64,000 nt of DNA from an uncultured Bacilli bacterium (GTDB taxonomy: Bacteria; Bacillota_I; Bacilli_A; RFN20; CAG-826): positions 5,680 through 69,679 of the forward strand of contig CAJOLV010000003.1 in the NCBI GenBank assembly GCA_905235515.1, in the 5' to 3' direction. Positions 1-64,000 of the stretch are shown piece after piece. A model generated the notes under the pieces. That model ran no database searches and was not told the origin of the DNA. It saw only the letters and a program-made list of their open reading frames with translations. Numbering within the stretch: position 1 is the first letter of the stretch; every line of letters begins with the position of its first letter. Both the position numbers and the translations under genes were made by a program.

Positions 1-2667
1 AGAATGAAGAGTCCTAGCCACAATAAAAGAGCAAACAATTGAAATGACAACTATTTCTAAGCACGCAATAAGAAGGGAAATTAAACAAGACACAAAAGCG
101 TGGTAAATCACAAATTTTTTCGATTCTTTTTTAGAAACACCTAAACATCTAGATAGAGCAATTTCTTTCTTGCTATCCAATACATGAAGATAAGTACACA
201 TGGTCAGTAATAGAGAGGCCACTAACGTAGCAATAATAGAAAAAGCAATTAAAGCTATTTCGATATAGGAGCATATTTGATCAACACTTTCATTGATGCT
301 ATTCATAGGATTTACAACTTCGTAATTAGGAAAGGCTTTAGTTATTTTGTTTATAATTTTTTCATTATGTTTATCAGTTGTATTAAAAGCGATTGAACTA
401 ATAATGGTGTCGAAACCTGAAACACCTAAACGAGATTTAAAATAATTAGTAATCCAATAGGGTTGCTGATAGATTTCATACTTATCATTTTCAATCAAAC
501 CAGTAACTCGCAAACTTCTATTAACGTAGGTTCTTTTTAAAGAGCCATCTTCTAAAATCATCTCCACATTGTTATAGGCGATAAATACATTTTTGCCTAA
601 AACTTCTAATGACCCATTTAATTGATTCGCTAGACCGGTAGAGATGACTATTTCATCCAAAGATTCTGGTTGACTTCCAGCAAATAAATTTTCAGATATT
701 GGCGCAAAACGCACACTTTCCGTCATTATTTTCGAAAAATGGCCTACCATTACCCCTTCTTGCAAGATAATATATTCGTTCCTCTCAAGATTTAAAGATG
801 AGTTTTCGTCAATTACTGATTCTAGTTTGGATTGACTAAATGAAAAAAATGTTTGATGAGCAAATCCTGATAACATATTTGAAGGGTAAAAGACATAACC
901 GCCACTACTCCCATAAATCGGCGATGATATTTCTTCGTTTTCTCTCATTAAAATGTTTGCGTACCTCTTGGGAATACTTTTTGCTGTATTAAGGTAAAAC
1001 GAGACTCGATGTCTATCCTCCACTTCCACATTCCGATATAACCACGGGTAGTCATAATCGTTAGCGATATCCAATATATAATCATCAAGATATTGCGATT
1101 GCTCTGCTTGTATTAAAAAATCATCAGTATTCCCAAATGTATGAAAATAATATGCTTTTTTCATAACCCATGGATAATAGTCAATTTGTGATATGTTGTC
1201 ATTGGTGGGAAATCTCATTCGATCCTCAAACATATATTCATTCCAAAGGTGATTTGAATGATAAATCCCCGGATTGGTTTCTAAAACAAAACCCTTTAAT
1301 GTAAATAATTGCTGGTCTCGATATTGCCAATCATTATTTGCGGCATCCAAGTAAATTAATAATTCATTGTTTTTAAGATAGTCTGATAGTGATTCAACCG
1401 TTCTTTCAATTCTCAATTTTAAACATATATCTTGCACCATAGGAAAATTTAAAGCAAATATTACTTCGTCATCTTTTAAATCTTTGATTTGTTTTGGATA
1501 AATAACGGGATTATAAAAATCTAACCATTTAAATTCATTAATATGCCTAATGGATAATCCTTCAATTGGTTGACGATATACAGTTGACGCAATTGCGAAT
1601 TCATTTTTGTCTTTAAAAAATTTTTCAAAATCAACTTGATAATTCACTCCCACATCCATAATGTGTTCTGGAAACTTTTTAGCAATTTCCATCGCCTCAT
1701 AATAATCGCCTGAACTTTTAATTATTTTTTGAGGTGGATTTTTAACGGTCATTACTATTTTTGAATCATCAATCATCGATGAATAAGCCTTTTTTATATT
1801 TGTGGAAATCGTAGAAGATAAGCTAATTGCTAGTCCAACCCCAATCAATCCTAGCGAAGTAATTAAATTACAAATTATCGTTCTCCATTTCTTTTCTTTC
1901 ATTGATATAAGAGAATGCCTAAAAAGAAATGAAGGGGGAATTGAAGGCTTTTTATTTGTTTCTTTATTTTTAAAAATAGGTAAATAAACCTCTCTTTCTT
2001 CACGATTTGGATATTCATTTGACGATATTTTTCCATCTTTCATGTGAATGATTTTGGAAGCATATTTATGCATCAATTCCTCATCATGGCTAACAACAAG
2101 AACAAGTGATTTCTTTGAAATGCTCTCTAAGATTTTCATCACTGCTTCTGAGTTTGTTGAATCCAAAGCACCAGTTGGTTCATCCGCTAAAATGATTTTT
2201 GGATCATTCACTAACGCTCTTGCGATAGCAATTCTTTGTCTTTCTCCACCAGACAATAAATTAATTTTTTGATCTTTATATTTCTTTAGACCCACTATTT
2301 CTAATAAGTCATCCACTTTTCTATCTTTGTATTTATCTTTCATATCGTTAGATAATTCTAATGGTAATAAGATGTTTCTTCCTGCTGTTTCGCTATTGAA
2401 CAATTTAAAATCTTGGAAAATAAAACCAATATGTTTTAATCGATAAATATCTCCTTCTTCTTCACTCAGTTTAGATAAATTAACTCCATCAACAATAATT
2501 TCACCTTCATAATCTAATAAGCATGATAGACAATTGAGAAATGTGGTTTTACCGCATCCCGAATCTCCACATATTGCAATTAAACCTGTACGTGGAAAAG
2601 AGGTATTGATATTATCTAATACCATTCTATCCTTATATTTCTTGGTCAATTTTTTAATTGTAATCAT
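1..2667 (-). CDS. ABC transporter, fused ATP-binding and FtsX-like permease protein (MacB-like); partial, C-terminus runs off the window start
   Basis: Reverse-strand ATG at 2665-2667 opens a frame that seems uninterrupted to position 1 (889 codons). The ORF track has no complete ORF of 60 aa or more in 1-1800, consistent with one long edge-truncated gene. N-terminus has Walker A GDSGCGKTT, ABC signature LSGGERQRIAIARAL and Walker B ILADEPTGALD, followed by a long hydrophobic and extracytoplasmic permease region. Start overlaps the stop of the upstream permease gene (ATGA-type coupling). Confidence 0.75.
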   Translation of the reverse strand, partial: MITIKKLTKKYKDRMVLDNINTSFPRTGLIAICGDSGCGKTTFLNCLSCLLDYEGEIIVDGVNLSKLSEEEGDIYRLKHIGFIFQDFKLFNSETAGRNILLPLELSNDMKDKYKDRKVDDLLEIVGLKKYKDQKINLLSGGERQRIAIARALVNDPKIILADEPTGALDSTNSEAVMKILESISKKSLVLVVSHDEELMHKYASKIIHMKDGKISSNEYPNREEREVYLPIFKNKETNKKPSIPPSFLFRHSLISMKEKKWRTIICNLITSLGLIGVGLAISLSSTISTNIKKAYSSMIDDSKIVMTVKNPPQKIIKSSGDYYEAMEIAKKFPEHIMDVGVNYQVDFEKFFKDKNEFAIASTVYRQPIEGLSIRHINEFKWLDFYNPVIYPKQIKDLKDDEVIFALNFPMVQDICLKLRIERTVESLSDYLKNNELLIYLDAANNDWQYRDQQLFTLKGFVLETNPGIYHSNHLWNEYMFEDRMRFPTNDNISQIDYYPWVMKKAYYFHTFGNTDDFLIQAEQSQYLDDYILDIANDYDYPWLYRNVEVEDRHRVSFYLNTAKSIPKRYANILMRENEEISSPIYGSSGGYVFYPSNMLSGFAHQTFFSFSQSKLESVIDENSSLNLERNEYIILQEGVMVGHFSKIMTESVRFAPISENLFAGSQPESLDEIVISTGLANQLNGSLEVLGKNVFIAYNNVEMILEDGSLKRTYVNRSLRVTGLIENDKYEIYQQPYWITNYFKSRLGVSGFDTIISSIAFNTTDKHNEKIINKITKAFPNYEVVNPMNSINESVDQICSYIEIALIAFSIIATLVASLLLTMCTYLHVLDSKKEIALSRCLGVSKKESKKFVIYHAFVSCLISLLIACLEIVVISIVCSFIVARTLHS

Positions 2668-4034
2668 TCGTCCTTTAATTCCTCCTTTAAAGAGATTTTT
2701 TTAGAAAACGCGATTGGCAAAAGAGTAGAAATTATCGAGATAAAAATAGTAGAAGCAAAGACCAGTAAAGGCAAACCTAATGGTATTTTCATAAACGTCA
2801 GTAAGGGGATTTTAATCAACTGTTCAAAGCCACTGAATGATTTAACAATCCAATTGATTAATAATTGCAATAATGGCGCAATTGTTATTGATATAACAAA
2901 TGCAGTAATGCCAATCATCATATTTTCGGTGCAATATATGTCATTTATGTCACTCATCTTTCCTCCTAAACACACTAATATTGCAATCGTCTTCTTATCT
3001 TCTAAATAGAAGGAAAATGAAACTATTCCCATAATTAAAGAGGTACCAATTAATGCGATGATTAAAAACACTTCCATTCCCGTTGTGGCGGCGTTAATCA
3101 AACTAGTTAAAGCGTTTAATCTCGTTAAAGATGAACAAGTTATTTCAAATGGCTCTTTGATTTGAGCAATGTCTTCTTCTAATGATGGAATAAAATTATA
3201 GTCTTTTAAAAATAGTCGATATGAGTAACTAGAAACGGAATCCGCTCCGCTTGATTCGTCTATACGATTTATCCAGGATATATCTTTTTCGTAATATGTA
3301 GATAAATTATTGAGATAAATAGTAGATAAATAATCTTTTAACGCTAAATAGGAATAATAAACCTTAGGTGTAGAGAGAAAATTTAAATCATCGACAACAC
3401 CAACAATTGTTACTTCTTTTTCAAAGATAAAATAATCTGTGATTGCTGGTTGTTGATCATCGTCCGTATAATATGTAATTTCACATTCTTGATATAATTT
3501 TAATTGTTTATTTAAACAAGATTCGTTTAATTCTTTAAAAGCCTTTTTATTAATTACCACTTCATCCAATATATCTTTATTTGGCATTTTTCCATCAATA
3601 AGTAAATCTTTATTGATGTAGTTACCCGTAAAAGAATAAATACATTCATATGTAAAATCCTTTAATGTTTCTTGATCATAAGTAATGTTTAAATAATTTG
3701 GCAAAATAGCATCAAAGTTGAGGTCAACTTCATATTGTGTTAATTGGGAGTTGATACTCTGCATTTCTTCAATTGTGGGACGATTATTTCTCACGACAGA
3801 TAGCCCACCATTTTTGCTTTCTGTTTTAATTTCTTTTGTAATGGTTAAACTTCCATATTCCAATTGCCGGTAACTTTGATTGATAACTGATTTCATAGCG
3901 TTATTAGAAAAACCAATAATTAAAAACGAGGCCGTTAATCCAATTACCAACGCTGCAACAGAAAAGAAGTTTCTTTTCATATGCTTTTTTAAATTAGAAA
4001 TAGCTAAATGATTGACCCATTTTCTTTTTCTCAT
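2664..4034 (-). CDS. ABC transporter permease, FtsX-like, with N-terminal TM helix, large extracytoplasmic domain and C-terminal TM bundle
   Basis: 456-aa ORF with N-terminal TM (FFSVAALVIGLTASFLIIGF) and C-terminal multi-TM FtsX-like region. Sits directly downstream of an ABC ATPase and is translationally coupled to the next gene. Confidence 0.75.
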   Translation of the reverse strand: MRKRKWVNHLAISNLKKHMKRNFFSVAALVIGLTASFLIIGFSNNAMKSVINQSYRQLEYGSLTITKEIKTESKNGGLSVVRNNRPTIEEMQSINSQLTQYEVDLNFDAILPNYLNITYDQETLKDFTYECIYSFTGNYINKDLLIDGKMPNKDILDEVVINKKAFKELNESCLNKQLKLYQECEITYYTDDDQQPAITDYFIFEKEVTIVGVVDDLNFLSTPKVYYSYLALKDYLSTIYLNNLSTYYEKDISWINRIDESSGADSVSSYSYRLFLKDYNFIPSLEEDIAQIKEPFEITCSSLTRLNALTSLINAATTGMEVFLIIALIGTSLIMGIVSFSFYLEDKKTIAILVCLGGKMSDINDIYCTENMMIGITAFVISITIAPLLQLLINWIVKSFSGFEQLIKIPLLTFMKIPLGLPLLVFASTIFISIISTLLPIAFSKKISLKEELKDE

Positions 4035-4039
4035 TAACT

Positions 4040-4756
4040 TTACCTCAATGTTTTTGCTTTCTGTTTTATGATGGCACCATCTTTGATGGTAATAATCTCA
4101 TCAGCGTATTTATCAATTAATTTGTTATTGTGTGATACCATGATGACCAATTTGCTTTTGCTGATGTCTTTAAACATTTTCATGAACAATTCAGAGTTTT
4201 TACTATCTAACGCTCCTGTAGGCTCGTCCGCTAAAACAATTCGTGGATTGTTAGCAATAGATCTCAATATCGCCACCCTTTCTTTTTCGCCACCACTTAA
4301 ATCTCTAACTTTTTGTTGATAAAGGTTATTTCTAAATTCAATTGAATCTAGTAATTCTTTGGCGTGTTTGATTGCTTTCTTTTCGCTTTTTCCCGCAATT
4401 AGTTGAGGAAGAGCAATGTTATAAATAACACTTTCACTTTCAATAAGGTTATAGTGCTGAAAAACTATACCTATATCTTGGAAACGATATTGTCTTTTTC
4501 TTTTTTCATTCCATTTTTGGATATTTTCATTAGTGAAATAAATATCTCCACTAGTGGGTTTATCTAATAAAGAAATGAGATTTAACAAGGTAGATTTACC
4601 CGAGCCCGACTTTCCAATCACTCCAAAAAAGCCTGTGGAAGGAAAGGTATAAGAAAAGTGATGAAGAGCGTGTTTAATCCCTCCACTAGTTTCATAAGAA
4701 CGGGTCACGTTGTTAATGTTTAATAAATCCATAAATTCCCTAAATTGCGGAGGCAA
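4040..4756 (-). CDS. ABC transporter ATP-binding protein (MacB/LolD-like); the ORF-track start is a TTG, and the likely true start is the ATG at 4732 (MDLLNINN...)
   Basis: Walker A GKSGSGKST, signature LSGGEKERVAILRSI and Walker B VLADEPTGALD. First gene of a three-gene ABC exporter operon on the minus strand. Confidence 0.9.
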   Translation of the reverse strand: MPPQFREFMDLLNINNVTRSYETSGGIKHALHHFSYTFPSTGFFGVIGKSGSGKSTLLNLISLLDKPTSGDIYFTNENIQKWNEKRKRQYRFQDIGIVFQHYNLIESESVIYNIALPQLIAGKSEKKAIKHAKELLDSIEFRNNLYQQKVRDLSGGEKERVAILRSIANNPRIVLADEPTGALDSKNSELFMKMFKDISKSKLVIMVSHNNKLIDKYADEIITIKDGAIIKQKAKTLR

Positions 4757-5044
4757 GAACTTCCCGCCAATTGATATTGGTTCCTCCTGTTGCTATAAAG
4801 AAGTAGTTTGTTATGGGAATAGTCAAGAAACAATGCTATCCCCCTTCTTTTTTATCTAGATAGTCAAACTAGGATAGAGCAAAACCGTTTCAACTGACTT
4901 CTTCAAAAACATTTGTCGAGGAGGGTGGCGGTACTCGGTGAATGTTGAGTTCACATTAAAAAGTCCTCCTATAAACTATTCGGAGAAATTTAAATTTAGT
5001 TGCACATTTTTGTAAAATTTTTGAATAAAGTTTTTAGGAAATAT

Positions 5045-5075
5045 AAAAACGCTACTAAGTAGCGTCTTCTTTTTT
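5045..5075 (-). terminator. Rho-independent terminator downstream of fhs (hairpin CGCTAC-taa-GTAGCG followed by a U-run on the minus strand)
   Basis: GC-containing 6-bp stem with a 3-nt loop, followed by TTTTT on the minus strand, placed 20 nt after the fhs stop codon. Confidence 0.6.
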
Positions 5076-5094
5076 ATTGTTGGTTATTTTTTTG

Positions 5095-6699
5095 CTATTC
5101 GTCTTCCATTTTTACCGCAGCTGGAATCTTTGGTAAACCTGGCATTGTCATAACTGCTCCAGTTAATGGAACTAGGAATCCGGCACCTGCAGATAAGCGA
5201 ATTTCTCTAATGGTTATAACAAAGTTTTCTGGTCTTCCTAATACCTTTGGATTATCAGTTAATGAGAGAGGCGTTTTAGCAATGCAAATTGGTGTTTTAT
5301 CAAATCCCAATCTCTCATATTCTTTAATTTGTTCTAAAGCCTTTTCACCATAGATAACATCGCTAGCGCCATAAATTTCCTTACAAATCGCGCCTATTTT
5401 TTCAGGAATTGATTGATTTACATCATAAAGTGGATGGTAATGTGACTCTTTGTTTTCCAAGACATCTTTCACTTTTTGAGCAAGAGCAACTGAACCTTCA
5501 CCACCACAGGAATAACCATCACAGAAGGCGTAATCATAACCTTTGGATTCAATCCATTTGATTAAAGCTTCTGTTTCAGCTTTGGTATCTTTAGTGAAGT
5601 GGTTAATACAAATAACGGCTGGGACATCATATTTTGCCATATTCTCCATGTGTTTTTCTAAGTTGCAAACACCTTTTAATAAAGCTTCAATATTTTCATT
5701 GTCTAAATCTTCAAAAGCTTGCCCACCGTGCATCTTAAGAGCGCGGATAGTTGCAACCATCACGATGGCGTCTGGGTGTAAACCACCAACACGGCATTTG
5801 ATGTCTAAGAATTTTTCGGCGCCTAAGTCACCGCCGAAGCCAGCCTCTGTAATGACAACTGGAGCCAATTTAAGTGCTAAGCTTGTTGCAATTAAAGAGT
5901 TACAACCATGAGCGATATTAGCAAATGGTCCGCCATGGATAATAACTGGATTTTCTTCTAATGTTTGAACAAGATTTGGTAATAACGCTTGTCTCATTAA
6001 TTTCATAATGGCGTTACTAATCTTTAATTCTTGTAAACGAACTGGTCTGTCATCAAATGTATAAGCAACAACAATGTTGTTAATACGATTTTTAAAGTCT
6101 TCAGCGTCTTTAGAGATACAAAGAATCGCCATTAATTCAGAGGCAACAGTGATAACGAATTCATCGTGTCTTGGTTGACCTTTCTTTTCGTCTTGCATAA
6201 CTGTCACGCTTCTTAAAGCGCGGTCATTCATGTCTAGTGCTCTTTTCCAAATGATACGAGATGGATCAATACCAATTTCATTGCCTTGGAAAATGTGATT
6301 ATCAATGATAGCGGAGATTAAATTAATTGAACTTGTCAAAGCGTGCATATCGCCTGTGAAATGTAAATTGATATCTTCGGTTGGGATAACTGTGGCTAAT
6401 CCACCACCAGTTGCGCCACCTTTTAAACCAAAAACAGGGCCCAATGATGGCTCTCTTAAGCAGAGTAAAGAAGGAACACCAATCTTATTCATTCCATCAT
6501 GCAAACAGATGGAAGATGTGGTTTTACCTTCACCAACTTTAGTTGGGGTAATCGCGGTTACTAAAACTAACTTACCAGTTTTGTTGCCTTTTACTTCTTC
6601 TAAAATATCAGATGAAATTTTAGCCTTGTCGTTACCATATTGGATAACGTATTTTTCATTAATACCGGCTTTTTTGGCAATTTCAACAATATGTTTCAT
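5095..6699 (-). CDS. fhs: Formate--tetrahydrofolate ligase
   Basis: 534 aa. N-terminus MKHIVEIAKKAGI..., P-loop TPTKVGEGKTTSSI, and a full-length match to the FTHFS family. Confidence 0.95.
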   Translation of the reverse strand: MKHIVEIAKKAGINEKYVIQYGNDKAKISSDILEEVKGNKTGKLVLVTAITPTKVGEGKTTSSICLHDGMNKIGVPSLLCLREPSLGPVFGLKGGATGGGLATVIPTEDINLHFTGDMHALTSSINLISAIIDNHIFQGNEIGIDPSRIIWKRALDMNDRALRSVTVMQDEKKGQPRHDEFVITVASELMAILCISKDAEDFKNRINNIVVAYTFDDRPVRLQELKISNAIMKLMRQALLPNLVQTLEENPVIIHGGPFANIAHGCNSLIATSLALKLAPVVITEAGFGGDLGAEKFLDIKCRVGGLHPDAIVMVATIRALKMHGGQAFEDLDNENIEALLKGVCNLEKHMENMAKYDVPAVICINHFTKDTKAETEALIKWIESKGYDYAFCDGYSCGGEGSVALAQKVKDVLENKESHYHPLYDVNQSIPEKIGAICKEIYGASDVIYGEKALEQIKEYERLGFDKTPICIAKTPLSLTDNPKVLGRPENFVITIREIRLSAGAGFLVPLTGAVMTMPGLPKIPAAVKMEDE

Positions 6700-6744
6700 A
6701 CTATCAAATCTCCTAACATTGTTTTTTATTATAAAATAAACTTT

Positions 6745-7632
6745 CTACATATCAATCAATTTTACATTTATGTAATCAAATAAATCTTTGGGCTTATTAA
6801 ATTCATGTGTTTCAAACTGATGTTTGAAGAATGTGACTTGTCTTTTTGCGTAGTTTCTTGTTCTCTTTTTAATCAATTCCTTGCATTCTTCTAAAGTGGT
6901 TTGGCCATTTAAATAATCGATAACTTCTTTATATCCAATCGCCTGATATGCGGTGAGAGAGAACTGATACTTTTCTAATAGTTTTTTTACTTCTTCTACT
7001 AAGCCATTTTCAAACATTTGATCGACTCGGTCATTGATATGTTCATATAAGTCTTCTCTTTTTGGATTTAAGAATAATATTTCAATATCATTGTATCTTA
7101 ACTTATGTTCTTGTTTAGCGATGTTTTCACTTTTAGTGAGACCGCCATTTTCCGCAAAGACTAACGCACGTATTACCCTTTTACGATTGTTTGGGTGAAT
7201 TGTTTCAGCAGAAGAAGGATCAATTTTTTCTAACATTTGATGAAGTTCTTCGTTAGAAAAGTCGTTATATTTGGAGTTATCAAATTCTTCCTCTTCTGGG
7301 AATTGATAATCATATAACGCTGCGCGGATATATAATCCTGTGCCACCGCAAATAATAACATCTTTATTACTTTGCAATAATTTTGGAAACACTTTATCAA
7401 AATCTTCACGATATTGTTTCACTGAATAAGTTTGAGCAGGATTGATTATATCAATTAAATAATGCTTTTGATAAATTGGATCACTCTTCTCAATTTTAGC
7501 GGTGCCAATATTCATTTCTTGATAAATTTGAAAAGCATCCGCATTAACAATAGGCAAATGATACTTGTCGCTTAATTGGCAAGCAATAGCTGTTTTCCCA
7601 CTACCAGTTGGACCAACAATTACGTAAATCAT
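6745..7632 (-). CDS. miaA: tRNA dimethylallyltransferase
   Basis: 295 aa. N-terminal P-loop VIVGPTGSGKTAIA and the MiaA-family motif PIVNADAFQIYQEMNIGTAK. Lies downstream of miaB as in Bacillus. Confidence 0.95.
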   Translation of the reverse strand: MIYVIVGPTGSGKTAIACQLSDKYHLPIVNADAFQIYQEMNIGTAKIEKSDPIYQKHYLIDIINPAQTYSVKQYREDFDKVFPKLLQSNKDVIICGGTGLYIRAALYDYQFPEEEEFDNSKYNDFSNEELHQMLEKIDPSSAETIHPNNRKRVIRALVFAENGGLTKSENIAKQEHKLRYNDIEILFLNPKREDLYEHINDRVDQMFENGLVEEVKKLLEKYQFSLTAYQAIGYKEVIDYLNGQTTLEECKELIKKRTRNYAKRQVTFFKHQFETHEFNKPKDLFDYINVKLIDM

Positions 7633-7673
7633 TTCTCGTATATTATAAACAAAAGAAAAGCGAGTAGTTAATA

Positions 7674-7952
7674 CTAATCGCTTAATATGTCTTTAATTTG
7701 GGTTAACAATGTCACAACCTCATCTCTAGCTATGGAATAATTCGAAACAAGAGGATGAGAATTATAGACTTTTATCAAATTATCATGTTCCAACTTTTTT
7801 CCTTCACTAGCCAGCCGAGCAATATCTTGTCGCATTGACTTTAGTGATTCATCTTTTTCCAAGGCTTCTTTTAATTGAAGGAATTCTTTTATTTCAGGGA
7901 GTTTATATAATTCTTCACTGAGATTTTTTAATGCTTCATCAGTTTTATTCAT
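7674..7952 (-). CDS. Small helical YmcA/YlbF-family (RicA-like) protein
   Basis: 92-aa charged helical protein placed immediately downstream of miaB, exactly as ymcA (ricA) follows ymcB (miaB) in B. subtilis. The K/E-rich heptad composition is typical of the Com_YlbF family. No catalytic motifs. Confidence 0.5.
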   Translation of the reverse strand: MNKTDEALKNLSEELYKLPEIKEFLQLKEALEKDESLKSMRQDIARLASEGKKLEHDNLIKVYNSHPLVSNYSIARDEVVTLLTQIKDILSD

Positions 7953-9384
7953 TGACTAATTCTCCAATCAAAGAATAAGTATGTGATTCAATAATTCTCA
8001 CTTTAACAATCTTACCGATTAAAGAATTATCACCCTTAAAATGCACCATTTTGTTGGTTTCTGTATATCCAGACATCATTTCTTTGTTGTTTTTGCTCTC
8101 ACCATCAACAAGAATATCATAGATATTGCCCACCATTTCTTTTGATGATTTTTCAATATTTACTTCTAAATGTTTAACTAATTCTTGGAAACGTCTTGAT
8201 TTTACTTCGTATGGCACATTGTCCACCATCCGAGCAGCAGGAGTGCCTTTTCTTGGTGAATAGATGAATGTGAAGGCAGCTTCATATTTCACGATATCCA
8301 CTAAAGAGACTGTATCTAAGAATTCTTCTTCGGTTTCATTTGGAAATCCCACAATAATATCTGTTGATAAAGATAATCCCGGAATCTTCTCACGCATTTC
8401 CTTCACCAAATCTAGATATTTTTGACGCGTATATCTTCTCCCCATCTTTCTTAAAATTTCATCATTACCGGATTGCACTGGTAAATGAATGAATTTCATA
8501 ATATTTGGATATTTTGCAATCACATCAATCATCTTAGATGAGAAATCCCATGGATGAGAGGTGGTAAATCTAAGTCTTGGAATGCCTAATTTAGCAACTG
8601 CTTCCATTAAATCCGCAAAGTCATGGCCTTCATCGAGATCTTTACCATAGGCATTAACATTTTGTCCTAATAAAGTAATTTCCTGATAACCAGCATCCAC
8701 TAGTTGTTGACATTCTTTAATAACTTCATCAAATTTACGACTTCTTTCTTTGCCTCTAGTATATGGGACAATACAATAGGTACAGAATTTATCACAGCCA
8801 TAAATGATATTAACAAATGCTTTGTAGTTGTTATTTCTTCTCACTGGAAGTTCTTCTATAACTTCCCCTGCTTTGCTCTCAACGGCGACAATTCTTTCAC
8901 CAGTAGTAAGGCATTGATAAAGCAAATTATAGAGATTTGCAATCTCATGAGTACCAAAGAATAAGTTAACCTCTTTAAAAGTATTTAAAACATGATCCAA
9001 AATCTCAGGCTCTTCAACCATGCAACCGCACAATGCAAGGACCATATTTTTTTTCTTTTTTCTGAGGTATTTAAGGTTACCAATTTCACCATAAACTTTG
9101 TCCTCAGCATTCTCCCTAACGGCACATGTATTGATGATGATTAAATCGGCGTTTTCAACATTTTCAGCGGGGAAATAACCAATATTTTCCATCATTCCAC
9201 GCATTGTTTCCTCATCTCTCACGTTAGCTTGACACCCATATGTTTTGATATAGTATTTAAGCCCTTTAACAAGGGGCATTAACTCGTTCATTTTATCGAG
9301 GTGAATTTGGTCAAAACGGGTTGCCTCTCTTTTACGAGAAGCAGCCTTTAATAAGTCAGGCGAATTTATAACCTTCGTTTTCAT
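7945..9384 (-). CDS. miaB: tRNA-2-methylthio-N6-dimethylallyladenosine synthase (radical SAM methylthiotransferase)
   Basis: 479 aa. MTTase N-terminal domain (YIKTYGCQANVRDEE), radical SAM CxxxCxxC (GCDKFCTYCIVPYTRG) and a C-terminal TRAM domain. Confidence 0.95.
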   Translation of the reverse strand: MKTKVINSPDLLKAASRKREATRFDQIHLDKMNELMPLVKGLKYYIKTYGCQANVRDEETMRGMMENIGYFPAENVENADLIIINTCAVRENAEDKVYGEIGNLKYLRKKKKNMVLALCGCMVEEPEILDHVLNTFKEVNLFFGTHEIANLYNLLYQCLTTGERIVAVESKAGEVIEELPVRRNNNYKAFVNIIYGCDKFCTYCIVPYTRGKERSRKFDEVIKECQQLVDAGYQEITLLGQNVNAYGKDLDEGHDFADLMEAVAKLGIPRLRFTTSHPWDFSSKMIDVIAKYPNIMKFIHLPVQSGNDEILRKMGRRYTRQKYLDLVKEMREKIPGLSLSTDIIVGFPNETEEEFLDTVSLVDIVKYEAAFTFIYSPRKGTPAARMVDNVPYEVKSRRFQELVKHLEVNIEKSSKEMVGNIYDILVDGESKNNKEMMSGYTETNKMVHFKGDNSLIGKIVKVRIIESHTYSLIGELVNE

Positions 9385-10176
9385 TTAACAATTTTTCCCT
9401 TCAATGTAATAAATTGAGAATATATCCCTTGCTAAACCAGTCAATTCATCAATATCAATAACGACCGCCGAGAAGAGTGCTTCTCCTTCGTCATGAAGTT
9501 GGAATTTTGCTTGTGCACCATAAATTGTTTTTTGGACAACTGATTCTACTTCAAAACCCAAGATGCTATCATATTCCCCACACATGCCAACATCACTGAT
9601 GAAAGCTGTACCTTTTGGTAATACGTGAGCATCATTAGTTTGAACGTGTGTATGAGTGCCTAATACCGCAGCGACCTTGCCATCAAAAGCTCGGGCAAAA
9701 GCCATCTTTTCGGCAGTGGCTTCTCCGTGAAAATCAATAATATCAATGTTGACTTGTTCATCATCTGACATGACTTCTAACATGGCGTAATATGGATTAT
9801 TCACTTGTTCATTTATGAAAGCTTCACCCAGAATGTTAGTGACTCTGATATTAATACCATCAACATCAAAGATGACGCTTCCTTCACCTGGGAAAGGTTT
9901 CAATAAATTGACTGGTCTCACTAAACGATCGACTCGCTCAATATAACGAGTAATCTCATTTTTTGAGTCATAATGATTACCTAAAGTAATCACATCAATA
10001 CCAGCGTTAATTAATTCGTTATAGTGATTATAAATTAATCCCTTGCCGTGGGTAGCATTTTCCCCGTTAGCGATAACAAAATCAATATTGTATTTTTCAA
10101 CAAAATAATTGAGTTTGTCTTTAACGATACGGCGACCAATTTTACCAACGATATCTCCGATAAATAAAACTTTCAA
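9385..10176 (-). CDS. ymdB: YmdB-family metallophosphoesterase (2',3'-cyclic-nucleotide phosphodiesterase)
   Basis: 263 aa. MKVLFIGDIVGKIGRR..., GNHY and GTHTHVQT metallophosphatase motifs. Sits directly downstream of rny, as in Bacillus. Confidence 0.9.
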   Translation of the reverse strand: MKVLFIGDIVGKIGRRIVKDKLNYFVEKYNIDFVIANGENATHGKGLIYNHYNELINAGIDVITLGNHYDSKNEITRYIERVDRLVRPVNLLKPFPGEGSVIFDVDGINIRVTNILGEAFINEQVNNPYYAMLEVMSDDEQVNIDIIDFHGEATAEKMAFARAFDGKVAAVLGTHTHVQTNDAHVLPKGTAFISDVGMCGEYDSILGFEVESVVQKTIYGAQAKFQLHDEGEALFSAVVIDIDELTGLARDIFSIYYIEGKNC

Positions 10177-10198
10177 AATAACTCTTTTCTATGAAACA

Positions 10199-11782
10199 CT
10201 ATTTCGCTGTTTCGACGGCGCGATATTCTCGGATAACTGAGACTTTAATTTGTCCTGGATAAGTCATTTCCGCTTCAATGCGCTCTTTGATGTCTCTTGC
10301 TAATTTGAAGGCAGCAACATCATCAATCTTTTCTGGGATAACCATCACGCGGAGTTCACGACCACTTTGCATAGCATAGCTTTGGTAAACACCATCATAT
10401 GATTTACAAATTTCTTCTAATTGTTCAATACGTTTAATGTAATTCTCTAAGATTTCGCTACGAGCACCTGGACGAGCAGCAGATAATGTATCAGCGGCTT
10501 GAACGATGTTAGAGATGACATATTTTGCTTCGACATCACCATGGTGAGATTCAATGGAATTAATAACCACATCTGGTTCACCATATTTCTTGGCCAAGCG
10601 AGCACCGATTTCCACATGGCTGCCATCCATTTCAAAGTCTGCCGCTTTACCAATATCGTGTAATAAACCAGCGCGTTTGGCTAAGTTTTGGTCTAAACCT
10701 AATTCAGCGGCCATAATGCCAGATAAATATGCCACTTCAATAGAGTGATCTAAAGCACTTTGACCATAAGAAGTACGATATTTTAATCTACCGACATAGT
10801 CGAGTAGTTCTTTATTGATTCTTGGTAAACCAAGTTTGAAGGCCACTTCTTGACCAGTTTTATGAATGGACTCGTTGACTTCATGCTTACATTTTTCGAC
10901 AATTTCTTCGATTCTTCCTGGTTGAATACGACCATCTTTAATTAAAGCTTCGAGAGACATTCTAGCAATTTCTCTTCTAATTGGGTTGAAACTGCTAACA
11001 GTGATAACTTCTGGTGTATCATCAATAATTAAATCAACACCTAATAATTGTTCTAATGAACGAATGTTACGACCTTCTCTACCAATAATACGACCTTTCA
11101 TTTCATCACTTGGTAAAGCAACGACTGAAACTGTCTTTTCAGTAGTCACATCTTGGGCATATTTAGATAAGGCTAAGCCTAATAATTCTTTAGCTTTATC
11201 ATCACATTCTTCTTTTGCTTCTTCTTCTTTTTGCTTAATATAAGCAGCGATTTCTTTAGAAATCTTTGATTCCACTCTTGCGAAAAGTTCATCTTTAGCT
11301 TCTTGAGTAGACATTTGTGCAACTTTCTCTAATTCAGAAATGATGCTATCGATTTTAGTTTGTAAAGTCGCTTCTTTTTTATCTAATTCTTTTAAGCGAC
11401 GATTTAAGTTTTCATTTTTCTCTTCAAGAGAAGTTTCCTTTTGAATGAGAGCAGCATCTCTTTTATCAATGCTTTGTTCTCTTTGAGAAAGTTTGTTTTC
11501 TTGATTAACTAAATCTTGTTTCTTTTCTTGAATTTCTTTGTTTGCTTCTTGTTTCATTTCATAGATAGCTTGTTTGCCATCTAATTGGGCGTTTTTAGTA
11601 ATGTGTTCTGCTTTGATTTCTGCTTCACGAATGATTTTTTTAGCGTTGTTTTGGGCTCTTTGTTTCTTGAAAAATGGAATAAAGAAAACGATAGCCATAC
11701 CAATTATGATGCCAACAACCGCTAAGATAATAGGAAAAGCAACATCTTTAAAAGCATCAACCATGACAAATTTTGATACCAT
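10199..11782 (-). CDS. rny: Ribonuclease Y
   Basis: 527 aa. N-terminal TM helix, coiled-coil region, KH domain ([12 protein letters not shown]) and HD domain (LLHDIGKA). Confidence 0.95.
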
Positions 11783-11961
11783 AATAAATCCTTTCTATAT
11801 ATGTAAAAATTATAACTATAATTTTGCCAAAAATCCCCGATTAGGGTATAAATATTGGCGTATATTTAACAGACTAGGTCTGATAAAAAGTTCTCAAAAG
11901 AGAATATATAGTTAAGTACCAACAAGGTACGCTTTAATTATACTTATTTATTTTATAAATG

Positions 11962-12516
11962 CTATAACAAATTATTCAATTTTAATTTGCCTACTTCAAT
12001 AGCCTTCTGTAATCGGTCTTCCACTTCTTTTTCAGACAAATAATCCAAATTGTAAGCGCTGACACAATCAAACTCTTTAATGCCCCATAATGAGCACAAA
12101 GCTTTTAAATATGGGGTGGCTTGTTCTAAATCAGAGCCATCTGGAATATACATTCCGCGAGTAGTGATAAAAAACATAAATGGGCATTTTGCAATACCTG
12201 AACAGGTTTTGCCATTATCCTCAAACATCACATCTGCAATTGATAATTTTTCTAAAAATACTTTTAAAATTGATGGGAAAGACATGTCCCAGAAAGGGGC
12301 AGCAATAACTAAGCCATCACATTTAGCAATCTTCTTGGCCAGTCTCACAAATTTTTGATCAATAGGTTTATTGGTCGGGTTATTTTTTTCAGTATAAGGC
12401 TTTAAATCTAAATCGCTGAGATTAATAGTTTCCGCTTCTTGGCCTCTGATGATTGAGCGGGCTAATTTTAAGGTGCGTGAATCTTTACCACGCATACAGG
12501 CATTAATAAATATCAT
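11962..12516 (-). CDS. Flavodoxin-like fold NAD(P)H-dependent FMN reductase or oxidoreductase
   Basis: 184 aa with a flavodoxin_2 / FMN_red-like pattern (MIFINACMRGKDSRT...GLVIAAPFWDMSFPSILK). Confidence 0.6.
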   Translation of the reverse strand: MIFINACMRGKDSRTLKLARSIIRGQEAETINLSDLDLKPYTEKNNPTNKPIDQKFVRLAKKIAKCDGLVIAAPFWDMSFPSILKVFLEKLSIADVMFEDNGKTCSGIAKCPFMFFITTRGMYIPDGSDLEQATPYLKALCSLWGIKEFDCVSAYNLDYLSEKEVEDRLQKAIEVGKLKLNNLL

Positions 12517-12566
12517 ATGTTAATTACTCCACAAAAAGAAAATAAGCCCAATAAAAGGGCTTAAAA

Positions 12567-13565
12567 TTATTCAACGACTCCGTTTTTGATTTGTTCAGTT
12601 AATTCTTTAGCAACATCTTCGTTAACTTTGATGTAATCCTTAGCGGCTTCTCTACCTTGTGCAATCTTATTGCCTTTATATTCAAACCAGGAACCACTCT
12701 TCTTGATTAAACCTAATTCTACTGCTTTATCTAAGATTTCACTTTCCTTGCTGATACCTTGACCATAGATGATATCTAATTCACAAGTTTTAAATGGAGG
12801 GGAGACTTTGTTCTTCACTATCTTCACTTTAACTGTGTTACCAACAATGTCTGAACCAGTTTTCAAAGCTTCAGTTCTACGAATATCAATTCTAATAGAT
12901 GCATAGAATTTTAATGCGCGGCCACCCGAAGTTGTTTCTGGATTGCCATACATCACACCAACTTTTTCTCTTAATTGGTTGATGAAGATGACCGCACAAT
13001 TTTGCTTATTGAGAACACCAGCAAGTTTGCGCATGGCTTTTGACATAAGTCTCGCTTGTAAGCCAACTGATGAATCACCCATTTCGCCATCTAATTCAGC
13101 TTGTGGGACTAAAGCTGCGACAGAGTCGACAATGATTAAACTAATAGCACCACTACTCGCCAACATCTCAACGATTTCTAATGCTTGTTCACCGTTGTCT
13201 GGTTGGGAAAGTAATAACTCATCAATATCAACACCTAAATTTTTCGCATACACAGGGTCGATTGCGTGCTCAGCATCTACAAATGCAGCGCGCCCACCTT
13301 GTTTCTGGCATTCTGCGATTGCGTGTAACGCGAGTGTTGTTTTACCACTTGATTCAGGACCATAGATTTCAATGATTCTGCCCTTTGGATAGCCTCCTAC
13401 ACCGAGTGCATCATCGAGTAGAAGTGAGCCGGATGGAATGACATCAACATCAACGGCTTGACGTTCGCCTAATTTCATCACGGCGCCTTTGCCGAACATC
13501 TTTTGAATCTGTTTAAGCGTTTCGTCTAATTTTTGTTCTGTTTCTTTAATTTCTTCTTTTGCCAT
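12567..13565 (-). CDS. recA: Recombinase RecA
   Basis: 332 aa. [12 protein letters not shown] Walker A and the canonical RecA core ([20 protein letters not shown], loop L2). Confidence 0.97.
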
Positions 13566-13620
13566 AAAAAGTACCTCTATAAACTATTGTCGAAAAATCG
13601 TATTTTAGTTTCACATTTTT

Positions 13621-14091
13621 TTAATTTTTTTGAAAAATCATGTTTTTGAGCATTTCCATTCCCAGCTCTACAGCGCGATGTTGAATCTCATCTCTAGTGC
13701 CATTTAATTGGAACTTTTGCACCTGTGCAAGATCTTGTGTACAAATGCCAATATAAATCTCTCCAACAGGCTTATTTTCCATTGCCTCCGGTCCTGCATT
13801 GCCTGTGAAAGAAATGCAGTAATCAACATTTAATAAATATTTCCCATGAGCCACCATTTCTCCCGCGACTTCTTGGGAAACAACCCCGAATTGTCGCACT
13901 GTATTTTCATTTACCCCGACAATTCTAATCTTCTCTTCTGTAGCGTATGAAACGATTCCACCTTTAAAAAATTTACTAGCTCCTGGGACCTTGGTCATCT
14001 CTCTAGCGAACAAACCACCGGTAAATGATTCAACGCAGCCAAGCGTTCTTCCTCTTTTAACAAACTCTTCCTTTAATTCGTTAGGAGTCAT
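13621..14091 (-). CDS. CinA C-terminal domain protein (nicotinamide-nucleotide amidohydrolase PncC-like)
   Basis: 156 aa. LGCVESFTGGLFAREMTKVPGASKFFKGGIVSYATEEK matches the CinA_C family. The pgsA-cinA-recA order mirrors Bacillus. Confidence 0.85.
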   Translation of the reverse strand: MTPNELKEEFVKRGRTLGCVESFTGGLFAREMTKVPGASKFFKGGIVSYATEEKIRIVGVNENTVRQFGVVSQEVAGEMVAHGKYLLNVDYCISFTGNAGPEAMENKPVGEIYIGICTQDLAQVQKFQLNGTRDEIQHRAVELGMEMLKNMIFQKN

Positions 14092-14735
14092 TATTCTTTT
14101 TCTCCTTCCGTTAAGAAAACTTGTCTATTTTGCCATACATAGATAACACCAGAAATAAATGACATAGCTGTAGCGAGATATACTAAGAAATCAGCAATAT
14201 GCAATCCTGCTGGCCAATTAGCATCAAAATATTTAAATGGGAAGCCGTTGAGTAATACTGCACCAATAGCTACCATTTCAAATACTGTTTTCATTTTGCC
14301 AAAGATATTAGCGGCAATAACTATTTTCTTTTGAGCGGCAATAAATCTTAAAGCGTCAACTACAATGTCACGAACAATTAAAATAATCGCACACCACATA
14401 TTAAAACTAATTACTTGCTCAGGTGCGTATTTAGCAAAAATAGAGGGAGCGATTAAGAAAATCACCATACTGTTAATAAGTAATTTATCAGCCACTGGAT
14501 CTAAAAATTTCCCTAAATTTGTGATTTGATTATTCTTTCTGGCTAAATGGCCATCAAGATGGTCTGTGTAACTAGCTATCACAAAGAAAACAAAAACAAT
14601 TAAGAAAACTAAGTTAATACCAGTATTGCCTAATGTTGGGGCTTGGAAATTGATAAAAGACATAACAAATAATGCGATTATCAATAATACTGTCGCAATA
14701 ATTCGAGCAAATGTAATTTTTGTTGGAAGATTCAT
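14091..14735 (-). CDS. pgsA: CDP-diacylglycerol--glycerol-3-phosphate 3-phosphatidyltransferase
   Basis: 214 aa multi-TM protein with the CDP-alcohol phosphatidyltransferase motif DHLDGHLARK...GKFLDPVADKLL. The RBS AAGGAG sits 7 nt upstream of the ATG at 14735. Confidence 0.9.
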   Translation of the reverse strand: MNLPTKITFARIIATVLLIIALFVMSFINFQAPTLGNTGINLVFLIVFVFFVIASYTDHLDGHLARKNNQITNLGKFLDPVADKLLINSMVIFLIAPSIFAKYAPEQVISFNMWCAIILIVRDIVVDALRFIAAQKKIVIAANIFGKMKTVFEMVAIGAVLLNGFPFKYFDANWPAGLHIADFLVYLATAMSFISGVIYVWQNRQVFLTEGEKE

Positions 14736-14751
14736 AATTCTCCTTTTGAGT

Positions 14752-15075
14752 ATTCGATCCTGTAAGCCATGTTTTGTCTAGGATAATTATTTATCTAAGC
14801 TATGCTTATTGGTCTCCATTCAATTCTTTTGACCAATCTCCCCTACCAAATTTGGGTTTCTCGCTTGTGGGGTTTACCGCGTTCCACCTTTATGTTTCCA
14901 TAAAGCTACGTCACTGTGGCACTTTCAGAATTTCCACCATGGTTACCTTTAGGTGGTCCTTCGCCGTCACGCACTCCTACGTGCCTAGCGTTATTAGTTC
15001 CGCTAGCGCAATCACTACAAGCATCTCAGCTTGTGCGAGCATGGACTTTCCTCTACTAAATAGCAGCAATTATCC
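14752..15075 (-). ncRNA. rnpB: RNase P RNA, bacterial type B
   Basis: The minus strand reads AGAGGAAAGUCCAUGCUCGCACAAGCUGAGAUGCUUGUAGUG (CR-I/P4). It also carries GAAAGUGCCACAGUGACG...GGUGGAACGCGGUAAACCCCACAAGCGAGAAACC (CR-II/III region) and ACAUGGCUUACAGGAUCGAA (CR-V). All three align closely with B. subtilis rnpB. P1 forms from CUUCGAUC (5') and GAUCGAA (3'). The segment is locally GC-enriched and non-coding, and rnpB lies next to gpsB as in B. subtilis. Ends are accurate to about +/-5 nt. Confidence 0.9.
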
Positions 15076-15090
15076 AGATCGAAGTTTTAA

Positions 15091-15453
15091 TTATTTAATA
15101 GTTTCAGGAATGATACCGTGTTGATATAAGTATTTTTCATAACGGTTAATCTTCTTGATGAGTTCGATGTTATCCATGGAGACAACATCTGTTTCTCTGA
15201 TGTCTTTTAAACGGCTTTCATACTTACTAACTTGGATTTTTAATTCTTCGTTTTCGGCCTCTAATTTATTAATTTTATCTCTTAGATTTTCAATGTCTCT
15301 TCTTTCGACTAAGAAGTTGGCTTCTACAACCTTATAATCTCTTCTAATCTTATCAAGAAACTCATCGACTGAAAGAGGATCATAGCCTCGAGGAACATTA
15401 TTGAATTCTTTTTCTAAAATTTCTTTTGAATTTAATGTAAGTTTAATTGCCAT
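15091..15453 (-). CDS. gpsB: DivIVA-domain cell-cycle protein (GpsB-like)
   Basis: 120 aa. The N-terminal DivIVA domain KEFNNVPRGYDPLSVDEFLDKIRRDY is followed by a coiled coil. Lies next to rnpB and near recU as in the B. subtilis ypsB (gpsB) locus. Confidence 0.75.
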   Translation of the reverse strand: MAIKLTLNSKEILEKEFNNVPRGYDPLSVDEFLDKIRRDYKVVEANFLVERRDIENLRDKINKLEAENEELKIQVSKYESRLKDIRETDVVSMDNIELIKKINRYEKYLYQHGIIPETIK

Positions 15454-15542
15454 TTAGTGACCTCTTATACTATAATATAAGAGATTAAAGAGTATTGCAA
15501 TCTTTTTTCTAACGAAAAAAGAATAGATATAGTCAAAAAAAG

Positions 15543-16268
15543 ATGAAAAAAATCGACAGCCTTCTCAAAGGGAGAAAAAGTATCGCGTTCGTGGATTTTG
15601 AAGGAACGCAATTTTCTCATGAAATGATTGCAATAGGTGCTGTATTAGTTAATTTAGATAAAAACAATCATGTTAAAAATATGAAAGAGCCATTCATGAG
15701 ATTCGTGAAGGCAAAAAATAAAATTGGTAATTATGTTGTTAATTTAACCCATATCACCGAAGACACTCTTAAAAAGGAAGGTATTTCTTTTAACGATGCG
15801 ATGCAACAATTTAAGAAATATTTAGGTGTTAAATGGAAGAAGTGTTTGTTTGTCACATATGGCAATCACGATGTTAGAATTATTAATCAATCTGTCGCTT
15901 ATAATTTCCAATATCCAAAGGACATTTGTTCACAATTTCATAAAAATTATGCCGATTTTGCCACATTTATTGGTGAATTTATTCGTGATGACAACGGCAA
16001 CCCACTCAGTCTCGTGCATAATTGCGAATTCTTTAAAGTGAAGATGAGAGAGCCTGCTCATGACCCTGTCAGTGATGCAGTTAATCTCGCTAATTTGTAT
16101 GACGCTGTTTTAAAGAGCCCACTATTAATTGAGGCTGAATATAAGAAGGCAATTTTACACACCAATCACTTCCCAGCGCCTGTTAAAGCGGTATTAAAAA
16201 GGCTTAACAATGGAGAAGCAGTTACCGCTGAAGAATATAACCAATTTGTGAAGGATTACATCGAATAA
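15543..16268 (+). CDS. DEDDh-family 3'-5' exonuclease (DnaQ/KapD-like)
   Basis: 241 aa. Exo I FVDFEGT (D-x-E), Exo II GNHDVRII, and Exo III HDPVSDAVNLANLY (H-x4-D). Stop overlaps the recU start (TAATG). Confidence 0.55.
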   Translation: MKKIDSLLKGRKSIAFVDFEGTQFSHEMIAIGAVLVNLDKNNHVKNMKEPFMRFVKAKNKIGNYVVNLTHITEDTLKKEGISFNDAMQQFKKYLGVKWKKCLFVTYGNHDVRIINQSVAYNFQYPKDICSQFHKNYADFATFIGEFIRDDNGNPLSLVHNCEFFKVKMREPAHDPVSDAVNLANLYDAVLKSPLLIEAEYKKAILHTNHFPAPVKAVLKRLNNGEAVTAEEYNQFVKDYIE

Positions 16269-16855
16269 TGCGTTATCCAAATGGTAAACAATATCAAAAG
16301 AAAGAAACCAAGAAGAGAAAAACTTCTTCTGATATTTCTTTGTCTGCCGCTAATAGAGGCATGGATTTAGAAAATGATATTAATGAATCTAATGAATATT
16401 ATAGTGAGCACGATATTGCCTTAATTACAAAAAGACCGACACCTATAAATATAGTTAAAGTTGATTATTCAAAAGGAGCAAAAATAGTTGATGCTTACTT
16501 TGAAAAGCAATCTACGACTGACTATAACGGTGTATATAAAGGAAAATATTTAGATTTTGAGGCTAAAAACACAAAAAACAAAACTAGTTTTCCTTTAGCA
16601 AACATTACATCTCATCAAATCATTCATTTAAAAAGAGTTAATCAACATGGCGGCATTGCTTTTTTTATCATCGCGTTTGAATCATTAAACGAAGTTTACT
16701 TGTTAGATTCTTCCTTTGTTATCCACTTTTATGAAAAAGAAAAAAGAAAATCGATTCCATACGATGTTTTTAAAAAAGAAGGCATATTAATAAAACAAGG
16801 GTACCATCCACGCTTACATTATATTGACGCTGTCGAAGAAAAATATTTCAAATAA
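16268..16855 (+). CDS. recU: Holliday junction resolvase RecU
   Basis: 195 aa. The sequence MRYPNGKQYQ...NRGMDLENDINESNEYY...ITKRPTPINIVKVDY...TTDYNGVYKGKYLDFEAKNTKNKTSFPL aligns nearly end-to-end with B. subtilis RecU. Confidence 0.93.
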   Translation: MRYPNGKQYQKKETKKRKTSSDISLSAANRGMDLENDINESNEYYSEHDIALITKRPTPINIVKVDYSKGAKIVDAYFEKQSTTDYNGVYKGKYLDFEAKNTKNKTSFPLANITSHQIIHLKRVNQHGGIAFFIIAFESLNEVYLLDSSFVIHFYEKEKRKSIPYDVFKKEGILIKQGYHPRLHYIDAVEEKYFK

Positions 16856-17479
16856 TTATTTATGACAAAGGTGAGCCAGTTTGCAAGATTCGCAAGCTGG
16901 TTTTTTAGCGGTGCAAAAATATCGACCGAAATGAATTAATTGATGATGGGTTTTAATCCAACGTTCTTCATCTATTAGTTTTTTTAGTTTTTGTTCTACT
17001 TCATATGGATCAGCATCTTTATTTACTAAATTAAATCTTTTACTAATTCTTAATATGTGTGTGTCCACAGGTAAATCTGGAATCTTAAAGATTTCCGCTC
17101 TCACAACTCCTGCTGACTTATTTCCAATGCCTGGTAGTTCTTGTAATAAATCTTTATCAGATGGAATAACGCCATTAAATTTTTTGATTAATGTTTGAGC
17201 GATACCAATGATGTTTTTAGCTTTGTTTTTATATAAACCAATGGAGTGAATTTCATTTTCAATATCTTCTAATTTGGCGTTCGCTAAAGATTCTAAAGTT
17301 GGATAATGTAAAAATAAATGAGCTGTCACAGCATTAACTGAAGTATCCGTTGTTTGCGCGGAAAGCATCACTGCAATAACCAATTCATAATCTTTTTGAT
17401 AATTTAATTCACAGGCGACATTTGGGTAAATTTCATCCAAATAATCGAGGATTTGCGATATTTTTAGCTTATTAGTCAT
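16856..17479 (-). CDS. nth: Endonuclease III (DNA glycosylase/AP lyase)
   Basis: 207 aa. HhH-GPD motif (LPGIGNKSAGVV), catalytic D, and a C-terminal 4Fe-4S cluster CTAKKPACESCKLAHLC. The dnaD-nth order matches Bacillus. Confidence 0.9.
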   Translation of the reverse strand: MTNKLKISQILDYLDEIYPNVACELNYQKDYELVIAVMLSAQTTDTSVNAVTAHLFLHYPTLESLANAKLEDIENEIHSIGLYKNKAKNIIGIAQTLIKKFNGVIPSDKDLLQELPGIGNKSAGVVRAEIFKIPDLPVDTHILRISKRFNLVNKDADPYEVEQKLKKLIDEERWIKTHHQLIHFGRYFCTAKKPACESCKLAHLCHK

Positions 17480-18119
17480 CGTTATCTAACCATGGCGTCT
17501 TAGCGATACGAATGGTTTCTTCAAGGTTTTTGTCCCAATCTTCTCTATTAGTGGTGACCCCATATTTTTCCATATCCTCACGGTTAGACCAAGACAAAAG
17601 AATCTTATCTACAGAACGGAGAGATTTTTTGTTTTTAGAAAGGGCTTCTTTTAAAGCGTTAATGATTTGTTCATCGGAGAAACCATAGTCAACCCATTCT
17701 CTAATTTTACTGATTTCTACTGGCGAGAGTTGCCTACCAAGTAACTTATCAAAAGCAGCGTAGATATTTTCTAATTCTTCTTGTACATTTTTCTTTTCTT
17801 CTGCTTTTGATTCTTTAACGATGGATAAACTATATTCACGGAACAAAATTTTCTTTAAAGGATCTAATGTCGTAATTGTGCGATTATCTTTAGTTTCGTA
17901 GGCAACATAGCCTTTGGTTAAAAGAGCTGCTAAAATTTTATCAATTTCTTTAACATCTAAAGACATTTTTAAAGATAATAAGTCTTGTGTCACAAATGGA
18001 TTACCTTGACTAATTAAATGATCAATCATAAAGATAGTTGCGAGCTCTTGCTCATTCAACTTAAGTTTTTTATAGTTCTCTAATAAGAGAAAACGGAAAT
18101 CTAATGCTTCTGAGACCAT
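17472..18119 (-). CDS. dnaD: DnaD-domain replication initiation and membrane attachment protein
   Basis: 215 aa. N-terminal winged-helix-like region and a C-terminal DnaB_2/DnaD-type helical domain (ISKIREWVDYGFSDEQIINALKEA). Immediately upstream of nth as in B. subtilis. Confidence 0.7.
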   Translation of the reverse strand: MVSEALDFRFLLLENYKKLKLNEQELATIFMIDHLISQGNPFVTQDLLSLKMSLDVKEIDKILAALLTKGYVAYETKDNRTITTLDPLKKILFREYSLSIVKESKAEEKKNVQEELENIYAAFDKLLGRQLSPVEISKIREWVDYGFSDEQIINALKEALSKNKKSLRSVDKILLSWSNREDMEKYGVTTNREDWDKNLEETIRIAKTPWLDNDD

Positions 18120-18129
18120 ATGTGCTTTA

Positions 18130-18810
18130 TTACTCTATCACATCTTTAAGATGTTTGATAGAATATTTCTCCAACATTTCATCCAATTCTTTAGCATTTA
18201 TATTTTTAAATTTCTTAAATTCCATTTTGATTTTGTCTTGGGAAATCTTATTTAAAAATTTTACTGAATTAATCAAGGCATTTTCTAGATGTGATTCTAT
18301 AGTTAATTGATAGGTTAGAGAGAAACGTATCGCTCTTAGGATTCTTAATGGGTCCTCTTTTAAACGCTTTTTTGGACTACCAACCATCCTTAAAATTCGT
18401 TTACACAAATCATTCTCCCCACCCTCAAAATCTATGAGTCTAAAGTGATTATCCATATACATAGCGTTCACTGTAAAATCTCTTCTAAGGTGGTCGGTTT
18501 TTAAATCTTTTACAAATATAACATCAGTGGGATGGCGATAATCCTTGTAATGTTTTTCTTTTCTTAATGTAGTGATATCGAATTTAACACCATTAAAAAC
18601 ATATTTCACTGAACCCATTTTAGCATAGGTATAATCACCCTTAATGAATTCTTTCATCTCTTTTGGCGTGGCATCAGTCACCACATCCATATCTTCAAGG
18701 GGGACACTTAAAAGAATATCTCTTACTGTTCCACCAACAAGGTAAAGATGATAATTGTGTTCATGAAAAATGTTAAATAATTGTAGAAATGCCTTAGTTT
18801 TTTCTAACAT
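18130..18810 (-). CDS. Short tRNA nucleotidyltransferase / poly(A) polymerase-family protein (CCA-adding enzyme head and neck only)
   Basis: Pol-beta NTase head motifs GGTVRDILL, DMD and RRDFTVNAMY. Only about 226 aa from the ATG at 18810 (the ORF-track TTG start at 18846 is preceded by an in-frame TGA), whereas typical CCA enzymes are about 400 aa. No downstream ORF supplies a tail domain. Confidence 0.7.
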   Translation of the reverse strand: MLEKTKAFLQLFNIFHEHNYHLYLVGGTVRDILLSVPLEDMDVVTDATPKEMKEFIKGDYTYAKMGSVKYVFNGVKFDITTLRKEKHYKDYRHPTDVIFVKDLKTDHLRRDFTVNAMYMDNHFRLIDFEGGENDLCKRILRMVGSPKKRLKEDPLRILRAIRFSLTYQLTIESHLENALINSVKFLNKISQDKIKMEFKKFKNINAKELDEMLEKYSIKHLKDVIE

Positions 18811-18885
18811 ACTTTTATTATAGATAAAAAACAAAAAAAGAGACAATCAATGTTGCCTCTATTTTTCTATTTCAGATAATAGCTA

Positions 18886-19170
18886 TTATTTATTAATTTT
18901 CTCTTTGAGATCTTTAGCCAATCTGAAGGAAATGGATTTTGTTTCTTCAATTGTTAATGGAGTGTGTTTCTTTGGGTGAGTACCAGCTCTACTCTTTCTC
19001 ACTTTTGGTTGGAACACGCCGAAGTTTGTAACATTAACTTCTTCGCCCTTAATTAACGTTTCAATAATTAGGTCAAAGCATGTGTCTAACGCTAATCTTG
19101 CATCTCTTTTTGATAGATGAGCTTTTTCAGAAACCATCTCTACCAAATCACTTTTGTTCAATTTTTTCAT
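18886..19170 (-). CDS. hup: Nucleoid-associated DNA-binding protein HU
   Basis: 94 aa. The HU/IHF fold signature FGVFQPKVRKSRAGTHPKKHTPLTIEE marks the beta-arm with conserved R/K/P residues. Confidence 0.8.
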   Translation of the reverse strand: MKKLNKSDLVEMVSEKAHLSKRDARLALDTCFDLIIETLIKGEEVNVTNFGVFQPKVRKSRAGTHPKKHTPLTIEETKSISFRLAKDLKEKINK

Positions 19171-19263
19171 AAAAAATACCCCTCAGTCTTATATACTAAA
19201 CTAATATAAAAATTATTTCTAGTTTTAATATATTTTTTTCTGAAATTATATATTTCTTGTAGG

Positions 19264-20583
19264 TTATAATTTGCCACGTTTTTGTCGACAAATAATCTTG
19301 ATTGGAGTCCCGTCGAAATTAAATGTTTCTCTCAATCTATTTTCTAGATAACGTTGATAGCTAAAATGCATGAATTCTGGATTATTCACAAACAAGACAA
19401 ATGTTGGTGGCGCGGTAGAAACTTGTGATGCATACAAGATTTTTATTCTTCCACCATTGAAGTGTGGAGCTAAATTCATCATTTGTGCATCTTGCATAAC
19501 TTGGTTCAAAATTGAGGTTTGAACACGCGTATAATACACTAAATGAACCATCTCTAAAGTCTCAAAAATGGTATCAATTCTATTCTTTTTTAGTGCCGAA
19601 ACATAACATATTGGAGCATAGTCCAAAAATTTATATTCTTCTCTAATTAATCTAGTGAAATCGCTCATTGTGTTGGTTTGTTTATCCACGATATCCCATT
19701 TATTCACAACAATAATAATGGCTTTATGTAAATCAGTTGCGTATTGAATAACATGCTTATCTTGATCTAAAATTCCTGCTTTTCCATCAATAACAAGTAG
19801 CACTATTTCACTGCGTTCAATAGCTTTTAAAGCTCTGATTGCGGAATATTTATCAATAGATTCATAGATTTTTCCACGTTTTTTCAAACCTGCAGTATCA
19901 ATAACGACATAATTCTTGCCGTCTTTTTTAAATGGAGTGTCAATAGAGTCTCTAGTTGTGCCAGAGATATCAGAAACGATAACTCTATTTTCATTTAAAA
20001 TTGCGTTCACTAAAGAGCTTTTACCAACATTTGGTCTTCCCACCATACAGAAAGTAATTGTGTCTTCATCAATTATATCTTCTTCAGTGTCTGGTAATGA
20101 CTCCACTATTTTATTTAATAAATCACCGATACCAATACCATGAGCACCTGAAACAACTATTGGTTCTCCTAAACCTATGGAATAAAATTCTTGTGCTTCT
20201 GCAATTAATGAACCTTCATCAATTTTATTAACAGCGAGAATAACTGGCTTGTTTACTTTATAAAGCATCTTTGCTACTACTCTATCATCAGCAGTCACGC
20301 CAAGTTTGGCATCAGTAACAAAAACGATAACATCAGCCTCATCAATAGCGATTTGGGCTTGGGCTCTGATTTGTGTTTGGAATGGGGCATTTTTAATTTC
20401 TACACCACCGGTGTCAATGATAGAAAAAGTTTTACCAAGCCATTGGCAAGTTCCATATAATCTATCTCTTGTAATACCGGCCTCATCGTCTACAATCGCA
20501 TGTCTTTCGCCAATCATACGATTAAAAATCGTTGACTTACCAACGTTAGGAGACCCAACAACTGCAACGATTCCTTTTGGCAT
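19264..20583 (-). CDS. der: Ribosome-biogenesis GTPase Der (EngA)
   Basis: 439 aa with two tandem GTPase domains (GSPNVGKST and GRPNVGKSS P-loops) and a C-terminal KH-like domain. Confidence 0.95.
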   Translation of the reverse strand: MPKGIVAVVGSPNVGKSTIFNRMIGERHAIVDDEAGITRDRLYGTCQWLGKTFSIIDTGGVEIKNAPFQTQIRAQAQIAIDEADVIVFVTDAKLGVTADDRVVAKMLYKVNKPVILAVNKIDEGSLIAEAQEFYSIGLGEPIVVSGAHGIGIGDLLNKIVESLPDTEEDIIDEDTITFCMVGRPNVGKSSLVNAILNENRVIVSDISGTTRDSIDTPFKKDGKNYVVIDTAGLKKRGKIYESIDKYSAIRALKAIERSEIVLLVIDGKAGILDQDKHVIQYATDLHKAIIIVVNKWDIVDKQTNTMSDFTRLIREEYKFLDYAPICYVSALKKNRIDTIFETLEMVHLVYYTRVQTSILNQVMQDAQMMNLAPHFNGGRIKILYASQVSTAPPTFVLFVNNPEFMHFSYQRYLENRLRETFNFDGTPIKIICRQKRGKL

Positions 20584-21260
20584 TATTTTTCCTCTAATTG
20601 TTCAGTTTTATCTTTGATAATTCTGATAACTTCTGCAACAACTTCATCAATTGTCATATCAGATGTATCTAAACAAATTGCATCTTCTGCCTGTTTTAAT
20701 GGGGCAAAATCACGATGTGAATCGATATAGTCTCTTCTTCTCACATCTTCTTCAATATCTTTCATCGTGCATGGGATACCTTTAGAGATGTTTTCGTCAT
20801 ATCTTCTCTTAGCGCGACATTCAACACTAGCAATTTGATAAATTTTTACTTCTGCGTTTGGTAAAACATATGTGCCAATGTCTCTACCATCCATAATGAC
20901 TGAATCGCTTTCCGCCATTTTACGTTGCAAATCAACTAAGGCCAAACGAATATCTTTATAAGTCGCAATAAAAGAAACATTAAAAGAAACATCAGCTAAG
21001 CGGATTTCTCTTGTGACATCTATGCCATTACATAAAACAACACGATTTGGTTTTAATTCAATATTCACTTCTGGAATTAAAGCGCAGCAAGCAGCTTCAT
21101 CTTCACAATTAACGCCTTTATACATGCAATACCATGTAAAAGCACGATACATTGCACCTGTATCGATATAAACCATACCTAATTGTTCTGCGACTTTTTT
21201 CGCAATTGTTGATTTTCCAGCAGCGGCTGGACCATCAATAGCAACAGCAATTTTCATCAT
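20583..21260 (-). CDS. cmk: Cytidylate kinase
   Basis: 225 aa. IDGPAAAGKSTIAK P-loop and the Cmk motif YIDTGAMYRA. Confidence 0.95.
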   Translation of the reverse strand: MMKIAVAIDGPAAAGKSTIAKKVAEQLGMVYIDTGAMYRAFTWYCMYKGVNCEDEAACCALIPEVNIELKPNRVVLCNGIDVTREIRLADVSFNVSFIATYKDIRLALVDLQRKMAESDSVIMDGRDIGTYVLPNAEVKIYQIASVECRAKRRYDENISKGIPCTMKDIEEDVRRRDYIDSHRDFAPLKQAEDAICLDTSDMTIDEVVAEVIRIIKDKTEQLEEK

Positions 21261-21550
21261 TATTTCCTCCAGGCAAAATAGCCTAATACAACAAGACCTG
21301 CTAAGAGTAAAACAGACACTAAAATTTTCACTACTATAATAGCGATATGCTTTCTTTTGCTTTGTTGTAGAAGGGTTGTTTTAATCTCATCTTCTTTAGC
21401 GGCGCCCATTACATCTTTAATTGGTAAAGTGGTTGTTGTCCCTTTAACATTAATCGTTGTTGTTTGGCCACCTTCATCAGTAGCAATAGAGCCTTCTTTG
21501 ACAAAAGAATTACGATATTCCTTAAAACGTTCAACTCTTGTTTCTTCCAT
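21260..21550 (-). CDS. Small membrane-anchored hypothetical protein (C-terminal TM helix)
   Basis: 96-aa ORF translationally coupled to cmk, with C-terminal hydrophobic helix IAIIVVKILVSVLLLAGLVVLGYF. No recognisable domain. Confidence 0.4.
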   Translation of the reverse strand: MEETRVERFKEYRNSFVKEGSIATDEGGQTTTINVKGTTTTLPIKDVMGAAKEDEIKTTLLQQSKRKHIAIIVVKILVSVLLLAGLVVLGYFAWRK

Positions 21551-21668
21551 ATCTAATTTATTTTAATAGATAATAATCTATTTTAATAGTGCTAAATGTT
21601 TTTTTATTCCTATTGAAAACTATACCCATTTAACTATATACTTTAATTACAAATAGGAGGAAATATCG

Positions 21669-21848
21669 ATGGATAAAAAGAAAATCAGTATCGATAAATC
21701 TGTGTGCATCGGATGTGGCTGCTGTGCAGGTACATATCCAGAAGACGTCCAAATTGGTGATGATGGCTTAGCAGAAGCAATCACTGGTGTCGCTGAAGAA
21801 GGTGCCGCGGCTGTCTGCCCTGTTGGTGCAATTTCCGAAGAGGAATAA
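21669..21848 (+). CDS. fer: Small 4Fe-4S ferredoxin (59 aa), absent from the ORF track
   Basis: Strong RBS AGGAGGAAATATCG-ATG. Translation MDKKKISIDKSVCIGCGCCAGTYPEDVQIGDDGLAEAITGVAEEGAAAVCPVGAISEEE has the CxxCxxC...CP cluster ligands of Bacillus-type Fer. Followed by a strong terminator. Confidence 0.8.
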   Translation: MDKKKISIDKSVCIGCGCCAGTYPEDVQIGDDGLAEAITGVAEEGAAAVCPVGAISEEE

Positions 21849-21856
21849 CTTATATG

Positions 21857-21886
21857 AAAAACTAGGCCACTCGCCTAGTTTTTTTC
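21857..21886. terminator. Bidirectional rho-independent terminator between the convergent fer and ribU genes
   Basis: AAAAA-CTAGGC-cactc-GCCTAG-TTTTTTT: a perfect 6-bp GC-rich stem flanked by an A-run and a T-run. Confidence 0.75.
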
Positions 21887-22567
21887 TTGCCCTAATCTAT
21901 CAATAAATCTGTGCAATCTCTTATATAGTAGCATTGTTATCACAATAACAATTGCGTCTTTTAATGCGTTAAATGGCAAGGCTACAAAAAACATAAATGG
22001 CCATTGTAGATTGGTGATATGAGGATTAATGGCTTGGCACATTCCTAAGATCATACCTTCTGACATACCCATGACAAATATATAAAATTTTAAAATCAAG
22101 AACGTTGTCACAAAACAAGCAACGATTAATTGAGAAATTGTTCCAACTGCTAAACTCACTAAAGCTCCCTTAAAAGTCTTGTGTTTACGATAAATAATTG
22201 CTGCCGGAAAAACAAAAGCAGCGGAATAAATTAAATCAGCTAATTCGCCCACTCCACCAGTGCTTGTCATTGGTAGTTTTGCTAATGTTTTCACGATCAA
22301 AATAAAAACTGCTGACCAAGGTCCATAAGCAAAACCCGCAATAAAGACTGGTATTTCATCAATGTGGATTTTTAAGAAAGCTGGGAAAATAGGTAGAGCA
22401 ATATTGAAATAAGGAACAATATAAAGAATGATAGAAATCGCTGCAAAAACAGCACTTCTAGTGATGAATTTCGTGGAAATAAAGTGCTTTTTGCCAGTGT
22501 TTTTGGCAAATAACCAGATAAACACCATTGCCATCACCGCGATAGAAATTATTCCTCTATAGTCCAT
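21875..22567 (-). CDS. ribU: ECF-transporter substrate-specific (S) component, probably the riboflavin transporter RibU (YpaA-like)
   Basis: About 230-aa six-TM protein (ECF S-component-like). Sits directly downstream of an FMN riboswitch, as ypaA/ribU does in Bacillus. The ORF-track start (22594) would read through the riboswitch terminator hairpin, so the ATG at 22567 (MDYRG...) is preferred. The start remains uncertain because there is no clear SD. Confidence 0.7.
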   Translation of the reverse strand: MDYRGIISIAVMAMVFIWLFAKNTGKKHFISTKFITRSAVFAAISIILYIVPYFNIALPIFPAFLKIHIDEIPVFIAGFAYGPWSAVFILIVKTLAKLPMTSTGGVGELADLIYSAAFVFPAAIIYRKHKTFKGALVSLAVGTISQLIVACFVTTFLILKFYIFVMGMSEGMILGMCQAINPHITNLQWPFMFFVALPFNALKDAIVIVITMLLYKRLHRFIDRLGQEKN

Positions 22568-22569
22568 AA

Positions 22570-22712
22570 AAATAAAAGCCCTTTCCCAGGGCATAAAACA
22601 TTTTAACTTCTTTCATCCAGACTATACTGTCGCCACTTGAATTTCACAAGTTCCTGCTCTACCGAGCTCGCGGGGTTTACCGCCGGTCACGATTTACGTT
22701 GCCCTGAAGTTA
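22570..22712 (-). promoter_or_regulatory. FMN riboswitch (RFN element) with terminator-type expression platform
   Basis: The minus strand reads CUUCAGGGCAACG...GACCGGCGGUAAACCCCGCGAGC...GGCGACAGUAUAGUCUGGAUGAAAGAAG. This matches the RFN consensus GGGCAGGGUGAAAUUCCCGACCGGCGGUA...AGCCCG...GACAGUGAAAGUCUGGAUGGGAGAAGG. It is followed by the hairpin GCCCUGGGAAAGGGC + UUUUAUUUUU immediately before the ribU ATG. Confidence 0.85.
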
Positions 22713-22755
22713 TATACATTATAGAATTATTTTCACATAGTTCCATATTTATTTA

Positions 22756-23457
22756 TTACAAAGGTAATTTTTTAATATCTTTATAATCTCTTGGATATTT
22801 TTTATTGGTCTCCTTGTCTTTTACTATGTAAACAATATTTCTTGTCTCGGAAGATTCTGGTAGTTCGTCAACGATAATTTTATTAACTCGACAATTCAAT
22901 TTCTTTAATGCATTTTGTGATTGAACAATTTCTTCTTCTGCTCCGGGACCTTTTAATGCGATAAAAGTACCGCCTACTTTTAATAGAGGCAGACATAATT
23001 CTAAAAGAATGTTCAATGGAGCGACTGCTCTGGCAAAAACATAATCATATTGTTCACGATTGTTTCGTGCATAATCTTCTGCACGAGCTACCACAGTGTG
23101 ATAACCAAAATCATTATCATAAGCATAATTCTTTAAAAGATTAATCTTTTTAGCGGTTGAATCTAATAGTGTAATATTGGCTTTTTTATTTAACAAATAT
23201 AAAACTACGCCTGGAAATCCGGCGCCAGTACCCACATCCAAAACTTTTTTATTAGATAAATCTAAATCTGTTAAACCAATCGCACTGTCAAAGATCATTT
23301 TTTCTAAAAAGGTGTCTTCATCTTTAATAGCGGTGAGATTAAATTTTTCATTCCAAGCTAAAACATGCCTCATGAATTTTATTAATTCATCAGCGGTTTC
23401 TTCATTACACGAAATATCTCTTTTTGTTAATTCTTTAATCAACAATTCTTTATTCAT
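22756..23457 (-). CDS. rsmG: 16S rRNA (guanine527-N7)-methyltransferase
   Basis: 233 aa. SAM-binding motif VLDVGTGAGFPGVVL. Translationally coupled downstream of mnmG. Confidence 0.93.
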   Translation of the reverse strand: MNKELLIKELTKRDISCNEETADELIKFMRHVLAWNEKFNLTAIKDEDTFLEKMIFDSAIGLTDLDLSNKKVLDVGTGAGFPGVVLYLLNKKANITLLDSTAKKINLLKNYAYDNDFGYHTVVARAEDYARNNREQYDYVFARAVAPLNILLELCLPLLKVGGTFIALKGPGAEEEIVQSQNALKKLNCRVNKIIVDELPESSETRNIVYIVKDKETNKKYPRDYKDIKKLPL

Positions 23458-25327
23458 GATTCATCACTCTTCTCACATTTAAGATAAGGACAGAAATATC
23501 ACTTGGATTAACTCCAGAAACACGAGATGCTTGACCGATAGTGAGAGGTCTAATCTTATCTAATTTTTGTCTAGCCTCCAAGGCTAAACCATCCATATTA
23601 AGATAATCTAAACCTTCTGGGATTTTCATCTCTTCAATCTTTCTCATGTTCTCTGCTTCATGGATTTGTTTAACAATATATCCTTCATATTTCGCAATAA
23701 TTTCAATTTCCTCAATTGTTTGTTTATCATATGAAATTTCCTGTAATTCAGGGATAAATTCCTTAATTTTTGCAAATTTTACGTTTGGACGTTTTAATAA
23801 TTCAAAGGCTTGAACACCACCTTTTAATTCGTTAAAGCCAAGAGACATTAAATACTCTTCTACTTCTTTTTTCTTGCCTAGCCAGGTCGCTTTTAATGTT
23901 TCTACAGCTTGATTTATTTTATTTTTCTTATCAATGAATTTGGCATATCTTTCTTCGTTAATTAAACCAATTTCATGACCTAATTCAGTAAGTCTTAAAT
24001 CTGCATTATCATGTCTCATTAGTAAGCGGAATTCCGCTCTTGAAGACATTAAACGATATGGTTCTTCGGTACCTTTTGTGACTAAATCATCAATCATCAC
24101 GCCAATATAGGATTGATCTCTTCTTAGAATAATCGGTTCTTTCCCTTCAATTTTTAAAGATGCATTTATGCCTGCGATTAATCCTAAACCCGCTGCTTCT
24201 TCATAGCCAGAGGTGCCACAAATTTGACCACCGATATATAATCCTGGCCATTTCTTTATTTCTAAAGAAGGACCATATTCTTCAGTTCTGATTGCGTCAT
24301 ATTCAATTGCATAAGCATATTTTAAGAATTCTGCTTTATCAAAACCTGGTAAAGATCTCACCATTTCCTCTTGGACTTCTACTGGCATAGAAGTAGAAAA
24401 ACCTTGTAAATAGATAGAATCGGTATAACGAGATTCTGGTTCTAAAAATAATTGATGTCTTTCTTTATCGGCAAAATTAACAATTTTACTTTCAATAGAT
24501 GGGCAATATCTTGGTCCAACACCCACTACTAAACCATTATTAATAGCCGCTTCATCTAAATGAGCACGAATAATATCATGAGTTTCTGGAGTGGTGTGAA
24601 TTAAATAACAAGGAATTTGTTCTTCTACTGGAATAAACTCTGTTGTTTCGTAGGAAAATGCTAGCTCTCCACGAGTGCCAGGTTCCAAAGAACCTTTTGA
24701 GAAATCAATCGTATCTTTTTTGATTCTTGGAGGAGTACCTGTTTTTAATCTATATGTTTTAATTCCCATACTTCTAAGATATGGGGATAAACCTTTAGAA
24801 GGAGCTTCTCCATCTGGCCCTTCTTCTAACACTGTCTTACCACGGAAAATTTTACTTTCCATATATGTACCAGTAGTTAAAATAACGGCTTTCGATTTAA
24901 TTTCTTCCCCTTTATTAGTGATTACTCCAAAGACTTTTTTATCATCATGAAGGAGAGACACCACCATTGCTTCTTCAATGTGAAGATGCTCTGTGTTAAA
25001 GGCAACTTCTTTAATATAAGCTGGGTATTCAATCTTGTCTTGTTGGCACCTTAAACATTGAACACCTGGGCCTTTACCAGTGTTTAGCATTTTCATTTGT
25101 AAATAATGATGGTCTGCAAACTTACCTTGCATACCACCTAAAGCATCAATTTCACGGACAACAATACCTTTCGCGGATCCTCCAATAGATGGATTACAAG
25201 GCATATTACCCATTAAGTTTACATTTAACGTAATAAGGAGGGTTTCATGCCCTTTATGAGCACTAGCAAAAGCGGCCTCTAAACCGGCATGACCTGCACC
25301 CACAACAATAATGTCAAATTCTCTCAT
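23450..25327 (-). CDS. mnmG: tRNA uridine 5-carboxymethylaminomethyl modification enzyme MnmG (GidA)
   Basis: 625 aa. N-terminal FAD motif DIIVVGAGHAGLEAA and a full-length GidA-family match. Confidence 0.97.
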   Translation of the reverse strand: MREFDIIVVGAGHAGLEAAFASAHKGHETLLITLNVNLMGNMPCNPSIGGSAKGIVVREIDALGGMQGKFADHHYLQMKMLNTGKGPGVQCLRCQQDKIEYPAYIKEVAFNTEHLHIEEAMVVSLLHDDKKVFGVITNKGEEIKSKAVILTTGTYMESKIFRGKTVLEEGPDGEAPSKGLSPYLRSMGIKTYRLKTGTPPRIKKDTIDFSKGSLEPGTRGELAFSYETTEFIPVEEQIPCYLIHTTPETHDIIRAHLDEAAINNGLVVGVGPRYCPSIESKIVNFADKERHQLFLEPESRYTDSIYLQGFSTSMPVEVQEEMVRSLPGFDKAEFLKYAYAIEYDAIRTEEYGPSLEIKKWPGLYIGGQICGTSGYEEAAGLGLIAGINASLKIEGKEPIILRRDQSYIGVMIDDLVTKGTEEPYRLMSSRAEFRLLMRHDNADLRLTELGHEIGLINEERYAKFIDKKNKINQAVETLKATWLGKKKEVEEYLMSLGFNELKGGVQAFELLKRPNVKFAKIKEFIPELQEISYDKQTIEEIEIIAKYEGYIVKQIHEAENMRKIEEMKIPEGLDYLNMDGLALEARQKLDKIRPLTIGQASRVSGVNPSDISVLILNVRRVMNHE

Positions 25328-26727
25328 TATCCGACACTACCTTCCATATCCATTTTAATCAATTGATTCAATTCAACAGCGTATTCCATAGGAAGTTCTC
25401 TAGAGAATGGTTCAATAAAGCCCATAATAATCATTTGAGTAGCGTCTTTTTCACTAATTCCCCTACTCATTAAATAGAATAATTGTTCTTCACTAATCTT
25501 ACTGACTGTTGCCTCGTGTTCAATATATGAAGTGTTGTTATGAACCTCATTATTTGGAATAGTATCACTACGCGATATGTTATCCAAAATTAATGTGTCA
25601 CATTCCACATGACTACGACAATTATTAGCTCCTAGTTTATGTCTTACTGTGCCTCTATAATTAGCGACACCACCATTTTTTACAATAGATTTAGAAATAA
25701 TTGTGGAAGTTGTATTGTTTGCTTCATGAATCATTCTTGCACCAGCGTCTTGATATTGGTTTTTACCTGCGACTGCAATAGAGATACATGTCCCTTTTGC
25801 TCCTTCACCTTTTAAGATACAGGCTGGATATTTCATATTGGTTTGACTACCAACATTACCATCAATCCATTCCATAGAGGCGTTTTCATAGCAAACCGCT
25901 CTCTTGGTGACTAAATTGACAATATTTGTCGACCAGTTTTGCACTGTTGAATAACGACATCTTCCACCTTTTAAAACTATAATTTCCACCACCGCAGCGT
26001 GTAATGATTCTTTGCTATAAGTAGGAGCGGTACAACCCTCTACATAGTGAACGTCTGCGCCTTCATCAACGATGATTAAAGTGCGTTCAAATTGACCAGA
26101 TTTTTCATTGTTAATTCTAAAATAACTCTGCAAAGGTTTATCCAAATGCACGTTTTTTGGAACATAAATAAAACTTCCGCCTGACCAAACCGCACCATTT
26201 AAAGCAGAGAATTTGTTGTCTGCAACAGGAACCACTGTCCCAAAATATTTCTTAAATAAGTCAGGGTATAATTTGAGTCCCATATCAGTGGATAAGAAGA
26301 TTACACCTTTCTCCTCAATTTCTTTTAACATATTGTGATAAACCACTTCTGATTCATATTGAGTAGAAACACCCGCTAAATATTTTTGTTCGGCTTCTGG
26401 AATACCTAATTTATTAAATGTATTTTTTACTGTTTCAGGAACTTCATCCCAGTTTTGAGATTCTTTATTCGCAGTTCTTGTGAAATATGTATAGGAATCA
26501 TAATCTAAGAAAGATAAATCTGGTCCAAATTTTGGTAAAGGCATGGCCTTAAAAGATTTGAGAGCATTTAATCTGAACTCAAGCATCCATTCAGGTTCGT
26601 CTTTAAGACGAGAGATTTCTTTTACCACTTCTTCGCTAAGACCAACTTTGGTTTTAACAATGGAGACATCCTCATCTTTAAACCCATATTTATAATCTTC
26701 TTGGAATTTGATATCGTCTTTGGGCAT
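25327..26727 (-). CDS. sufB: Fe-S cluster assembly protein SufB
   Basis: 466 aa. Typical SufB/UPF0051 sequence (beta-helix core; ...[10 protein letters not shown]...). Confidence 0.95.
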
Positions 26728-26728
26728 A

Positions 26729-27175
26729 TTATTTTCCTTGTAAAATGTTTTCAGCAGCGGTCCAACCTATGGTTGCGCATCTAATTCTCGCTGCTTGTTT
26801 TGATGTATTAATAAAGGCGACCGCCTCATCTAAAACATCTTCATCAAATGGCTCTTCATGAATCATTTTGTTATATTGTTCAATTGCGTATAAAGCATCT
26901 TTAATAGTTTTACCAACAACAACTTCACACATAATATCTGTGGAAGCAGTTGATATCGCGCAGGCAACGCCTTCAAAACACGCTGATTTAACTAAGTCAT
27001 TTTCTACTTTTAAATAAATATTTAAATCATCTATGCAATTATCAGAGTGCATATGAACCATTTGGTAGCCATCGCCCTCAGGCGCATGTTTATTAATTGG
27101 ATGAGAATAATGATCTAAAATGATGGAACGCATCATATCATTAGTTAAAGTAGGCATCGAGAATGTCACCTCCAT
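26729..27175 (-). CDS. sufU: Fe-S cluster assembly sulfur-acceptor SufU (IscU/NifU-like)
   Basis: 148 aa. HYSHPINKH...[16 protein letters not shown] with the three conserved cysteines and the Gram-positive SufU insertion. The annotated start overlaps sufS; the true start is probably a few codons downstream. Confidence 0.85.
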
Positions 27176-28373
27176 TAATTAAGTTTTCCACTAAATAATC
27201 GATTTCTTCTTTAGTGGTATATAAATAGAAAGACGCACGACAAGTCGCAGGTGTCTTTAAATAGCAATTTAATAATTTATCGCAATGTTGACCACTTCTA
27301 ATTGCGATACCTTTATAGTTCAAGTAAGTGGATTCATCTTGTGAAAATCTATCTTTTACATTAAATGTAACGATACCATTTCTTGCTTTTGGGTTATAGA
27401 TAACAACATTTTCTACACCTTTCAATTTATCCATCGCGTATTTTTTCAGTTCTAATTCATATTTATGGATATTATCCATACCGATAGACATTAAGAATTC
27501 AAGAGCGGCTTTTAAACCAAAAATACCAGAGATATTTTGTGTTCCACCTTCAAATTTAGCAGGGGCATCAAAAGTCACAACATTATTTGGCTTTGTAAAT
27601 GTTTCATTCATTCCTCCACCTAAAATAAATGGATCCATGTTTTGTAATAATTCTTTTTTACCAATTAAACAACCGATACCTGTTGGACCACACATTTTGT
27701 GAGCGGAGAACGCTAAGAAATCGATATCCCAATCTTTAAAATCAGTTTTCATGTGTGGCACAGATTGAGCACCATCAACAATAAATATCGCGCCAACTTC
27801 ATGGCATAACTTAGCAATTGCTTTGACATCTAAGTCATAGCCCATCACATTACCAACATGAGCTAAAGAAACAACTTTGACAGTTTTATCCAAAACTTTT
27901 TTAAGATTTTCAATAGTGACACATCCATCTTCATCTAATGGAATATATCTCATTTCTGCCCCTGTCATTTGTGACACTCTAAACCATGGTAGTAAGTTAG
28001 AAGCATGTTCACCTTCACTAGTTAATATAACATCACCTTTAGTGAGATATTTTAAACCATAGCCAAAAGCTACAGTATTTAATGCCATAGTGTCACCGCT
28101 AGTGAAAACCACTTCATCAATATCACAATTAACAAATTTAGATACAAGTTTTCTCGTATCTCTAACTCTTTTATCAACGAGATACATCAAATCATAATCA
28201 CCACGATGTGAATTAGCAGTACATTCAGTGTAATATTCATTCATCGCATCAATAACACATTGGGGTTTAAAAGTCGTAGAAGCGTTATCTAAATAGACAA
28301 GTTTATGACCTTGCATCTTCTTATTTTCATCTAACATTGGGAATTGTTTACGTATTTCTTTAACATCGTACAT
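27141..28373 (-). CDS. sufS: Cysteine desulfurase SufS (class V aminotransferase)
   Basis: PLP-lysine region SAHKMCGPTGIG. The ORF-track start at 28391 is a TTG; the ATG at 28373 (MYDVKEIRKQFP) has a GAGGAG RBS. Confidence 0.93.
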   Translation of the reverse strand: MYDVKEIRKQFPMLDENKKMQGHKLVYLDNASTTFKPQCVIDAMNEYYTECTANSHRGDYDLMYLVDKRVRDTRKLVSKFVNCDIDEVVFTSGDTMALNTVAFGYGLKYLTKGDVILTSEGEHASNLLPWFRVSQMTGAEMRYIPLDEDGCVTIENLKKVLDKTVKVVSLAHVGNVMGYDLDVKAIAKLCHEVGAIFIVDGAQSVPHMKTDFKDWDIDFLAFSAHKMCGPTGIGCLIGKKELLQNMDPFILGGGMNETFTKPNNVVTFDAPAKFEGGTQNISGIFGLKAALEFLMSIGMDNIHKYELELKKYAMDKLKGVENVVIYNPKARNGIVTFNVKDRFSQDESTYLNYKGIAIRSGQHCDKLLNCYLKTPATCRASFYLYTTKEEIDYLVENLINGGDILDAYFN

Positions 28374-28374
28374 A

Positions 28375-29169
28375 TTACATTCTCCTCTCAATCAAAGAAG
28401 AGATTTCCCCTTTAATATCTTCTTCAATAAAACCATTCATAATTGGCTTTAAATAACCAAAAGTAATAAGCTGTTTTGCCTCAGATTCAGTTAACCCACG
28501 AGAAGTTAAATAGAACAAATGCTCATCATTAATTTTACCGACCACAGCAGCGTGACTTGCTTCAATATCATTTTCATCGATTTTTAAGATTGGTTTAGCA
28601 ATTCCATTAGATAAAGAATCAAAAACCATTATCTTAGAATTTTGATGGGTTTTGCTACTCCTGGAACCGTTGTATATTGCGCTGAGGCCAGAAAAAACCA
28701 ATTTGCCATTATCTTTACAGACACCATAATTATCCATTCTGGCGTAAGTTCTAGGTGCGATATGGTTCACAGAAATATCAAATGTCTTGTTATCATTAGA
28801 TGCCGCTAAAGATGATAGGTGCCAGTTTAAAGTAGAATCACTTTCTAATAAGTTACCAACAAAGGAAAAACGCAATTTTTTACTGGAAAAGTCCGCAAAA
28901 AAGGTCTCAATTTTTGAATTTCCTTTAACATTAATAGTAATCTTATATTCTGCTGGAATATCTTTTGCTAAGAAAGAAATAGTTAATATAGAATCCTTCT
29001 CAACATCGATAGTGATATTAGGATTAATTGGTAAAACCGGAAACAAAATATCAGCGTTTAACCCTACTGGTAATTTAATAGAGCCAACGCCTTGATCAAC
29101 AACAAAATATTGCTTATCCGAAGCAACGTTTTTAATTTCTAATTGTTGATTGAGCAAGACTCTTTCCAT
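28375..29169 (-). CDS. sufD: Fe-S cluster assembly protein SufD (short form)
   Basis: 264 aa, related to the SufB/SufD beta-helix family and positioned between sufC and sufS. Shorter than proteobacterial SufD (about 430 aa). Confidence 0.8.
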   Translation of the reverse strand: MERVLLNQQLEIKNVASDKQYFVVDQGVGSIKLPVGLNADILFPVLPINPNITIDVEKDSILTISFLAKDIPAEYKITINVKGNSKIETFFADFSSKKLRFSFVGNLLESDSTLNWHLSSLAASNDNKTFDISVNHIAPRTYARMDNYGVCKDNGKLVFSGLSAIYNGSRSSKTHQNSKIMVFDSLSNGIAKPILKIDENDIEASHAAVVGKINDEHLFYLTSRGLTESEAKQLITFGYLKPIMNGFIEEDIKGEISSLIERRM

Positions 29170-29175
29170 ATATCC

Positions 29176-29994
29176 TTATTTAATTATTTCTTTGACAGCG
29201 CATGTGCCAATAGAAACAGTGTTCATTTTTTGCTCTTCTTTTTCAATTTCAATCCCGAGTTCAGTCTTGATAAATTCATAACCTTCTTTATCAATTCTTT
29301 GGATTGTTTCTGGACCGCTATCAATGACGATTCTTCCATTAATCATAACAACCGCTCTAGTTGGATGAATTAAATCATATAATCTAGCGTAATGGGAGAT
29401 GACAAAAAAGCCCATTCCTTTTTCTTGTTGTTCTTTAATGACATCAGCAACGATTTGAATTGCATCAACATCTAGACCAGAATCAATCTCGTCTAGCATC
29501 GCAATTGTTGGTTGTAATAATACGAGTTGGAGAATTTCATTTCTCTTTTTTTCGCCACCAGAAAATCCCTCATTTAAGGATCTAGTTGCGAGATCAAACG
29601 GCATTTTAACATCTTTTGTGGCTTTGTCTAAAAGTTTATAGAAATTATATGTAGAAATAGGTCTTTCAGCTCTTGCGTTTAATGCTGCTCTTAAAAAGTC
29701 AGAATTAATAACACCAGGAACTTCTGATGGATTTTGCATTGCGAGGAATAAACCTAATCTCGCTCTTTCATCGGTTGTTTTTGACAACACATCAACATCA
29801 TCAAAATAGATGCTACCCTGAGTAACAAGATATTTCGGATGACCCATGATGACGTTTAACAATGTGGACTTGCCGTGTCCATTAGGACCAAGCAACGCAA
29901 TTGTTTCATTACTGTTTACAGTAAGGTTAACGCCTTTAAGGATTTCTTTCCCTTCCACTTCGACGTGGAGATCTTTAATTATTAGATTCGCCAT
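29176..29994 (-). CDS. sufC: Fe-S cluster assembly ATPase SufC
   Basis: 272 aa. Walker A GPNGHGKST, ABC signature FSGGEKKRNEILQL and Walker B MLDEIDSGLD. Confidence 0.95.
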   Translation of the reverse strand: MANLIIKDLHVEVEGKEILKGVNLTVNSNETIALLGPNGHGKSTLLNVIMGHPKYLVTQGSIYFDDVDVLSKTTDERARLGLFLAMQNPSEVPGVINSDFLRAALNARAERPISTYNFYKLLDKATKDVKMPFDLATRSLNEGFSGGEKKRNEILQLVLLQPTIAMLDEIDSGLDVDAIQIVADVIKEQQEKGMGFFVISHYARLYDLIHPTRAVVMINGRIVIDSGPETIQRIDKEGYEFIKTELGIEIEKEEQKMNTVSIGTCAVKEIIK

Positions 29995-30182
29995 AATGAT
30001 CTTTTTTCTCCAAAAACCGAAATAAATTGTATATGTTGACGATTAAATTAGCAATTAAAGTGATAAAGAATATTTCCTCACCATTCTTTCCCTATTTATA
30101 TAAAAATAGGTAAAATTGCTTGCATTATTTTTTAATAATAATTAAGATTAAAACGCTATGTATCAGAAAAGGAGAACAAAAA

Positions 30183-32108
30183 ATGAAGAAAAGTAAACTA
30201 TCCCTAGGATTAGTTACCAGCTTCGTTGCAGCACTCGCATTAGCGGGTTGTAGTGATGTCAAGGCGAAAGATAATAGCATTCTCACCTTCAAAGGTTATG
30301 ATGGTGTGACATATGAACTCGCCACTGACGCACTGTATGATCAGTACCGTAAAGATAACAGCGTTATTTCCACCTTCTATGACAAGGTGCTTGAAGTATT
30401 AATTCGTGACCGTTTCGAATCTGGAGCAGTCATTGAAAACGCATCAAAGGACTATCAACAAATTAAAGATGAAGCACAGGTAGATGTCCAAGCCGCGAAA
30501 GCAAAAGCGACAGAAAACGCTAAATCTAATAAGACCAAGTATGAAACAGAATGGGATGCCATTCTCTCTAGCGAAGGTGTTGAAGATGAGGAAGAGCTTT
30601 TACAAAAGTACATCTACAATAAAGAAAAAGCGGTTTTAGAAGATGCATTATATGCATCCTTAACATCCAAGACAGATGACAAGTTAAAGAAAGAATGGAT
30701 TGAAGGCGCACACCCATATCACATTCGTCACATCTTAGTGAAAGTCGAATCAGGTGCATCTGATTACACCAGAGGCACACTTACATCTGATCAAGCCATC
30801 AATTTATCCAATATTGGTTTAGCTTTAGGCAAATCCACAGACACATTTGGTGGTATCGCTTCTCGTTTAAGCGAAGATGAAAGCTCAGGCGCTTTATATG
30901 GTGACGTTGGCACAACCACAGTGAAAGCCAGTACATCTGGAACATTCTCTATGGTTACAGAATTCCAATTAGCCATCTATATTTATGATGCTTTATATGC
31001 TGGTAAAGATGCTACTAGCACTGTTTATACTGATTTAATTCCAGAATCAGTTCCATCAACAGCAACCGCTCCAGCAACAGCGTTCAACAGCATTACCAAA
31101 GTTCCATACGAAGTTTTCGAACTCTTAGCCAGTGAAGACAACGGTGGTTATGGCGATGTTACAAAGAACAATAATAAGATTGTTGGCCAAGGTGAAGAAG
31201 TCGTTTATCCAAGAAATATTCTTTGGAATAAATATTTAAATCATCACGAACCATTCCTCATTACAGACGAATCTGTCGTTGATGAATATGACTCCACTAC
31301 ATTTGACTTAGACAATACAGCTGCTGAAATTTCTTCAATGTTAACAGATGCTAAAGCAGACTGGACAAAAATGAATGTCGGTGCAACCAAAGCCGGCTAC
31401 GCAGTCGATGACAAGAAAGATGGCGCTACAGGTTTTGTGGCCGCTGACTCATTAGGCATCCAAGCCTTAACTGACAAACTTGGTGCAACCAAAATCTTAG
31501 TTGATGAAAAGAATAACCCAATCTTTGGTGTTCGTAGTGAATATGGCATTCACTTCATCATCATTGAAAAGAGTGCATTTGAAGAAACATCCACATTAGA
31601 AAAATGGTATCAAGTTTATTCACCAAAACAAGCTGACTATCCAACAGAAGATGGTAAGCAAGTGACATCTTATGTCAACTACGCGAAGTTCAATGACGAT
31701 CAAATGGCTGCACGTGCAAGTGCTATTAAAGATGCCATTAAAGGTTTTGATGGTTCTTACCAATATAGAATTTATGAAAAACTTATTGAAGACGCTAACA
31801 CTGCTGGGAGATTCGACATTTCTGGCGAATCAGAACAAGCTAAGAAAGCTAAGGAATTATTAGATTCTATCGATAATTACATCACCTTGCAAAAAGAAAA
31901 GAACGCATACGATCAAGAAGTTGGTTACGAATTAGCATGGGATAACTTTATGCTCAAATTCGATGAACAAACTGCTGAACGTGCGAAAGATCAACGTGTT
32001 GTCCCATGGGTTGCCGCAATCGGCTTCAAGAAGGGTATTAATTATTCAGACGTTGAAGATTTATACAAGATTGGAGGACTCTGTTATTATGGCGACAAAG
32101 CTCAATAA
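30183..32108 (+). CDS. Large surface lipoprotein with parvulin-like (PpiC/PrsA-type) motifs
   Basis: Signal peptide with lipobox MKKSKLSLGLVTSFVAALALAGC. The internal segments HPYHIRHILVK...GALYGDVGT...FSMVTEF and, about 250 aa later, YGIHFIIIEK resemble a split parvulin PPIase signature. The ORF-track start at 30120 is an upstream extension; the ATG at 30183 has a GGAGAACAAAAA RBS. Confidence 0.5.
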   Translation: MKKSKLSLGLVTSFVAALALAGCSDVKAKDNSILTFKGYDGVTYELATDALYDQYRKDNSVISTFYDKVLEVLIRDRFESGAVIENASKDYQQIKDEAQVDVQAAKAKATENAKSNKTKYETEWDAILSSEGVEDEEELLQKYIYNKEKAVLEDALYASLTSKTDDKLKKEWIEGAHPYHIRHILVKVESGASDYTRGTLTSDQAINLSNIGLALGKSTDTFGGIASRLSEDESSGALYGDVGTTTVKASTSGTFSMVTEFQLAIYIYDALYAGKDATSTVYTDLIPESVPSTATAPATAFNSITKVPYEVFELLASEDNGGYGDVTKNNNKIVGQGEEVVYPRNILWNKYLNHHEPFLITDESVVDEYDSTTFDLDNTAAEISSMLTDAKADWTKMNVGATKAGYAVDDKKDGATGFVAADSLGIQALTDKLGATKILVDEKNNPIFGVRSEYGIHFIIIEKSAFEETSTLEKWYQVYSPKQADYPTEDGKQVTSYVNYAKFNDDQMAARASAIKDAIKGFDGSYQYRIYEKLIEDANTAGRFDISGESEQAKKAKELLDSIDNYITLQKEKNAYDQEVGYELAWDNFMLKFDEQTAERAKDQRVVPWVAAIGFKKGINYSDVEDLYKIGGLCYYGDKAQ

Positions 32109-33861
32109 AAAATTCGTATTAGTAATGTTATTAGGTGCTCTCGGATTAGTCGCTTGTAATGATGAAGTTAAAGCCTATCCAGATGCTGGTGCAATTCTCC
32201 CTCCAGCACAAAGCCAAGAAATCTATAACAACGAGTTAGAGAGTATCTACGAAAGTATTCGTAGTGGCTCATTACCATCTGATGTATTAGACAAATTATT
32301 ATATGAATACGCCAATAGCATTTTTGGTAGATATTCAGCCTCCGCTCCTGCTTATAAAACAGTAGTAGAAGATGAAAAGACTTTAACAGACATTATCGCT
32401 GGTAGCGATGCTGATAAAGAAGCATTTATTAAATCACACAAAGCCTATTGGGTTGGTGATGCTGAACCAACTGGTGATGAAATGGTCCAAGCTAAAGCAA
32501 GATTACAAGCTATCTATGATTCCATTGAAGAAAGAATCGCTGAAGCTTTATACAAACAAATCTCTGGTGGATCCTATTCCACACACAACCTTTTCGAAGA
32601 AAAGAAATTCTTAGCTAGCTTATATTTCTCTGGCAAAGATGTTGCAAAATTTGATACCGTCCCAGCTACAGATTTATATACTGGCTTACTCGCTCCAGAA
32701 GTGGAAGCTAAAGATGTCTTCACCGCTGGTTATCTCCACAAAGAACATTATTTCTCTGCAGAAAATACCTACGCTGTGAAAGAAAACATTGAAAGCATTT
32801 ATAAACAATTGTTAACAGAACAATATGTTATCGATGAATCTTATTCCACAATCGGTCGTTCCTATGCAAGAAAAGTTAATGTTTTATCCATTAAAGTTGA
32901 TAGTGCTAACCCATTAGATGTTCCTGCATTAGCGGACTACTTAGTGAAAAACCTCATTGCTAAGAAACCAGATACTGGTTACCGCTTCAATAGTGAAGAA
33001 GATGTTAAAGCATTATATGCTTCCGTCTCTAAAATCATGAGAGGCTTACCAGAATACTTCACTGGTTCAACAAAAGATGAAACTGCTTATGCTGCAGTTG
33101 AATCATTATATGATGATTATGGCTTATATGGTGATCCAGCCTTAATCGATGCAGACCACCCATTAACTTCTACAGAATATGGTGCAATGCAAAAAGAAAT
33201 TGCGAAGATTAAAGATAATCTTTCCGACACAGACTCCAGTGTTGAAAGTTCTTACACAGGTTCAGGTGCCTACACAATTGAAAAAGGTATCGAATATAAA
33301 GAAAGAGAAATCTCTTTAAAGAACTACACAACCTCTGGATGGTTCATCAAAAACGGTGGATTAAGCTCCTTACCAGAATCTATTAGAAGCAAATTATTCA
33401 ACCACGCAGTCGCCGTTGCTTTAGATAAGACCGGTGAAGGCGCCTTAGTCGACAGAGTCGATGTTGCTGAATGGAATGACGCTGCATATGATGCAGAAGC
33501 CAAAGTCAGCAAATATGTTGCTAAAGTTAATGGTGCTTACTTCTTAAAGAGCGACACACTTGAAAACAAAGGTAGCAATAAAGACTTATACTTCTACGAT
33601 TCCAGTAGCCAAACATACTACTTTGTCCAAATCGAAGAAGCCGTCAACAGTGCAAAATTATCCGCTAGTGACGAAAGCTACTCCACAGACAAAAAAGCTT
33701 CTATCGCTCGTTCTGTCTGTAAAGTTGTTGGAGAATCCTCCACATACGAAACTCTCGCCAAAGAACATTGGTTAAAGAAGATGGAAATTGAATATCATGA
33801 CCAAGCCGTCTATGATTACTTCAAATCCAACTATCCAAAGCTCTTCGACGATGAAGACTAA
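32088..33861 (+). CDS. Large surface lipoprotein (unknown function), tandem to and overlapping the preceding lipoprotein gene
   Basis: Signal peptide and lipobox MATKLNKKFVLVMLLGALGLVAC. About 590 aa, acidic and alanine-rich. Overlaps the upstream gene by 21 nt. The ORF-track 5' extension to 31963 lacks a signal peptide. Confidence 0.55.
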
Positions 33862-33875
33862 TCATTAATACAAAT

Positions 33876-33899
33876 TAGGGGATATAAATCCCCTTTTTT
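33876..33899 (+). terminator. Rho-independent terminator after the lipoprotein pair
   Basis: AGGGGA-tataaa-TCCCCT followed by TTTTTT. Confidence 0.7.
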
Positions 33900-33928
33900 G
33901 TTTTATAATTAATTTATAGGAGATTTAT

Positions 33929-34345
33929 ATGAAAGAAAAAGATATATTTTGCCGTATTATCAATGGGGAAATTCCTTGTCACAAATTATATGAAGATGAT
34001 GATGTATTAGCGTTTTTAGATATCAGCCAAGTGACTAGAGGTCACGCTTTGGTTATACCAAAAAAACATTATGACAATTTCTTATCTGTCCCACATGAAG
34101 AAATGCATAAAGTTATGGATGTCGCTCAAAGGATTGGTCAAATTGCTATTAAATTCCTAGGAGCAAAAGGTGTTAATATCTTAACTAATTGCTATGAAGC
34201 AGCAGGTCAAACTGTTAATCATTTCCATGTCCATGTCATTCCAAGATATGAGGACAAGGAAGGCTTCCATCTTGAGATGAGGAATAATTCTTCAGAAGAA
34301 CTTAATTTGCCAGCGCTCGCGCGTGAAATTAAAGAAAACCTATAA
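33929..34345 (+). CDS. HIT-family (histidine triad) nucleotide hydrolase
   Basis: 138 aa. HALVIPKKH and the histidine triad NHFHVHVIP. Confidence 0.9.
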   Translation: MKEKDIFCRIINGEIPCHKLYEDDDVLAFLDISQVTRGHALVIPKKHYDNFLSVPHEEMHKVMDVAQRIGQIAIKFLGAKGVNILTNCYEAAGQTVNHFHVHVIPRYEDKEGFHLEMRNNSSEELNLPALAREIKENL

Positions 34346-34361
34346 TTTATCACATATTATG

Positions 34362-34390
34362 AAAAAGCGGCTTCAACAAGCCGCTTTTAT
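34362..34390. terminator. Bidirectional terminator between the convergent hit and yhaM genes
   Basis: AAAAAGCGGCTT-caac-AAGCCGCTTTTAT. Confidence 0.75.
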
Positions 34391-34405
34391 CGTTTAAATA
34401 ATAAT

Positions 34406-35329
34406 TTATTTATGTTTGTATAAGCTTCTACCATCTAATGGGTAGATTTTTTGAGTGAATTCACCTTCATTAACTGTTTCTAATGCTTTGGTGACTATGG
34501 CCATCTTACTATCAAGATTGTCAATCATAGAGAGTAATAATGCTTCTTTTGTCATTGGAGGAATTGGAGAACCGAATTCTGGTTTATCATGGTGAGATAA
34601 CACCATATGTTCTAAGAGCATTGGAATCTCACTATCGATTTTTAATTCACTCGCGGCTTTTTTAATCTCTGCAACCATTAAAGAGATATGGCCTAATAAT
34701 TTACCTTCTGTGGAATAATGGAAGACGACTAGTCCTTCTAATTCAATTAATTTACCAATATCGTGGAGTAAGATGCCAGTGATTAATAAATCTCTATTAA
34801 TTGGTTGATATTTACTAGCGATATATTCTCCTAAATCCGCCATAGAGGTGAGATGAGTTAATAATCCAGAAGAGTATTCGTGATGGACACTAACTCCTGC
34901 TGGGTAGGCATATAATTTATCTTTATATTTATTAATAAAATAATTTAATAAGGCGGAGCAATCTTCATCCTTAATAGAACTAACATAGCCATTTAATCTT
35001 TTGATTAATTCTTCTTTAGGTACTGGAGGAGGGGTTAATAAAGAGGTGAAATCAATATCTTCTTCCTCTACTAAAGAGGCTTTTAATATTTTTAATTGCA
35101 AAGCATCACGATATTTGACCACTTCACCAGAGACAAAAATGACATTACCCGCTACTAAAATCTTTTCATCTTCACTTGTCACTTCCCATTTTTTACCCTG
35201 GATATTACCAGAGGCATCTCTTAATTCTAATGTGTAATAAAATGAGCCTAAATTATTAACACTTTTTGCTGCGTTTCCTAAAAGGAATTGTCCTTCAATA
35301 CGCATACCATCACTGAAATCAGAAATCAT
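34406..35329 (-). CDS. yhaM: 3'-5' exoribonuclease YhaM-like (OB-fold + HD domain)
   Basis: 307 aa. N-terminal OB-fold region and a C-terminal HD domain (LLHDIGK...HH). Confidence 0.8.
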   Translation of the reverse strand: MISDFSDGMRIEGQFLLGNAAKSVNNLGSFYYTLELRDASGNIQGKKWEVTSEDEKILVAGNVIFVSGEVVKYRDALQLKILKASLVEEEDIDFTSLLTPPPVPKEELIKRLNGYVSSIKDEDCSALLNYFINKYKDKLYAYPAGVSVHHEYSSGLLTHLTSMADLGEYIASKYQPINRDLLITGILLHDIGKLIELEGLVVFHYSTEGKLLGHISLMVAEIKKAASELKIDSEIPMLLEHMVLSHHDKPEFGSPIPPMTKEALLLSMIDNLDSKMAIVTKALETVNEGEFTQKIYPLDGRSLYKHK

Positions 35330-36149
35330 AATTATTTCCTCCCATTACTCTTTTAATATCACTAACGCGATAGCCTTTTCTTCTCAAGGTTTGAAATATT
35401 TTATCATTAAGTTCTCTGCCGTCATATTTTTGTTTATAACGACTATAAACATTTTTGTAATCAATTTTGATTTTATTCTGTTCATCTTTCTCATTTATGT
35501 GAGATATATTATTTAAACAAGATGAGGCAACTTCATGGCTGAAACCACGATTTAATAATGCAGCGTAGACATGTTGCTTTTTTTGTTCATAAGAGTATTT
35601 ACTAAACTTCTTTTCTAAGTTTGGAATTAACGCTTTCGCTTTCTTCTTTTCTTCCACTTCGTCAAAGCGAATTTTATCAATTTCCTCTGCAAAAATGCCT
35701 TTTTTTAATAATTCTTGCTTAATTTTATTTTTGCCATAGCCTTTTTCTTCAGCGTATCCTAAATAGTCTTCAATATAGGCTCTATCATCAATTAAATCGA
35801 TACTTTTTAATCTTTTAATAATATAATCAACATCCTCTTTGGTGGCCTCTTTAGCGTATAACTTTTCTCGCATTTTCCATTCTGTATAATGGTTTTTCAT
35901 TAATAGAGATAAAGCATATTCAGATAACTTTTTCACTGAGGTAATGCGATCTAATTTTTCTAAATCTTCTTTGCTTAATTCTTTGCCTTCATATAAATAT
36001 GCAGAAACGTAAGCTTCTTGCGAAATAGAAAGTTTTTCTCCATCGGTAAAGGTAATAGAGACGTTCTTTTTGTTTAAACGAATTTTTTTAATAATCTTAC
36101 CAGTGTTTCCTTTGGGCACGGTTATAGACCTCCAATACCTTTTCAACAT
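35319..36149 (-). CDS. recX: RecX-family regulatory protein
   Basis: The N-terminal part ITVPKGNTGKI...ISQEAYVSAYLYEGKELSKEDLEKL and the C-terminal three-helix repeats match Bacillus RecX (YfhG). The annotated 5' end overlaps the upstream GT4 gene by 53 nt, so the true start is probably internal or non-ATG. Confidence 0.65.
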   Translation of the reverse strand: MLKRYWRSITVPKGNTGKIIKKIRLNKKNVSITFTDGEKLSISQEAYVSAYLYEGKELSKEDLEKLDRITSVKKLSEYALSLLMKNHYTEWKMREKLYAKEATKEDVDYIIKRLKSIDLIDDRAYIEDYLGYAEEKGYGKNKIKQELLKKGIFAEEIDKIRFDEVEEKKKAKALIPNLEKKFSKYSYEQKKQHVYAALLNRGFSHEVASSCLNNISHINEKDEQNKIKIDYKNVYSRYKQKYDGRELNDKIFQTLRRKGYRVSDIKRVMGGNNYDF

Positions 36150-37272
36150 ATTGATTAACGGTGAAATCTTGACTGAGTTTTTTATTAGCGGCAGCTTTCA
36201 TCTTTTCTAATTCATTATTCTCGCCGTTGAGTATTTTATAAAGTTTGTTTACAAATTCATCATCATCGACATAAATGAAACCATTTACTTCGTCATCTAT
36301 TAATTCACTTAATAAATTATCATCTCTTGCTAAAACGAGTGTTGAAGCCGCCATAGATTCAAGAATTGCGATACTTTGTGTTTCACTAAGCGAAGCAGTA
36401 ACAAAAGCATTCGCCATAAGATAATACGACTTAATCTTTTCGTGATTAACTTTGCCAGCAAAGATGACTTTATCTTCGATATTTAATTCATGGCTTAAGG
36501 ATTGCAATTCACTAGCTTGTTCTCCATCGCCAACAAGTAACAATTTTGTTCTTTCTTGATATGTATCAAGATATTTTTTAAACGATACCAATAAGGAATC
36601 AATGCTCTTCTCTTTAATTAAACGACCAACATATAAGACAATTTTATCGTTTTCATCGAATTCATATTTCTTATAAAGATACTTAATATCTTTCTTAGTA
36701 GCTTCATCTAATTCAAAGCGTTTTGGATCCACTCCAGTTTGAATGACATTGATATACTTATCGACACCCTTTTTTCTAAGATAATTTTTAATCTTTAAAC
36801 TTGGGGCAATAATCTCTGTAGCGACCTTAGTCATTTTTTGGAACAATCTTCTCTCATTAGCCCGAGTTATACGATTCATTAATCCACCTTCAAGGTAGGA
36901 AACATATTTTTCATGATAGGTATGATAAGTATAGACAAAAGGTATATCTAAGAGAGTGGAAGTATATCTACCTAATTGACCAATTTGACCATTTGTTTCT
37001 ATATGAATGACTTCTGGTTTAAATTCTTTCATATGTTTAAGCATGGTTAAAACATAAATACTACGTGTTGCGGAATAACCCCTATTTCCTTTTTCTGGAT
37101 AGGTGATATTAATCACACTACCTTCTTTAAAAGATTGTTTGTTAGATATTAAAGATGTCACCACCATGACTTGGTGGCCATAAGCTTTTAAAGTGTCCAC
37201 TAAAACCTTGGTAGACATCGCTACTCCATTAGTTTCCGGATAATATGTATCGGTAAAAATAACAACATTCAT
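36097..37272 (-). CDS. GT4-family glycosyltransferase (probable glycolipid / diacylglycerol glycosyltransferase)
   Basis: 391 aa. N-terminus MNVVIFTDTYYPETNGVA... and a C-terminal GT-B EX7E region. Typical of membrane glycolipid synthases in wall-less or low-GC bacteria. Confidence 0.75.
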   Translation of the reverse strand: MNVVIFTDTYYPETNGVAMSTKVLVDTLKAYGHQVMVVTSLISNKQSFKEGSVINITYPEKGNRGYSATRSIYVLTMLKHMKEFKPEVIHIETNGQIGQLGRYTSTLLDIPFVYTYHTYHEKYVSYLEGGLMNRITRANERRLFQKMTKVATEIIAPSLKIKNYLRKKGVDKYINVIQTGVDPKRFELDEATKKDIKYLYKKYEFDENDKIVLYVGRLIKEKSIDSLLVSFKKYLDTYQERTKLLLVGDGEQASELQSLSHELNIEDKVIFAGKVNHEKIKSYYLMANAFVTASLSETQSIAILESMAASTLVLARDDNLLSELIDDEVNGFIYVDDDEFVNKLYKILNGENNELEKMKAAANKKLSQDFTVNQYVEKVLEVYNRAQRKHW

Positions 37273-37351
37273 TATTGCGTTAATTATACCATATCTTTGT
37301 TACATATAAGAGCAAAACATAAATGTCTTCGCCTTATAAATAAAGAAGACG

Positions 37352-37711
37352 TTAGTGAGCACCAAGGTCGACTCTTTTAATTTCAATGGCTAATACTCCA
37401 TGTTGATCAATTTGTTCTTTTGTATAATATTGAAGCATATCATCTGAATTAGCTATTTCGTTAATCTTATAACCCAATCTTTCTTTTGGATAATGATTAT
37501 ATAACTCCACGAATGTCTTAAATTTAAGTAGGTTAGTAACTTTGCAAACTATTATTTCAGAAGTGACATTATTCATAAATTCAATATGATCACCAATTTT
37601 AATAGGTTTACGCCTCTCATCATATAGGCGCATTTCCACATCTTTAAATCCACTTTTGATCAGTTCAAAAGGCTCTGGATGGAGATTCATTTTATAAGTC
37701 ATATTTATCAA
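37352..37711 (-). CDS. ASCH-domain protein
   Basis: 119 aa. The LHPEPFELIKSGFKDVEMRLYDERRKPIKIGDHIEF pattern fits the ASCH beta-barrel fold. Confidence 0.6.
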   Translation of the reverse strand: MINMTYKMNLHPEPFELIKSGFKDVEMRLYDERRKPIKIGDHIEFMNNVTSEIIVCKVTNLLKFKTFVELYNHYPKERLGYKINEIANSDDMLQYYTKEQIDQHGVLAIEIKRVDLGAH

Positions 37712-39403
37712 TTACTTCTTTTTTGACTGGTTTTTGATGGATTTTTTGACAGTTTTCTTAATAGTGTTATTTACTTTCTTTTTGGCTTTTTTACTACCAA
37801 ATTTAGCAAATAGAACAATGACAACGATTAATAAAACTAATAAACCAACACCACAAACGATAAACCACACTTTGTTGGCTTCAAAGAAAGTTTTGAAATC
37901 AAAGGATGATTGGTTTTCATTATCATCACTTTGTGGGGTAGTTTCTCCATCAGATGACTTCTTTTCACTAACGACAATTTTAAATGTTTTAGATTGTTGA
38001 ACGCCACCAATTGTCGCGGTTGCAATAACCTTTGTTTCGCCGTCTTTTAAAGCAGTAACTGTAACTGATTCACCTGATGCTGTTGATGTCTTATCTAACG
38101 AAGCAATTGTGCTATCTTCAACAGACCAAGTAATTGGACTATCATCTTCTGTTGTGGCTTTTAATGTCTTAGTGTTGCCAACTTCAAATGTCGCTTGAGG
38201 AGTTCCGACTTCTTCAAGTTTTAATAATTCACTATCGTTGATTGAATCTGTCGCCGGATTTGCAGCACCTGTTGGAGTGGAAACATATGTGCCGTTATTT
38301 GATTGACCCCATACATATTCTGCCCATTGAGGGAAGTCGATGAATGGATTTCTATTATTTGTGTAATTGTTATAACAAAGATTGTTTCTATGAATTTCCC
38401 ATTCATCTGGTGGATCAATTCTATTCCATTCAAGTAAGTCTTGAAGAATGCCCATCTTACCAGTCTTTGTGGTTGTGGAATAATATTCTGCTTTCACAAA
38501 AGAGGTAACATTGTTAACGATTTCAAGGTTTGGATTGCCAGAATCAATGCCATCAGAATCAGAACCAGATAAATAATTATATCTAGCCGCCATATAGAAG
38601 ATTGCTCTAGCAATATCACCTTTATCACTATCTTGTGGTTCAAAAACAGGATTGGTGCCACCAAAGGTTTTTGATGTCCCTTTTAAGTTACCAGCTAAAT
38701 ATGGATAATCATTGCCAGCGTCATCATATGATTGATTTTTATCAACAAAGCCATAATACCAGTTATTATGGTGATAGCCATTAACTCTACCATTGCCCGC
38801 CCAAAGGTGCATAATATCACCACGAGCCCCTGTACCATATTCATCTTGACCGAACCCTGCTGATTTAGGCCAAATATGTTCTTGGTTGATGCCATAATTT
38901 GTTTGAGTGTGGTCACCCCACGCTTTGGTGCCATTTTCTTTATCTCTATTCACGTATAAAGCGTGAATATATGGGTTCATACCTGGTGAACTAGCACTTT
39001 TACCATAACTATAGTTAGTAATTGTGTTTGTTGCAGCGTCATATCCCGGAATAGCGGACGCTGGAGATTTTTCCCAATCACGATCCACTATTTCATACAT
39101 TTGCCAAACTGCTGTTGTTGCGCCACTACCATAGGAGAAATATTTTTGATTATTTTTAAGAATAGGTTTTAAATTCTTTAATAAATTAGTGCCTTGTCTT
39201 TCGCTTTCTGGTAAAGATGATAAGCTAGAATAATAAGCACGGATATCACTATCGCTTAAATCATTTAAATTAATATTTTTCGTTACCGAACTTGTTGGAT
39301 AGGAAGTTGCTAACACTTCTTTATAAGAATTTCCTTTTAAAAAACCAACCGAAGCAAAAGTTAATGCAATAGATAATACTGATAATGGGATGATTTTTTT
39401 CAT
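37712..39403 (-). CDS. Membrane-anchored extracellular endonuclease-I-family nuclease with Big2-like domain
   Basis: The true start ATG at 39403 follows an AGGAGG RBS (MKKIIPLSVLSIALTFASVG signal peptide). The Endonuclease_1 motif is EHIWPKS...DIMHLWAGNGRVN. An Ig-like Big2 segment is present (TFEVGNTKTLKAT...VTVTALKDGETKV). The C-terminus has a TM helix plus a lysine-rich tail. The ORF-track 5' extension to 39532 is unsupported. Confidence 0.7.
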   Translation of the reverse strand: MKKIIPLSVLSIALTFASVGFLKGNSYKEVLATSYPTSSVTKNINLNDLSDSDIRAYYSSLSSLPESERQGTNLLKNLKPILKNNQKYFSYGSGATTAVWQMYEIVDRDWEKSPASAIPGYDAATNTITNYSYGKSASSPGMNPYIHALYVNRDKENGTKAWGDHTQTNYGINQEHIWPKSAGFGQDEYGTGARGDIMHLWAGNGRVNGYHHNNWYYGFVDKNQSYDDAGNDYPYLAGNLKGTSKTFGGTNPVFEPQDSDKGDIARAIFYMAARYNYLSGSDSDGIDSGNPNLEIVNNVTSFVKAEYYSTTTKTGKMGILQDLLEWNRIDPPDEWEIHRNNLCYNNYTNNRNPFIDFPQWAEYVWGQSNNGTYVSTPTGAANPATDSINDSELLKLEEVGTPQATFEVGNTKTLKATTEDDSPITWSVEDSTIASLDKTSTASGESVTVTALKDGETKVIATATIGGVQQSKTFKIVVSEKKSSDGETTPQSDDNENQSSFDFKTFFEANKVWFIVCGVGLLVLLIVVIVLFAKFGSKKAKKKVNNTIKKTVKKSIKNQSKKK

Positions 39404-39516
39404 ATTTTTCCTCCTTGATATCTCTATATCATTATCCTTATTTAAGGATAGATTAACAAGTTTTTTCACTTTTAAGTGTTTCTTTATTCCATAAAAGAGT
39501 GATAAAATGATTTCGT

Positions 39517-40950
39517 ATGTACGACGTAACAATCATTGGTGCTGGTATTACCGGCACGCTCATTGCGAGGGAACTTTCTAAATACCAACTTTCGGTTGCA
39601 GTTTTAGAGAAGTGCAATGATGTGGGCAATGGCACCACAAACGCTAACTCAGCGATTATTCACTCTGGCTATGACCCAGTCCCAGGGACATTAAAAGCCA
39701 AATTCAACGTTCTTGGTAATCCAATGTATGACCAACTCACTAAGGAATTAGATGTTCCTTTCTATCGACTTGGTTCTTTAACTGTCGCTATCCACGACTC
39801 TCAGTTGCCACTACTCCAAGAACTCGCCGAACGCTCCAAAGTAAATGGGGTTCCAGTCAAACTATTAGATAGAGGGGAAACTTTAGCGATGGAACCTAAC
39901 ATTAACCCAGAAGTAAAGGCATCCTTATATGCCCCAACATGTGGCATTATTGACCCGTTCAACTTAACTGTAAGAGCGATGGAAAACGCTATTGATAACG
40001 GGGTTAAGCTTTTCTTAAGTCAAGAAGTTATCGCTATTAAAAAAGTTAATGACCATTATGAGGTTCAAACCAAAAAAGGCGTTTTTGAAACCAAAGTAGT
40101 TATTAATGCTGCAGGTAATTATGCAGATAAAATTGCCGCAATGGTTGAACCAATTGATTGGAATATTTCTCCAAGAAAAGGTGAATATTTTGTCTTAGAT
40201 CACTATAAAGCAGGTTTAGTCAATCGCACCATTTTCCCATTACCAAGTGAAAAAGGTAAAGGTATTTTAGTCAGTGTCACAACATCTGGTAACTATATCG
40301 TTGGTCCATCTAGTGAGCCAATTCCCAATAAAGATGATGTCTCTACCGATGCAGAAACATTAAGAAATGTCCGCTCTCAAGCTACTGACTTAGTGCCTTT
40401 TATTCCATTTAACCAAGTGATTAGAACATTCTCTGGTAATAGACCAAGTTGTTCAAGACACGATTTCATCATTGAATATGCAAAATCTGATAAACAATTT
40501 ATTAACGTGGCGGGTATTGAATCTCCAGGTATTGCTTCTTCACCCGCTATCGCTAAATATGTTGTCGAAGAATTAGTAAAACCTTTGATTGAACTAAAGG
40601 AAAATCCATCATTCAATCCTAATGTGAGAAAAGTTCATAGGTTATATTATGAGAATTTAGAACATGATTATACCTATAGCAATGAACATGAAAATTATAG
40701 TGAAGTAATTTGCTCTTGTGAAAAGGTCACCTTAGGTGAAATCTTAGATCAATTAAATAGAAGTTGCCCACCTCATTCTGTTAAAGGCGTAAAAAGAAGA
40801 ACGAGAGCAGGCTTTGGCAAATGCCAAGGTGGTTTCTGCCAATCTAAGATTGTTCTTTTACTCGCTAAACACTATGGAGTGTCTCCATTAGATATCCCAC
40901 TAGATGATGAAGGCAGTAACATTCTACTAGAAGAGGTGAAGCCATTATGA
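39517..40950 (+). CDS. FAD-dependent oxidoreductase (GlpA/LhgO-like glycerol-3-phosphate dehydrogenase family) with C-terminal BFD-like [2Fe-2S] domain
   Basis: 477 aa. N-terminal FAD motif VTIIGAGITGTLIAREL. C-terminal CSCEKV...C-x-G-x-C (CQGGFCQ) is a BFD-like domain. First gene of a conserved three-gene cluster. Confidence 0.8.
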   Translation: MYDVTIIGAGITGTLIARELSKYQLSVAVLEKCNDVGNGTTNANSAIIHSGYDPVPGTLKAKFNVLGNPMYDQLTKELDVPFYRLGSLTVAIHDSQLPLLQELAERSKVNGVPVKLLDRGETLAMEPNINPEVKASLYAPTCGIIDPFNLTVRAMENAIDNGVKLFLSQEVIAIKKVNDHYEVQTKKGVFETKVVINAAGNYADKIAAMVEPIDWNISPRKGEYFVLDHYKAGLVNRTIFPLPSEKGKGILVSVTTSGNYIVGPSSEPIPNKDDVSTDAETLRNVRSQATDLVPFIPFNQVIRTFSGNRPSCSRHDFIIEYAKSDKQFINVAGIESPGIASSPAIAKYVVEELVKPLIELKENPSFNPNVRKVHRLYYENLEHDYTYSNEHENYSEVICSCEKVTLGEILDQLNRSCPPHSVKGVKRRTRAGFGKCQGGFCQSKIVLLLAKHYGVSPLDIPLDDEGSNILLEEVKPL

Positions 40951-42197
40951 GAAATGTCGATTTAGTTGTTATCGGTGGCGGATCTGCTGGTATGGCAGCG
41001 GCCATTCAAGCCAAAAAAGATGGCGTTGATGATATCCTCATTTTAGAAAAAGATAACCATTTAGGTGGTATCTTAGATCAATGCATTCATAATGGTTTTG
41101 GTTTAACCGAATTTAAAGAAGAATTATCTGGTCCAGAATATGCAGCAAGATTTGAAAAACAAATAAAAGAACTTGGTATTCCATACTTGCTGAATACTTA
41201 TGTATTGGATATTACAAGAGATAGACAAGTGACCTACTCATCAAAAGATGAAGGTGTTCATACAATTCAAGCCAAGGCAATTGTTATTGCGACAGGTTGC
41301 TATGAACGTAACGCTGGTGCGATTCAATTAGCAGGCGATAGATGTGCAGGGGTCATTACCGCAGGAAGCGCACAAAGATATTTAAATATCCATGGCTATA
41401 TGTGTGGTAAAAGAATTGTCATCTTAGGTTCAGGCGATATCGGTCTAATTATGGCTCGTAGATTAACATTAGAAGGGGCAAAAGTCTTATGTGTTAACGA
41501 ATTAATGCCTTATTCTAATGGTTTAAATAGAAATATCGCTCAATGTTTAAATGACTTTGGGATTCCACTGCAATTATCGACAACCGTTAAAGCTGTTAAA
41601 GCCACTAATGGCAGATTATCAAAAGTCATCTTAACAAAAGTTGATGAAAAATTGAGACCAATCCCAGGAACCGATCAAGAGATTGAATGTGATACTTTAA
41701 TCTTATCGGTTGGTTTAATTCCTTATGTCTCATTATTAGAGAACATTAATTGTCCAACTAGCTCTACTAAAGGAGCCTATGTTAATGAAAATATGGAAAC
41801 AGAGATTGAAGGTATCTTCTCAGCTGGCAACTGTTTACACGTCCACGATGTTGTTGACTTTGTCACTGATGAAGGTCGTTCCGCTGGAGCGGGTGCTGCC
41901 AAATATATTAAAGGCTTAAGACATGGACAAGAACGTCTTGAAGTTAAACCTCTCGATGGAGTGGGATATGTCGTTCCTCAACATGTTCATGTGGATACTG
42001 ATGAGGATGTGACCTTAAAATTCCGCGTTAGAGCCCCGATGAAAAATGCGGTGATTGAAATATCCTCTGGTGAACAAACACTCGCAAAAATCAACAAATT
42101 AGCGGTTATTCCTAGTGAAATGAATCTTATTAAGATTAGTAAAGATAAAATAGCGTTAGCGAAGGACACAATTACTGTGAAGGTGTACGCAAGATGA
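40947..42197 (+). CDS. NAD(P)/FAD-dependent pyridine nucleotide-disulfide-family oxidoreductase
   Basis: 416 aa. Two Rossmann motifs (VVIGGGSAGMAAA and ILGSGDIGLIMA). Start overlaps the upstream gene (ATGA). Confidence 0.8.
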   Translation: MRNVDLVVIGGGSAGMAAAIQAKKDGVDDILILEKDNHLGGILDQCIHNGFGLTEFKEELSGPEYAARFEKQIKELGIPYLLNTYVLDITRDRQVTYSSKDEGVHTIQAKAIVIATGCYERNAGAIQLAGDRCAGVITAGSAQRYLNIHGYMCGKRIVILGSGDIGLIMARRLTLEGAKVLCVNELMPYSNGLNRNIAQCLNDFGIPLQLSTTVKAVKATNGRLSKVILTKVDEKLRPIPGTDQEIECDTLILSVGLIPYVSLLENINCPTSSTKGAYVNENMETEIEGIFSAGNCLHVHDVVDFVTDEGRSAGAGAAKYIKGLRHGQERLEVKPLDGVGYVVPQHVHVDTDEDVTLKFRVRAPMKNAVIEISSGEQTLAKINKLAVIPSEMNLIKISKDKIALAKDTITVKVYAR

Positions 42198-42544
42198 AAA
42201 AAGAATTTGTCTGTATTGTCTGCCCAAGAGGCTGTCCGTTAAGTATTGATTTAGATACTTTAGAAGTTACTGGTAATACTTGTCCTAGAGGCGCGATTTA
42301 TGCAAAAAACGAAGTAACTAATCCAACAAGAACTATCACCAGTTCCGTAAGAGTTAATAATCGTGAGCATCAATTAGTGAGTGTTAAAACCACTAATGCG
42401 GTCCCGAAAGGAAAGATTATGGAAGTAATGGAAGAGATTAACAAAGTTAGTGTCTCCGCTCCAACACACATTGGTGATGTTGTCATCCATAATATCTTAG
42501 GACTTGATGGCGTTGACATAGTCATTACCAAAAATATCGAGTAA
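42194..42544 (+). CDS. DUF1667-domain protein (partner of GlpA-like oxidoreductases)
   Basis: 116 aa. CIVCPRGCPLSIDL...CPRGAIYAK cysteine motifs. Translationally coupled to the upstream gene. Confidence 0.8.
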   Translation: MKKEFVCIVCPRGCPLSIDLDTLEVTGNTCPRGAIYAKNEVTNPTRTITSSVRVNNREHQLVSVKTTNAVPKGKIMEVMEEINKVSVSAPTHIGDVVIHNILGLDGVDIVITKNIE

Positions 42545-42547
42545 ATA

Positions 42548-42584
42548 AAAAAGTGAGCAAGGTGTTATTTTGAGCTCACTTTTA
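42548..42584 (+). terminator. Rho-independent terminator after the three-gene oxidoreductase cluster
   Basis: AAAAAGTGAGC-(14 nt)-GCTCACTTTTAAT. Confidence 0.65.
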
Positions 42585-42599
42585 ATATAGATCAAATAA

Positions 42600-43038
42600 T
42601 CAAAAAACACTTTTGGCAATTGATTCTATGTCTTCTAATGGTATTTCAAACGCTTCTTTTGTTTTTTTTAAAAAATAATCATACGTGTTTGAAAAGTCGG
42701 TATAAAGATATTTGTATGCCTTTATAACATCGTCATAAGAGCAGGATTCTTTTTTAATCCTCAATTCGTAAATCATTTTGGTGATATCGCCTAAATCTCC
42801 ACCGGTAGGTCTAGATGATTTTATTTTCATCGCTATCAAATAAATTGGTTTTATCACTTTTAAACATTGCATCAACGTCAATTGTTGATTCTCTAAAATC
42901 AAAATTAAAAACAATAGCAGCGCCACCAACAATATAAATATCAATTGGTTCTTTCAATCCATTATTAATGCAATTTTTAGCGAAGCACATAAAAACAGTT
43001 TCAAAGTTTTCTTTTGTAAGTACCCTATTATGCAACAT
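42600..43038 (-). pseudogene. Frameshifted nucleotidyltransferase-fold gene (two overlapping ORF fragments, 42811-43038 and 42600-42944)
   Basis: The N-terminal fragment has a Pol-beta NTase-like motif (IYIVGGAAIVFNFDFRESTIDVD). Translation shifts frame near 42812-42830 (...DENKII* versus ...RPTGGDLGDITKMIYEL). The text upstream of the annotated ATG of the second fragment is hydrophobic nonsense, supporting a single original gene of about 150 aa. Confidence 0.45.
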
Positions 43039-43594
43039 TAAAAACGTCCTCCTCTAATATATTAAAACGCTTAAATTCCGGAATGGCGACGACATGCAAG
43101 TCTCTTTCCGCTTCCTCAACCGTTTTAAAGTTAAATAAATCGCTATCGGCAAAACACACTTTATCAAGTTTTTCTTTTCTTAATAGATTATATCTATCTG
43201 TATAAATTGGTTTTTTATTAATTCGGCACAAATAATCTATTAATGCTAATAAATATAAAGCTCTATCCGCACCATTGTTTTTATAATAAAAATCTATTTC
43301 TTTGTTTCGAATAATGTTTCTAATGAATTGATTGTAGCCAAGTCGTTTTAATTCTTCTAAAACGTTATTCCGAAAATAACGAAACTCTATTAGCTTTACG
43401 CTTTCCAAATCTGCAAAATCTCTTATATCAACATTTAAATACTTAGCGATTGACAAGGCGTTTCTTAAAGAAACGTTATTTACATTAGTTTTTCCATTAA
43501 GCAAATCGCAAATGGTTGTATATGGGATGCCTGTTCCTTTTGAAAGAGCGTATCCAGTTATTTTTTTGTTTTCTAAAAGTTCTTTAAAAGTCAT
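43028..43594 (-). CDS. HTH (XRE-family) domain protein with uncharacterised C-terminal domain
   Basis: 188 aa. N-terminal HTH_3-like segment (YALSKGTGIPYTTICDLLNGKTNVNNVSLRNALSIAKYL). Overlaps the downstream frameshifted NTase gene by 11 nt, giving a TA-like two-gene architecture. Confidence 0.55.
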   Translation of the reverse strand: MTFKELLENKKITGYALSKGTGIPYTTICDLLNGKTNVNNVSLRNALSIAKYLNVDIRDFADLESVKLIEFRYFRNNVLEELKRLGYNQFIRNIIRNKEIDFYYKNNGADRALYLLALIDYLCRINKKPIYTDRYNLLRKEKLDKVCFADSDLFNFKTVEEAERDLHVVAIPEFKRFNILEEDVFNVA

Positions 43595-43647
43595 GTGAAT
43601 AATATAACGAAATTCCGTTATAAAATCAACTGATGTTATATGGGCAT

Positions 43648-44127
43648 TTACCCATAAATCTTAATTCCCTCCGACAAAATATCTTCAATCATAGATTCAC
43701 TATCCACAATTTGCCTGTGGGTTTGCAAATCTACATCTTTATGTAAAACGTCCTCTAATTCTCCAATCATGCCATAAAATGATAAACCCATGCCGGAACA
43801 AACCACTAAAATATCAACATCGCTTTTTCCGGTGGCCTCACCTCTAGCGTAGCTACCATATAGATATGCACATTTTACTTCTGGATGTTTTTCAAACACT
43901 TGTCTAGAAGCGTATTTAATAAATTTCAGATTTAAAATATGGTTAGTACCATCTAAAATACCCATTTCATCCAGTTTTTGGATTAATTCATCAAATGTTT
44001 TATTCTTAATATCCGTTTCTTCATACGTTTGGTACGTACGACGAGAAACACCGCAGGCCCTTGCAACTTGTTCTTGTGTTAATCCTAATTCTTTTCTTTT
44101 TTGTTTTAATTCATTCATAACAATCAC
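43648..44127 (-). CDS. HTH (XRE) - minimal nucleotidyltransferase (MNT) fusion protein
   Basis: 159 aa. N-terminal HTH (LGLTQEQVARACGVSRRTYQTYE) and a C-terminal canonical MNT motif LYGSYARGEATGKSDVDILVV. Confidence 0.7.
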   Translation of the reverse strand: MIVMNELKQKRKELGLTQEQVARACGVSRRTYQTYEETDIKNKTFDELIQKLDEMGILDGTNHILNLKFIKYASRQVFEKHPEVKCAYLYGSYARGEATGKSDVDILVVCSGMGLSFYGMIGELEDVLHKDVDLQTHRQIVDSESMIEDILSEGIKIYG

Positions 44128-44195
44128 TCTTTTTTGGCGTTTTACATCTCACTTATATTATATCTGCGCTTTTAGAAATGCGCAACAAATGAGAA

Positions 44196-44224
44196 GAAAA
44201 AACTCCGACATGTTTAATCGGAGT
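44196..44224 (-). terminator. Rho-independent terminator downstream of fba
   Basis: The minus strand reads CUCCGAUUAAACAUGUCGGAG followed by UUUUUU. Confidence 0.6.
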
Positions 44225-44231
44225 AAATATT

Positions 44232-45068
44232 TTATTTATTATAGAAGACTCTCATCGCTTTCAAGGAGTCAGCTTTCATCGCTAAGTAGGCATTATTAAT
44301 GACTCGATGGAAGACAGAATAGTTATTAGATTCAACATCAGCTTTTAATGCTTCATAGCCCGCTTTCATCATATATGTGCAGTAATTAATTTTTTCTACA
44401 CCGCACTTGATTGCATGAACATAATCTTCTTCTGGTAAACCAGAACCACCATGCATCACTAATGGGATATTAATTAGTTTTCTAATTATTTTAATTCTTT
44501 CAAAATCTAATTTTGGTTTAACTTTATAAACCCCATGTGCTGTTCCAAAGGAACAAGCCAATGCGTCAATACCAGTATCATCAACAAACATCTTAGCTTC
44601 ATTTGGTTCGGTATAAACCGCTCCACCATTAATCTTTTCTCCACCTTCACGAGCGGCTAAGGCACCGATTTCTGCTTCCACAGTGGCGTTATGTTCATGG
44701 GCGTATTTTACAATCTCTTTTGTGTTATTCACATTAATTTCATATGGTAATAAGGAGCCATCATACATAACAGAGGTAAAACCTAAATCAATTGCTTTTT
44801 TTAAATAATCAACGTGTTCTCCGTGATCAACGTGGACACAGACTGGGACTTTTGCTCTTTTTGCGAGTTCAATCATCACTGGCCCAATAATCTTAATTGG
44901 TGTAATATTTTCGTGCATTTCAGCGTGCATAATAATAACTGGAACATTGAGCTCTTCGGCGTTTTCTAATACAGCGCGTAAGTTTTCTAATGTCGGAGTG
45001 TTAAACGCTCCAATCGCACATTTATTTTCTTCTGCGTATTTGAATACTTCTTTGAGATTAACTAACAT
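44232..45068 (-). CDS. fba: Class II fructose-/tagatose-bisphosphate aldolase family protein
   Basis: 278 aa. Zn-binding and catalytic motifs VHVDHG, GFTSVMYDGS and HGGSG. Confidence 0.85.
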   Translation of the reverse strand: MLVNLKEVFKYAEENKCAIGAFNTPTLENLRAVLENAEELNVPVIIMHAEMHENITPIKIIGPVMIELAKRAKVPVCVHVDHGEHVDYLKKAIDLGFTSVMYDGSLLPYEINVNNTKEIVKYAHEHNATVEAEIGALAAREGGEKINGGAVYTEPNEAKMFVDDTGIDALACSFGTAHGVYKVKPKLDFERIKIIRKLINIPLVMHGGSGLPEEDYVHAIKCGVEKINYCTYMMKAGYEALKADVESNNYSVFHRVINNAYLAMKADSLKAMRVFYNK

Positions 45069-45136
45069 AATAATTCTCCTGATGTTCTATACTAGTATAA
45101 TTATTTTTTATAGAAAAAGGAGAGTAAAATCTCCTT

Positions 45137-45481
45137 TTAAATTACTTTGATATCTCTAATTGAGACGTCTTTACCAGTGATTAAGTAAGTGCGTTCACTC
45201 CCACAGTGTGGACAAGTTTTACCAAATTCTGTGGTTTTATAGGTTTGTTGACAATCCTGGCAATATGATTTGCCCTCAATAATGATGATATTGAGCTGGC
45301 AATCTTTCATATATTCTGTTCTCTTTTTTGCCCATTCAAAGGCGTCGAGGAAATATTGTTTAACCACACCAGAGACCTCACCAACTTCCATAGTGAGTTC
45401 TTTGACTTCTTTGACTTGTCTCTCTTTGGCGAGAGCTTCAATTTGCTTAATAACGTGGACGACGATTCCTAACTCATGCAT
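45137..45481 (-). CDS. hypA: Hydrogenase/urease nickel-incorporation metallochaperone HypA
   Basis: 114 aa. N-terminal MHELGIVVHVI (Ni-binding MHE motif) and a C-terminal zinc finger CQDC...CPHCGS. Confidence 0.85.
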   Translation of the reverse strand: MHELGIVVHVIKQIEALAKERQVKEVKELTMEVGEVSGVVKQYFLDAFEWAKKRTEYMKDCQLNIIIIEGKSYCQDCQQTYKTTEFGKTCPHCGSERTYLITGKDVSIRDIKVI

Positions 45482-48368
45482 CGAGAGAGTTACCTGTATG
45501 TGGATTTTCTTTGATGAATTCTTTGTTCTCTTTGCTCCACGCTTTACGTTTCGCTCTCATTTCGCGAGCTTCTTTAGAACCACTATGACCAATAATCTTG
45601 AACATACGTTTTAAGGCATAGCCGGCTAAGCCACCGACTTTCTTTTCCGCCACTCTCATATTGGACATTTCTGGATGATCTCTCACTAAGTGGATAGCGT
45701 CAAATTTACATTTTGTGGTACAAATGCCACAACCGATACATTTATGTGGATCAACAGCAGCAGCGCCACAAGATAAGCATCTGCCAGTTTCAATCTTTAC
45801 TTGTTCTTCGGTTAAGGTCTTATGAGCGTCTCTGAAGGAGTGTTTGTAATCAATGGATTCATCCATACCTTCTTCTTGTCTACCAACTGTGTCATAACCT
45901 GGTAAAGTGATATCTTCTTTATTTAACATTGTGAAACCACGGCGGTTATAAGCAATGGTTGGGTGAGCATTTGGACGGACGTGTCTTGCTAAGGCATCCG
46001 CGACTGCGTGACCAGCTGCGATAGCGTCAATTACAAATTTTGGACCTGTATAGACATCACCACCGACAAAGATATCTTCGTCTGCGGTTTGATATGTCAT
46101 CTTATCCGCTAATGGGTAATTGCCATGCCAGAAGGTCACTTTGCTACCTTCTAGTAAATTACCCCATTCAATGGCTTGACCAATCGCGAAGACGATTTGA
46201 TCAGCTTTAACTTCCATAACTTCTTCTTCGTTATAGGCTGGGTTAAATTTACCATTTTCATCAAATGTTCTAGTACATCTCTTAAAGATGATACCAGTGA
46301 CATGGCCTTTTGCGTCAACTTTGACTTCTTTTGGACCCCAAGAGTTATTAATTTCAATATCTTCTTCTAAGGTTTCTCTAATTTCATCTTTAGATGCTGG
46401 CATTGTTTCTCTATCTTCTAAGCAGAACATGGAGACTTTCTTAGCACCTAATCTTTGAGCGGTTCTCGCGCAGTCAACAGCGACGTTACCACCACCGACA
46501 ACAACGACTTCGCCATTGAATTGTTGTTGTTTGCCTAAGGCTTCTTTTAAGTAATGAACAGCAATATCTGTACCTTCAGCGGTATCATTAGCAACGCCTG
46601 GTCTTCTACCACCTTGGCAACCAATAGCGATATAGAAGGCTTTATAACCTTGTTCTTTTAATTTAGCGATTGTGATGTCTTTTCCAACTTCAACACCACA
46701 TTTAATTTCAACACCTAATTCTTTTAAGACAGCGATTTCCGCTTCAATAACATTCTTTTCTAATTTATATGAAGGAATGCCATACATTAACATTCCGCCT
46801 GGATTTTCATTCTTTTCAAAGACGGTTGGTTTAAAGCCCATCACAGCTAAATAATAAGCGGCAGTTAAACCAGCAGGGCCAGCACCAATAATGGCAATCT
46901 TTTCATCAAAGTGGCCATATGTTGAGGCAACAATCTTTTCTGGAACATATCTTGTTTCCGCTCTTAAATCAAAGTCAGCGACGAATTTCTTAACGGCATC
47001 AATAGCGACAGCTTGGTCAACTGTACCTCTAGTACAAGCTTCTTCACATCTCTTATTACAAACACGACCACAGACGGCTGGGAATGGGTTTTGCGTTTTG
47101 ATTAAAGCTAATGCTTCTTGATATTTGCCTTCGTGAGCTTTCTTTAGATAGCCTTGTACTGGGACATGAGCTGGGCAAGCCACTTTACATGGAGCAGTAC
47201 CACTATCATAAGAATCTGATTTTCTCGCAGTGTTGCGATAGTTTTCATCCCAAGCATATTTACCCCAATGTAATTTATCTGGTAATGGAGCTTGTGGATA
47301 TTTCACTTCCTTGCCATCTTTAGCGCATAATTTTTGACCTAATTTAACAGCACCGGCTGGGCAGTTTTCGACACATTGTCCACAAGCCACACAATTAGTC
47401 TTTGTGACATTCGCGGTATAAGAACTTCTAGATAAGTTAGGAGTGTTAAATAACATGGATGTACGTAAAGCATTACAAATCTTCACGTCACAGTTACAAA
47501 TATCAAAAATCTTATTTTCACCATCGATATTAGTGATTTGATGGACGAAACCATTCTTTTCACTTAATTCGAAAATTTCTAAAGCTCTTTCTTTTGTAAT
47601 ATAGTGGGCTCTGCCAGTTTCCACTGTATAATCCGCCATATCACCAAATTGAATACACCAATCATCGACATCATCGATACAGCCATCACCTAAGACTGCT
47701 CTACTAGCTCTACATGAACAGATACCAGCGGCGATATGTCCTTCATATTTCTTCATCCAGTGGGAAATCTTTTCCACGTCGATTGCTTCATTATTAGCCT
47801 CGATAGCTTTTTCAACTGGGATAACGTGCATACCAACACCATCACCACCTGGAGGAATCATTTGAGTGATACCCGCTAATGGGATGAATGTCATTCTTTC
47901 AAAGAAAGAAGCAACAGCAGGGTTACGATTGATTCTTTCGACTGTGGAGTTCATTAATTCCGCACTACCAGGGACAAAGAAACATACTCTATATCTCTTG
48001 ACCCTTGGAGCGTCAGTGATTGGGTGATCCCAAGCATAATTATCACCATAGTCATATTCGATTAAACCAATGACTGATAAATCATCTAACATCTTTTGTA
48101 AATCAGCAGGTTCTAATTCACGATTCATCTTCATCAATTCTTCAAAAGAATAGAATTTACGAAGTTTCATTTTGTTGAGAAGTCTCACTTGTTCAATGGT
48201 TAAAACTTCTCTTAATCCCCAATATTCTGGGTCAGTGGTTTTCACACCTGCAAGTTTGTGAACAACTACATCTGTAATCTTTTTGGCTAATTTCTTAAAC
48301 TCTTTTTCAAATTCATAACCTTGTTCACCATCATACTTCGATACGATAACCTTGTTTTGTTCAGACAT
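45474..48368 (-). CDS. Large multidomain iron-sulfur flavoprotein: Cys-rich N-terminal domain + ferredoxin + GltD/NfnB-like NAD(P)H/FAD domains + C-terminal 2x[4Fe-4S] ferredoxin (YgfK-like)
   Basis: 964 aa. Cys clusters CSCRASRAVLGDGC...CNCDVKIC and CVACGQCVENCPAG. The GltD-type N-terminal motif is CKVACPAHVPVQGY...NPFPAVCGRVCNKRCEEACTRG. Two Rossmann motifs are present (IAIIGAGPAGLTAAYYL and VVVVGGGNVAVDCA). The C-terminal ferredoxin segment is CLSCGAAAVDPHKCIGCGICTTKC. Overlaps hypA by 8 nt and is followed 2 nt later by hypB. Confidence 0.7.
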   Translation of the reverse strand: MSEQNKVIVSKYDGEQGYEFEKEFKKLAKKITDVVVHKLAGVKTTDPEYWGLREVLTIEQVRLLNKMKLRKFYSFEELMKMNRELEPADLQKMLDDLSVIGLIEYDYGDNYAWDHPITDAPRVKRYRVCFFVPGSAELMNSTVERINRNPAVASFFERMTFIPLAGITQMIPPGGDGVGMHVIPVEKAIEANNEAIDVEKISHWMKKYEGHIAAGICSCRASRAVLGDGCIDDVDDWCIQFGDMADYTVETGRAHYITKERALEIFELSEKNGFVHQITNIDGENKIFDICNCDVKICNALRTSMLFNTPNLSRSSYTANVTKTNCVACGQCVENCPAGAVKLGQKLCAKDGKEVKYPQAPLPDKLHWGKYAWDENYRNTARKSDSYDSGTAPCKVACPAHVPVQGYLKKAHEGKYQEALALIKTQNPFPAVCGRVCNKRCEEACTRGTVDQAVAIDAVKKFVADFDLRAETRYVPEKIVASTYGHFDEKIAIIGAGPAGLTAAYYLAVMGFKPTVFEKNENPGGMLMYGIPSYKLEKNVIEAEIAVLKELGVEIKCGVEVGKDITIAKLKEQGYKAFYIAIGCQGGRRPGVANDTAEGTDIAVHYLKEALGKQQQFNGEVVVVGGGNVAVDCARTAQRLGAKKVSMFCLEDRETMPASKDEIRETLEEDIEINNSWGPKEVKVDAKGHVTGIIFKRCTRTFDENGKFNPAYNEEEVMEVKADQIVFAIGQAIEWGNLLEGSKVTFWHGNYPLADKMTYQTADEDIFVGGDVYTGPKFVIDAIAAGHAVADALARHVRPNAHPTIAYNRRGFTMLNKEDITLPGYDTVGRQEEGMDESIDYKHSFRDAHKTLTEEQVKIETGRCLSCGAAAVDPHKCIGCGICTTKCKFDAIHLVRDHPEMSNMRVAEKKVGGLAGYALKRMFKIIGHSGSKEAREMRAKRKAWSKENKEFIKENPHTGNSLDA

Positions 48369-48370
48369 AA

Positions 48371-49045
48371 CTATCTCTCCTTATGTTGCTGCACTTTCTT
48401 TATGAAATAGTTCGCGACTAAATCAATACCATCCTCTGTTTTTGCGCTGATAGGAATAATTGTCGCGTGCTCATTTCTCATTTTAATATATTTTTGACAC
48501 TTTGATAAATCAAAATTAAAGTATTTTAAAGCATCCATCTTATTTATAATCACTAAATCGGATTTTTCAAACACTAAAGGATACTTTAATGGTTTATCAT
48601 CGCCTTCTGGAATTGAGAGGATCATCACATCTAAAGATGCTCCAGTATCAAATTCTGCTGGGCAGACTAAATTACCAACATTTTCTAAGAAAACGATATC
48701 TAAATCAGAGATATCTATTTCATCCAAACCAGTCTTAGTCATACCGGCATCTAAATGACACATACCACCTGTGTGTAATTGTATAGATTTAACTCCAGTT
48801 TTTTCAGCAATTTTTATTGCATCGACATCACTATCGATATCAGCTTCCATGACCCCCACTCTTAAGGTGGTTTTTAATTTATTAATTAATTTAGTTAATG
48901 TTGTGGTTTTGCCTGCTCCAGGAGAGGACATTAAGTTAACAACTAAAACACCTTTTTCTTTAAGATAACTTCTTAATGCCTCCGCTTCTAAATCATTATC
49001 GGCGTAGGCAGAGCGATGTAATAATATAGTCTTAACTTTTCCCAC
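48371..49045 (-). CDS. hypB: Nickel-insertion GTPase HypB
   Basis: 224 aa. P-loop SSPGAGKTT and the HypB signature ENVGNLVCPAEFDTG. Confidence 0.9.
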   Translation of the reverse strand: MGKVKTILLHRSAYADNDLEAEALRSYLKEKGVLVVNLMSSPGAGKTTTLTKLINKLKTTLRVGVMEADIDSDVDAIKIAEKTGVKSIQLHTGGMCHLDAGMTKTGLDEIDISDLDIVFLENVGNLVCPAEFDTGASLDVMILSIPEGDDKPLKYPLVFEKSDLVIINKMDALKYFNFDLSKCQKYIKMRNEHATIIPISAKTEDGIDLVANYFIKKVQQHKER

Positions 49046-49090
49046 GGTATCTCCATTATAGTGTATACTAGTCTATTTTGGTATCAGTTT

Positions 49091-49440
49091 TATTTTAATA
49101 AACTTTGGGAAATCCACTCCTTGATGAAGGCTTCTTTCGGCATTGGTGTGAAAGACCCTCTTTTAATTGTCAGTTTGCTAAGGGGATGATTTTCTAAGAA
49201 TTGAACAACACTTTTAATATCCACTAATTCATCTTTAGTGCCATAAAGTATCTCAGTTGGGTTGTTCCAAATGTCTCGCTAATTCTTTAGGAATTGATAA
49301 AAATCATAATTAAGTGTTTACCCATTACTGCATATAATTGTGTGCACTAATTTGAGATTATCTTCCGAGATGCCATTTTCTATCATCAAATCTTGTGTTA
49401 TTTTCTGTATATCTGGTTTTCGATGTCTCAGTTCCGAGTT
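49091..49440 (-). pseudogene. Decayed remnant of an alpha/beta-hydrolase-like gene in the hypB-hypB intergenic region
   Basis: The minus-strand frame reads ...RDIWNNPTEILYGTKDELVDIKSVVQFLENHPLSKLTIKRGSFTPMPKEAFIKEWISQSLLK* (stop at 49091-49093). Upstream continuation is broken by stops (...TQDLMIENGISEDNLKLVHTIICSNG*). No start codon or RBS. Confidence 0.4.
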
Positions 49441-49545
49441 TTAACAACTTTTTTTAGTCAATAACATATAAATACATTTATATCCGTTTGAATTAAGTTT
49501 CATAATACACTATAGTAAGTAGTTGTGATAACAGGTTATAAATAT

Positions 49546-50208
49546 ATGGATTTTCAAGTCGTAAAAGTTAAAGAAGATATCTTACAAGATAATAACCAGA
49601 AAGCTAATGAATTACGTGCTTATTTAAAATCTAAGCATATCTATTTTATTAATGTTATGGCGTCACCTGGTTCAGGTAAAACAACCTTATTAGTTAATCT
49701 CATTAATAAATTAAAACAAAATTTTAATATCGGAGTGATGGAAGCGGATATTGACGGAGATGTCGATGCGGAAAGAATCTCCTCTTTAACTGGTGTGAGA
49801 GCCATACAAATCCATACTTCAGGAGCGTGTCATTTAACCGCTCAGATGGTCGAAGATGCGATTAAAGAATTTGATATTGAGGGATTAGATTTATTGTTTT
49901 TAGAGAATGTTGGTAATTTAGTCTGCCCGGCAGAATTTGACACCGGCAGTAACATCAATATGATGTTATTATCTGTCCCAGAAGGTGATGACAAACCTCT
50001 TAAATATCCATTAATGTTTGAGGTTAGCAATATCGCTGTTATTACAAAGATTGATACAGCGGAAATCTTTGATTTTGATTTCGATAAATGCTATCAAAAT
50101 ATTAAAAAGAGAAATGAAAAAGCCGAGATATTTAAAGTCTCAGCTTTAGAAGATGAGGGCATTGCCCCATTACTGTGTCATATTAAAAAGTTAGTGAATA
50201 ATAGATAA
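49546..50208 (+). CDS. Second HypB-family nickel-insertion GTPase (paralog), divergently oriented
   Basis: P-loop ASPGSGKTT and an identical signature ENVGNLVCPAEFDTG. About 50% identical to the upstream HypB. The ORF-track start at 49525 is an extension; the ATG at 49546 (MDFQVVKV) is preferred. Confidence 0.9.
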   Translation: MDFQVVKVKEDILQDNNQKANELRAYLKSKHIYFINVMASPGSGKTTLLVNLINKLKQNFNIGVMEADIDGDVDAERISSLTGVRAIQIHTSGACHLTAQMVEDAIKEFDIEGLDLLFLENVGNLVCPAEFDTGSNINMMLLSVPEGDDKPLKYPLMFEVSNIAVITKIDTAEIFDFDFDKCYQNIKKRNEKAEIFKVSALEDEGIAPLLCHIKKLVNNR

Positions 50209-50338
50209 GTAAATTTTTGTACGATTTATTAGCGAATCTTATTGTTTAATAAGTAGATGAATTATACATTTTAGTGACGGTTGTGATAGAGTCATTATAC
50301 TCAATGACATTATCAATAGTACATTTTATGTCTATGCA

Positions 50339-51871
50339 TTATGCATAGAAGACATCTCTTTTATTAAAAGCATTATTGGATGATCTAAAGTCAGAGGCAT
50401 AGAGGGTGTGTCCGCCTTGATTATATTGATTTTCTAATAACCAATCTTTTAATATGGTGCGATAGTTTTTATCTAATTTAATATGTTCCTCGATTGGTTT
50501 GTTATCAATTGATGGTAATCGATCGTAATATCTTCTCGTATTAGTGTGAAACGCGATATAGTCAATTGTGGCGATAGTTATTGTTTTGTTATCGCTTAAT
50601 GTGATAGGTGTATCTTTGTCTTTACATATCCAACTATCTGACATGACCTGATTAATATATTCATTTTTAGTTATTTCAAAGATATATATATCATTATCAA
50701 ATGGGAATGCTTCATAGATATCTGCATATGTCCAAGTTCCCCTTGGCAAATAGTGTCTGGCTTGATTGCAATAGCTGAAATCAATATCGTAACCACACTC
50801 CTTAGAGTAGTCATAGATAGCTTTACACATGACCATTGGAGCCTCTTCAGTTGCATCAAAGGAGCCATTCACATTAGTGGCCAATATTTGACTAGCTTCT
50901 TGCTCACACTCTGTAGCGTAGGTATCAATAATCGCTTGTATAGTAGGATTAATAGTTTTCACACTAGAATTCACTGTAGATGTGGAAATAGTTTTAAATG
51001 TATCGGTAGTGACTTCGTTGGTGTTTTTATGATAAGTCAATTCAATATATCCTAATCCATTAGTGTTACTACCAAATTGACCATAATATAATGTCTTATC
51101 TTCGATATATTTTTCATTTTGATGGCTATGTCCACATAACACTAAATCGACATAATTAGATAATCCATATCCTTTTAAATCGTCTTGATCAGCGTGACAA
51201 CAGGCAATAACAATTTGGCAGCCCTCTTCTCTTAACTTACTAGCTTCTTTTTTAATGACATCAACATGGTTTTTAAATGTTAATTCTCTCACATAAAAGG
51301 AGTTTATGGAGGCGATTTGTTTGTCACCAATTGTCCCCACTATCCCGACTTTTACATCTTCATCAAATGTATATGTCACTGTGGTGACACCAATTTGACT
51401 TTGTTGAATAGAACCCACTCTTTTAGTGGTAAAGTCAAAATCATAGACATTCGCTGCTAAAACAGGAGTCTTATACCCTAGAAATTCTCTATTCGTGTTA
51501 TTAATTAGATATTGGGCGCCCCAGTCAAAGTCATGATTGCCAACAGTGCGAGCGTCATAATGAACATAGTTCATAATGTCAGTAATCATATTGCCATAAT
51601 TGATATTGGAGTAAATACTCCCTTGCCAAGTGTCACCTTGATCCAATAGTAAAACATTATCTTCACTATCTTTTTTATCTTTAAGATAAGTCATTAGTTT
51701 ACCAACGCCAATGCGATTAGATTCAGGATAGACTTGTCCGTGTATATCATTTGTGGCATATATTCTAATCACTGTGTCCCCTATTTCTCTTTTCTCGTGG
51801 CAAGCACAAACTGAGATTAATAGAGATACAATAGTGACACTTAAACCAAATAATTTATGAGTAGACTTCAT
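50339..51871 (-). CDS. Lipoprotein 5'-nucleotidase / bifunctional metallophosphatase (UshA-like)
   Basis: Signal peptide with lipobox LLISVCAC. Calcineurin-like motifs NDIHG, DQGD and GNHDF, plus a C-terminal 5'-nucleotidase substrate-binding domain. Start taken at the second ATG (MKSTHKLF...). Confidence 0.8.
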   Translation of the reverse strand: MKSTHKLFGLSVTIVSLLISVCACHEKREIGDTVIRIYATNDIHGQVYPESNRIGVGKLMTYLKDKKDSEDNVLLLDQGDTWQGSIYSNINYGNMITDIMNYVHYDARTVGNHDFDWGAQYLINNTNREFLGYKTPVLAANVYDFDFTTKRVGSIQQSQIGVTTVTYTFDEDVKVGIVGTIGDKQIASINSFYVRELTFKNHVDVIKKEASKLREEGCQIVIACCHADQDDLKGYGLSNYVDLVLCGHSHQNEKYIEDKTLYYGQFGSNTNGLGYIELTYHKNTNEVTTDTFKTISTSTVNSSVKTINPTIQAIIDTYATECEQEASQILATNVNGSFDATEEAPMVMCKAIYDYSKECGYDIDFSYCNQARHYLPRGTWTYADIYEAFPFDNDIYIFEITKNEYINQVMSDSWICKDKDTPITLSDNKTITIATIDYIAFHTNTRRYYDRLPSIDNKPIEEHIKLDKNYRTILKDWLLENQYNQGGHTLYASDFRSSNNAFNKRDVFYA

Positions 51872-52240
51872 ACACATTTATGATATGCAAATAAGTTATT
51901 TAAGCAAAGAAATATATTAAACAATCTATTCACAAGGAGGCCTATCTATAGGCCCAGAACGGATTATCTATCTTTTATGATTGTTTACTTTTGATGTCAA
52001 AATAAGGAATTACTTTTTAAATACAAAAATTTTTATTGATTTAAAGATAATAAATATGGTGGGTTTTGAGATTTATCAAATATATGATTTATTACACAAT
52101 TATCACTCTCTAAGGGAACGGAAATTACTTTAAGAATTCACGGTTAACAAATTAAAAAGCAATTTCAGTTATCACTAACTAAAACTGCATATACATCAGA
52201 TAGCCACAACATGAGGCAAAAGACTTCTGAAGAACGTTTT

Positions 52241-53293
52241 TTAATTCTTTTTCCAGTAGTAACTAACACCATTAGTGTTACCAACCTTCTCAATTAATCC
52301 TTCCTTAAGAAGTCTAGATAATTCTAATTCAATGGTGCTATAGGAAATATCGGGCCAAAAATTATGGATTTCTTCTTTGGTAATTTTACCAAGAGTTTGC
52401 TTTATAGTTTCCTCAACTCTTTCGGCTTTAGAAAGCTTCTTGTCCTTAATAATGATATAGCGGCCAGCCAGTTCATTATATGTGGACAAAAGCATAAGTA
52501 AGAAATTTTCTATAAAAGGCCAATAAGAGTTTTGATTATCTGCCCATCCAGTAGATGATTCATAAAGTTTTTGATAATATGCTCCTTTGTTTTTGTTAAT
52601 CATATATTCCAAAGAAACATATTTGCCCACATCATATCCACTTTTATAAAGAAGTAACAAAGAAATTAATCTAGACATTCTTCCGTTTCCGTCTTCAAAT
52701 GGGTGAATACATAAAAAATCTAAAACAAAACACGGAATTAATAATAGAGGATTGATGTTGGAATTTTGTCTCGCTTCAAAGAAAGCTAATATCATTTGCT
52801 CCATTGATTCTGGAGTTTCTATCGCATTGACTGGTATATATCTTATAGATCTACTGCCATCAGGATTCTTTTGAGCAATAACATTATCAACTTGTTTCCA
52901 ACTTCCTCTAGTTGATGTCTGAGCGTGTTCCAAAAGAATTCTATGTAGCAACAATAATTGTCTTGCATCGACATCCATTGTCATGTATTCATTATGAATT
53001 CTTTCTAAAGCGTCCCTATAACCGGCAATTTCTTTTTCGTTGTGGTTTAAAGGCTCAGTATCTTTATTAACAATGCTTTCTATTCTTTTATCAGTGGTAA
53101 CAATACCTTCAATGGCATTACTGGCCTTAACAGATTGAATTTTAGCAATCTTCACTAAATTGATAAAAACCTTAGGATAATTTGTTTTAAAAGTATCAGA
53201 AAGGTTTTTGTTTCTTTCAATTGCAAATAAATATGAGGCTATATTTGATGGGATAGCTTCTTTTTCCAAAAACGAATAATCGTATTTTCTCAT
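52241..53293 (-). CDS. Fic-family protein (AMPylator-type) with N-terminal inhibitory motif and C-terminal winged helix
   Basis: 350 aa. Fic motif HPFEDGNGRMSRL, an inhibitory-helix-like SNAIEG upstream, and a C-terminal wHTH-like region (LIEKVGNTNGVSYY). Confidence 0.9.
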   Translation of the reverse strand: MRKYDYSFLEKEAIPSNIASYLFAIERNKNLSDTFKTNYPKVFINLVKIAKIQSVKASNAIEGIVTTDKRIESIVNKDTEPLNHNEKEIAGYRDALERIHNEYMTMDVDARQLLLLHRILLEHAQTSTRGSWKQVDNVIAQKNPDGSRSIRYIPVNAIETPESMEQMILAFFEARQNSNINPLLLIPCFVLDFLCIHPFEDGNGRMSRLISLLLLYKSGYDVGKYVSLEYMINKNKGAYYQKLYESSTGWADNQNSYWPFIENFLLMLLSTYNELAGRYIIIKDKKLSKAERVEETIKQTLGKITKEEIHNFWPDISYSTIELELSRLLKEGLIEKVGNTNGVSYYWKKN

Positions 53294-53422
53294 AGCAAGG
53301 CTCCTATCTGCATAAAATATATAGCATTTTAGTTAAATAATCAATCAATAAGTGGATATATTTGCCTAATTTGACGCTGTTTTTAGTTAAATAAAAGCAC
53401 CAAGCTCTACCACATTAATTTT

Positions 53423-53698
53423 TTGTCATTTTTTAACGCTAAATTAAATGTGACAAAATTAATAACATTAATCATCTTCACATTAACATGCTGGGGGGCA
53501 CCATTATGTATTCAAATACCATTTCTAATTATTGATTTATTGTTAGAGAAAAAGGCTATCAAAGTAATAGTTAAAATAATCTTTGTAATAATATCTTTGA
53601 TTCTTTTCTTTTTGGTTCCTAGTTCAATAAGAGTTTCAATAGCTTTATTCTTTCTTCAACTGCTAATTGAATATCTTGTTTCTGATAAATTTAGCTAA
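53423..53698 (+). CDS. Hypothetical small hydrophobic protein (doubtful)
   Basis: 91-aa ORF that is almost entirely hydrophobic and AT-rich. No RBS or domain. Could be an AT-rich artefact. Confidence 0.2.
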   Translation: MSFFNAKLNVTKLITLIIFTLTCWGAPLCIQIPFLIIDLLLEKKAIKVIVKIIFVIISLILFFLVPSSIRVSIALFFLQLLIEYLVSDKFS

Positions 53699-53812
53699 TT
53701 TATTTATTCAATTGTAAATACCAAATTTATAGATGTCTTTAACGTACTGTAACAATCCCTAATTTTTCAAAATGCAAAAATATTCATACTGTAACAATCC
53801 CAATTAGAGGTG

Positions 53813-53879
53813 TGTTAAACATATATCTATATTATTCTATAATATAGTGTGTTAAGTTTTAGATACGCTGATAATAGTA
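53813..53879. repeat. Copy A of a repeated ~67-bp promoter/operator-like element containing a perfect 9-bp inverted repeat CTATATTAT-tct-ATAATATAG
   Basis: GTTAAAC-ATATAT-CTATATTAT-TCT-ATAATATAG-TGTGTTAAGTTTTAGATACGCTGATAATAGTA is about 80% identical to copy B at 56954-57020. It carries a -35-like TTAAAC and a -10-like TATAAT. Confidence 0.6.
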
Positions 53880-54035
53880 AGAAAAAATGCCTTTAGATTA
53901 AAAGCTGGCACGACTATATTAATCCAAATGGTATAAATGCGAGTAAAATTGCGCTTGATTGTGAAAAAGATTATTAACCGACTATAATAATCCCGTATAA
54001 AAACAGAATAATTTCGGTGTGCCTAGAAAAGATTA

Positions 54036-54770
54036 TTATTTAAATGCGTTCTTATCAAATGTTATCAATTTATATCCGTGAATTTGAAAATAAAAATCGT
54101 TAACATAGTTTTTAATCCATTCAACCTTTGAAATTGAACTTTCATTATGATTGTCATGGGCTAAGATGGCAGAATTTATGATATTATTAGCAACTCTATT
54201 TTTTAACGCTTTTCGAATCTTTTCATTAAAGAAGAATAGCGGATTTACACACACGGATGAATCTGAGTCTTTAAAAAACGGTTTATCAAATTGCCTTGTA
54301 GGCATGGATTCGATATCAATATTTTCTAAAACATTTTTATCAATAATTGTTCTAGGGTATATAGCCACTTTGGATTCAAGCTCATAAGCTCTAATTAACG
54401 ATTCACCTAAAACTATTTCAGAATCAATATGAAGCAACCCTTTAACGATTGCACCACGAACAAGTAATTCATAAACTGATAAACATTCTACAGCAAAACC
54501 AGCAGCAACATTAAAAAGCGAATTGAGTGATTCGGTTGGATTATCACCATTAATTTTCACAGCAAATAAAAAATTATCTGAAAAAGATCTAATAATCACA
54601 TCTTTTGAACGATGTTTTTTTATAAAATTGCTGACAAGCCAAAGCTTAGAAAAAGTGCTTTTTTCATCTTTTTTTAAGCTTGCCTTTGTACCCAAGGCAT
54701 CAAAATATGCAACGTAATACTCTTCACACGTCAATTCTTTATCTGGTAAGCCGTTGATAATCAAGCTCAT
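54036..54770 (-). CDS. Hypothetical protein (244 aa), third gene of the AbiEi-like/ATPase operon, with weak class-III nucleotidyl-cyclase-like sequence features
   Basis: Translationally coupled to the upstream ATPase. Segments YFDALGTKA and, about 40 aa later, IRSFSDNFLFAV resemble the two metal-binding Asp strands of cyclase/palm domains. VLGESLIRAYELES resembles the cyclase signature VWGDTVNLASRMES, but the key N and R are not conserved. No confident family assignment. Confidence 0.5.
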   Translation of the reverse strand: MSLIINGLPDKELTCEEYYVAYFDALGTKASLKKDEKSTFSKLWLVSNFIKKHRSKDVIIRSFSDNFLFAVKINGDNPTESLNSLFNVAAGFAVECLSVYELLVRGAIVKGLLHIDSEIVLGESLIRAYELESKVAIYPRTIIDKNVLENIDIESMPTRQFDKPFFKDSDSSVCVNPLFFFNEKIRKALKNRVANNIINSAILAHDNHNESSISKVEWIKNYVNDFYFQIHGYKLITFDKNAFK

Positions 54771-56011
54771 TAGTTAAACCGCCTATTCTCTTCCATGAAC
54801 TTCATTAAGTTTGCATGTATAATTCCGTTTCTCTTTTGGATTAAGAAATCTGTAGTCAATACATACTTAGGAAAATTATCTTGAATCTTTTCTAAAGGAG
54901 CATACTCTCTATTTTCTGTATCTTCACTGCTTAAGATAGTATATGCAACTTGAACATAAGAATAATTTAAGAATAAGTCTTTCAAGATAAAATCACATTC
55001 TAATGCGCCAATTCTACCAACTGATACATCATAGTTCTTAGATTTGGCATAAAGATATGCAACATTTTCCAGTGCGGGTCCGTAGTTAATTTTGCTATTT
55101 GGATTTGTAAATTGTGCAAACGATAAGTCGGCTAGATAGTATTTCTTTTCATTTTGAAACATCTTTCTGGACTTCATATCGAATCTGCCACATTCATAAA
55201 TAATCTTGGCATCAATCAGATGTTGAATATACTTCGCTACTGTGCGGAATTGGATGGCAATGCCATTCTTGTTTAAATCTTTAACAATGTTATTAATGCT
55301 GGTTGTGGCTCCATAATTATTAATGATGTAATCTCTAACCAAATTAAAGACTTCGACATTCTTGATTTTTACTCGCTTCTTAATGTCTTTCTTAAAGATT
55401 TCGTCCACTATTTCACTAATGTATACTTTTTTAGCGGCGATATCAGGTAAGAACAGTGTTCTTGGAAAACCGCCTTCAACAATATAGTGTTCTAATTCAA
55501 TAGAAAGATTTCCGTCCACTGGCATCTTGTAGAATTTTTTCATGTCTAAGTATTCGTAGAAATTAAGAGGAAAAACCTCAAATTCAAGATATCGTCCAGT
55601 AAGATGCGTCATCAATTCTCCGCTGAGAAGATAGGAATTGCTACCAGTTATGAAAATTGAATAATCTTCTTCAGCTCTAAATGCATTTATCATTCTCTCG
55701 AAATCTTTAACATTTTGAATCTCATCAATAAATAAATACTTAGTGCCTTTTATTCCTTTGGATAATTTATCAATCAATTCTTCAAGAGCATCCGGAGTTT
55801 TAATCTTTGTATATCCTCTTTTATCTAAATCAATATAAATAATATTGTTAGGATTCACTCCACCTTCAACTATTTCCTCACTTATCATTTGCATGATGGA
55901 AGATTTTCCGGATCTACGAACACCAGTAATAACTTTAATTAAATCATTTTCATGGTAAAAAGGTCTGATTCTAGATAAATAATTTTCTCTTTTGTAAAGC
56001 TTCTTTTTCAT
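54770..56011 (-). CDS. COG1373-type AAA+ ATPase (AAA_14 domain + C-terminal DUF4143)
   Basis: Walker A GVRRSGKSS about 35 aa from the ATG at 56011 and Walker B LFIDEIQ. The C-terminal region has the DUF4143 length and pattern. The ORF-track start at 56065 adds 18 aa with no RBS. Confidence 0.8.
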   Translation of the reverse strand: MKKKLYKRENYLSRIRPFYHENDLIKVITGVRRSGKSSIMQMISEEIVEGGVNPNNIIYIDLDKRGYTKIKTPDALEELIDKLSKGIKGTKYLFIDEIQNVKDFERMINAFRAEEDYSIFITGSNSYLLSGELMTHLTGRYLEFEVFPLNFYEYLDMKKFYKMPVDGNLSIELEHYIVEGGFPRTLFLPDIAAKKVYISEIVDEIFKKDIKKRVKIKNVEVFNLVRDYIINNYGATTSINNIVKDLNKNGIAIQFRTVAKYIQHLIDAKIIYECGRFDMKSRKMFQNEKKYYLADLSFAQFTNPNSKINYGPALENVAYLYAKSKNYDVSVGRIGALECDFILKDLFLNYSYVQVAYTILSSEDTENREYAPLEKIQDNFPKYVLTTDFLIQKRNGIIHANLMKFMEENRRFN

Positions 56012-56118
56012 ATTTTCTGACTCTATATTATCTATTTTTCTAGTTAAATGCAAGTTATCGCACAATAATTTACAATATTTTAAGATTTTAGTGCCATAAC
56101 CGCCATTTATCTCACATT

Positions 56119-56745
56119 TTATAGTCCTAACAGCAGATTGTGGATATTATTTTCGATTCCTAAATTATCTAGTACGGTCTTCAATCTAACAAATGTTATC
56201 TGATTGTATTCGGCTAAAAGATGTGTCGTAATATATTCATCTTTATATCCTTTGGCGAGTTCATTTAAAACTTCGATATTCTCTAAGCATTCAATCTTTG
56301 TTTGTTGGCTTAATATTTCAAGAAGCTCTCTAAAGGATCTATTGTCTTTAGTTATCATTGTTTTAGTTGGAATAATCTTGTTATTGCCAATAGCCTTATT
56401 CCTTTTTACATAGCACTTAATCTCAACGCAACTAGGCGCATCTTCTATTAATCTATATTTATATAATAAGGATAGGCCTGATAGCATTCCGTAGTTATTA
56501 TCAACATAGAAATCTACCATTGCTTTTTGAATATCTTCTTCAGTTGGATTCTTGCCAATATAATAAACACCTTTACCAATCTGGGTCATTTTAAGAACAG
56601 CGTTAGCTCTAGTGAGATATTGCCTAAAAGAATCGAAATCATTTGTTTGAAAATAGTGGGTAGCTAAAATCTCCACATCAAATATGGTGTTCTGATGTGT
56701 TCTCCCATAATTAATAATTTGTTGTACGATAGATAAATTTTCCAT
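56119..56745 (-). CDS. AbiEi-family-like regulator/antitoxin (winged HTH)
   Basis: 208 aa. RANAVLKMTQIGKGVYYIG (the xGVY motif of the AbiEi N-domain) and YGMLSGLSLLYKYRLIED (the GxLSGxSA...GL-like motif). First gene of an operon with the AAA ATPase. Confidence 0.5.
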   Translation of the reverse strand: MENLSIVQQIINYGRTHQNTIFDVEILATHYFQTNDFDSFRQYLTRANAVLKMTQIGKGVYYIGKNPTEEDIQKAMVDFYVDNNYGMLSGLSLLYKYRLIEDAPSCVEIKCYVKRNKAIGNNKIIPTKTMITKDNRSFRELLEILSQQTKIECLENIEVLNELAKGYKDEYITTHLLAEYNQITFVRLKTVLDNLGIENNIHNLLLGL

Positions 56746-56953
56746 ACACCTATATTATATATAAATGCAATTGCGAGACAAGTTAAAATATCAAAAATTA
56801 CTTGATACTTTACTTTATATATTTTATATATAATAATGAGTATATCAAAATACTACTGTCTCGCAAGTCCCCATTGTCTTTCACCGGCTGTATAAATACC
56901 AATTTTATAAATGAATAAAAAGTTTTCGACTATAATAACACCATCAAAAAGCA

Positions 56954-57020
56954 TGTTAAATCTATATACTATATTATAAATAATATAGTGCGTTAATCTC
57001 AAGATACACTGATAATAGTA
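56954..57020. repeat. Copy B of the ~67-bp palindromic promoter/operator-like element (CTATATTAT-aa-ATAATATAG)
   Basis: GTTAAATCTATATA-CTATATTAT-AA-ATAATATAG-TGCGTTAATCTCAAGATACACTGATAATAGTA. Lies about 210 bp upstream of the AbiEi-like gene start. The minus-strand reading gives -35 TTGAGA, an 18-nt spacer and -10 TATAAT. Confidence 0.6.
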
Positions 57021-57248
57021 GCCTTCTTCAAACTGCAATATGCTGTTTTTAATAAGTGTTTCACTTTCAACAGTATTTGATTTGCAAAAAAGTTATCAAT
57101 ATAATACTAGTCCATAAAAAAGAAGTGTTAATTAAACTAATAATCTCATTTCTATTTTCAATTTGAGACTTTTTAAGATGATTAGATAATTGGCTTTCAA
57201 ATAATGAATCTAAATCGTTTGACATTCTTTTTTATTATATAAACTCAA

Positions 57249-58349
57249 TTAAAATGATCCAAATTTCGGATTCTTTCTAGCATTCATGTATGCGCATTTT
57301 CTTAATTCACTATATAGTTCCTTATCTTGAAGCGCTAATTGAATTTTTTGTTTATATTTGCCAAAAAAACAGGTTGAATCAAGTATCTCAACTGAGCCAA
57401 TATCGTTATTGAACAATATTTTGGTCGCCAAAACATAAACTTTTGTTGCCATTTTAATGAGCGCTTCACTAGAAACACTTCCGCCTAAAACATAGGCATT
57501 AAAACCATTTAATCCTTGCATTAAAATTTTATATTCATCTTTTGGACCAAACTCACCATAATCAATAATGTTTGAACAAGTCAAAATCGTGTCTTCCAAA
57601 CAATCTTCGACTTTATTGACATTCTTATAATAAGGGATCGAATTAGTTATTAATTTACGATATGTTTTAGAAATTAATTCAAAATCAGTTGAATAATCGA
57701 GAAGAGTAGAAACATCATATAACTGTTTAATTATCTCAATATGTTTTGGTCTTTCATCTTTATAATAGTCGGTGAATTTAATACCAGATGTATGAGGGGC
57801 AAATGCCACTAATTTGTCGCCAATTAATTCATCAACGGTTGGTAAATTAACTTTATAAAACGGCTCTTCAAAAACAAATAACTCATTATCTATATTTTTA
57901 ATTTGAACAACAGAATAAGTATTGTCTTCAAAAACAATATCTAGCAAAACAAAAGACTCCTCAACTTCTTCGTCGATTATGGATTCATAATTAAACTGAA
58001 AATGGGCTTTGTCTACACCTGGTTTTGGTGGTCTTATTTGTTCATTAATTTCGCTAAAGAAATCAGACTTAATGTTTTTAATTTTGTTGATAATTTCTTC
58101 TTTTTTGCTATTTGGACACAAAATGTCTATATCAATAGATAGACGATTCAACTTATTCAAGAGAAGCAAAATCGAAGTGCCGCCTTTAAAAATAAAATCG
58201 ATCTCGTTTTCCACTAGTGTTTCCAAAACTTTAAAAGCATATGCAAGTTTCTCTAAATGTTCATTACTTACATTTTGAGTTTTGGCTATTTTATTTATTC
58301 TTTCTTTGTCGAAGTTTTTATTGCTAATCATATCGTATTGCCCTCTCAA
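57249..58349 (-). CDS. AbiEii/AbiGii-family nucleotidyltransferase (type IV TA toxin)
   Basis: 366 aa. The FIFKGGTSILLLL...RLSIDIDIL pattern matches the AbiEii GGT(S/A)L and RxSxDxD motifs. Overlaps the upstream partner by 26 nt. Confidence 0.8.
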   Translation of the reverse strand: MRGQYDMISNKNFDKERINKIAKTQNVSNEHLEKLAYAFKVLETLVENEIDFIFKGGTSILLLLNKLNRLSIDIDILCPNSKKEEIINKIKNIKSDFFSEINEQIRPPKPGVDKAHFQFNYESIIDEEVEESFVLLDIVFEDNTYSVVQIKNIDNELFVFEEPFYKVNLPTVDELIGDKLVAFAPHTSGIKFTDYYKDERPKHIEIIKQLYDVSTLLDYSTDFELISKTYRKLITNSIPYYKNVNKVEDCLEDTILTCSNIIDYGEFGPKDEYKILMQGLNGFNAYVLGGSVSSEALIKMATKVYVLATKILFNNDIGSVEILDSTCFFGKYKQKIQLALQDKELYSELRKCAYMNARKNPKFGSF

Positions 58350-59085
58350 ATTCTGGGTTTGCTTTTTTCAATGTTGATAAAACTTTTTGTTGTCTATTTC
58401 TTTTGGTGGCATAACGAAGAAGGGTAGAATAATTGATGGAATACCGTTTGATTAGTTCGGAGTAAATATGTGGTATCTCATTAGATAACATTTCATCCAA
58501 AAAAGAATCTGAAACAATATCCACCATCATTTTTTCCAATTTAGGCTGCGTTAATCTAGGGCCTTCTTCTTTCTTTTTGCACCTGTAAATGGGTGCATCT
58601 TCATTAAAATTTTTCACTACATAAATCGTTCTATCTGTATTGTATTTTGAAAAAGTTTTCAAATCTTTATAGAAAACCGCAGAAATTCCTTTTTCTTTTA
58701 ATTTATTAATCACATGTTCTGTTGCAAACTTCTGGCACTCAAAGATAACGAAGTTCTTATTCGGAATCAAATGCGAGTATTTTGAAATCCAAGACGAATC
58801 CCAAACAGAAACATCATAATCAATAACATCTCCTTCAAAATAAAAGAAATATTTATCCAACATCTTTTTTTTGAAAGAAGGAAGAATGTTATTAATTTTG
58901 TATTTGTTAAAACTATATTTGGAGATAATGTTGTCTTTGCAAAGCTCATCCACAACCATATAAATCTCGTGTTGTTCCTTTATTTTCATTTGTGACGAAA
59001 CAATCTTAAAAAGTTCATCTTTGGCGATGAAGTCACTTTTTTTGGCTTTCTCTTCAATAATTACAATCAATTTCCTATTTTTCAT
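58324..59085 (-). CDS. AbiEi-like antitoxin / transcriptional regulator partner of AbiEii
   Basis: 253-aa gene immediately upstream of, and overlapping, the AbiEii NTase gene (the canonical AbiEi-AbiEii arrangement). Assignment is mainly positional; sequence similarity to AbiEi is weak. Confidence 0.5.
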   Translation of the reverse strand: MKNRKLIVIIEEKAKKSDFIAKDELFKIVSSQMKIKEQHEIYMVVDELCKDNIISKYSFNKYKINNILPSFKKKMLDKYFFYFEGDVIDYDVSVWDSSWISKYSHLIPNKNFVIFECQKFATEHVINKLKEKGISAVFYKDLKTFSKYNTDRTIYVVKNFNEDAPIYRCKKKEEGPRLTQPKLEKMMVDIVSDSFLDEMLSNEIPHIYSELIKRYSINYSTLLRYATKRNRQQKVLSTLKKANPEFERAIRYD

Positions 59086-59218
59086 AAAATCGGGTTTTTT
59101 CTAATGTTTTACCCGTTTTCATATTACAAAATTATCGTTAGATAGTAAAGAAAAAATGGTTTGTAGAGTTATCTTTACCAATAGGTGTTGATTTCAATTT
59201 TTGCTTATAAATATTGTA

Positions 59219-60508
59219 TCATTTGCCATAATGCAGTTTAACACCATCAATTAATACTGATTTAAATTTTGTAAATTGATAATAATACTCCCAAATATAT
59301 AAAATAGCGGTAAATAGATCAACACACATCTTTCCAAATTCCAAAAAAGAAGTTTTATATGTTTTTGTGCCGTTTTTTGTTTTATTTATAAAAGTGACTT
59401 CTTGATTAAGACCATCGGTAAAAATAGAATTATGGCCTTCTGCATTTCTAATAATGTTATTTAGAACGCCCCTTATTCCATCAAACAAATCGGAATTGTT
59501 ATTAGTAAAGTATTCATATTTGTTATATTTTGAGCCCATGCCATTTAATCTTTCGTTGAAATCATATATTCCTGTATCAAAGTGGTTATATGTTCCGTTA
59601 GTTTCAATGTTATAAAGCCCAACCAATAAATCTATTGAATCGCAAAGAAGTTCAAATCCCTTTTTATACAAAACCGCTAAGTCATCAATAGATATTGTTG
59701 AGACCCCTTGTTTTGTAAAATCAATATTACCGAATTTATCAAAGTTATCATAAACAGGCAAAAGCTGGTCAACACATTTGATGTAGTCGATTATGTAAGA
59801 AGGCATCTTAAAAAGATACGTTTTGAAGTAATCATTATCAAGATTGTTTAAATAATCTTTTACAGACAAAACATGCTTTTTAACTATGCGTCTAGTCTTT
59901 TCATTCATTATTTGATACATATTGTTAAAAACACCTTCAGGCATTATTGGTTGTAGCAAAGAATTTACATAATGTTTTGTTGCTAACATAGCATCTAACT
60001 CATTGATTATGTTGTTTGCATTATTGTGTTTATTGAGTTCGACTAAGATATTCTCGTTCGTGTTTAAAAAATACTTTCTAATTAAATCCACTCTATTGGT
60101 GCTTAATAAGTTATAAATGTTCTCAATTTTATTAATGTAAATATCAGATTGATTAACAAAATATAAAAGATTTTGCATCCTTTGGTTCTTAGAAGGAGTA
60201 GTAAAACCTCTTCTTACAAACATGCTCATTTGAACATCAGTTGTTTCATCTCTTTGTTTATACTTATCGATTAAGAATTCTGTTGCTAGTTCGAGTACAT
60301 AATTATAATCTTTATTGTTTGTTTCTGTGGCGCCGATAATGTTTTCGCTTATCGTGGTGTTTTTATTGTCGATCACTATTGTTCCAGAAATATGGCAATT
60401 ACATTTTGGACAATAGATGCTTACAGGAATATTAAAATAACCAACTTGATATCTAAGTCTTAATAAACAATTACAATAATTGCATTTATAAATACTATTT
60501 CTAACCAT
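59219..60508 (-). CDS. Zinc-ribbon protein with C-terminal HEPN-like RX4H motif (possible Abi-type effector)
   Basis: 429 aa. N-terminal CNYCNC...CPKCNC zinc ribbon. C-terminal IIRNAEGHNSIF fits the HEPN R-x4-6-H motif. Sits 58 nt downstream of the DGQHR gene on the same strand. Confidence 0.45.
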   Translation of the reverse strand: MVRNSIYKCNYCNCLLRLRYQVGYFNIPVSIYCPKCNCHISGTIVIDNKNTTISENIIGATETNNKDYNYVLELATEFLIDKYKQRDETTDVQMSMFVRRGFTTPSKNQRMQNLLYFVNQSDIYINKIENIYNLLSTNRVDLIRKYFLNTNENILVELNKHNNANNIINELDAMLATKHYVNSLLQPIMPEGVFNNMYQIMNEKTRRIVKKHVLSVKDYLNNLDNDYFKTYLFKMPSYIIDYIKCVDQLLPVYDNFDKFGNIDFTKQGVSTISIDDLAVLYKKGFELLCDSIDLLVGLYNIETNGTYNHFDTGIYDFNERLNGMGSKYNKYEYFTNNNSDLFDGIRGVLNNIIRNAEGHNSIFTDGLNQEVTFINKTKNGTKTYKTSFLEFGKMCVDLFTAILYIWEYYYQFTKFKSVLIDGVKLHYGK

Positions 60509-60566
60509 GTGTGATTATTTCAAAATTTGCTGGCCATTAAACGGGTGACAAACTTGCATAAATGTT

Positions 60567-62366
60567 TTACAAACTATCTCTATTTTGCTTGTTAATTGCA
60601 GGAATGATTAAGGCCTTTGCAAATTTACTATATTGTGCTCCTGCATATGGAAAATTAGTATTATCCGAAGAAAAATCTAAATTAAAATCTCTAAAGGCGT
60701 TCAAATAAAAATCATAATTTTTTGGTCCTTGTGTGTTAGCAAGCGTCTCTTTAAAAGCAATGATAAATGCGTTCAAAGAAATGACTTTCAACAAGCGAGA
60801 GTTTTTATCCCAATAATTTAAAAATCTTCCTTTAATTGCTTTAAAATAAGTTCGCAATGAATTAGCACAATATTTTATATAGTCCTCAATATCTTTGCTT
60901 TGCTCTAGAACAAAATCATTACTATAGTTATTCTTTTTTAACCAATACTTATAAAGGCTTGTTGGCACATTCTTTGCCACAAGAAGACTAGACATAGCGT
61001 ATTGTATGATTGATGCGATTTTTATAGGAGCGTCATCAGTCTTAGATAATTGAAACATATTTTCAAAAGGTGCATCGTTATTTAACAATTCTATAACTCT
61101 TCTAGAAACAGCTTCCCCAGAAGTTGGATTCATAATTGCTTGAATCTGAATGAGGGTATCTGCATCAACAGGTTTAGCGTTTTTATTAATTGACACAAAC
61201 AATTCGCTTTCAAACCTTCTCCTTTCGGACAAATGTTTGTATTTTTCATTATCTGGATAAATAATGCCGGTGACTAATAAATTGTATGAATCACGCATTG
61301 GTTTAATTAATTGTTCATCCGTATTATCTTTGTCACAATCTTCATAAAACGCAAAAACACGATGTTGACCATCAATAATGCCAATCGAATTATATTCAGT
61401 TGGAATCTCCATCATAATATTATTATCAAAGCGAACAACATTATCTAATATCACTGTTTCTCTATTGTCTTTGTTAAAGAAGCGAACTCCATCTGGCAAT
61501 GTGACAATAATGTTGTTAATAAATGTTGTTTTCTTTGCAATAACAAAATCTCTAATAGATTTGATTCTTTTAACGGTTAATAATCTTTGATACATATCTG
61601 GTTGTTTTTCCCAACCATCTTTTCTTAAAACATATGAATATTTAATTAAATCGATTGGTTTCATCATAAAAGAAACCATTCTTATGCCGTCCTTGTATCC
61701 AGTCACAGAATCTGGATAAATGATCGGAGTAACTATTGGTAAATTAACTGAATTCCCGGAAGGGTCTGGTTTTCCAATATCTTGAATTCGTAATTTTAAA
61801 TATTTAAATAATTCATATTTGAAAGATGCTTTAATGCTTTTTGACATCAAACAAAAATAACTAAAAGTAGATTTATCAATAAGATTTAAATGTGTGTACC
61901 TTTCAATATCTTCCTTGATATATCTTGTGATTCCATATTCGAAATATAAATAATAAATATTAAACTCTTGTTGTGTGTATCTTTGAAGTGTCTCTTCGCT
62001 CGGGAATTTATCTCTTAAAAGTTTGATAAACGAGGCTTTTTCCGTTTCTCTTATAATTTTAGACGTTTCTTCTTTTTCTAATTTGTGGTTTTTATTAAAC
62101 GGCATACCAGCCGCCAAAGCTTGTTCTTTTTCTTTGACAAACCTTATTGTGTCTTCACAAATGATGATTATGTTTTCGTAGATGAAACAGTGATCTAATT
62201 CATTTTGCTTTCCACCGAGAAGAAATTGCCAACCCTTAACACTTAATTTTGTAAAACCAGATAAAACAAATATGTTCTCAATTTGTTTAGAAAATGCATC
62301 TCTTTTCTTTTTCTCCGCAAGTTGTTCTTTGGTTAGTTTTGGCTTTTTGTTCTTTTTCTTTACCAT
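60567..62366 (-). CDS. DGQHR-domain protein (DndB-like, ParB/Srx-fold)
   Basis: 599 aa. The hallmark IIDGQHRVFAF motif is followed by an FVSINKNAKPV-type conserved segment. Has a lysine-rich N-terminus. The start overlaps the stop of the upstream methyltransferase by 7 nt. Confidence 0.8.
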   Translation of the reverse strand: MVKKKNKKPKLTKEQLAEKKKRDAFSKQIENIFVLSGFTKLSVKGWQFLLGGKQNELDHCFIYENIIIICEDTIRFVKEKEQALAAGMPFNKNHKLEKEETSKIIRETEKASFIKLLRDKFPSEETLQRYTQQEFNIYYLYFEYGITRYIKEDIERYTHLNLIDKSTFSYFCLMSKSIKASFKYELFKYLKLRIQDIGKPDPSGNSVNLPIVTPIIYPDSVTGYKDGIRMVSFMMKPIDLIKYSYVLRKDGWEKQPDMYQRLLTVKRIKSIRDFVIAKKTTFINNIIVTLPDGVRFFNKDNRETVILDNVVRFDNNIMMEIPTEYNSIGIIDGQHRVFAFYEDCDKDNTDEQLIKPMRDSYNLLVTGIIYPDNEKYKHLSERRRFESELFVSINKNAKPVDADTLIQIQAIMNPTSGEAVSRRVIELLNNDAPFENMFQLSKTDDAPIKIASIIQYAMSSLLVAKNVPTSLYKYWLKKNNYSNDFVLEQSKDIEDYIKYCANSLRTYFKAIKGRFLNYWDKNSRLLKVISLNAFIIAFKETLANTQGPKNYDFYLNAFRDFNLDFSSDNTNFPYAGAQYSKFAKALIIPAINKQNRDSL

Positions 62367-63259
62367 TTGAAATCCTCCGGTTTCTGAGCCACCTTTTGAG
62401 TCAAATCTGGTTCAATCACTGGAACATCTGGCCTATACTCAATCGTTCCTTCAATAGCCTTTGCAATACGTTCTTCTGCAATTGCTACATACTCTTTTTT
62501 GAGTTCACATCCAATAAATTTTCTTTTTTCCATTACGCAAGCAACCGCTGTTGTTCCACTACCAAAAAAAGGATCTACAACAACATCGTTCTCATTTGTA
62601 AGGGCTCTGATTAAACGTTGTGGAATTACTATTGGAAATTGGCACGGATGATCCGTTTTTTCAACGTGATTAGCTTTGACATTTGGAATTTCCCAAACAT
62701 CAGAAGGGTTTTTGCCTAAAGGATTGCCACTGAATTGACCGGCTTTTTTTCCTCTATAATATTTTTTGCCAGGATATTTTTGAGGAACCCTAATCATATC
62801 GAGATTAAAAGTATATTCTTTTCCTTTGGTGCACCAGAGAATTGTTTCATATCTACCACTGAGTCTTTTTTCGGCATTAAGGCCATGACCAAAAGTCCAG
62901 ATTATCCTGTTCCTTAAAAGCATTTGTGAGTCAGGTTCAAGATTCTCATTAATTTTTTGAATGATATTATAAATAATAATATCTAATGGAATAGATACTG
63001 AATCCTTAATATGAAATCCAACTTGCCAACACAAACTGCCACCTTTTTTTAATATACGGATAGACTCTCTAAGAACTTTCTCATTCAATGATGAAAAGGA
63101 CTTGATGTCATCTTTAATATTTTCATATTCTTTACCCATGCAATATGGCGGAGAAGTTACAACTAAAGAGACAGATTCATCATCAATTTTCTTTAATATT
63201 TTAAGGCAATCTTCGTTATATAGCCTTATATCATCCGATTGGAAACTAATTGTTTTCAT
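62360..63259 (-). CDS. DNA methyltransferase, beta-class amino-MTase (SPPY motif IV; probably N4-cytosine or N6-adenine)
   Basis: 299 aa. Motif IV TSPPY near the N-terminus and motif I DPFFGSGTT near the C-terminus, which is the beta-class order. ParB-like/MTase-associated context. Confidence 0.88.
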   Translation of the reverse strand: MKTISFQSDDIRLYNEDCLKILKKIDDESVSLVVTSPPYCMGKEYENIKDDIKSFSSLNEKVLRESIRILKKGGSLCWQVGFHIKDSVSIPLDIIIYNIIQKINENLEPDSQMLLRNRIIWTFGHGLNAEKRLSGRYETILWCTKGKEYTFNLDMIRVPQKYPGKKYYRGKKAGQFSGNPLGKNPSDVWEIPNVKANHVEKTDHPCQFPIVIPQRLIRALTNENDVVVDPFFGSGTTAVACVMEKRKFIGCELKKEYVAIAEERIAKAIEGTIEYRPDVPVIEPDLTQKVAQKPEDFKW

Positions 63260-63415
63260 TTTTAATAGTTTGTCCTATTTATTAATTTAACTTTTAGTTA
63301 ATTAGTTTTCAATCAAAATAAAGAGAATACTAACTAACCACCAGCTCTTTATTTTAGGAAAAAAGAAACAATTTTTAAATTGTATTAAAGAATGAGAATT
63401 ATGATAATAATTATA

Positions 63416-64000
63416 TGGAAAGAAAGACATTAGTTATTCTTGGTAATGGATTTGATTTAAAATGTGGCCTTCATAGCAGTTATAAAGACTTTTTTGACCA
63501 CCAGATTAAATGCTATCCGAACTTTAAAACGTTGTTTAAATATTTGAAAAATAATAAAGAAGCCTCATTCAACGAAAATAAAATAAACGAAATTATTCCA
63601 CTGATGTCGCTTGAAAAAGAATTATCTTTTTTTGACTTATATTTTCTTGTTAGTGACTGGCGAAATGGTTTTTTACAAACAAATAGAATATGGTCAGCAA
63701 TTGAAGACATGTTGTTATCTGGAATTACAGCTTCTAAGAATTCAATAAGTTTTAACATTTGTCATTCTGTCTTTATATCAATTAAATCGAAAGATTATTA
63801 TTTCTTTTATCAACATCAATATGCAGAAAAAATAATCGGTCATTATTTATATAAACTGTTCGACGGAAAGACATTGTCTGAAAATCTATACCATGATTTT
63901 TTAATAAAGGAGCTAAACAAATTTTCAATCAATTTTGCTAGATATATCACAAATCAAACAAGCAACAACGATGAATATATGCATGAGGCACAAGTTTTAT
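63416..64000 (+). CDS. AbiH-family abortive-infection protein (partial, 3' end beyond the window)
   Basis: ORF from the ATG at 63416 runs to the window end. The N-terminus MERKTLVILGNGFDLKCGLHSSYKDFF matches the AbiH signature (IIGNGFDLxHGLxTSYxDF). Confidence 0.75.

Follow-up and report, generated by a model that had tools for sequence, protein, structure and literature searches.

Six anti-phage and toxin-type gene modules in a probable chromosomal defence island of an uncultured Bacilli bacterium

Do the genes at 52241-64000 of a contig stretch from an uncultured Bacilli bacterium form a chromosomal defence island, do they belong to one mobile element that arrived as a unit, or are they ordinary chromosomal genes brought together only by their names? 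The stretch, hereafter the window, comprises 64,000 nt of CAJOLV010000003.1 (GCA_905235515.1). A first-pass annotation had reported there a defence cluster with Fic, AbiEi/ATPase, AbiEi-AbiEii, zinc-ribbon, methyltransferase-DGQHR and AbiH genes, amounting to at least five immunity- or toxin-type modules. Open reading frames and family matches (Pfam, PADLOC and NCBIfam) confirmed every one of these genes in its place, and six separate anti-phage or toxin-type modules were found within about 12 kb. Their order is Fic; the AbiEi-like, PDC-S01 ATPase and 244-aa genes; AbiEi-AbiEii; a 429-aa gene; an N6_N4 methyltransferase (MTase)-DGQHR pair; and AbiH. Nearly every gene is oriented alike, with AbiH on the plus strand and the others on the minus strand. 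The features are:

52159..52188, minus strand: terminator-like hairpin, a 13-pair stem followed by a T-run, just 3' of the Fic stop codon (pattern match only)
52241..53293, minus strand: Fic-domain protein, 350 aa (PF02661 1.1e-13; PADLOC SoFic 6.4e-36; phrog_5978 4.6e-48)
53734..53879, no strand assigned: copy A of a direct repeat of about 146 nt, 3' of the 244-aa gene, containing the palindrome CTATATTATTCTATAATATAG
54036..54770, minus strand: 244-aa protein, start codon overlapping the ATPase stop codon by one base
54770..56065, minus strand: AAA_14 and DUF4143 ATPase (PADLOC PDC-S01 6.7e-132; AAA_14 1.9e-34; DUF4143 1.1e-7)
56119..56745, minus strand: AbiEi-like protein, 208 aa (PADLOC AbiEi 1.7e-15, model positions 13-213 of 230)
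56875..57020, no strand assigned: copy B of the direct repeat of about 146 nt, upstream of the AbiEi-like gene
57249..58349, minus strand: AbiEii nucleotidyltransferase toxin, 366-aa open reading frame (PF08843 1.5e-21; PADLOC AbiEii 3e-83)
58324..59085, minus strand: AbiEi antitoxin/regulator (DUF6577), 253 aa (PF20217 3.6e-31; PADLOC AbiEi 6.1e-35)
59219..60508, minus strand: 429-aa protein of an unnamed family, with an RNxxxH motif
60567..62366, minus strand: DGQHR protein, 599 aa (TIGR03187, 86 bits; cut-off 59)
62360..63259, minus strand: beta-class N6_N4 DNA methyltransferase, 299 aa (PF01555 3e-57)
63415..64000, plus strand: AbiH, truncated at the window end after 195 of its 372 codons

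The defence-island concept, in which immunity genes are clustered in variable genome regions, is reportedly due to Makarova, Koonin and colleagues. Several unrelated defence systems within a few kilobases are indeed what this locus holds (six modules in 12.3 kb), and the clustering goes beyond chance. The 43 large open reading frames outside the island have housekeeping roles (SufBD/SufS, cinA-recA-rny-ymdB, miaA, cmk, der, mnmG, FTHFS, FBA), and their PADLOC matches reflect generic paralogy and nothing more. The G+C content of 52241-64000 is 0.297, against a mean of 0.347 and a minimum of 0.335 for same-size windows of the first 50.3 kb; expressed for the remainder of the window as a whole, the values are 34.5% and, for the island, 29.7%. 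Low G+C by itself is weak evidence, since an AddA-like gene lying beyond the window is likewise AT-rich (0.302).

The sequence past the window end was taken from a 127-kb metagenome contig (L001) that is 100% identical over window positions 50567-64000. On this contig AbiH ends at window-equivalent 64533, 533 nt past the window, and the complete 372-aa protein scores 61.4 bits with PF14253 (gathering cut-off 30.9). The island had been expected to continue past 64000, and AbiH does so, but it is followed only by a truncated sugar-transferase remnant (75-aa Bac_transf C-terminal part) and insertion sequences before the AddA-like helicase-nuclease gene (1317 aa, UvrD and PD-(D/E)xK domains). An IS66 element about 1 kb past the window carries tnpA, tnpB and tnpC between 28-nt inverted repeats, and nested in it is an IS30-like element whose inverted repeats are 30 nt long and whose target duplication is 16 nt; together with the truncated Bac_transf gene these elements occupy the region 0.3-5 kb past the window end. 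The earlier statement that integrase and transposase genes are absent therefore holds inside 52241-64000 (open reading frames and Pfam), but not for the adjoining IS66 and IS30-like elements. The shifted composition, the two insertion sequences and the truncated Bac_transf gene are signs of horizontal acquisition.

If the block were one integrated mobile element (a degraded prophage, an ICE or an integrative island), its uniformly low G+C, the single orientation of nearly all its genes, the IS66 and IS30-like elements at its distal end, and the integrases and relaxase that adjoin the MTase-DGQHR cassette in other genomes would all be accounted for. We nevertheless consider such an origin very improbable. 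An integrative island or prophage is recognised by an integrase or recombinase and att repeats, often with a tRNA, but the extended 21.8-kb locus has no integrase, recombinase, tRNA or att-like flanking direct repeats, so the flanking tRNA or att sites proposed as a check did not materialise there. Neither phage structural nor conjugation genes were found across the locus, and the 64-kb window is devoid of tRNA and tmRNA genes. Furthermore, the modules are found separately elsewhere, among unrelated neighbours, and the closest relatives of single modules (in L037, L053 and L005) have different companion genes; the modules are independent of one another.

Comparison with relatives bears on the third reading, that these are ordinary conserved chromosomal genes (regulators, a housekeeping MTase, TA pairs) and the island an artefact of naming. 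Three relatives (L017, L018 and L019) with 84% identity in the nearby 964-aa oxidoreductase carry no island gene at all, which is the reverse of the core-gene conservation by which the island could have been refuted. Although many chromosomes have TA-type and Fic genes, and the exact 5'-nucleotidase protein was seen only on contigs also carrying the island, a core-gene reading is hardly credible: all island genes are missing in the relatives, the composition is shifted, the locus bears IS scars and a truncated neighbour gene, and a scan of 185,579 species genomes with two conserved peptide patterns detected the 429-aa family in only 4. The relatives share only a HypB/HypB/oxidoreductase/HypA block with the contig and lack the 5'-nucleotidase too. 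The break in synteny placed after that gene is thus supported but may lie one gene earlier. Its description as Bacillus-like suits the gene order (cinA-recA-rny-ymdB, class B RNase P), but the lineage is an uncultured, MAG-only one of Bacilli/Erysipelotrichales type and not Bacillus. A comparison with related genomes had also been proposed in order to delimit the insertion site; a clean empty site did not turn up. The nearest relatives available are only 84% identical in one conserved enzyme and have lost synteny on both sides, and the island's absence from them is evidence of variability rather than of a defined insertion.

The cluster is supported by family hits, by base composition, by its absence from relatives and by the independent occurrence of the modules elsewhere, and 52241-64000 is very probably a defence island in a variable part of a gut-type Bacilli chromosome that, with its continuation, reaches about 69,700 in window-equivalent coordinates. 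It resembles known defence islands (see also PMC3632139) in its module density, shifted composition, absence from relatives, IS elements at the edge and modules that also occur separately, and differs from them in having no integrase or tRNA anchor. The island would be a patchwork of six modules acquired independently between the HypB/5'-nucleotidase region and the AddA-like gene, and the hairpin at 52159..52188 marks its predicted proximal edge. It would adjoin the debris of a polysaccharide-synthesis locus, and the IS elements may have reshaped it; the edge of a capsule/EPS locus appears to serve as the hotspot, and L005, L020 and L053 show the same pattern. In rumen MAGs the defence systems of highest abundance are RM, PDC-S01, AbiE and SoFic (PMC13356809), and the mix found here (RM-like, PDC-S01, AbiE, SoFic) is the same as this commonest one. 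Overall this is an ordinary defence island and most of its modules are ordinary; its unusual content is one unclassified candidate effector family (the 429-aa protein) and one uncharacterised R-M-like cassette. The family assignments are direct, and the mechanisms suggested below would follow from family membership or motifs.

The MTase of the cassette has SPPY at residue 36 and FxGxG (FFGSG) at residue 231, corresponding to the (D/N/S)PP(Y/F) and FxGxG motifs of type II R-M methyltransferases, and the 3' end of its gene overlaps the start of the DGQHR gene by 7 nt. In the DGQHR protein, residues of about 230-540 make up a DGQHR (DndB/ParB-like) domain, in which IDGQHR occupies 331-336, and the N-terminal 200 aa or so are PD-(D/E)xK-like. 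Across 23 sequences with identities down to 40% the DGQHR motif is invariant, as are E56, D58, N65, E71, H94 and K98 of the N-terminal part. The model of the protein gave weak Foldseek matches (E 0.1-2), of which those relevant to the fold were to a ParB N-domain and to PD-(D/E)xK nucleases. A threonine takes the place of the lysine of the canonical (D/E)xK motif (E71-D72-T73). Of 10 distinct contexts, 8 have the two genes side by side and overlapping, amid genes that are otherwise unrelated (integrases, transposases, a resolvase), and the identities of the two co-vary; two DGQHR homologues have no adjacent N6_N4 MTase. By these patterns the pair evidently travels as a cassette.

We propose that the pair is an R-M-like two-gene cassette. 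The MTase would mark host DNA, its SPPY motif hinting at N4-cytosine, and the DGQHR protein would cut unmarked DNA through its N-terminal PD-(D/E)xK-like domain, with the NTP-binding DGQHR/ParB-like domain controlling the cleavage. The pair resembles a type II R-M system in the tight coupling of a beta-class N6_N4 MTase to a PD-(D/E)xK-like protein in a mobile two-gene cassette; unlike in such systems, the putative nuclease is fused to an NTP-binding DGQHR/ParB-like domain of about 310 aa and has an atypical predicted catalytic motif (ExD...EDT, with an H/K further along). SspE and BrxU are GmrSD-type enzymes, with a DUF262 ParB-like NTPase and a DUF1524 HNH nuclease. The same fusion is described for GmrSD (PMC4619093). 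Like the DGQHR protein, all of these combine a nuclease domain (here a putative one) with a ParB/Srx-fold domain that bears a DGQ(H/Q)R motif, and NTP control of DNA cleavage is plausible by this analogy. Their nuclease domain is, however, a C-terminal HNH, whereas the one here is N-terminal and PD-(D/E)xK-like, and the DGQHR protein has its own MTase partner, implying protection by modification and not modification-dependent attack.

The DGQHR domain also relates the protein to DndB and DpdB (TIGR03187 86 bits; DpdB 7e-11; DndB-type 8e-10), but its scores fall far below the DpdB and DndB equivalog cut-offs and it has the extra N-terminal nuclease-like domain. A Dnd/Dpd modification system was rejected, as the island has no dndACDE, dptFGH or dpdA/C-K genes; the window's only DndA/SspA-type match is the housekeeping SufS beside SufBD. 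The pair might instead be an epigenetic or modification module that does not cleave foreign DNA, with the DGQHR protein as a DndB-like regulator or a reader of methyl marks. DndB has been described as a repressor that depends on ATP, both ATP and GTP are bound by a DndB-like protein (bioRxiv 10.1101/2025.10.10.680097), the evidence for a nuclease fold is weak with the canonical lysine missing, and the MTase is missing beside the two homologues. We regard this as unlikely, given that the invariant E56, D58, E71, H94 and K98 are a pattern typical of an active site rather than of a plain DNA binder, that the fold-relevant matches include nucleases of one fold class, and that the tight overlap and mobile-element neighbourhoods are typical of R-M cassettes. 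Moreover, fusions of ParB-like DGQHR/DUF262 domains to PD-(D/E)xK, HNH or HEPN nucleases are frequent and recurrently tied to R-M (PMC3632139).

The 429-aa gene next to the R-M-like cassette stands alone and is not a third part of it. Its product has an N-terminal beta domain that encloses a CxxC...CxxC zinc ribbon, followed by a helical body with R354-N355-x3-H359 (IIRNAEGHNS), in which R354, N355 and H359 are invariant in 23 sequences and which conforms to the Rx4-6H motif of HEPN proteins. The earlier description as zinc-ribbon/HEPN-like was borne out for the ribbon and the motif, but not by a family or fold: no known family matched the protein (Pfam, PADLOC, NCBIfam), no Pfam HEPN family matched any of the 23 members, and its model had no PDB, solved-HEPN or viral match in Foldseek. 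The HEPN reading is thus a candidate one drawn from the motif. Single-gene HEPN effectors of abortive infection or defence include AbiJ, AbiU2 and ApeA. The 429-aa protein is like these in being encoded by a stand-alone gene among defence genes and in its invariant R-N-x3-H within a helical domain; it is unlike them in matching neither a Pfam/PADLOC HEPN profile nor a solved structure, in its zinc-ribbon beta domain, and in a three-stranded sheet that the model places between the motif and the last helix.

The family, with about 480 representatives, is sparse and patchy, in MAGs of Bacilli, Erysipelotrichales and Clostridiales. The gene has no fixed partner and is usually found among defence genes, with a defence neighbourhood in 4 of 5 independent contexts: beside AbiE and the R-M-like cassette in the window, after Wadjet JetABCD, in a Shedu/FRG/AbiH/TIR island and after an AAA_13 ATPase. 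We therefore consider the protein a stand-alone candidate defence effector, whose zinc-ribbon head would sense or bind nucleic acid and whose HEPN-like RNase centre (R354/H359) would cleave RNA on infection. It is possible, though we lean against it, that it is instead a zinc-ribbon regulatory or nucleic-acid-binding protein that hitch-hikes in variable regions. The protein has no homology to known defence families, one context (L008) is isolated from recognisable defence neighbours, and the contexts examined number just five; on the other side stand the four defence contexts, the patchy distribution and the invariant RNxxxH, which is the HEPN catalytic signature.

Among the ordinary modules, the Fic protein has the N-terminal inhibitory-helix motif SNAIEG (residue 58), the active site HPFEDGNGRMSR (residue 197), which fits HxFx(D/E)GNGRxxR, and a wHTH-like C-terminal tail. 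It is of class II, SoFic-like type, and would be an auto-inhibited AMP-transferase that modifies a target protein once triggered. Its two motifs and near full-length PADLOC match are like those of SoFic, a single-gene system in PADLOC and DefenseFinder, but in relation to Shewanella SoFic it is a family member and not an orthologue; orthology was rejected with 54.5 bits against the cut-off of 550 for the NCBIfam equivalog NF046030.

AbiEi and AbiEii have the make-up of an AbiE type IV TA system, with adjacent genes for a wHTH antitoxin and a DUF1814 nucleotidyltransferase. The AbiEi stop codon overlaps the AbiEii start (called at 58331 on public contigs, giving 360 aa), AbiEii carries the NTase signature GGTS...DIDIL (GGTS...DxD), and nothing about the pair is unusual. 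They would form an abortive-infection pair of a nucleotidyltransferase toxin and an autoregulating antitoxin, and AbiH would be a single-gene abortive-infection protein. The island's other AbiEi-like gene (208 aa) has diverged and, unlike in AbiE, its partner is the ATPase and not an AbiEii.

The ATPase (413 aa with start 56011 on public contigs) matches PDC-S01 over its full length (PDLC04787 6.7e-132, residues 16-426 on model positions 3-408 of 412) and has both AAA_14 and DUF4143 domains. PDC-S01, an ATPase fused to a PD-(D/E)xK domain, is a candidate system without experimental validation (PMC12988326). The enzyme would couple ATP use to its DUF4143 (PD-(D/E)xK-type) domain. It departs from PDC-S01 in being preceded by the AbiEi-like gene and translationally coupled to the 244-aa gene. 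The AbiEi-like protein, which has no Pfam match, is a putative transcriptional regulator or antitoxin and probably represses the ATPase operon. The 244-aa protein matches phrog_23933 (9.7e-14), a phrog without assigned function, and nothing in Pfam, PADLOC, NCBIfam or the PDB. The AbiEi/ATPase operon had been annotated as a unit and its genes are present, but the group does not appear to be a conserved system, because ATPase relatives lack the 244-aa gene (0 of 16 loci at 40-93% identity, the closest relative included) and the two closest keep only C-terminal remnants of the AbiEi-like gene upstream. On this distribution the 244-aa gene is a lineage-specific, apparently recent, add-on to the operon. 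In L053 a different 658-aa gene follows the ATPase paralogue. Repeat copies A and B flank this group with 72% identity to each other; the copy A sequence lies directly 3' of the ATPase gene in L037, and copy B contains the best sigma-70-like match of the region (TTGAGA-18-TATAAT, minus strand, 57002-56973).

Open reading frames listed for window 48000-64000 form, from 52241 onward, a gene run that lies on the minus strand except for the last gene. The features below were assigned with family scans (Pfam, PADLOC, NCBIfam and PHROGs).

Genes from 52241 onward (window coordinates, strand, assignment)
52241-53293, minus strand, Fic protein (Pfam 1e-13; PADLOC SoFic 6e-36)
54036-54770, minus strand, 244-aa protein without family, sole match phrog_23933 (function unknown)
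54770-56065, minus strand, AAA_14/DUF4143 ATPase (PADLOC candidate PDC-S01, 7e-132)
56119-56745, minus strand, AbiEi-like protein of 208 aa (PADLOC AbiEi 2e-15)
57249-58349, minus strand, AbiEii (family scans)
58324-59085, minus strand, AbiEi/DUF6577 (family scans)
59219-60508, minus strand, 429-aa protein with no match in any library scanned
60567-62366, minus strand, DGQHR protein of 599 aa (TIGR03187, 86 bits)
62360-63259, minus strand, N6_N4 methyltransferase (family scans)
from 63415 past the window end, plus strand, AbiH ORF (Pfam AbiH match of the full-length protein)

Almost all gene labels that the first-pass annotation had given were borne out by these scans, and its interpretation of the region as a defence island is essentially right. 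The other 43 large ORFs are housekeeping genes (SufBD/SufS, cinA, recA, rny, ymdB, miaA, cmk, der, mnmG, rsmG, recU, FTHFS and FBA among them), the PADLOC matches within this set reflecting generic paralogy, e.g. of SufS to DndA/SspA, and a class B RNase P RNA and an FMN riboswitch are also found in the window. G+C is 0.297 in 52241-64000 versus 0.345 in the first 50.3 kb, and lies below that of every same-size window of the first 50.3 kb (minimum 0.335). Given the housekeeping content elsewhere and this shift in G+C, the clustering of defence genes is real and not a product of chance. Fic and the 244-aa gene are separated by 740 nt, in which there is also a plus-strand ORF of 91 aa (53423-53698) with predicted membrane-protein character and no family match, uncalled on the public contigs. 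Two small minus-strand genes at 43028-44127, annotated from an identical contig (L003), encode a 156-aa HTH_3 plus NTP_transf_2/Polbeta protein and a 188-aa HTH_26 protein. Lying 8 kb away from the island, they could form a regulatory pair or a toxin-antitoxin pair of the MNT type.

An ENA metagenome contig of 127 kb, L001 (ERZ27234816 k141_599907), encodes the identical DGQHR protein and matches window 50567-64000 at 100% identity. On L001 the AbiH protein has 372 aa (Pfam AbiH 61 bits, cut-off 31) and its gene ends at window-equivalent 64533. It is followed by a 75-aa ORF, in which residues 16-72 alone have a match, to the C-terminal end of the model for Bac_transf sugar transferases, and by an IS66-family element (L001:3263-7367, window-equivalent about 65000-69104) whose tnpA-like, TnpB_IS66 and DDE_Tnp_IS66 genes lie between inverted repeats of 28 nt. 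Nested between its tnpB and tnpC is a 1.6-kb element whose 30-nt inverted repeats are 97% complementary and which has a target duplication of 16 nt; in its 426-aa protein Pfam detects only HTH domains, and by eye we read it as an IS30-type DDE transposase. Past the IS elements lies the 3' end of a gene for a 1317-aa AddA-like UvrD helicase with a C-terminal PD-(D/E)xK motif. The island had been expected to continue beyond 64000, and AbiH does run on, but from what follows it on L001 the defence genes stop 533 nt past the window end, while the whole variable block runs from 52241 to about 69,700 (window-equivalent), some 17.5 kb. Likewise, the statement that the island is free of integrase and transposase genes holds for integrases, none being present in the extended locus, but for transposases only inside the window, since the IS66 element and its IS30-like guest lie just past the window. 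No 8-bp target duplication flanks the IS66 element and Bac_transf has no 5' half, both having been sought, which suggests that this edge arose by an IS-associated deletion rather than by simple insertion. An IS66 transposase (TnpC) that flanks another defence island, on contig L005, is 91% identical to the one adjoining this island.

The other edge was compared with relatives from a collection of 5.8 billion proteins, in which none is closer than 84% identity in the oxidoreductase of 964 aa. At this level there are two relatives, L017/L018 and L019, where nothing but the HypB(-)/HypB/oxidoreductase/HypA block is kept and the 5'-nucleotidase and all island genes are absent, so the island genes are not shared at this distance as conserved core genes would be. 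The region is thus variable, and the relatives give no clean empty site: at 84% identity they are too distant for a clean junction comparison. A scan of one genome per species with the 5'-nucleotidase gave no relative, and the exact 510-aa protein was found solely on island-carrying contigs, so that an empty site was not found in this way either. Synteny had been thought to end right after the 5'-nucleotidase gene; a break does occur near there, but since this gene is also missing in the relatives the break may instead be placed at about 50.3 kb, not 52.2 kb. Flanking tRNA or att sites, a suggested check, did not materialize, with no tRNA in the 64-kb window and no att-like repeats flanking the whole block. 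Together with the lack of an integrase, this argues against a single integrative element. Judging from the names on the relatives ('Bacilli bacterium', 'Erysipelotrichaceae/Erysipelotrichales bacterium', Candidatus Enterosoma, Izemoplasmatales and Acholeplasmataceae), the organism belongs with uncultured Bacilli of the gut or rumen type and not with Bacillus. The block at 45130-50208, the only part shared with the 84%-identity relatives, comprises two divergent HypB/CobW-type GTPase genes, the 964-aa FAD/Fe-S (GltD-like) oxidoreductase gene and HypA, and no hydrogenase or urease genes were seen near it.

Defence genes adjoin capsule/EPS genes or fragments on L001 and on three further contigs, L005, L020 and L053, suggesting that the edge of a capsule/EPS locus may be a recurrent landing site for defence genes in these uncultured Bacilli. 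The genes concerned (L001:7331-7558; L005:1-2000 and 15763-16032; L020:6671-12160; L053:19840-21168; L019:1-3625) are of the Bac_transf, epimerase, UDP-glucose dehydrogenase, Wzz and CpsB types. On L019, where the island is absent, the polysaccharide locus is intact and lies 5 kb away from the HypB/oxidoreductase block.

The island itself is of an ordinary, textbook kind and adds little as an island. R-M-like systems, PDC-S01, AbiE and SoFic are reportedly the most abundant set in 6,530 rumen genomes (PMC13356809), with which the mix of the island coincides, and several related loci come from similar metagenomes. With AbiH included, the mix likewise fits the defence repertoire reported as commonest in rumen and gut microbes. 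AbiEi/AbiEii, Fic and AbiH are ordinary representatives of their families, the Fic protein having the active-site motif HPFEDGNGRMSR with a SNAIEG inhibitory-helix motif upstream.

PDC-S01 is reported to be among the most abundant prokaryotic defence candidates, an unvalidated ATPase fused to a PD-(D/E)xK domain (PMC12988326). Relatives of the ATPase of the island were found at 40-93% identity in 16 metagenome loci; C-terminal remnants of the AbiEi-like gene are present only at the two closest of these, and the 244-aa gene at none. On contig L037 (86% nucleotide identity) the ATPase gene is directly followed by the sequence found downstream of the 244-aa gene in the window. The 244-aa gene is thus a lineage-specific addition, and the idea that it forms a conserved pair with the ATPase was rejected, as the ATPase relatives lack it. 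The 244-aa protein gave nothing in the metagenome scan and no match in a PDB sequence search. By eye we noted the motifs YFDALGT, RSFSDNFLF and VRGAIVKG...GESLIRAYELES, which resemble those that bind metal in class III nucleotidyl cyclases; we do not claim a cyclase-like protein from this resemblance, which has no Pfam or PDB sequence support. On either side of the three-gene module is a copy of a direct repeat of about 146 nt (53734-53879 and 56875-57020, 72% identity), the sole notable repeat from the search for att-like repeats, with the palindrome CTATATTAT(T)CTATAATATAG inside. Such a repeat could mark the boundary of a cassette or be a promoter-operator region that was duplicated. The upstream copy carries the best promoter-like match of the region, weak evidence given that such sites are not enriched (67 found versus 72 expected from shuffled sequence). 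At L053:449-7359 the gene after that for a 1013-aa reverse-transcriptase protein encodes a PDC-S01-type ATPase and is coupled to an unrelated 658-aa gene of unknown function, a hint that ATPases of the AAA_14/DUF4143 type may have varying downstream partners.

The value of the island lies in pointing to two testable candidates, the uncharacterised and very common MTase/DGQHR-nuclease cassette and the unnamed zinc-ribbon/RNxxxH family of the 429-aa protein. The 580-680-aa DGQHR architecture has more than 1,400 homologues, with an N6_N4 methyltransferase directly upstream in 8 of 10 distinct contexts, mostly with an overlap of a few bases. Other neighbours are unrelated (tyrosine integrases plus a relaxase, transposases, a serine recombinase, other R-M genes). 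The identities of the two proteins vary together, and the methyltransferase is absent beside two DGQHR homologues on 'viral' contigs. The closest cassette relative (66% identity) lies within another island, on L053, where a reverse transcriptase, DUF3800 and two PDC-S01-type ATPases (the 658-aa gene following one of them) are also encoded, next to a UDP-glucose dehydrogenase gene. The order of the methyltransferase motifs, SPPY before FxGxG, is that of the beta class.

A PDB sequence search with the DGQHR protein gave nothing. In its AlphaFold model (pLDDT 86) an N-terminal alpha/beta domain precedes the DGQHR domain, and a Foldseek search of this model against the PDB gave weak matches only (E 0.1-2), including unrelated low-probability ones. 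Those relevant to the fold are to PD-(D/E)xK nucleases (XisH, Card1, Can2, Cdn1, VC1899, AF1548, Bax1 and the R2 endonuclease) and to the N-domain of pNOB8 ParB. Across 23 sequences, with identities as low as 40%, residues E56, D58, N65, E71, H94 and K98 do not vary. DGQHR/DUF262 ParB-like domains are R-M-linked and frequently fused to PD-(D/E)xK, HNH and HEPN nucleases (PMC3632139; PMC4619093), and a DndB-like protein binds ATP and GTP (bioRxiv 10.1101/2025.10.10.680097). A Dnd or Dpd system was ruled out, since the partner genes of those systems are absent. We infer that the pair is best read as an R-M-like cassette, in which the methyltransferase would protect the host and the partner DGQHR protein would be a nuclease gated by its NTP-binding ParB-type domain. 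If so, a ParB-type NTP-switch fold would be linked to restriction of unmodified DNA.

The 429-aa family comprised 30 clusters in a word-indexed search, all hypothetical proteins from MAGs, and a profile search of 1.84 billion representatives gave 482 members, 266 of them at E of 1e-10 or better (about 480 representatives when counted at 50% clustering), nearly all full length with 400-495 aa. Pfam has no family for any of 23 members, PADLOC has no model matching the 429-aa protein, and a PDB sequence search gave nothing. In the alignment the N-terminus carries CxxC...CxxC (zinc-ribbon cysteines C9/C12/C33/C36), and R354-N355-x3-H359 (IIRNAEGHNS) is invariant, a HEPN-type Rx4-6H signature, which is the single feature pointing to possible HEPN membership. 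The confident model (pLDDT 91, pTM 0.91) has an N-terminal beta domain and a long helical body, with the RNxxxH motif on a short helix, then a three-stranded sheet and a long final helix. It matches neither solved structures in the PDB (Foldseek, best E 2.9) nor viral predicted structures (BFVD), and a scan of viral contigs for the family was negative.

Scanned with two conserved peptide patterns, 185,579 species genomes yielded just four loci of the family. In the window its gene lies between AbiE and the R-M-like cassette; on L005 it is found with Shedu (SduA_C), DUF4365, FRG, AbiH, a C5-methyltransferase with GHKL ATPase and a TIR protein; on L006 it immediately follows Wadjet JetABCD, and on L020 an AAA_13 ATPase beside the capsule locus. 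No obvious defence genes were seen around it on L008. No partner is common to the five contexts and DGQHR cassettes elsewhere lack the gene, and its role as a third component of the MTase-DGQHR module was rejected on both counts. With neighbours that differ each time and are mostly defence genes, it is rather a stand-alone candidate effector, apparently enriched in defence neighbourhoods, and as a compact single gene found repeatedly amid known defence systems it is well suited to testing. The mechanisms that we infer for this family and for the cassette are put forward tentatively, and we regard it as unlikely, at roughly one chance in four, that the 429-aa protein founds a new stand-alone anti-phage effector family, whose catalytic centre would be HEPN-like but in a new fold context, and that the MTase plus (PD-(D/E)xK-like)-DGQHR cassette is an undescribed R-M class with cleavage gated by a ParB/DndB-type NTP switch. 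Five distant relatives of the 429-aa protein (P0297, P0305, P0384, P0393 and P0403) carry at the C-terminus an extra SEC-C zinc-binding motif, which the window protein lacks.

Follow-up and report, generated by a model that had tools for sequence, protein, structure and literature searches.

The repeat and the genes at the locus

In the window, i.e., the whole 64-kb stretch of DNA which was analysed, a cassette of 3.14 kb (53734-56874) was identified, which consists of three minus-strand genes, namely a leader, an ATPase of the PDC-S01 family and a gene for a 244-aa protein, and which is ended by the first of two copies of a non-coding repeat (copy A). The leader gene (56119-56745) encodes a 208-aa AbiEi-like protein, whose best PADLOC AbiEi match (E 1.7e-15) spans residues 15-206; neither Pfam nor NCBIfam returned a match for it, nor did a sequence search of the PDB. 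Its AF2 model (pLDDT 58) contains an N-terminal wHTH at moderate confidence (pLDDT 70-83), the remainder being poorly modelled. No AbiEii nucleotidyltransferase was found as downstream partner of the leader in the window; instead, the leader is followed by cargo gene 1 (54770-56011), which encodes an AAA_14 and DUF4143 ATPase of 413 aa counted from its ATG (Pfam AAA_14, E 1.9e-34; PADLOC candidate defence family PDC-S01, E 2.8e-131), and by cargo gene 2 (54036-54770), whose 244-aa product matches no family. Upstream of the leader, the 5' end of the cassette is formed by a promoter region of 129 nt (56746-56874, minus strand) with an inverted repeat at both sides, i.e., TTGCGAGACA (56857-56866) and TGTCTCGCAA (56771-56780), separated by a 76-nt spacer. 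The arrangement TTGCGAGACA-N76-TGTCTCGCAA was always present in the leader promoters examined, and comparing the two leader types (208 and 215 aa) with it gave no informative covariation, the promoter being nearly identical in both. The cassette is preceded by an AbiE unit (57249-59085, minus strand), composed of a DUF6577 AbiEi gene (58324-59085) and an AbiEii gene (57249-58331), and it is this unit which the second copy of the repeat (copy B) follows as 3' module. A left boundary of the AbiE unit was not found, nor was a third, degenerate module copy closing this unit upstream or a decayed leader in the 440-nt gap before the Fic gene.

The earlier note on this DNA had described two 67-bp copies in direct orientation (53813-53879 and 56954-57020), the second about 210 bp upstream of the AbiEi-like gene; copies, positions and orientation were confirmed, with 209 nt measured from the left edge of copy B to the start of the 208-aa gene. 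The palindrome is present in each copy and reads CTATATTAT-TCT-ATAATATAG in copy A (53827-53847) and CTATATTAT-AA-ATAATATAG in copy B (56969-56988), and a search for AGATACRCTGATAATAGTA with at most three mismatches returned two sites in the window as compared to 0.05 expected by chance. The repeat was found to exceed 67 bp, as 53734-53879 and 56875-57020 align over 146 nt with 70% identity (blastn E ~1e-17), and a profile built for the family has hits at 53732-54001 (E 1.5e-66) and at 56871-57150 (E 9e-42), but no third one in the 64-kb window. The whole module hence comprises about 270 nt of non-coding DNA (copy A, 53734 to ~54001; copy B, 56875 to ~57150), is oriented like the minus-strand genes in both copies and consists of three parts, which are a cargo-linked ext arm with two GGGATTNTTAYAGTC motifs (M1 and M2), part 1 with the 67-bp palindrome element, and part 2, which has 70 nt, two further motifs (M3 and M4) and a sharp end at GTTAAAGACA.

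In copy A, the ext arm (53880-54001) directly follows the stop codon of the 244-aa gene, carries M1 with a short hairpin at 53969-53994 and M2 at 53911-53928, and is conserved with four other loci (L021, L022, L025 and L026). Part 1 (53804-53879) reads TACTATTATCAGCGTATC ... TTAACACACTATATTAT-AGA-ATAATATAG ... TTTAACAC, and part 2 (53734-53803; part-2 profile, E 7e-16) contains the direct motifs M3 (53785-53803) and M4 (53734-53759, GGGATTGTTACAGTACGTTAAAGACA). Part 2 of copy A is the right-hand boundary of the window cassette, with the inferred crossover lying within AAAGACA (53734-53740); a Logan assembly has a break, at M4, exactly at this part 2 boundary. In copy B, profile and alignment delimit part 2 (56875-56944), with the M4 variant GGTATTTATACAGCCGGTGAAAGACA, and this part closes the preceding cassette, the window cassette starting directly behind it. 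Part 1 of copy B (56945-57020) is followed by a divergent ext arm (57021-57150), which is covered by the full-element profile and aligns weakly to that of copy A. This arm overlaps a doubtful 52-aa ORF (57067-57225). A 33-aa ORF in copy B (56853-56954) was rejected as coding, as copy A lacks a start at the matching position (ACACC vs ACATG).

Among the copies of the family, the length of the palindrome centre varies from 0 to 3 nt, while the palindrome was found to be preserved by a symmetric double change in one copy (ATTATG/CATAAT in L040_4702). A third sequence resembling a half-site, ACTATTATCAG, is located some 31 nt ahead of the palindrome. When a consensus of 12 non-redundant copies was folded for each strand, only the palindrome of 9-14 bp was supported; a long-range helix of TTTAACGTACT with AGGTGTGTTAA was rejected, as compensatory changes are lacking and two of the copies disrupt it. 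A permissive Rfam search gave no match at E<=1 in 53600-57300. Elsewhere in the window, Rfam matched only RNase P and an FMN riboswitch.

A family of cassettes at other loci

About 50 related copies were found in about 37 stretches of metagenomes and MAGs, two of them labelled Erysipelotrichaceae, whereby all comparative loci are metagenome assemblies, prone to mis-joins or breaks at repeats, and include repeated sampling of one arrangement (L040/L042/L051; L027/L043/L055), so that independent contexts are fewer than loci. A collection with one genome per species yielded only two loci, both in Erysipelotrichaceae MAGs; plasmid and phage collections held no similarity to the module, and three pattern scans of viral contigs returned chance-level local matches or none. 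The anatomy recurs with sharp ends in about 50 copies, all oriented like the genes. Each cassette has a 129-nt promoter, a leader (208 or 215 aa), between one and four defence genes which vary (in some cassettes followed by a terminator), ext, part 1, and part 2 ending GTTAAAGACA. Cassette lengths range from 2.3 to 5.5 kb. The cassettes are ordered head to tail; in an array, the leftmost one is preceded by part 2 alone and the full module is found at the internal and terminal positions. Tandem arrays were identified in the window and in four further loci (L025, L040, L042 and L051). The arrays seen adjoin genes for polysaccharide synthesis (ugd, an epimerase and glycosyltransferases).

The AbiEi-like leader is the sole gene common to all cassettes of this kind. 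Its homologues (73-92% identity) precede unrelated cargo, i.e., AAA_14/DUF4143, AAA_21 with TIR, SLFN_AlbA_2 with an AEP-TOTE helicase, Fic, or HATPase_c_3. Across cassettes, leader and promoter are conserved to 75-100% and the module to 60-99%, whereby the ext sequences and the palindrome group with the upstream cargo and not with the downstream regulator.

Cassette boundaries and candidate recombinases

Near-identical cassettes (99-100%) were found in unrelated flanks, with identity starting and stopping exactly at AAAGACA. For the cassette encoding SLFN and helicase, comparison of L054 with L040 gave 100% identity for promoter and leader, 100% for ext and part 1 and 99% for the right part 2, as opposed to 42% for the left flank, 69% for the left part 2 and 41% for the right flank. 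Likewise, L059 and L040 have the cassette with the 215-aa leader and Fic in common, with 99.3% identity over 2270 nt, the adjacent recombinase genes being 82.5% identical in DNA and 64% in protein. An identity step at AAAGACA was also identified between the window and L024 (64% to 92%) and between L054 and L022; copies of one and the same cassette are nearly identical from the first base of its 5' end, ATGGGGACTTGCGAG, onwards. Terminal copies all share one last base, in front of no fewer than 10 unrelated flanks, and the sequences to the right of these copies are not conserved. Such a non-conserved right side is unusual for an attB half-site of a large serine recombinase (LSR). Solo part-2 sites occur at eight loci (L028, L029, L031, L034, L036, L039, L046 and L052), and the right flank of L036 and L049 (HlyIII) is the same as at the occupied L059 site. 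In L041, L045 and L052, part 2 continues directly into an epimerase gene truncated between KR and DFTY, where the intact gene reads TGTAAAAGA followed directly by GAT and where a microhomology of 5 nt marks the fusion point.

The suggestion that the repeats are att-like and mark an inserted 3.1-kb cassette, which the earlier note gave as an alternative only, is supported after refinement, the junction being located where part 2 ends (AAAGACA), some 70-100 nt from the 67-bp element. Copies within one locus share no more than 60-70% identity and hence give no sign of recent activity in this genome. Neither a circular junction nor an isogenic empty site was found for the locus of the window, and exact-protein look-ups of Fic and AbiEii, searched for an empty-site variant, returned only the same arrangement.

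In five loci (L040, L051, L028, L039 and L059) an LSR of about 560 aa with Resolvase, Recombinase and Zn_ribbon_recom domains is encoded, in divergent orientation, on the upstream side of the array or solo site. Orthologous recombinases were also identified in L060 and L061, at this type of junction but with no detectable element. No recombinase was found in the 64-kb window, nor in the available flanks of most loci. Using phmmer with IntI1 and XerD probe sequences, no IntI-type tyrosine recombinase was matched at E<=1 among the ORFs of at least 90 aa from the window and L021-L058, in which only serine recombinases were found, and the Phage_integrase family is absent from the gene calls of L059-L062.

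Several other element types were rejected. Transposon ends do not fit as the copies are direct, a TSD is lacking and the cassettes contain no transposase, a dif/Xer site does not fit as the crossover lies away from the palindrome, and ends of the IS200/IS605 type do not fit as some 100 nt separate the hairpin from the junction.

Proposed explanation and its alternatives

Considering these data, the repeat is best explained as a conserved, non-coding module at the 3' end of small cassettes of defence genes, which form a family. Their anatomy, their order in arrays, their exact boundaries and the occurrence of one cassette in different contexts are shown by the sequences, and they probably move as units by site-specific recombination. 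The proposed reaction assumes that a circular cassette recombines via its part 2/promoter junction with a resident part 2, whereby the crossover would occur inside AAAGACA(A), and the four direct motifs would, together with the palindrome, serve as putative accessory protein-binding sites. For the window cassette, the circle junction would be GGGATTGTTACAGTACGTTAAAGACA of copy A joined to ATGGGGACTTGCGAGACAG, and the deletion junction would be copy B ...CCGGTGAAAGACA joined to TCTATAAATTTGG. More speculatively, and with somewhat less than even chances, the enzyme may be the ~560-aa LSR, acting in trans on cassettes without an own copy, as in the window.

A different origin of the same pattern would be ordinary homologous recombination, with the leader on the left and the module on the right serving as mere homology arms between which cargo is swapped, involving neither recombinase nor circle. 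The conservation of leader, promoter and module across cassettes agrees with this, as do the lack of a recombinase at most loci, the fusion of M3 and M4 by deletion in L041, L045 and L059, and mosaic cassettes, i.e., the window and L024 share ~90% identity in the leader and ~70-75% in the ATPase but none in the third gene, and L062 combines a window-like leader with SLFN cargo. However, near-identity starts exactly at AAAGACA followed by ATGG though homology runs further left into part 2, terminal copies stop at one base before their unrelated flanks, bare part-2 sites occur and the epimerase gene is interrupted in its middle by part 2, at a 5-nt microhomology, which renders homology arms as the only cause rather unlikely. 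Slightly less credit still is given to part 1 being a transcription signal, be it a promoter (outward on the gene strand or, as proposed in the earlier note, on the plus strand, where it would yield an RNA antisense to the 3' end of the upstream cargo), or a terminator or insulator between cassettes, a function which the cassette model would accommodate. Outward on the gene strand, TTAACA-17-TATAGT reads into part 2 and the next cassette and these 17-nt-spaced hexamers are conserved in the family consensus; furthermore, TTGAGA-18-TATAAT (11/12) was found on the gene strand of copy B and TAAACA-16-TATAAT on the plus strand of copy A. Some copies (e.g., GGCCGCCATTAATGGTGGCCTTTTTT in L059 and L040_4702) have a GC-rich hairpin with a T-run before M1, which would place the module outside the cargo mRNA. 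Of the putative plus-strand promoters of the earlier note, that of copy A was retrieved (TTAAAC-17-TATAAT), but copy B reads TTAAAT-17-AATAAT instead of TATAAT and is weak. Moreover, promoter-like hexamers occur at chance level in this AT-rich region (29 found vs 27.7 expected from shuffled sequence), those in part 1 are a by-product of the AT-rich palindrome, their spacer length shifts by 0-3 nt among copies, and there is neither an Rfam match nor a conserved RNA structure past the palindrome.

The reading favoured in the earlier note was that of an operator, in which the AbiEi-like 208-aa protein binds the part 1 palindrome and thereby autorepresses the three-gene operon. AbiEi antitoxins autorepress via inverted repeats in their own promoters, the 208-aa protein matches AbiEi models, and the palindrome is kept palindromic and accompanied by the half-site-like ACTATTATCAG. 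Yet, among 15 leader genes with the element upstream, 10 are preceded by part 2 only and hence lack the palindrome, and of 18 complete palindrome copies with a visible downstream side 13 are not followed by a leader. In addition, the palindrome of copy B starts 224 nt from the leader start codon (56969 vs 56745), which places it past part 2 and not within the 129-nt promoter region common to all cassettes, cassettes with leaders of just 42% identity are followed by almost the same part 1, and the leader promoter possesses another conserved inverted repeat, i.e., TTGCGAGACA/TGTCTCGCAA. An operator function is therefore very improbable; the leader protein may bind part 1 for another purpose.

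Returning to the mobile-cassette explanation, the module marking the downstream end of small, exchangeable anti-phage cassettes in uncultured Erysipelotrichaceae suggests an integron-like stockpiling of defence genes. To our knowledge, no such stockpiling has been described in this bacterial group, and we know of no integrons found in its phylum. A tentative and rather doubtful extension would be a 'serine integron' of Erysipelotrichaceae, i.e., a chromosomal platform beside a polysaccharide locus, in which an LSR captures and reshuffles small self-regulated defence cassettes that would be tagged by the AbiEi-like leader and the ~270-nt 3' module with its four direct repeats, palindrome and AAAGACA core. 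Such a platform would resemble integrons in function yet consist of unrelated parts, and the AbiEi-like protein encoded by the cassettes might double as a repeat-binding architectural or directionality factor.

Significance and comparison with known systems

For the assembly and exchange of defence islands, integrons and P2/P4 hotspots are known in Proteobacteria and SCC elements in staphylococci. Cassette boundaries defined by sequence would allow for a systematic harvest of cargo from rumen and digester metagenomes, in which unannotated cargo such as the 244-aa protein becomes a defence candidate by association, and AbiEi-like proteins can be viewed as general leaders of defence cassettes, beyond their role as antitoxins. 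The named core, the substrates and the candidate enzyme define one specific recombination reaction; should an LSR with a compact repeated site indeed do the job, use as a tool would be possible.

As in type IV toxin-antitoxin systems of the AbiE kind, an AbiEi-like protein with N-terminal wHTH is encoded by the leader gene, whose promoter is bracketed by an inverted repeat, but its partner is any of several defence genes (SLFN, Fic, AAA_21, TIR) and not an AbiEii nucleotidyltransferase, and, unlike the AbiE operator, the palindrome described in the earlier note is not in the conserved promoter. Integrase-less accretion arrays are formed by the CIMEs next to ICESt1/3 in Streptococcus thermophilus and by the tycheposon satellites of Prochlorococcus, which lie in tandem at one attachment site with repeated att sites between them and are mobilised in trans. 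The cassettes described here share with them the tandem order of recombinase-less elements and the repeated att-type separators, and would likewise be mobilised in trans; however, CIMEs and tycheposon satellites depend on tyrosine recombinases, their att sites originate from the end of a tRNA or of a gene, and they lack both the common leader gene and the shared 270-nt 3' module.

Staphylococcal SCC and pseudo-SCC composite islands are tandem defence cassettes flanked by Ccr att sites, which LSRs mobilise in trans (PMC11470126). The tandem order with directly repeated att-type sites and the defence cargo are found here as well, and most cassettes lack a recombinase and would rely on one nearby LSR. 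In contrast to SCC, however, the cassettes have 2.3-5.5 kb instead of 17-68 kb (PMC11470126), neighbour polysaccharide-synthesis genes in the arrays seen (the SCC site being the 3' end of rlmH, or orfX), possess a module of ~270 nt with arm-like repeats instead of a short Ccr-binding core and each open with the same AbiEi-like gene. Excision and circularisation of single cassettes would be a putative step, at which identical cassettes in different flanks, the solo sites and the assembly break at M4 hint indirectly.

Sedentary chromosomal integrons are reported to store defence systems (bioRxiv 10.1101/2024.07.02.601686), and the cargo found here is likewise mostly for anti-phage defence. Further likenesses to the integron are small co-oriented cassettes in tandem arrays, each with a 3' recombination module and a short conserved core at the boundary, a first site without the cassette-type arm, comparable to attI, and, in some loci, a recombinase gene located divergently beside the array. 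An IntI-type tyrosine recombinase was, unlike in integrons, not found in the loci searched. The attC site is an imperfect long inverted repeat (R''-L''...L'-R') which folds into a single-stranded hairpin and whose sequence is poorly conserved between cassettes. The module described here, in contrast, is conserved in sequence (60-99%), has no folded imperfect hairpin and consists, over ~270 nt, of four direct repeats and a 22-nt palindrome. Finally, and again unlike integron cassettes, those described here come with their own promoter, a regulator-like leader and often several genes, and they reside in a Bacillota host.

Repeat copies and their defence island

Both copies of the palindrome which an earlier note had placed around the three-gene operon were recovered, reading CTATATTAT-TCT-ATAATATAG at 53827-53847 (copy A) and CTATATTAT-AA-ATAATATAG at 56969-56988 (copy B), and within the 64 kb their flank AGATACRCTGATAATAGTA has just two occurrences when up to 3 mismatches are allowed, as compared to 0.05 expected. 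The ~67-bp repeat described around them is real but its length was understated, as 53734-53879 and 56875-57020 align over 146 nt with 70% identity (E ~1e-17) and weaker similarity extends to ~54001 and ~57150. With a profile of the whole family, no copy besides these two was identified in the window.

The copies reside in a defence island with every gene on the minus strand, in which AbiH (truncated by the window end) is followed by a methyltransferase, a DGQHR protein and a 429-aa protein, then by DUF6577-AbiEi, AbiEii and copy B, next by a 208-aa AbiEi-like gene, an AAA_14/DUF4143 ATPase (PADLOC PDC-S01), a 244-aa gene and copy A, and finally by 440 non-coding nt and a SoFic-type Fic gene. 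The cassette of the window comprises 53734-56874 (3141 nt), with copy A being its own and copy B being part of the upstream AbiE unit. Within the genome collection the 208-aa protein has only two matches, both in rumen MAGs of uncultured Erysipelotrichaceae. Public assemblies annotate a 52-aa ORF at 57067-57225, which overlaps the divergent cargo-linked arm of copy B, is without family match and is probably not a gene. The 440 nt at 53294-53733, between copy A and the Fic gene (52241-53293), hold no convincing ORF. The Fic protein shares 50% identity with the Fic cargo of a cassette opened by a 215-aa AbiEi-like gene (comparison locus L040), and its gene, which is accompanied by neither such a leader gene nor a 3' module, may represent a decayed cassette. 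Elsewhere on the minus strand, a class B RNase P RNA (14758-15081, 288.9 bits) and an FMN riboswitch (22601-22715, 91.5 bits) are ordinary and informative only as to the organism, which the class B RNA suggests to belong to Bacillota.

Anatomy of the module family

Homologues of the 208-aa leader with 73-92% identity precede different genes on other metagenome contigs, their cargo including AAA_14 with AAA_21, SLFN_AlbA_2 with an AEP-TOTE helicase, and AAA_21 with TIR. Scanning metagenomes with a pattern of the module's terminal part identified 29 further loci, and profile search yielded ~50 module copies, in every case oriented as the neighbouring genes. On the gene strand the module opens with a cargo-linked arm (ext) of ~114 nt, which starts with M1 (GGGATTATTATAGTCGG then TTAATAATC), includes M2 (TTTGGATTGATATAGTCGG) and clusters in sequence by the cargo upstream. 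Part 1 (76 nt), which equals the palindrome element of the earlier note, reads ACTATTATCAGTGTATC ... ATTAACACACTATATTATT(0-3 nt)AATAATATAGTATATA.G.TTAACAC and is followed by part 2 (70 nt) with M3 (TTGGGATTATTACAGTCGGAAT) and M4 (AGGGATTACTACAGTACGTTAAAGACA), beyond which homology is lost abruptly. At L041 (620-675), L045 (2656-2711) and the right copy of L059 (reverse complement), M3 and M4 are merged into one motif by a ~42-nt deletion between direct repeats, showing that recombination or slippage between the motifs occurs.

Cassette arrays and their boundaries

The comparison data are metagenome assemblies throughout, and several loci are one arrangement sampled repeatedly. The module occurs in three forms. 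At the left end of arrays there is only part 2, from which a 129-nt promoter region leads to a leader gene (10 cases and L062). Full modules stand directly behind cargo genes, either internally with the next leader after them (n=5; copy B, L025 and L040/L042/L051) or terminally with no leader after them (n=13, copy A and others). At L028, L029, L031, L034, L036, L039, L046 and L052 part 2 stands by itself (solo), preceded by no part 1 and followed by no leader, and L041 and L045 hold such solo copies with M3 and M4 fused.

The boundaries of the travelling unit emerge from the SLFN plus helicase cassette, present in L054, L040, L042, L035, L022 and L062 with at least three different neighbours on the left and five on the right. 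Between L054 and L040, identity is 42% in the left flank and 69% in the left part 2, becomes 100% in promoter, leader, and ext plus part 1, remains at 99% in the right part 2 and falls to 41% in the right flank, hence the unit consists of promoter, leader, cargo, ext, part 1 and part 2. On both sides the cassette junctions locate inside AAAGACA(A). Likewise, when the window cassette is compared with L024, a step of this kind separates part 2 (64% identity) from the promoter region (92%, with 98% over its first 50 nt). L059 and L040 share the 215-aa/Fic cassette with 99.3% identity across 2270 nt, as opposed to 82.5% in the adjoining recombinase genes, and the cassette therefore moved between lineages. 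Moreover, a right flank (GCAACACAAAAAACTTCGATG..., HlyIII) is common to L059 and the solo part 2 of L036/L049, which are thus occupied and empty versions next to a common flank, and in L041, L045 and L052 an epimerase gene is fused in its middle to part 2 at KR|DFTY, where the intact gene reads TGTAAAAGA|GAT. The alternative that had been considered, att-like direct repeats around an inserted cassette, is supported in a modified form in which the junction is the AAAGACA end of part 2 and not the palindrome element. One Logan assembly (sample ERR3525316) breaks exactly at copy A's M4: the cassette contig reaches as far as the final bases of M4 (window 53735 / 53763; L004, L056) and a second contig begins 29 nt earlier and runs on into the Fic gene, meaning that the assembly graph forks exactly at the proposed junction.

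Further elements adjoin part 2. An alternative conserved 3' arm of ~95 nt (...GATATTAGGCTGAAYCCATC..AACTATTTGAAATAGCTYAAAAG) directly precedes part 2 at L023 (7830-7880), L029, L039, L041, L045, L048, L050, L051 and L059, sits behind single leader-less defence genes (DUF4238, an HNH-like 310-aa gene, SAVED+AGS_C and others) and suggests a second cassette class on the same part-2 core. Solo part 2 is followed in three differing left contexts (L028 11411-11505, L029 981-1051, L031 1655-1751) by the stretch TTTGTTTGAAACTCCCCCTATAAATTGGACC..., and all three contigs stop within 100 nt. This stretch could be an element present in several copies, or a further type of cassette that entered at the AAAGACA boundary. 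Some ~325 nt past terminal full copies, L030 (514-1729) and L054 (7403-8618) carry ORFs which, judged by N-terminal sequence, resemble IS110-family transposases. Some IS110/IS1111 elements target integron attC sites, to which this placement is a possible parallel.

Role of the palindrome

The palindrome had been favoured as operator of the AbiEi-like gene. As an obligatory operator it is contradicted by 10 of 15 leader genes lacking part 1 upstream and by 13 of the 18 complete copies with a visible downstream side having no leader after them; part 1 stays with the upstream cargo and is near-invariant behind cassettes whose leaders share only 42% identity. The leader promoter region common to all cassettes holds its own 10-nt inverted repeat, TTGCGAGACA-N76-TGTCTCGCAA (56857-56866 and 56771-56780), which brackets the 208-aa leader promoter, is kept in every cassette with a 208-aa or 215-aa leader and is the better operator candidate. 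The plus-strand promoter (TTAAAC-17-TATAAT) formerly read in both copies is found in copy A only; the family consensus carries promoter-like hexamers on the gene strand (TTAACA-17-TATAGT), and in the region such matches occur at chance density. Neither part 1 nor the module matched a known RNA, and consensus folding of the module gave no support past the palindrome. As several copies have a GC-rich hairpin with a T-run ahead of M1, the cargo transcript probably does not extend into the module, judged from sequence. Palindromy is maintained across copies, including one symmetric double change (ATTATG/CATAAT, L040_4702), and the centre of the palindrome varies in length (0-3 nt), which argues against a crossover site and would fit a dyad bound by protein or a small cruciform.

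Proposed mechanism of cassette movement

Anatomy, array grammar and boundaries are observed; for the movement itself we suggest that a cassette would excise as a circle, whereby its own part 2 comes to adjoin its own promoter region. For the window cassette the expected circle junction is ...GGGATTGTTACAGTACGTTAAAGACA|ATGGGGACTTGCGAGACAGTAG, and its loss would leave ...TATACAGCCGGTGAAAGACA|TCTATAAATTTGGTATTTAC. The junction of part 2 and promoter in the circle would recombine with a resident part 2 inside AAAGACA(A), so that insertion lands downstream of the resident site and a full module is left at the cassette's 3' end. Repeated insertion would build arrays, and recombination between two parts 2 would delete cassettes and yield solo sites. 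M1-M4 and the palindrome may serve as accessory binding sites for a recombinase, the leader protein or a host factor. The main rival is ordinary homologous recombination, with the leader and the module as the conserved regions that recombine. It certainly contributes, as the cassettes are mosaic, but explains neither the base-exact ends nor the solo sites nor the epimerase-gene fusion.

For site-specific movement, a large serine recombinase acting in trans is the leading candidate enzyme. A search of the ORFs (at least 90 aa) of the window and L021-L058 with recombinase probes yielded none of the tyrosine type. Serine recombinases of 559-561 aa (Resolvase, Recombinase and Zn_ribbon_recom domains), 91-95% identical to each other, are encoded in L040 (166-1851), L051 (2421-4100), L028 (8727-10409) and L039 (7712-9400, apparently frameshifted), divergent from the cassettes and 0.5-1.6 kb off the first part 2, with the 3' end abutting polysaccharide-synthesis genes. 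A small ORF of ~65 aa overlaps the gene start, as it does in L059, and in L028, L039 and L040 the neighbouring HNH-like gene is reduced to its first ~14 codons with a common break after ...CAAGT. Orthologues with 54-64% identity occupy the same polysaccharide/defence junction, where the element family is present in L059 (recombinase at 10001-11686) and was not detected in L060 and L061. As no element was detected at these two loci and the 64-kb window lacks a large serine recombinase gene, the tie between enzyme and cassettes is suggestive, not established. The window copies are old (60-70% identity) with no recombinase nearby, hence the window array may be a fossil.

Relation to known systems

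No description of the module or cassette family was found in the literature searched, and collections of plasmids, phages and viruses yielded no match to the module. The family is rated as belonging to the site-bounded mobile cassette arrays, with putative mobility. The arrangement works like that of integron cassettes, whose defining features, IntI and the attC hairpin, are however missing here. It works likewise as in the staphylococcal SCC-type tandem defence cassettes, which are mobilised by Ccr serine recombinases (PMC11470126), but the two differ in size, location and site architecture, and only the cassettes described here possess a universal AbiEi-like leader.

Follow-up and report, generated by a model that had tools for sequence, protein, structure and literature searches.

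A repeat-bounded cassette in a Bacilli defence island is probably a mosaic of separately exchangeable genes, one of which looks like a divergent class III nucleotide cyclase

The window, a 64-kb stretch (64,000 nucleotides) of contig CAJOLV010000003.1 from an uncultured Bacilli bacterium, carries three adjacent open reading frames on the minus strand, here named A, B and C, whose positions were confirmed against the ORF list of the window (Table 1). The setting described in the earlier note, a defence island between Fic and AbiE modules, was confirmed by Pfam and PADLOC. A Fic/SoFic gene (53293-52241) lies on one side of the three genes, AbiEii (58349-57249) and AbiEi (59085-58324) genes lie on the other, and the island also holds a DGQHR protein with a methylase. 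The stop codon of B and the start codon of C overlap in the sequence TAATG (54772-54768), so that these two genes are translationally coupled, as had been proposed. The coupling of A to B did not hold, since a gap of 107 nt with a conserved promoter inside separates them. Beyond C lies the non-coding right repeat. No tRNA gene was found in the 64-kb window, which speaks against tRNA-linked integration, and an Rfam search of positions 53300-57400 returned nothing at E ≤ 1.

Table 1. Genes, promoters and repeats of the cassette, in positions of the 64-kb window
Feature	Position	Strand	Description
Left repeat (LR)	56875..57021	-	Partial copy of the cassette-end element
Gene A promoter/operator region	56746..56874	-	Conserved among loci; contains an inverted repeat
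Gene A	56119..56745	-	208 aa, AbiEi-like
Gene B promoter	56025..56053	-	In the A-B spacer; conserved in 8 loci
Gene B	54770..56011	-	413 aa, AAA_14 + DUF4143 ATPase, PADLOC class PDC-S01
Gene C	54036..54770	-	244 aa, divergent class III cyclase-like palm domain (predicted) + C-terminal helical domain
Right repeat (RR)	53734..53998	-	Complete cassette-end element

Gene A had been described as AbiEi-like but lacking an AbiEii partner, and both parts of this description held: it matched PADLOC AbiEi models (best PDLC02251, E=1.7e-15 over residues 15-206, followed by seven weaker AbiEi models), and the gene next to it encodes an ATPase. The motifs GKGVYY and YGMLSGLS are present. No match was found in NCBIfam or in Pfam, including the Pfam AbiEi family, and a pairwise comparison with the neighbouring DUF6577 AbiEi gave no similarity. 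We identified 21 full-length homologues of A at 73-92% identity. The AlphaFold2 model of A, which was built on a shallow alignment (pLDDT 63), is confident for residues 1-85 only, and the helix-strand-helix-helix-hairpin pattern of these residues suggests an N-terminal winged helix. With this poor model, Foldseek returned nothing significant, and the AbiEi structure 6y8q ranked fourth at E=1.6.

Upstream of A lies a perfect 11-bp inverted repeat with 73 nt between its arms, TTGCGAGACAG (56866-56856) and CTTGTCTCGCAA (56782-56771). The right arm overlaps the -35 box (TTGTCT, 56781-56776) of a promoter whose -10 box (TATAAT) ends at 56754; as the ATG follows only 8 nt later, the mRNA of A would be nearly leaderless. 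This inverted repeat is kept in all four loci with an intact A (the window, L072, L073 and L074), and the promoter/operator region is 88-92% identical among loci, in comparison with 79-86% for the coding sequence. Folded as RNA, the upstream region gave a z-score of -4.7. Autoregulation of AbiEi through inverted repeats at its promoter has been described (PMC7319586). We presume that A is likewise an autoregulated DNA-binding protein, an AbiEi-family winged-helix protein that is expressed from its own promoter and would repress itself by binding the inverted repeat over the -35 box.

The assignment of gene B to AAA_14 and DUF4143 was borne out by Pfam (1.9e-34 and 1.1e-7), and DUF4143 is indeed listed as a PD-(D/E)xK family (PMC3424549), as the earlier note had stated. 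The ORF list opens B at TTG 56065, and the conserved homologues begin at ATG 56011 (MKKKLY). B matched PDLC04787, the PADLOC model of PDC-S01, end to end (E=6.7e-132; residues 16-426 of the 431-residue ORF, profile positions 3-408 of 412), and both Walker A (GVRRSGKS) and Walker B (LFIDEIQ) are intact. PDC-S01 is a single-gene phage defence candidate, one of 145 PADLOC candidates (Payne et al. 2024, bioRxiv 10.1101/2024.01.29.577857), and is reported among the commonest defence calls. The statement that the operon matches no named system was thus partly wrong. C is covered by no Pfam, NCBIfam or PADLOC model.

The promoter of B consists of TTGCAT (56053-56048), a 17-nt spacer and TAATAT (56030-56025), with the ATG 13 nt downstream, and it is kept in 8 loci, including those in which A is truncated or absent. 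A promoter scan of the region found 29 promoters against 25.3 expected, which is not above chance, and our promoter calls therefore rest on conservation across loci. Relatives of B were found at 17 metagenomic loci (54-94% identity), and C is present in none of them, including about 11 with enough downstream DNA to show it. Most of these loci carry B without A or C and with its own promoter kept, and no A was seen beside relatives at ≤73% identity. Two features of B differ from a typical PDC-S01 gene: here it is coupled to C and preceded by an AbiEi-like gene, and its C-terminal region (ExDF...QVA), like that of its clade, carries QVA where the (D/E)xK motif is expected. Judged from sequence, B is probably an autonomous candidate of the PDC-S01 type. 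With an AAA+ module, a winged helix and a PD-(D/E)xK-like C-terminus, it might act as an ATP-dependent nucleic-acid sensor or effector.

For gene C, structure prediction, which the earlier note had suggested, yielded an AlphaFold2 model (pLDDT 89) with a class III cyclase fold, and the 'faint' cyclase/palm motifs of that note proved to be real. Foldseek against the PDB gave 44 matches at E ≤ 1e-3 (best E 2e-5, TM 0.41-0.49), and all 50 listed matches, these 44 included, are class III adenylyl/guanylyl cyclases or the Pycsar uridylate cyclase, among them 5o5l, 1wc4 and the uridylate cyclase 8jsz (E=8e-5, TM 0.49). In a viral structure library, the named matches at E ≤ 1e-2 were mostly guanylate cyclase or GGDEF proteins. 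The sequence of C, unlike its predicted fold, gave no link to any solved structure, a PDB profile search reaching adenylate cyclases only at E~2. No Pfam model, Guanylate_cyc included, matched C or any of 150 family representatives, and PycC models were not matched by the window protein and only weakly (4.4e-4) by one of the 150 members.

The conserved residues of C include D24 (in FDxLGTK), F63-S64-D65 in a beta-hairpin, R105-G106, G122, E132, P139-R140, D168, D170, K215 and W218. Of these, D24, D65 and R105 vary little or not at all among the 150 diverse representatives, and they were assigned to cyclase positions from the order of motifs and secondary-structure elements rather than from a superposition. 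Features that C shares with class III cyclases and Pycsar PycC are an Asp on beta1, a second Asp in a beta-hairpin, a strand with RxG and a helix of the form GxxLxxAxxLES. Where family members are tandem-duplicated, D24, G27, D65 and R105 are all missing from one half and all retained in the other, which is the pattern expected of a pseudo-heterodimer and suggests that the family, like these cyclases, is dimeric; a defence-island setting is shared with them as well. In contrast to class III cyclases, C carries additional invariant YPR, DxD and KxxW motifs and a C-terminal helical domain. Moreover, in our own motif-level alignment the helix consensus of the C family (GxALxxAYxLES) presumably lacks the conserved Asn/Arg of the cyclase VNxAxRxE helix, and C may for this reason not be a cyclase. 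Some family members carry an N-terminal HTH_3 domain, so that C could even be a ligand-binding regulator. The family is large, with 14,182 representatives at E ≤ 1e-3 and 9,138 at E ≤ 1e-10, and is unannotated, having no model in the Pfam-A 2025 copy, NCBIfam 20 or PADLOC 2.0. Taken together, the predicted fold and motifs make C look like a nucleotide cyclase that has kept palm-type catalytic residues.

We then examined the genomic company of the C family. A scan of the genome collection found no close relative of C, and the relatives at 58-67% identity are coupled to a DUF7662 gene or a 77-aa ORF, or stand alone. None of the 47 C-relative genome loci holds a B-like gene together with an intact C. 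One of them, L025, has a B-like gene in reversed gene order, and it was rejected as an independent B-C pair, because its C copy is an N-terminally truncated remnant. Among 46 loci, no recurrent partner gene of the family was found, and in 13 a same-strand gene ends ≤60 nt upstream. The commonest neighbours within two genes were HsdS (7), HsdM (4), AlbA_2 (4) and AAA_21 (4), followed by Fic (3), Beta_protein (3) and OLD-TOPRIM (2), all of these being raw counts without a matched background. Members of the family often lie inside type I restriction-modification operons, and others adjoin SoFic or a Prok-E2/ThiF-JAB operon. At many C-family loci the neighbouring genes are ordinary ones, for instance a symporter or GH3.

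The repeat that was said to bracket the genes was also confirmed: the 64 kb contain two copies of CTACTATTATCAGYGTATCT, where 0.01 would be expected by chance, and the left and right copies align over about 150-200 nt. LR consists of a palindromic core, CTACTATTATCAG...TTAACGCACTATATTAT, and two direct-repeat motifs (56942-56926 and 56900-56884), and ends in AAAGACA (56881-56875); the DR3-DR4-AAAGACA junction was also found upstream of A in L072, L073 and L074. RR carries four direct repeats of the form GGATTnnTAyAGTcGG (starting at 53994, 53926, 53801 and 53759) and a central palindrome, TTAACACACTATATTAT..ATAATATAG, and ends in GTTAAAGACA, beyond which the sequence is unique. In L055, L072, L073 and L004 an element of about 265 nt that corresponds to RR, with 77-87% conservation, stands at the 3′ end of the cargo. 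In the window, the direct-repeat motif is confined to LR and RR, compared with 3 background matches in 610 kb.

RR was rejected as a structured RNA, as RNAalifold of four copies gave, on both strands, a weak folding energy with a covariation term that was positive, and showed no more than one compensatory pair. Its conservation in short blocks with variable spacers fits protein-binding DNA better than RNA. No match to RR was found by blastn in plasmid and phage collections. The one exact match, in the viral contigs, is surrounded by unrelated sequence in which A, B and C have no match, and was treated as chance. An integron attC-like site, suggested by RYYYAAC-like and GTTAAAG motifs, was dropped, because these motifs are short and lie in AT-rich DNA, the repeats run in direct orientation and form no imperfect palindrome, and no integrase was seen.

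In the related loci, whose ORFs were called crudely by taking the longest one, the content behind A differed. An intact A is followed by B, a Ppl-like AAA_21 gene and a 92-aa ORF in L072, by B and a 420-aa ORF in L074, and by an AlbA_2/HATPase_c_4 (Schlafen-type) gene and a PrimPol-helicase in L073; some related strains have B alone as cargo. In L004, L055 and L069 only a 3′ remnant of A lies upstream of an intact 413-aa B, indicating that A is dispensable, and in L004 an AbiD gene stands in place of the 5′ part of A. Outside the window, A-B adjacency was observed in three loci with an intact A and in three with remnants. The full A-B-C trio is found in the window only: the closest relative, L004, is 87% identical in DNA across this region and has both B and C intact (95% protein identity), but A is truncated there. 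In L055, where B is 93% identical, the sequence just past B aligns with the window sequence just past C, which makes C a clean insertion or deletion. RR closes the cargo in the window and in L004, L055, L072 and L073. The cargo and flanks of the A-headed cassettes consist of defence genes, namely Avs2, PDC-S35 TIR, AbiD and Ppl-like genes.

Overall, these results suggest that the locus is probably a mosaic cargo cassette in a defence island, composed of separately swappable modules, rather than one three-component machine. The cassette would run from the left repeat through A and the cargo to the right repeat, and related strains would keep A and the repeats and swap the cargo. B would be an autonomous ATPase with its own promoter, and C would have been inserted between the stop codon of B and the cassette-end repeat, to be translated from the B transcript. 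Given the recurrent A-B adjacency, A may also have a regulatory link to B. A small winged-helix protein with a conserved operator that heads variable defence cargo recalls BrxR/CapW (PMC9122601), but A belongs to an unrelated protein family that lacks a WYL domain, and B has a separate promoter. The earlier proposal of a single system in which the three genes keep a fixed architecture was not upheld, because A and B have separate promoters, C is absent from the informative B loci and A is truncated in L004, L055 and L069; nor is the trio conserved among the loci compared here.

A different explanation is that B and C have recently come together as a two-gene system, in which B senses infection and activates or licenses C, or a nucleotide signal from C is read by B. 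The stop/start overlap is consistent with this, as is the promoter of B being the only evident one for C. The presence of B and C in intact form in L004 might reflect a functional partnership of recent origin, and C-family genes are often tight to another gene, as the 13 loci with a close upstream gene indicate. However, C is absent from every other B relative, the C-family genome loci hold no intact B-C pair, and the nearest of the C relatives above have other coupled genes or stand alone. L004 is itself too close to the window to serve as independent evidence. We therefore consider such a pair unlikely.

It is still less probable that A and B are an AbiE-like toxin-antitoxin pair, in which the ATPase has replaced the AbiEii nucleotidyltransferase and C is a passenger. 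A does share with the AbiE type IV system the AbiEi profile match, a predicted N-terminal winged helix and an inverted repeat over its own promoter, and its adjacency to B, or a remnant of it, recurs in six loci besides the window. Nevertheless, no AbiEii (DUF1814) gene lies next to A, and the AbiEii gene of the island overlaps its own DUF6577 AbiEi partner. No A accompanies the more distant B relatives, and relatives with a truncated A have kept the downstream gene, which argues that B is not toxic without A. B also has its own promoter, unlike the second gene of the abiE operon, which is bicistronic (PMC3985639).

We regard as similarly improbable that the locus has no defence role and that B and C are regulatory or signalling proteins in a variable region, C acting for example as a sensor domain or as an enzyme of nucleotide signalling. 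Genes of the COG1373 type are extremely abundant, the HTH_3 domain of some C-family members is transcription-factor-like, and the symporter- or GH3-type surroundings of many members would fit this explanation. On the other hand, restriction-modification and other defence genes are the commonest C-family neighbours, the cargo and flanks of the A-headed cassettes are defence genes, and the island of the window holds SoFic, AbiE and the DGQHR protein with its methylase. Least probable of all is a single three-gene defence system with A as regulator or antitoxin: the genes share one strand, one repeat-bounded cassette and a defence island, and A-B adjacency recurs in L072 and L074, but the trio is peculiar to the window, A and B are promoted separately, A also heads an unrelated AlbA_2 protein in L073, and the occurrence of intact B without A means that A is not an obligate antitoxin.

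Within the mosaic cassette that we favour, C is a plausible candidate for a new stand-alone defence enzyme. A dimeric, cyclase-like palm-domain enzyme of this kind would use two metal-binding aspartates and an arginine to bind an NTP, and might convert it into a cyclic or otherwise modified nucleotide or simply deplete it, acting as a stand-alone defence or abortive-infection gene. In this it would differ from Pycsar, as no cNMP-binding effector gene lies near C. Extending this to the whole family is possible but doubtful: the C family, which counts 9,000 or more clusters at 50% identity from bacteria, archaea and phages, might comprise single-gene anti-phage enzymes with a divergent class III cyclase fold and no dedicated effector. 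Such enzymes might, for instance, produce a nucleotide that is toxic or acts as a signal, or exhaust an NTP pool, and here C would also ride in a previously undescribed cassette, in which an AbiEi-like gene and exchangeable cargo are bounded by direct-repeat-rich recombination or protein-binding sites.

For the catalogue of defence systems, these results mean that the three-gene system needs no entry of its own and that B would already be flagged by PADLOC. The C family is worth carrying forward, being very large, retaining palm-type residues and occurring repeatedly in type I restriction-modification operons and beside other defence genes. The repeat-bounded, A-headed cassette represents a concrete case of defence-gene shuffling in uncultured low-GC bacteria, with cargo interchangeable among Avs2-, AbiD-, TIR- and Ppl-adjacent contexts. 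Should C prove to be a defence protein, the nucleotide-based immune repertoire would gain a cyclase-fold enzyme that works without an effector.

The three genes, A (AbiEi-like), B (an AAA_14 and DUF4143 ATPase) and C (the 244-aa protein), were found on the minus strand exactly where the earlier note had placed them, with 107 nt between A and B and with the TAA stop of B and the ATG of C overlapping as TAATG. The Fic and AbiE neighbours were also as described there, a SoFic match on one side and an overlapping AbiEi/AbiEii pair on the other, and the metabolic genes below ~52 kb indicate that the locus is a chromosomal defence island. Beyond the AbiE pair, we observed a minus-strand row encoding a 429-aa protein without a family match, a 599-aa DGQHR-domain, DpdB-like protein (TIGR03187 at 2.6e-24; DpdB/DndB matches weak) and an N6_N4 DNA methylase, which may be a DNA-modification-based defence module with an uncharacterised third component. 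On the plus strand, the gap separating the right repeat from the Fic gene holds a 91-aa ORF that is predicted to be very hydrophobic, matches no family and is possibly spurious.

Coordinates of the features in the window and in related loci (L-numbers)
Feature	Locus	Coordinates	Strand	Remarks
Gene A	window	56745-56119	minus	208 aa
Gene B	window	ATG 56011; ORF listed from TTG 56065	minus	413 aa from ATG (MKKKLY...), start common to all homologues
Gene C	window	54770-54036	minus	244 aa
Cassette-end element, right repeat (RR)	window	53998-53734		complete copy
Cassette-end element, left repeat (LR)	window	56875-57021		partial copy
Cassette-end element	L072	10689-10954
Cassette-end element	L073	11022-11286
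Cassette-end element	L055	5352-5620
A upstream region	window	56746-56881
A upstream region	L072	5865-6000
A upstream region	L073	5862-6000
A upstream region	L074	4199-4334
Fic protein	window	53293-52241		PADLOC SoFic E=6.4e-36
AbiEi(DUF6577)/AbiEii	window	59085-57249		canonical pair
429-aa, DGQHR, methylase row	window	59219-63259	minus
91-aa ORF	window	53423-53698	plus
Avs2	L073	1594-5790		E=3.8e-138
PDC-S35 TIR gene	L074	3567-4130
AbiD gene	L004	2003-2977
B paralogue	L064	338-1612		33% identical
C-family gene and divergent operon	L001	5904-8771
C-family gene and divergent operon	L002	4129-6996
C-family and Beta_protein set	L046	5599-8325
C-family and Beta_protein set	L047	5785-8410
C-family and Beta_protein set	L049	5674-8359

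Pfam searches with B returned AAA_14 (1.9e-34) and DUF4143 (1.1e-7), and PADLOC matched it over its full length to PDC-S01 (E=6.7e-132). The architecture had been said to match no named system, whereas B is already a named candidate: PDC-S01 is one of 145 untested candidates from the 'embedded defence' study (10.1101/2024.01.29.577857) and belongs, in later surveys (PMC12988326, PMC13356809), to the defence calls made most often in prokaryotes. DUF4143 has been listed as a PD-(D/E)XK family (PMC3424549). The C-terminal ~70 residues of B carry ExDF ... (V/F)QVA with no obvious (D/E)xK, as kept in the B clade and in the L064 paralogue, and, judged from the sequence, the nuclease-like domain may be catalytically altered. 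The promoter in the A-B spacer (TTGCAT-17-TAATAT) is kept in eight loci, among them loci with A truncated or absent, indicating that B is its own transcription unit.

Gene A had no match in Pfam or NCBIfam, and PADLOC AbiEi models matched almost the whole protein (best E=1.7e-15). No pairwise similarity was detected to the window's own AbiEi or to that of L069. The AlphaFold2 model of A was confident for residues 1-85 only, where the order helix-strand-helix-helix-hairpin corresponds to a predicted winged helix; Foldseek with this model gave nothing significant, AbiEi 6y8q standing at rank 4 (E=1.6). Full-length homologues numbered 21 (73-92% identity) besides truncated ones, all metagenomic. 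The ~136 nt 5' of A were 88-92% identical across L072, L073 and L074, compared with only 79-86% for the A coding sequence. This region carries a perfect 11-bp inverted repeat (TTGCGAGACAG ... CTTGTCTCGCAA, 73 nt between the arms), and its right arm lies over the -35 box of the A promoter, TTGTCT-16-TATAAT, which ends 8 nt before the ATG. The layout is the same as that through which AbiEi has been described to autoregulate by inverted repeats (PMC7319586), and by this analogy A would bind the inverted repeat of its own promoter. The predicted RNA fold of the upstream region is far more stable than that of shuffled sequence (z=-4.7), and the region could be more than an operator, e.g. a structured leader or small RNA.

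A bracketing repeat had been noticed from the sequence alone and was confirmed: its long core has two copies in the window, where 0.01 would be expected, and no other feature of the loci compared is as consistent. RR lies 3' of the cargo, the genes between A and RR, in the window, L004, L055, L072 and L073 (77-87% identity). It comprises four direct repeats, GGATTnnTAyAGTcGG, whose spacings (68-69, 123-125 and 42 nt) are conserved, a palindrome in the centre (TTAACACACTATATTAT..ATAATATAG) and a sharp end, GTTAAAGACA, past which every locus differs. LR consists of the last two repeats and AAAGACA, in the window with the palindrome too, fused to the A promoter region. The GGATTnnTAyAGTcGG motif occurs in the window in LR and RR only, compared with three matches in 610 kb of other loci. 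The repeats are direct, not inverted, and LR and RR share only 70-85% identity, so they are not a fresh duplication. The conservation of RR in blocks with variable spacers and without covariation points to protein-binding DNA rather than RNA. The element was found only with A or A remnants, with exchangeable cargo between its copies, and is possibly a recombination site, an iteron-like binding array or a regulatory region. Outside LR/RR are polysaccharide biosynthesis genes in L072, Avs2 in L073, a PDC-S35 TIR gene in L074, AbiE in the window and a purine biosynthesis gene in L055, which we take from its sequence to be adenylosuccinate lyase-synthetase-like. Since these outside genes differ, we interpret LR-A-cargo-RR as a cassette that can move or recombine; no recombinase was seen among the genes profile-scanned or Pfam-listed in the window and related loci. 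Avs2, PDC-S35 TIR and AbiD lie directly outside or inside the A-headed cassettes of related strains, and the cassette evidently resides in defence islands of several genomes.

The three genes had been proposed to form one system; co-occurrence checked from the A, B and C sides showed that the trio is not conserved. An intact A is followed in L072 by B, a Ppl-like AAA_21 gene (787 aa) and a 92-aa ORF, in L074 by B and a 420-aa ORF, and in L073 by an AlbA_2/HATPase_c_4 protein and a PrimPol-helicase. The 3' end of A alone survives before an intact B in L055 and L069, and before intact B and C in L004, where an AbiD gene stands in the 5' part. B is a full-length 413-aa ORF at loci with truncated A, so B does not require A as a partner or antitoxin, and no A was found near B relatives at <=73% identity. 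No C homologue was present in 17 metagenomic loci with B relatives (54-94% identity), and in ~11 of them the sequence extends far enough past B to reveal one. The DNA directly 3' of B in L055, whose B is 93% identical, aligns at 77% with window DNA directly 3' of C, indicating that C was cleanly inserted or deleted between B and the terminal repeat. In the C-family set of 47 genome loci from very diverse phyla, archaea included, no full-length C match was closer than 31-35% identity, and a B-like gene was nearby in one (L025); this adjacency was rejected, the C copy being an N-terminally truncated remnant in reversed gene order. The C relatives P0003 (67% identity) and P0007 (61%) overlap an upstream DUF7662 gene and an upstream 77-aa ORF, respectively, and P0006 (58%) has no partner, its neighbour being a divergent GH3 gene.

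A young B-C partnership is unlikely: the pair is repeated in L004 only (C 95%, B 95%), too close for independent evidence of pairing. That A, B and C form a full three-gene system is more improbable still, given the non-conserved trio. The best reading is that the locus is a mosaic. A would be an AbiEi-like, probably self-repressing DNA-binding gene heading a repeat-bounded cassette, B would be cargo, an autonomous PDC-S01 ATPase, and C would be a second cargo gene, independent of B, which inserted immediately 3' of it and relies on the B transcript for expression.

Gene C had no model in Pfam, NCBIfam or PADLOC, and in PHROGs it matched, along the full length, a family without assigned function, phrog_23933 (E=9.7e-14). 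Relatives numbered only 19 by word-indexed search; a profile run against 1.84 billion cluster representatives retrieved 14,182 with E<=1e-3, of which 9,138 reached E<=1e-10 and 1,407 reached E<=1e-30. None of the best 150 had a Pfam, NCBIfam or PADLOC model over the core, and a few carried an N-terminal HTH_3 domain. Faint cyclase/palm motifs had been suspected in C, and its confident AlphaFold2 model (pLDDT 89, pTM 0.86) matched the class III cyclase fold. Foldseek gave 44 PDB matches at E<=1e-3 (TM 0.41-0.49 among the 50 listed), and all 50 listed matches, these 44 included, were class III adenylyl/guanylyl cyclases or the Pycsar uridylate cyclase 8jsz; in the viral structure library, guanylate cyclase or GGDEF proteins made up most of the named matches at E<=1e-2. 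No significant match came from profile searches of PDB sequences, so the relationship is at the fold level only. Judged by the order of secondary structure, the conserved residues sit at cyclase catalytic elements: beta1 ends in D24 (FDxLGTK), the beta2-beta3 hairpin bears D65 at its tip (FSDN), beta4 starts with R105-G106, and a helix reads GxxLxxAYxLES. In our motif alignment, the family lacks conservation of the Asn/Arg pair found in the cyclase helix; it has instead invariant motifs of its own, YPR, DxD and KxxW, and a C-terminal helical domain.

Pseudo-heterodimers are known for class III cyclases, and five tandem-duplicated C-family proteins (475-539 aa) show this pattern as far as their sequences tell. 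In P0021, P0025, P0035 and P0039, D24, G27, D65 and R105 are kept in one half and jointly lost in the other, and the degenerate halves retain the structural glycines and YPR, and in three of the four DxD; the second half of P0022 has lost D24 and G27 and retains D65 and R105. This pattern supports a catalytic role of the four residues and a dimeric enzyme. From the fold, the conserved residues and this pattern, we commit to C as a dimeric palm-domain enzyme using NTP with two metal ions; its substrate and product, and any role in defence, are what we infer.

We further surveyed 150 ORFs from ~42 non-redundant loci, each ORF at most two genes away from a C homologue. The most frequent Pfam families were Methylase_S (7 ORFs), N6_Mtase, AlbA_2/HATPase_c_4 and AAA_21 (4 each), HsdM_N, Fic, Beta_protein and SMC_N (3 each), and AAA_15 with OLD TOPRIM, DUF4391 and SNF2 (2 each). 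The C-family gene lies between hsdM and hsdS in six loci, beside SoFic in L003 and beside a Prok-E2/ThiF-JAB operon in L001. A defence neighbour could be recognised in at least 17 of 46 loci, a raw count that is suggestive rather than statistical. A same-strand gene within 60 nt, from many families, lies upstream in 13 of the 46 loci and downstream in 14, and partners differ between loci. The only recurrent multi-gene arrangement seen was in L046, L047 and L049 (Bacteroidota/Ignavibacteriae), where the stop of the C-family gene overlaps the start of a Beta_protein (PF14350) gene, and a conserved gene of ~250 aa in convergent orientation comes next. In L001 and L002, the C-family gene is divergent from a small operon of a 79-aa protein, a Prok-E2_E protein and a ThiF-JAB fusion, which is a bacterial ubiquitin-like conjugation set.

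Taken together, the finding as first proposed is largely explained, with B a named candidate and the trio not conserved. In the literature on DUF4143, PDC-S01, AbiEi with AAA_14, anti-phage cyclase homology domains and orphan Pycsar cyclases, we found neither the C family nor the cassette described. Still new are the cassette architecture and the C family, a large cyclase-like family that is embedded in defence loci and has no model.
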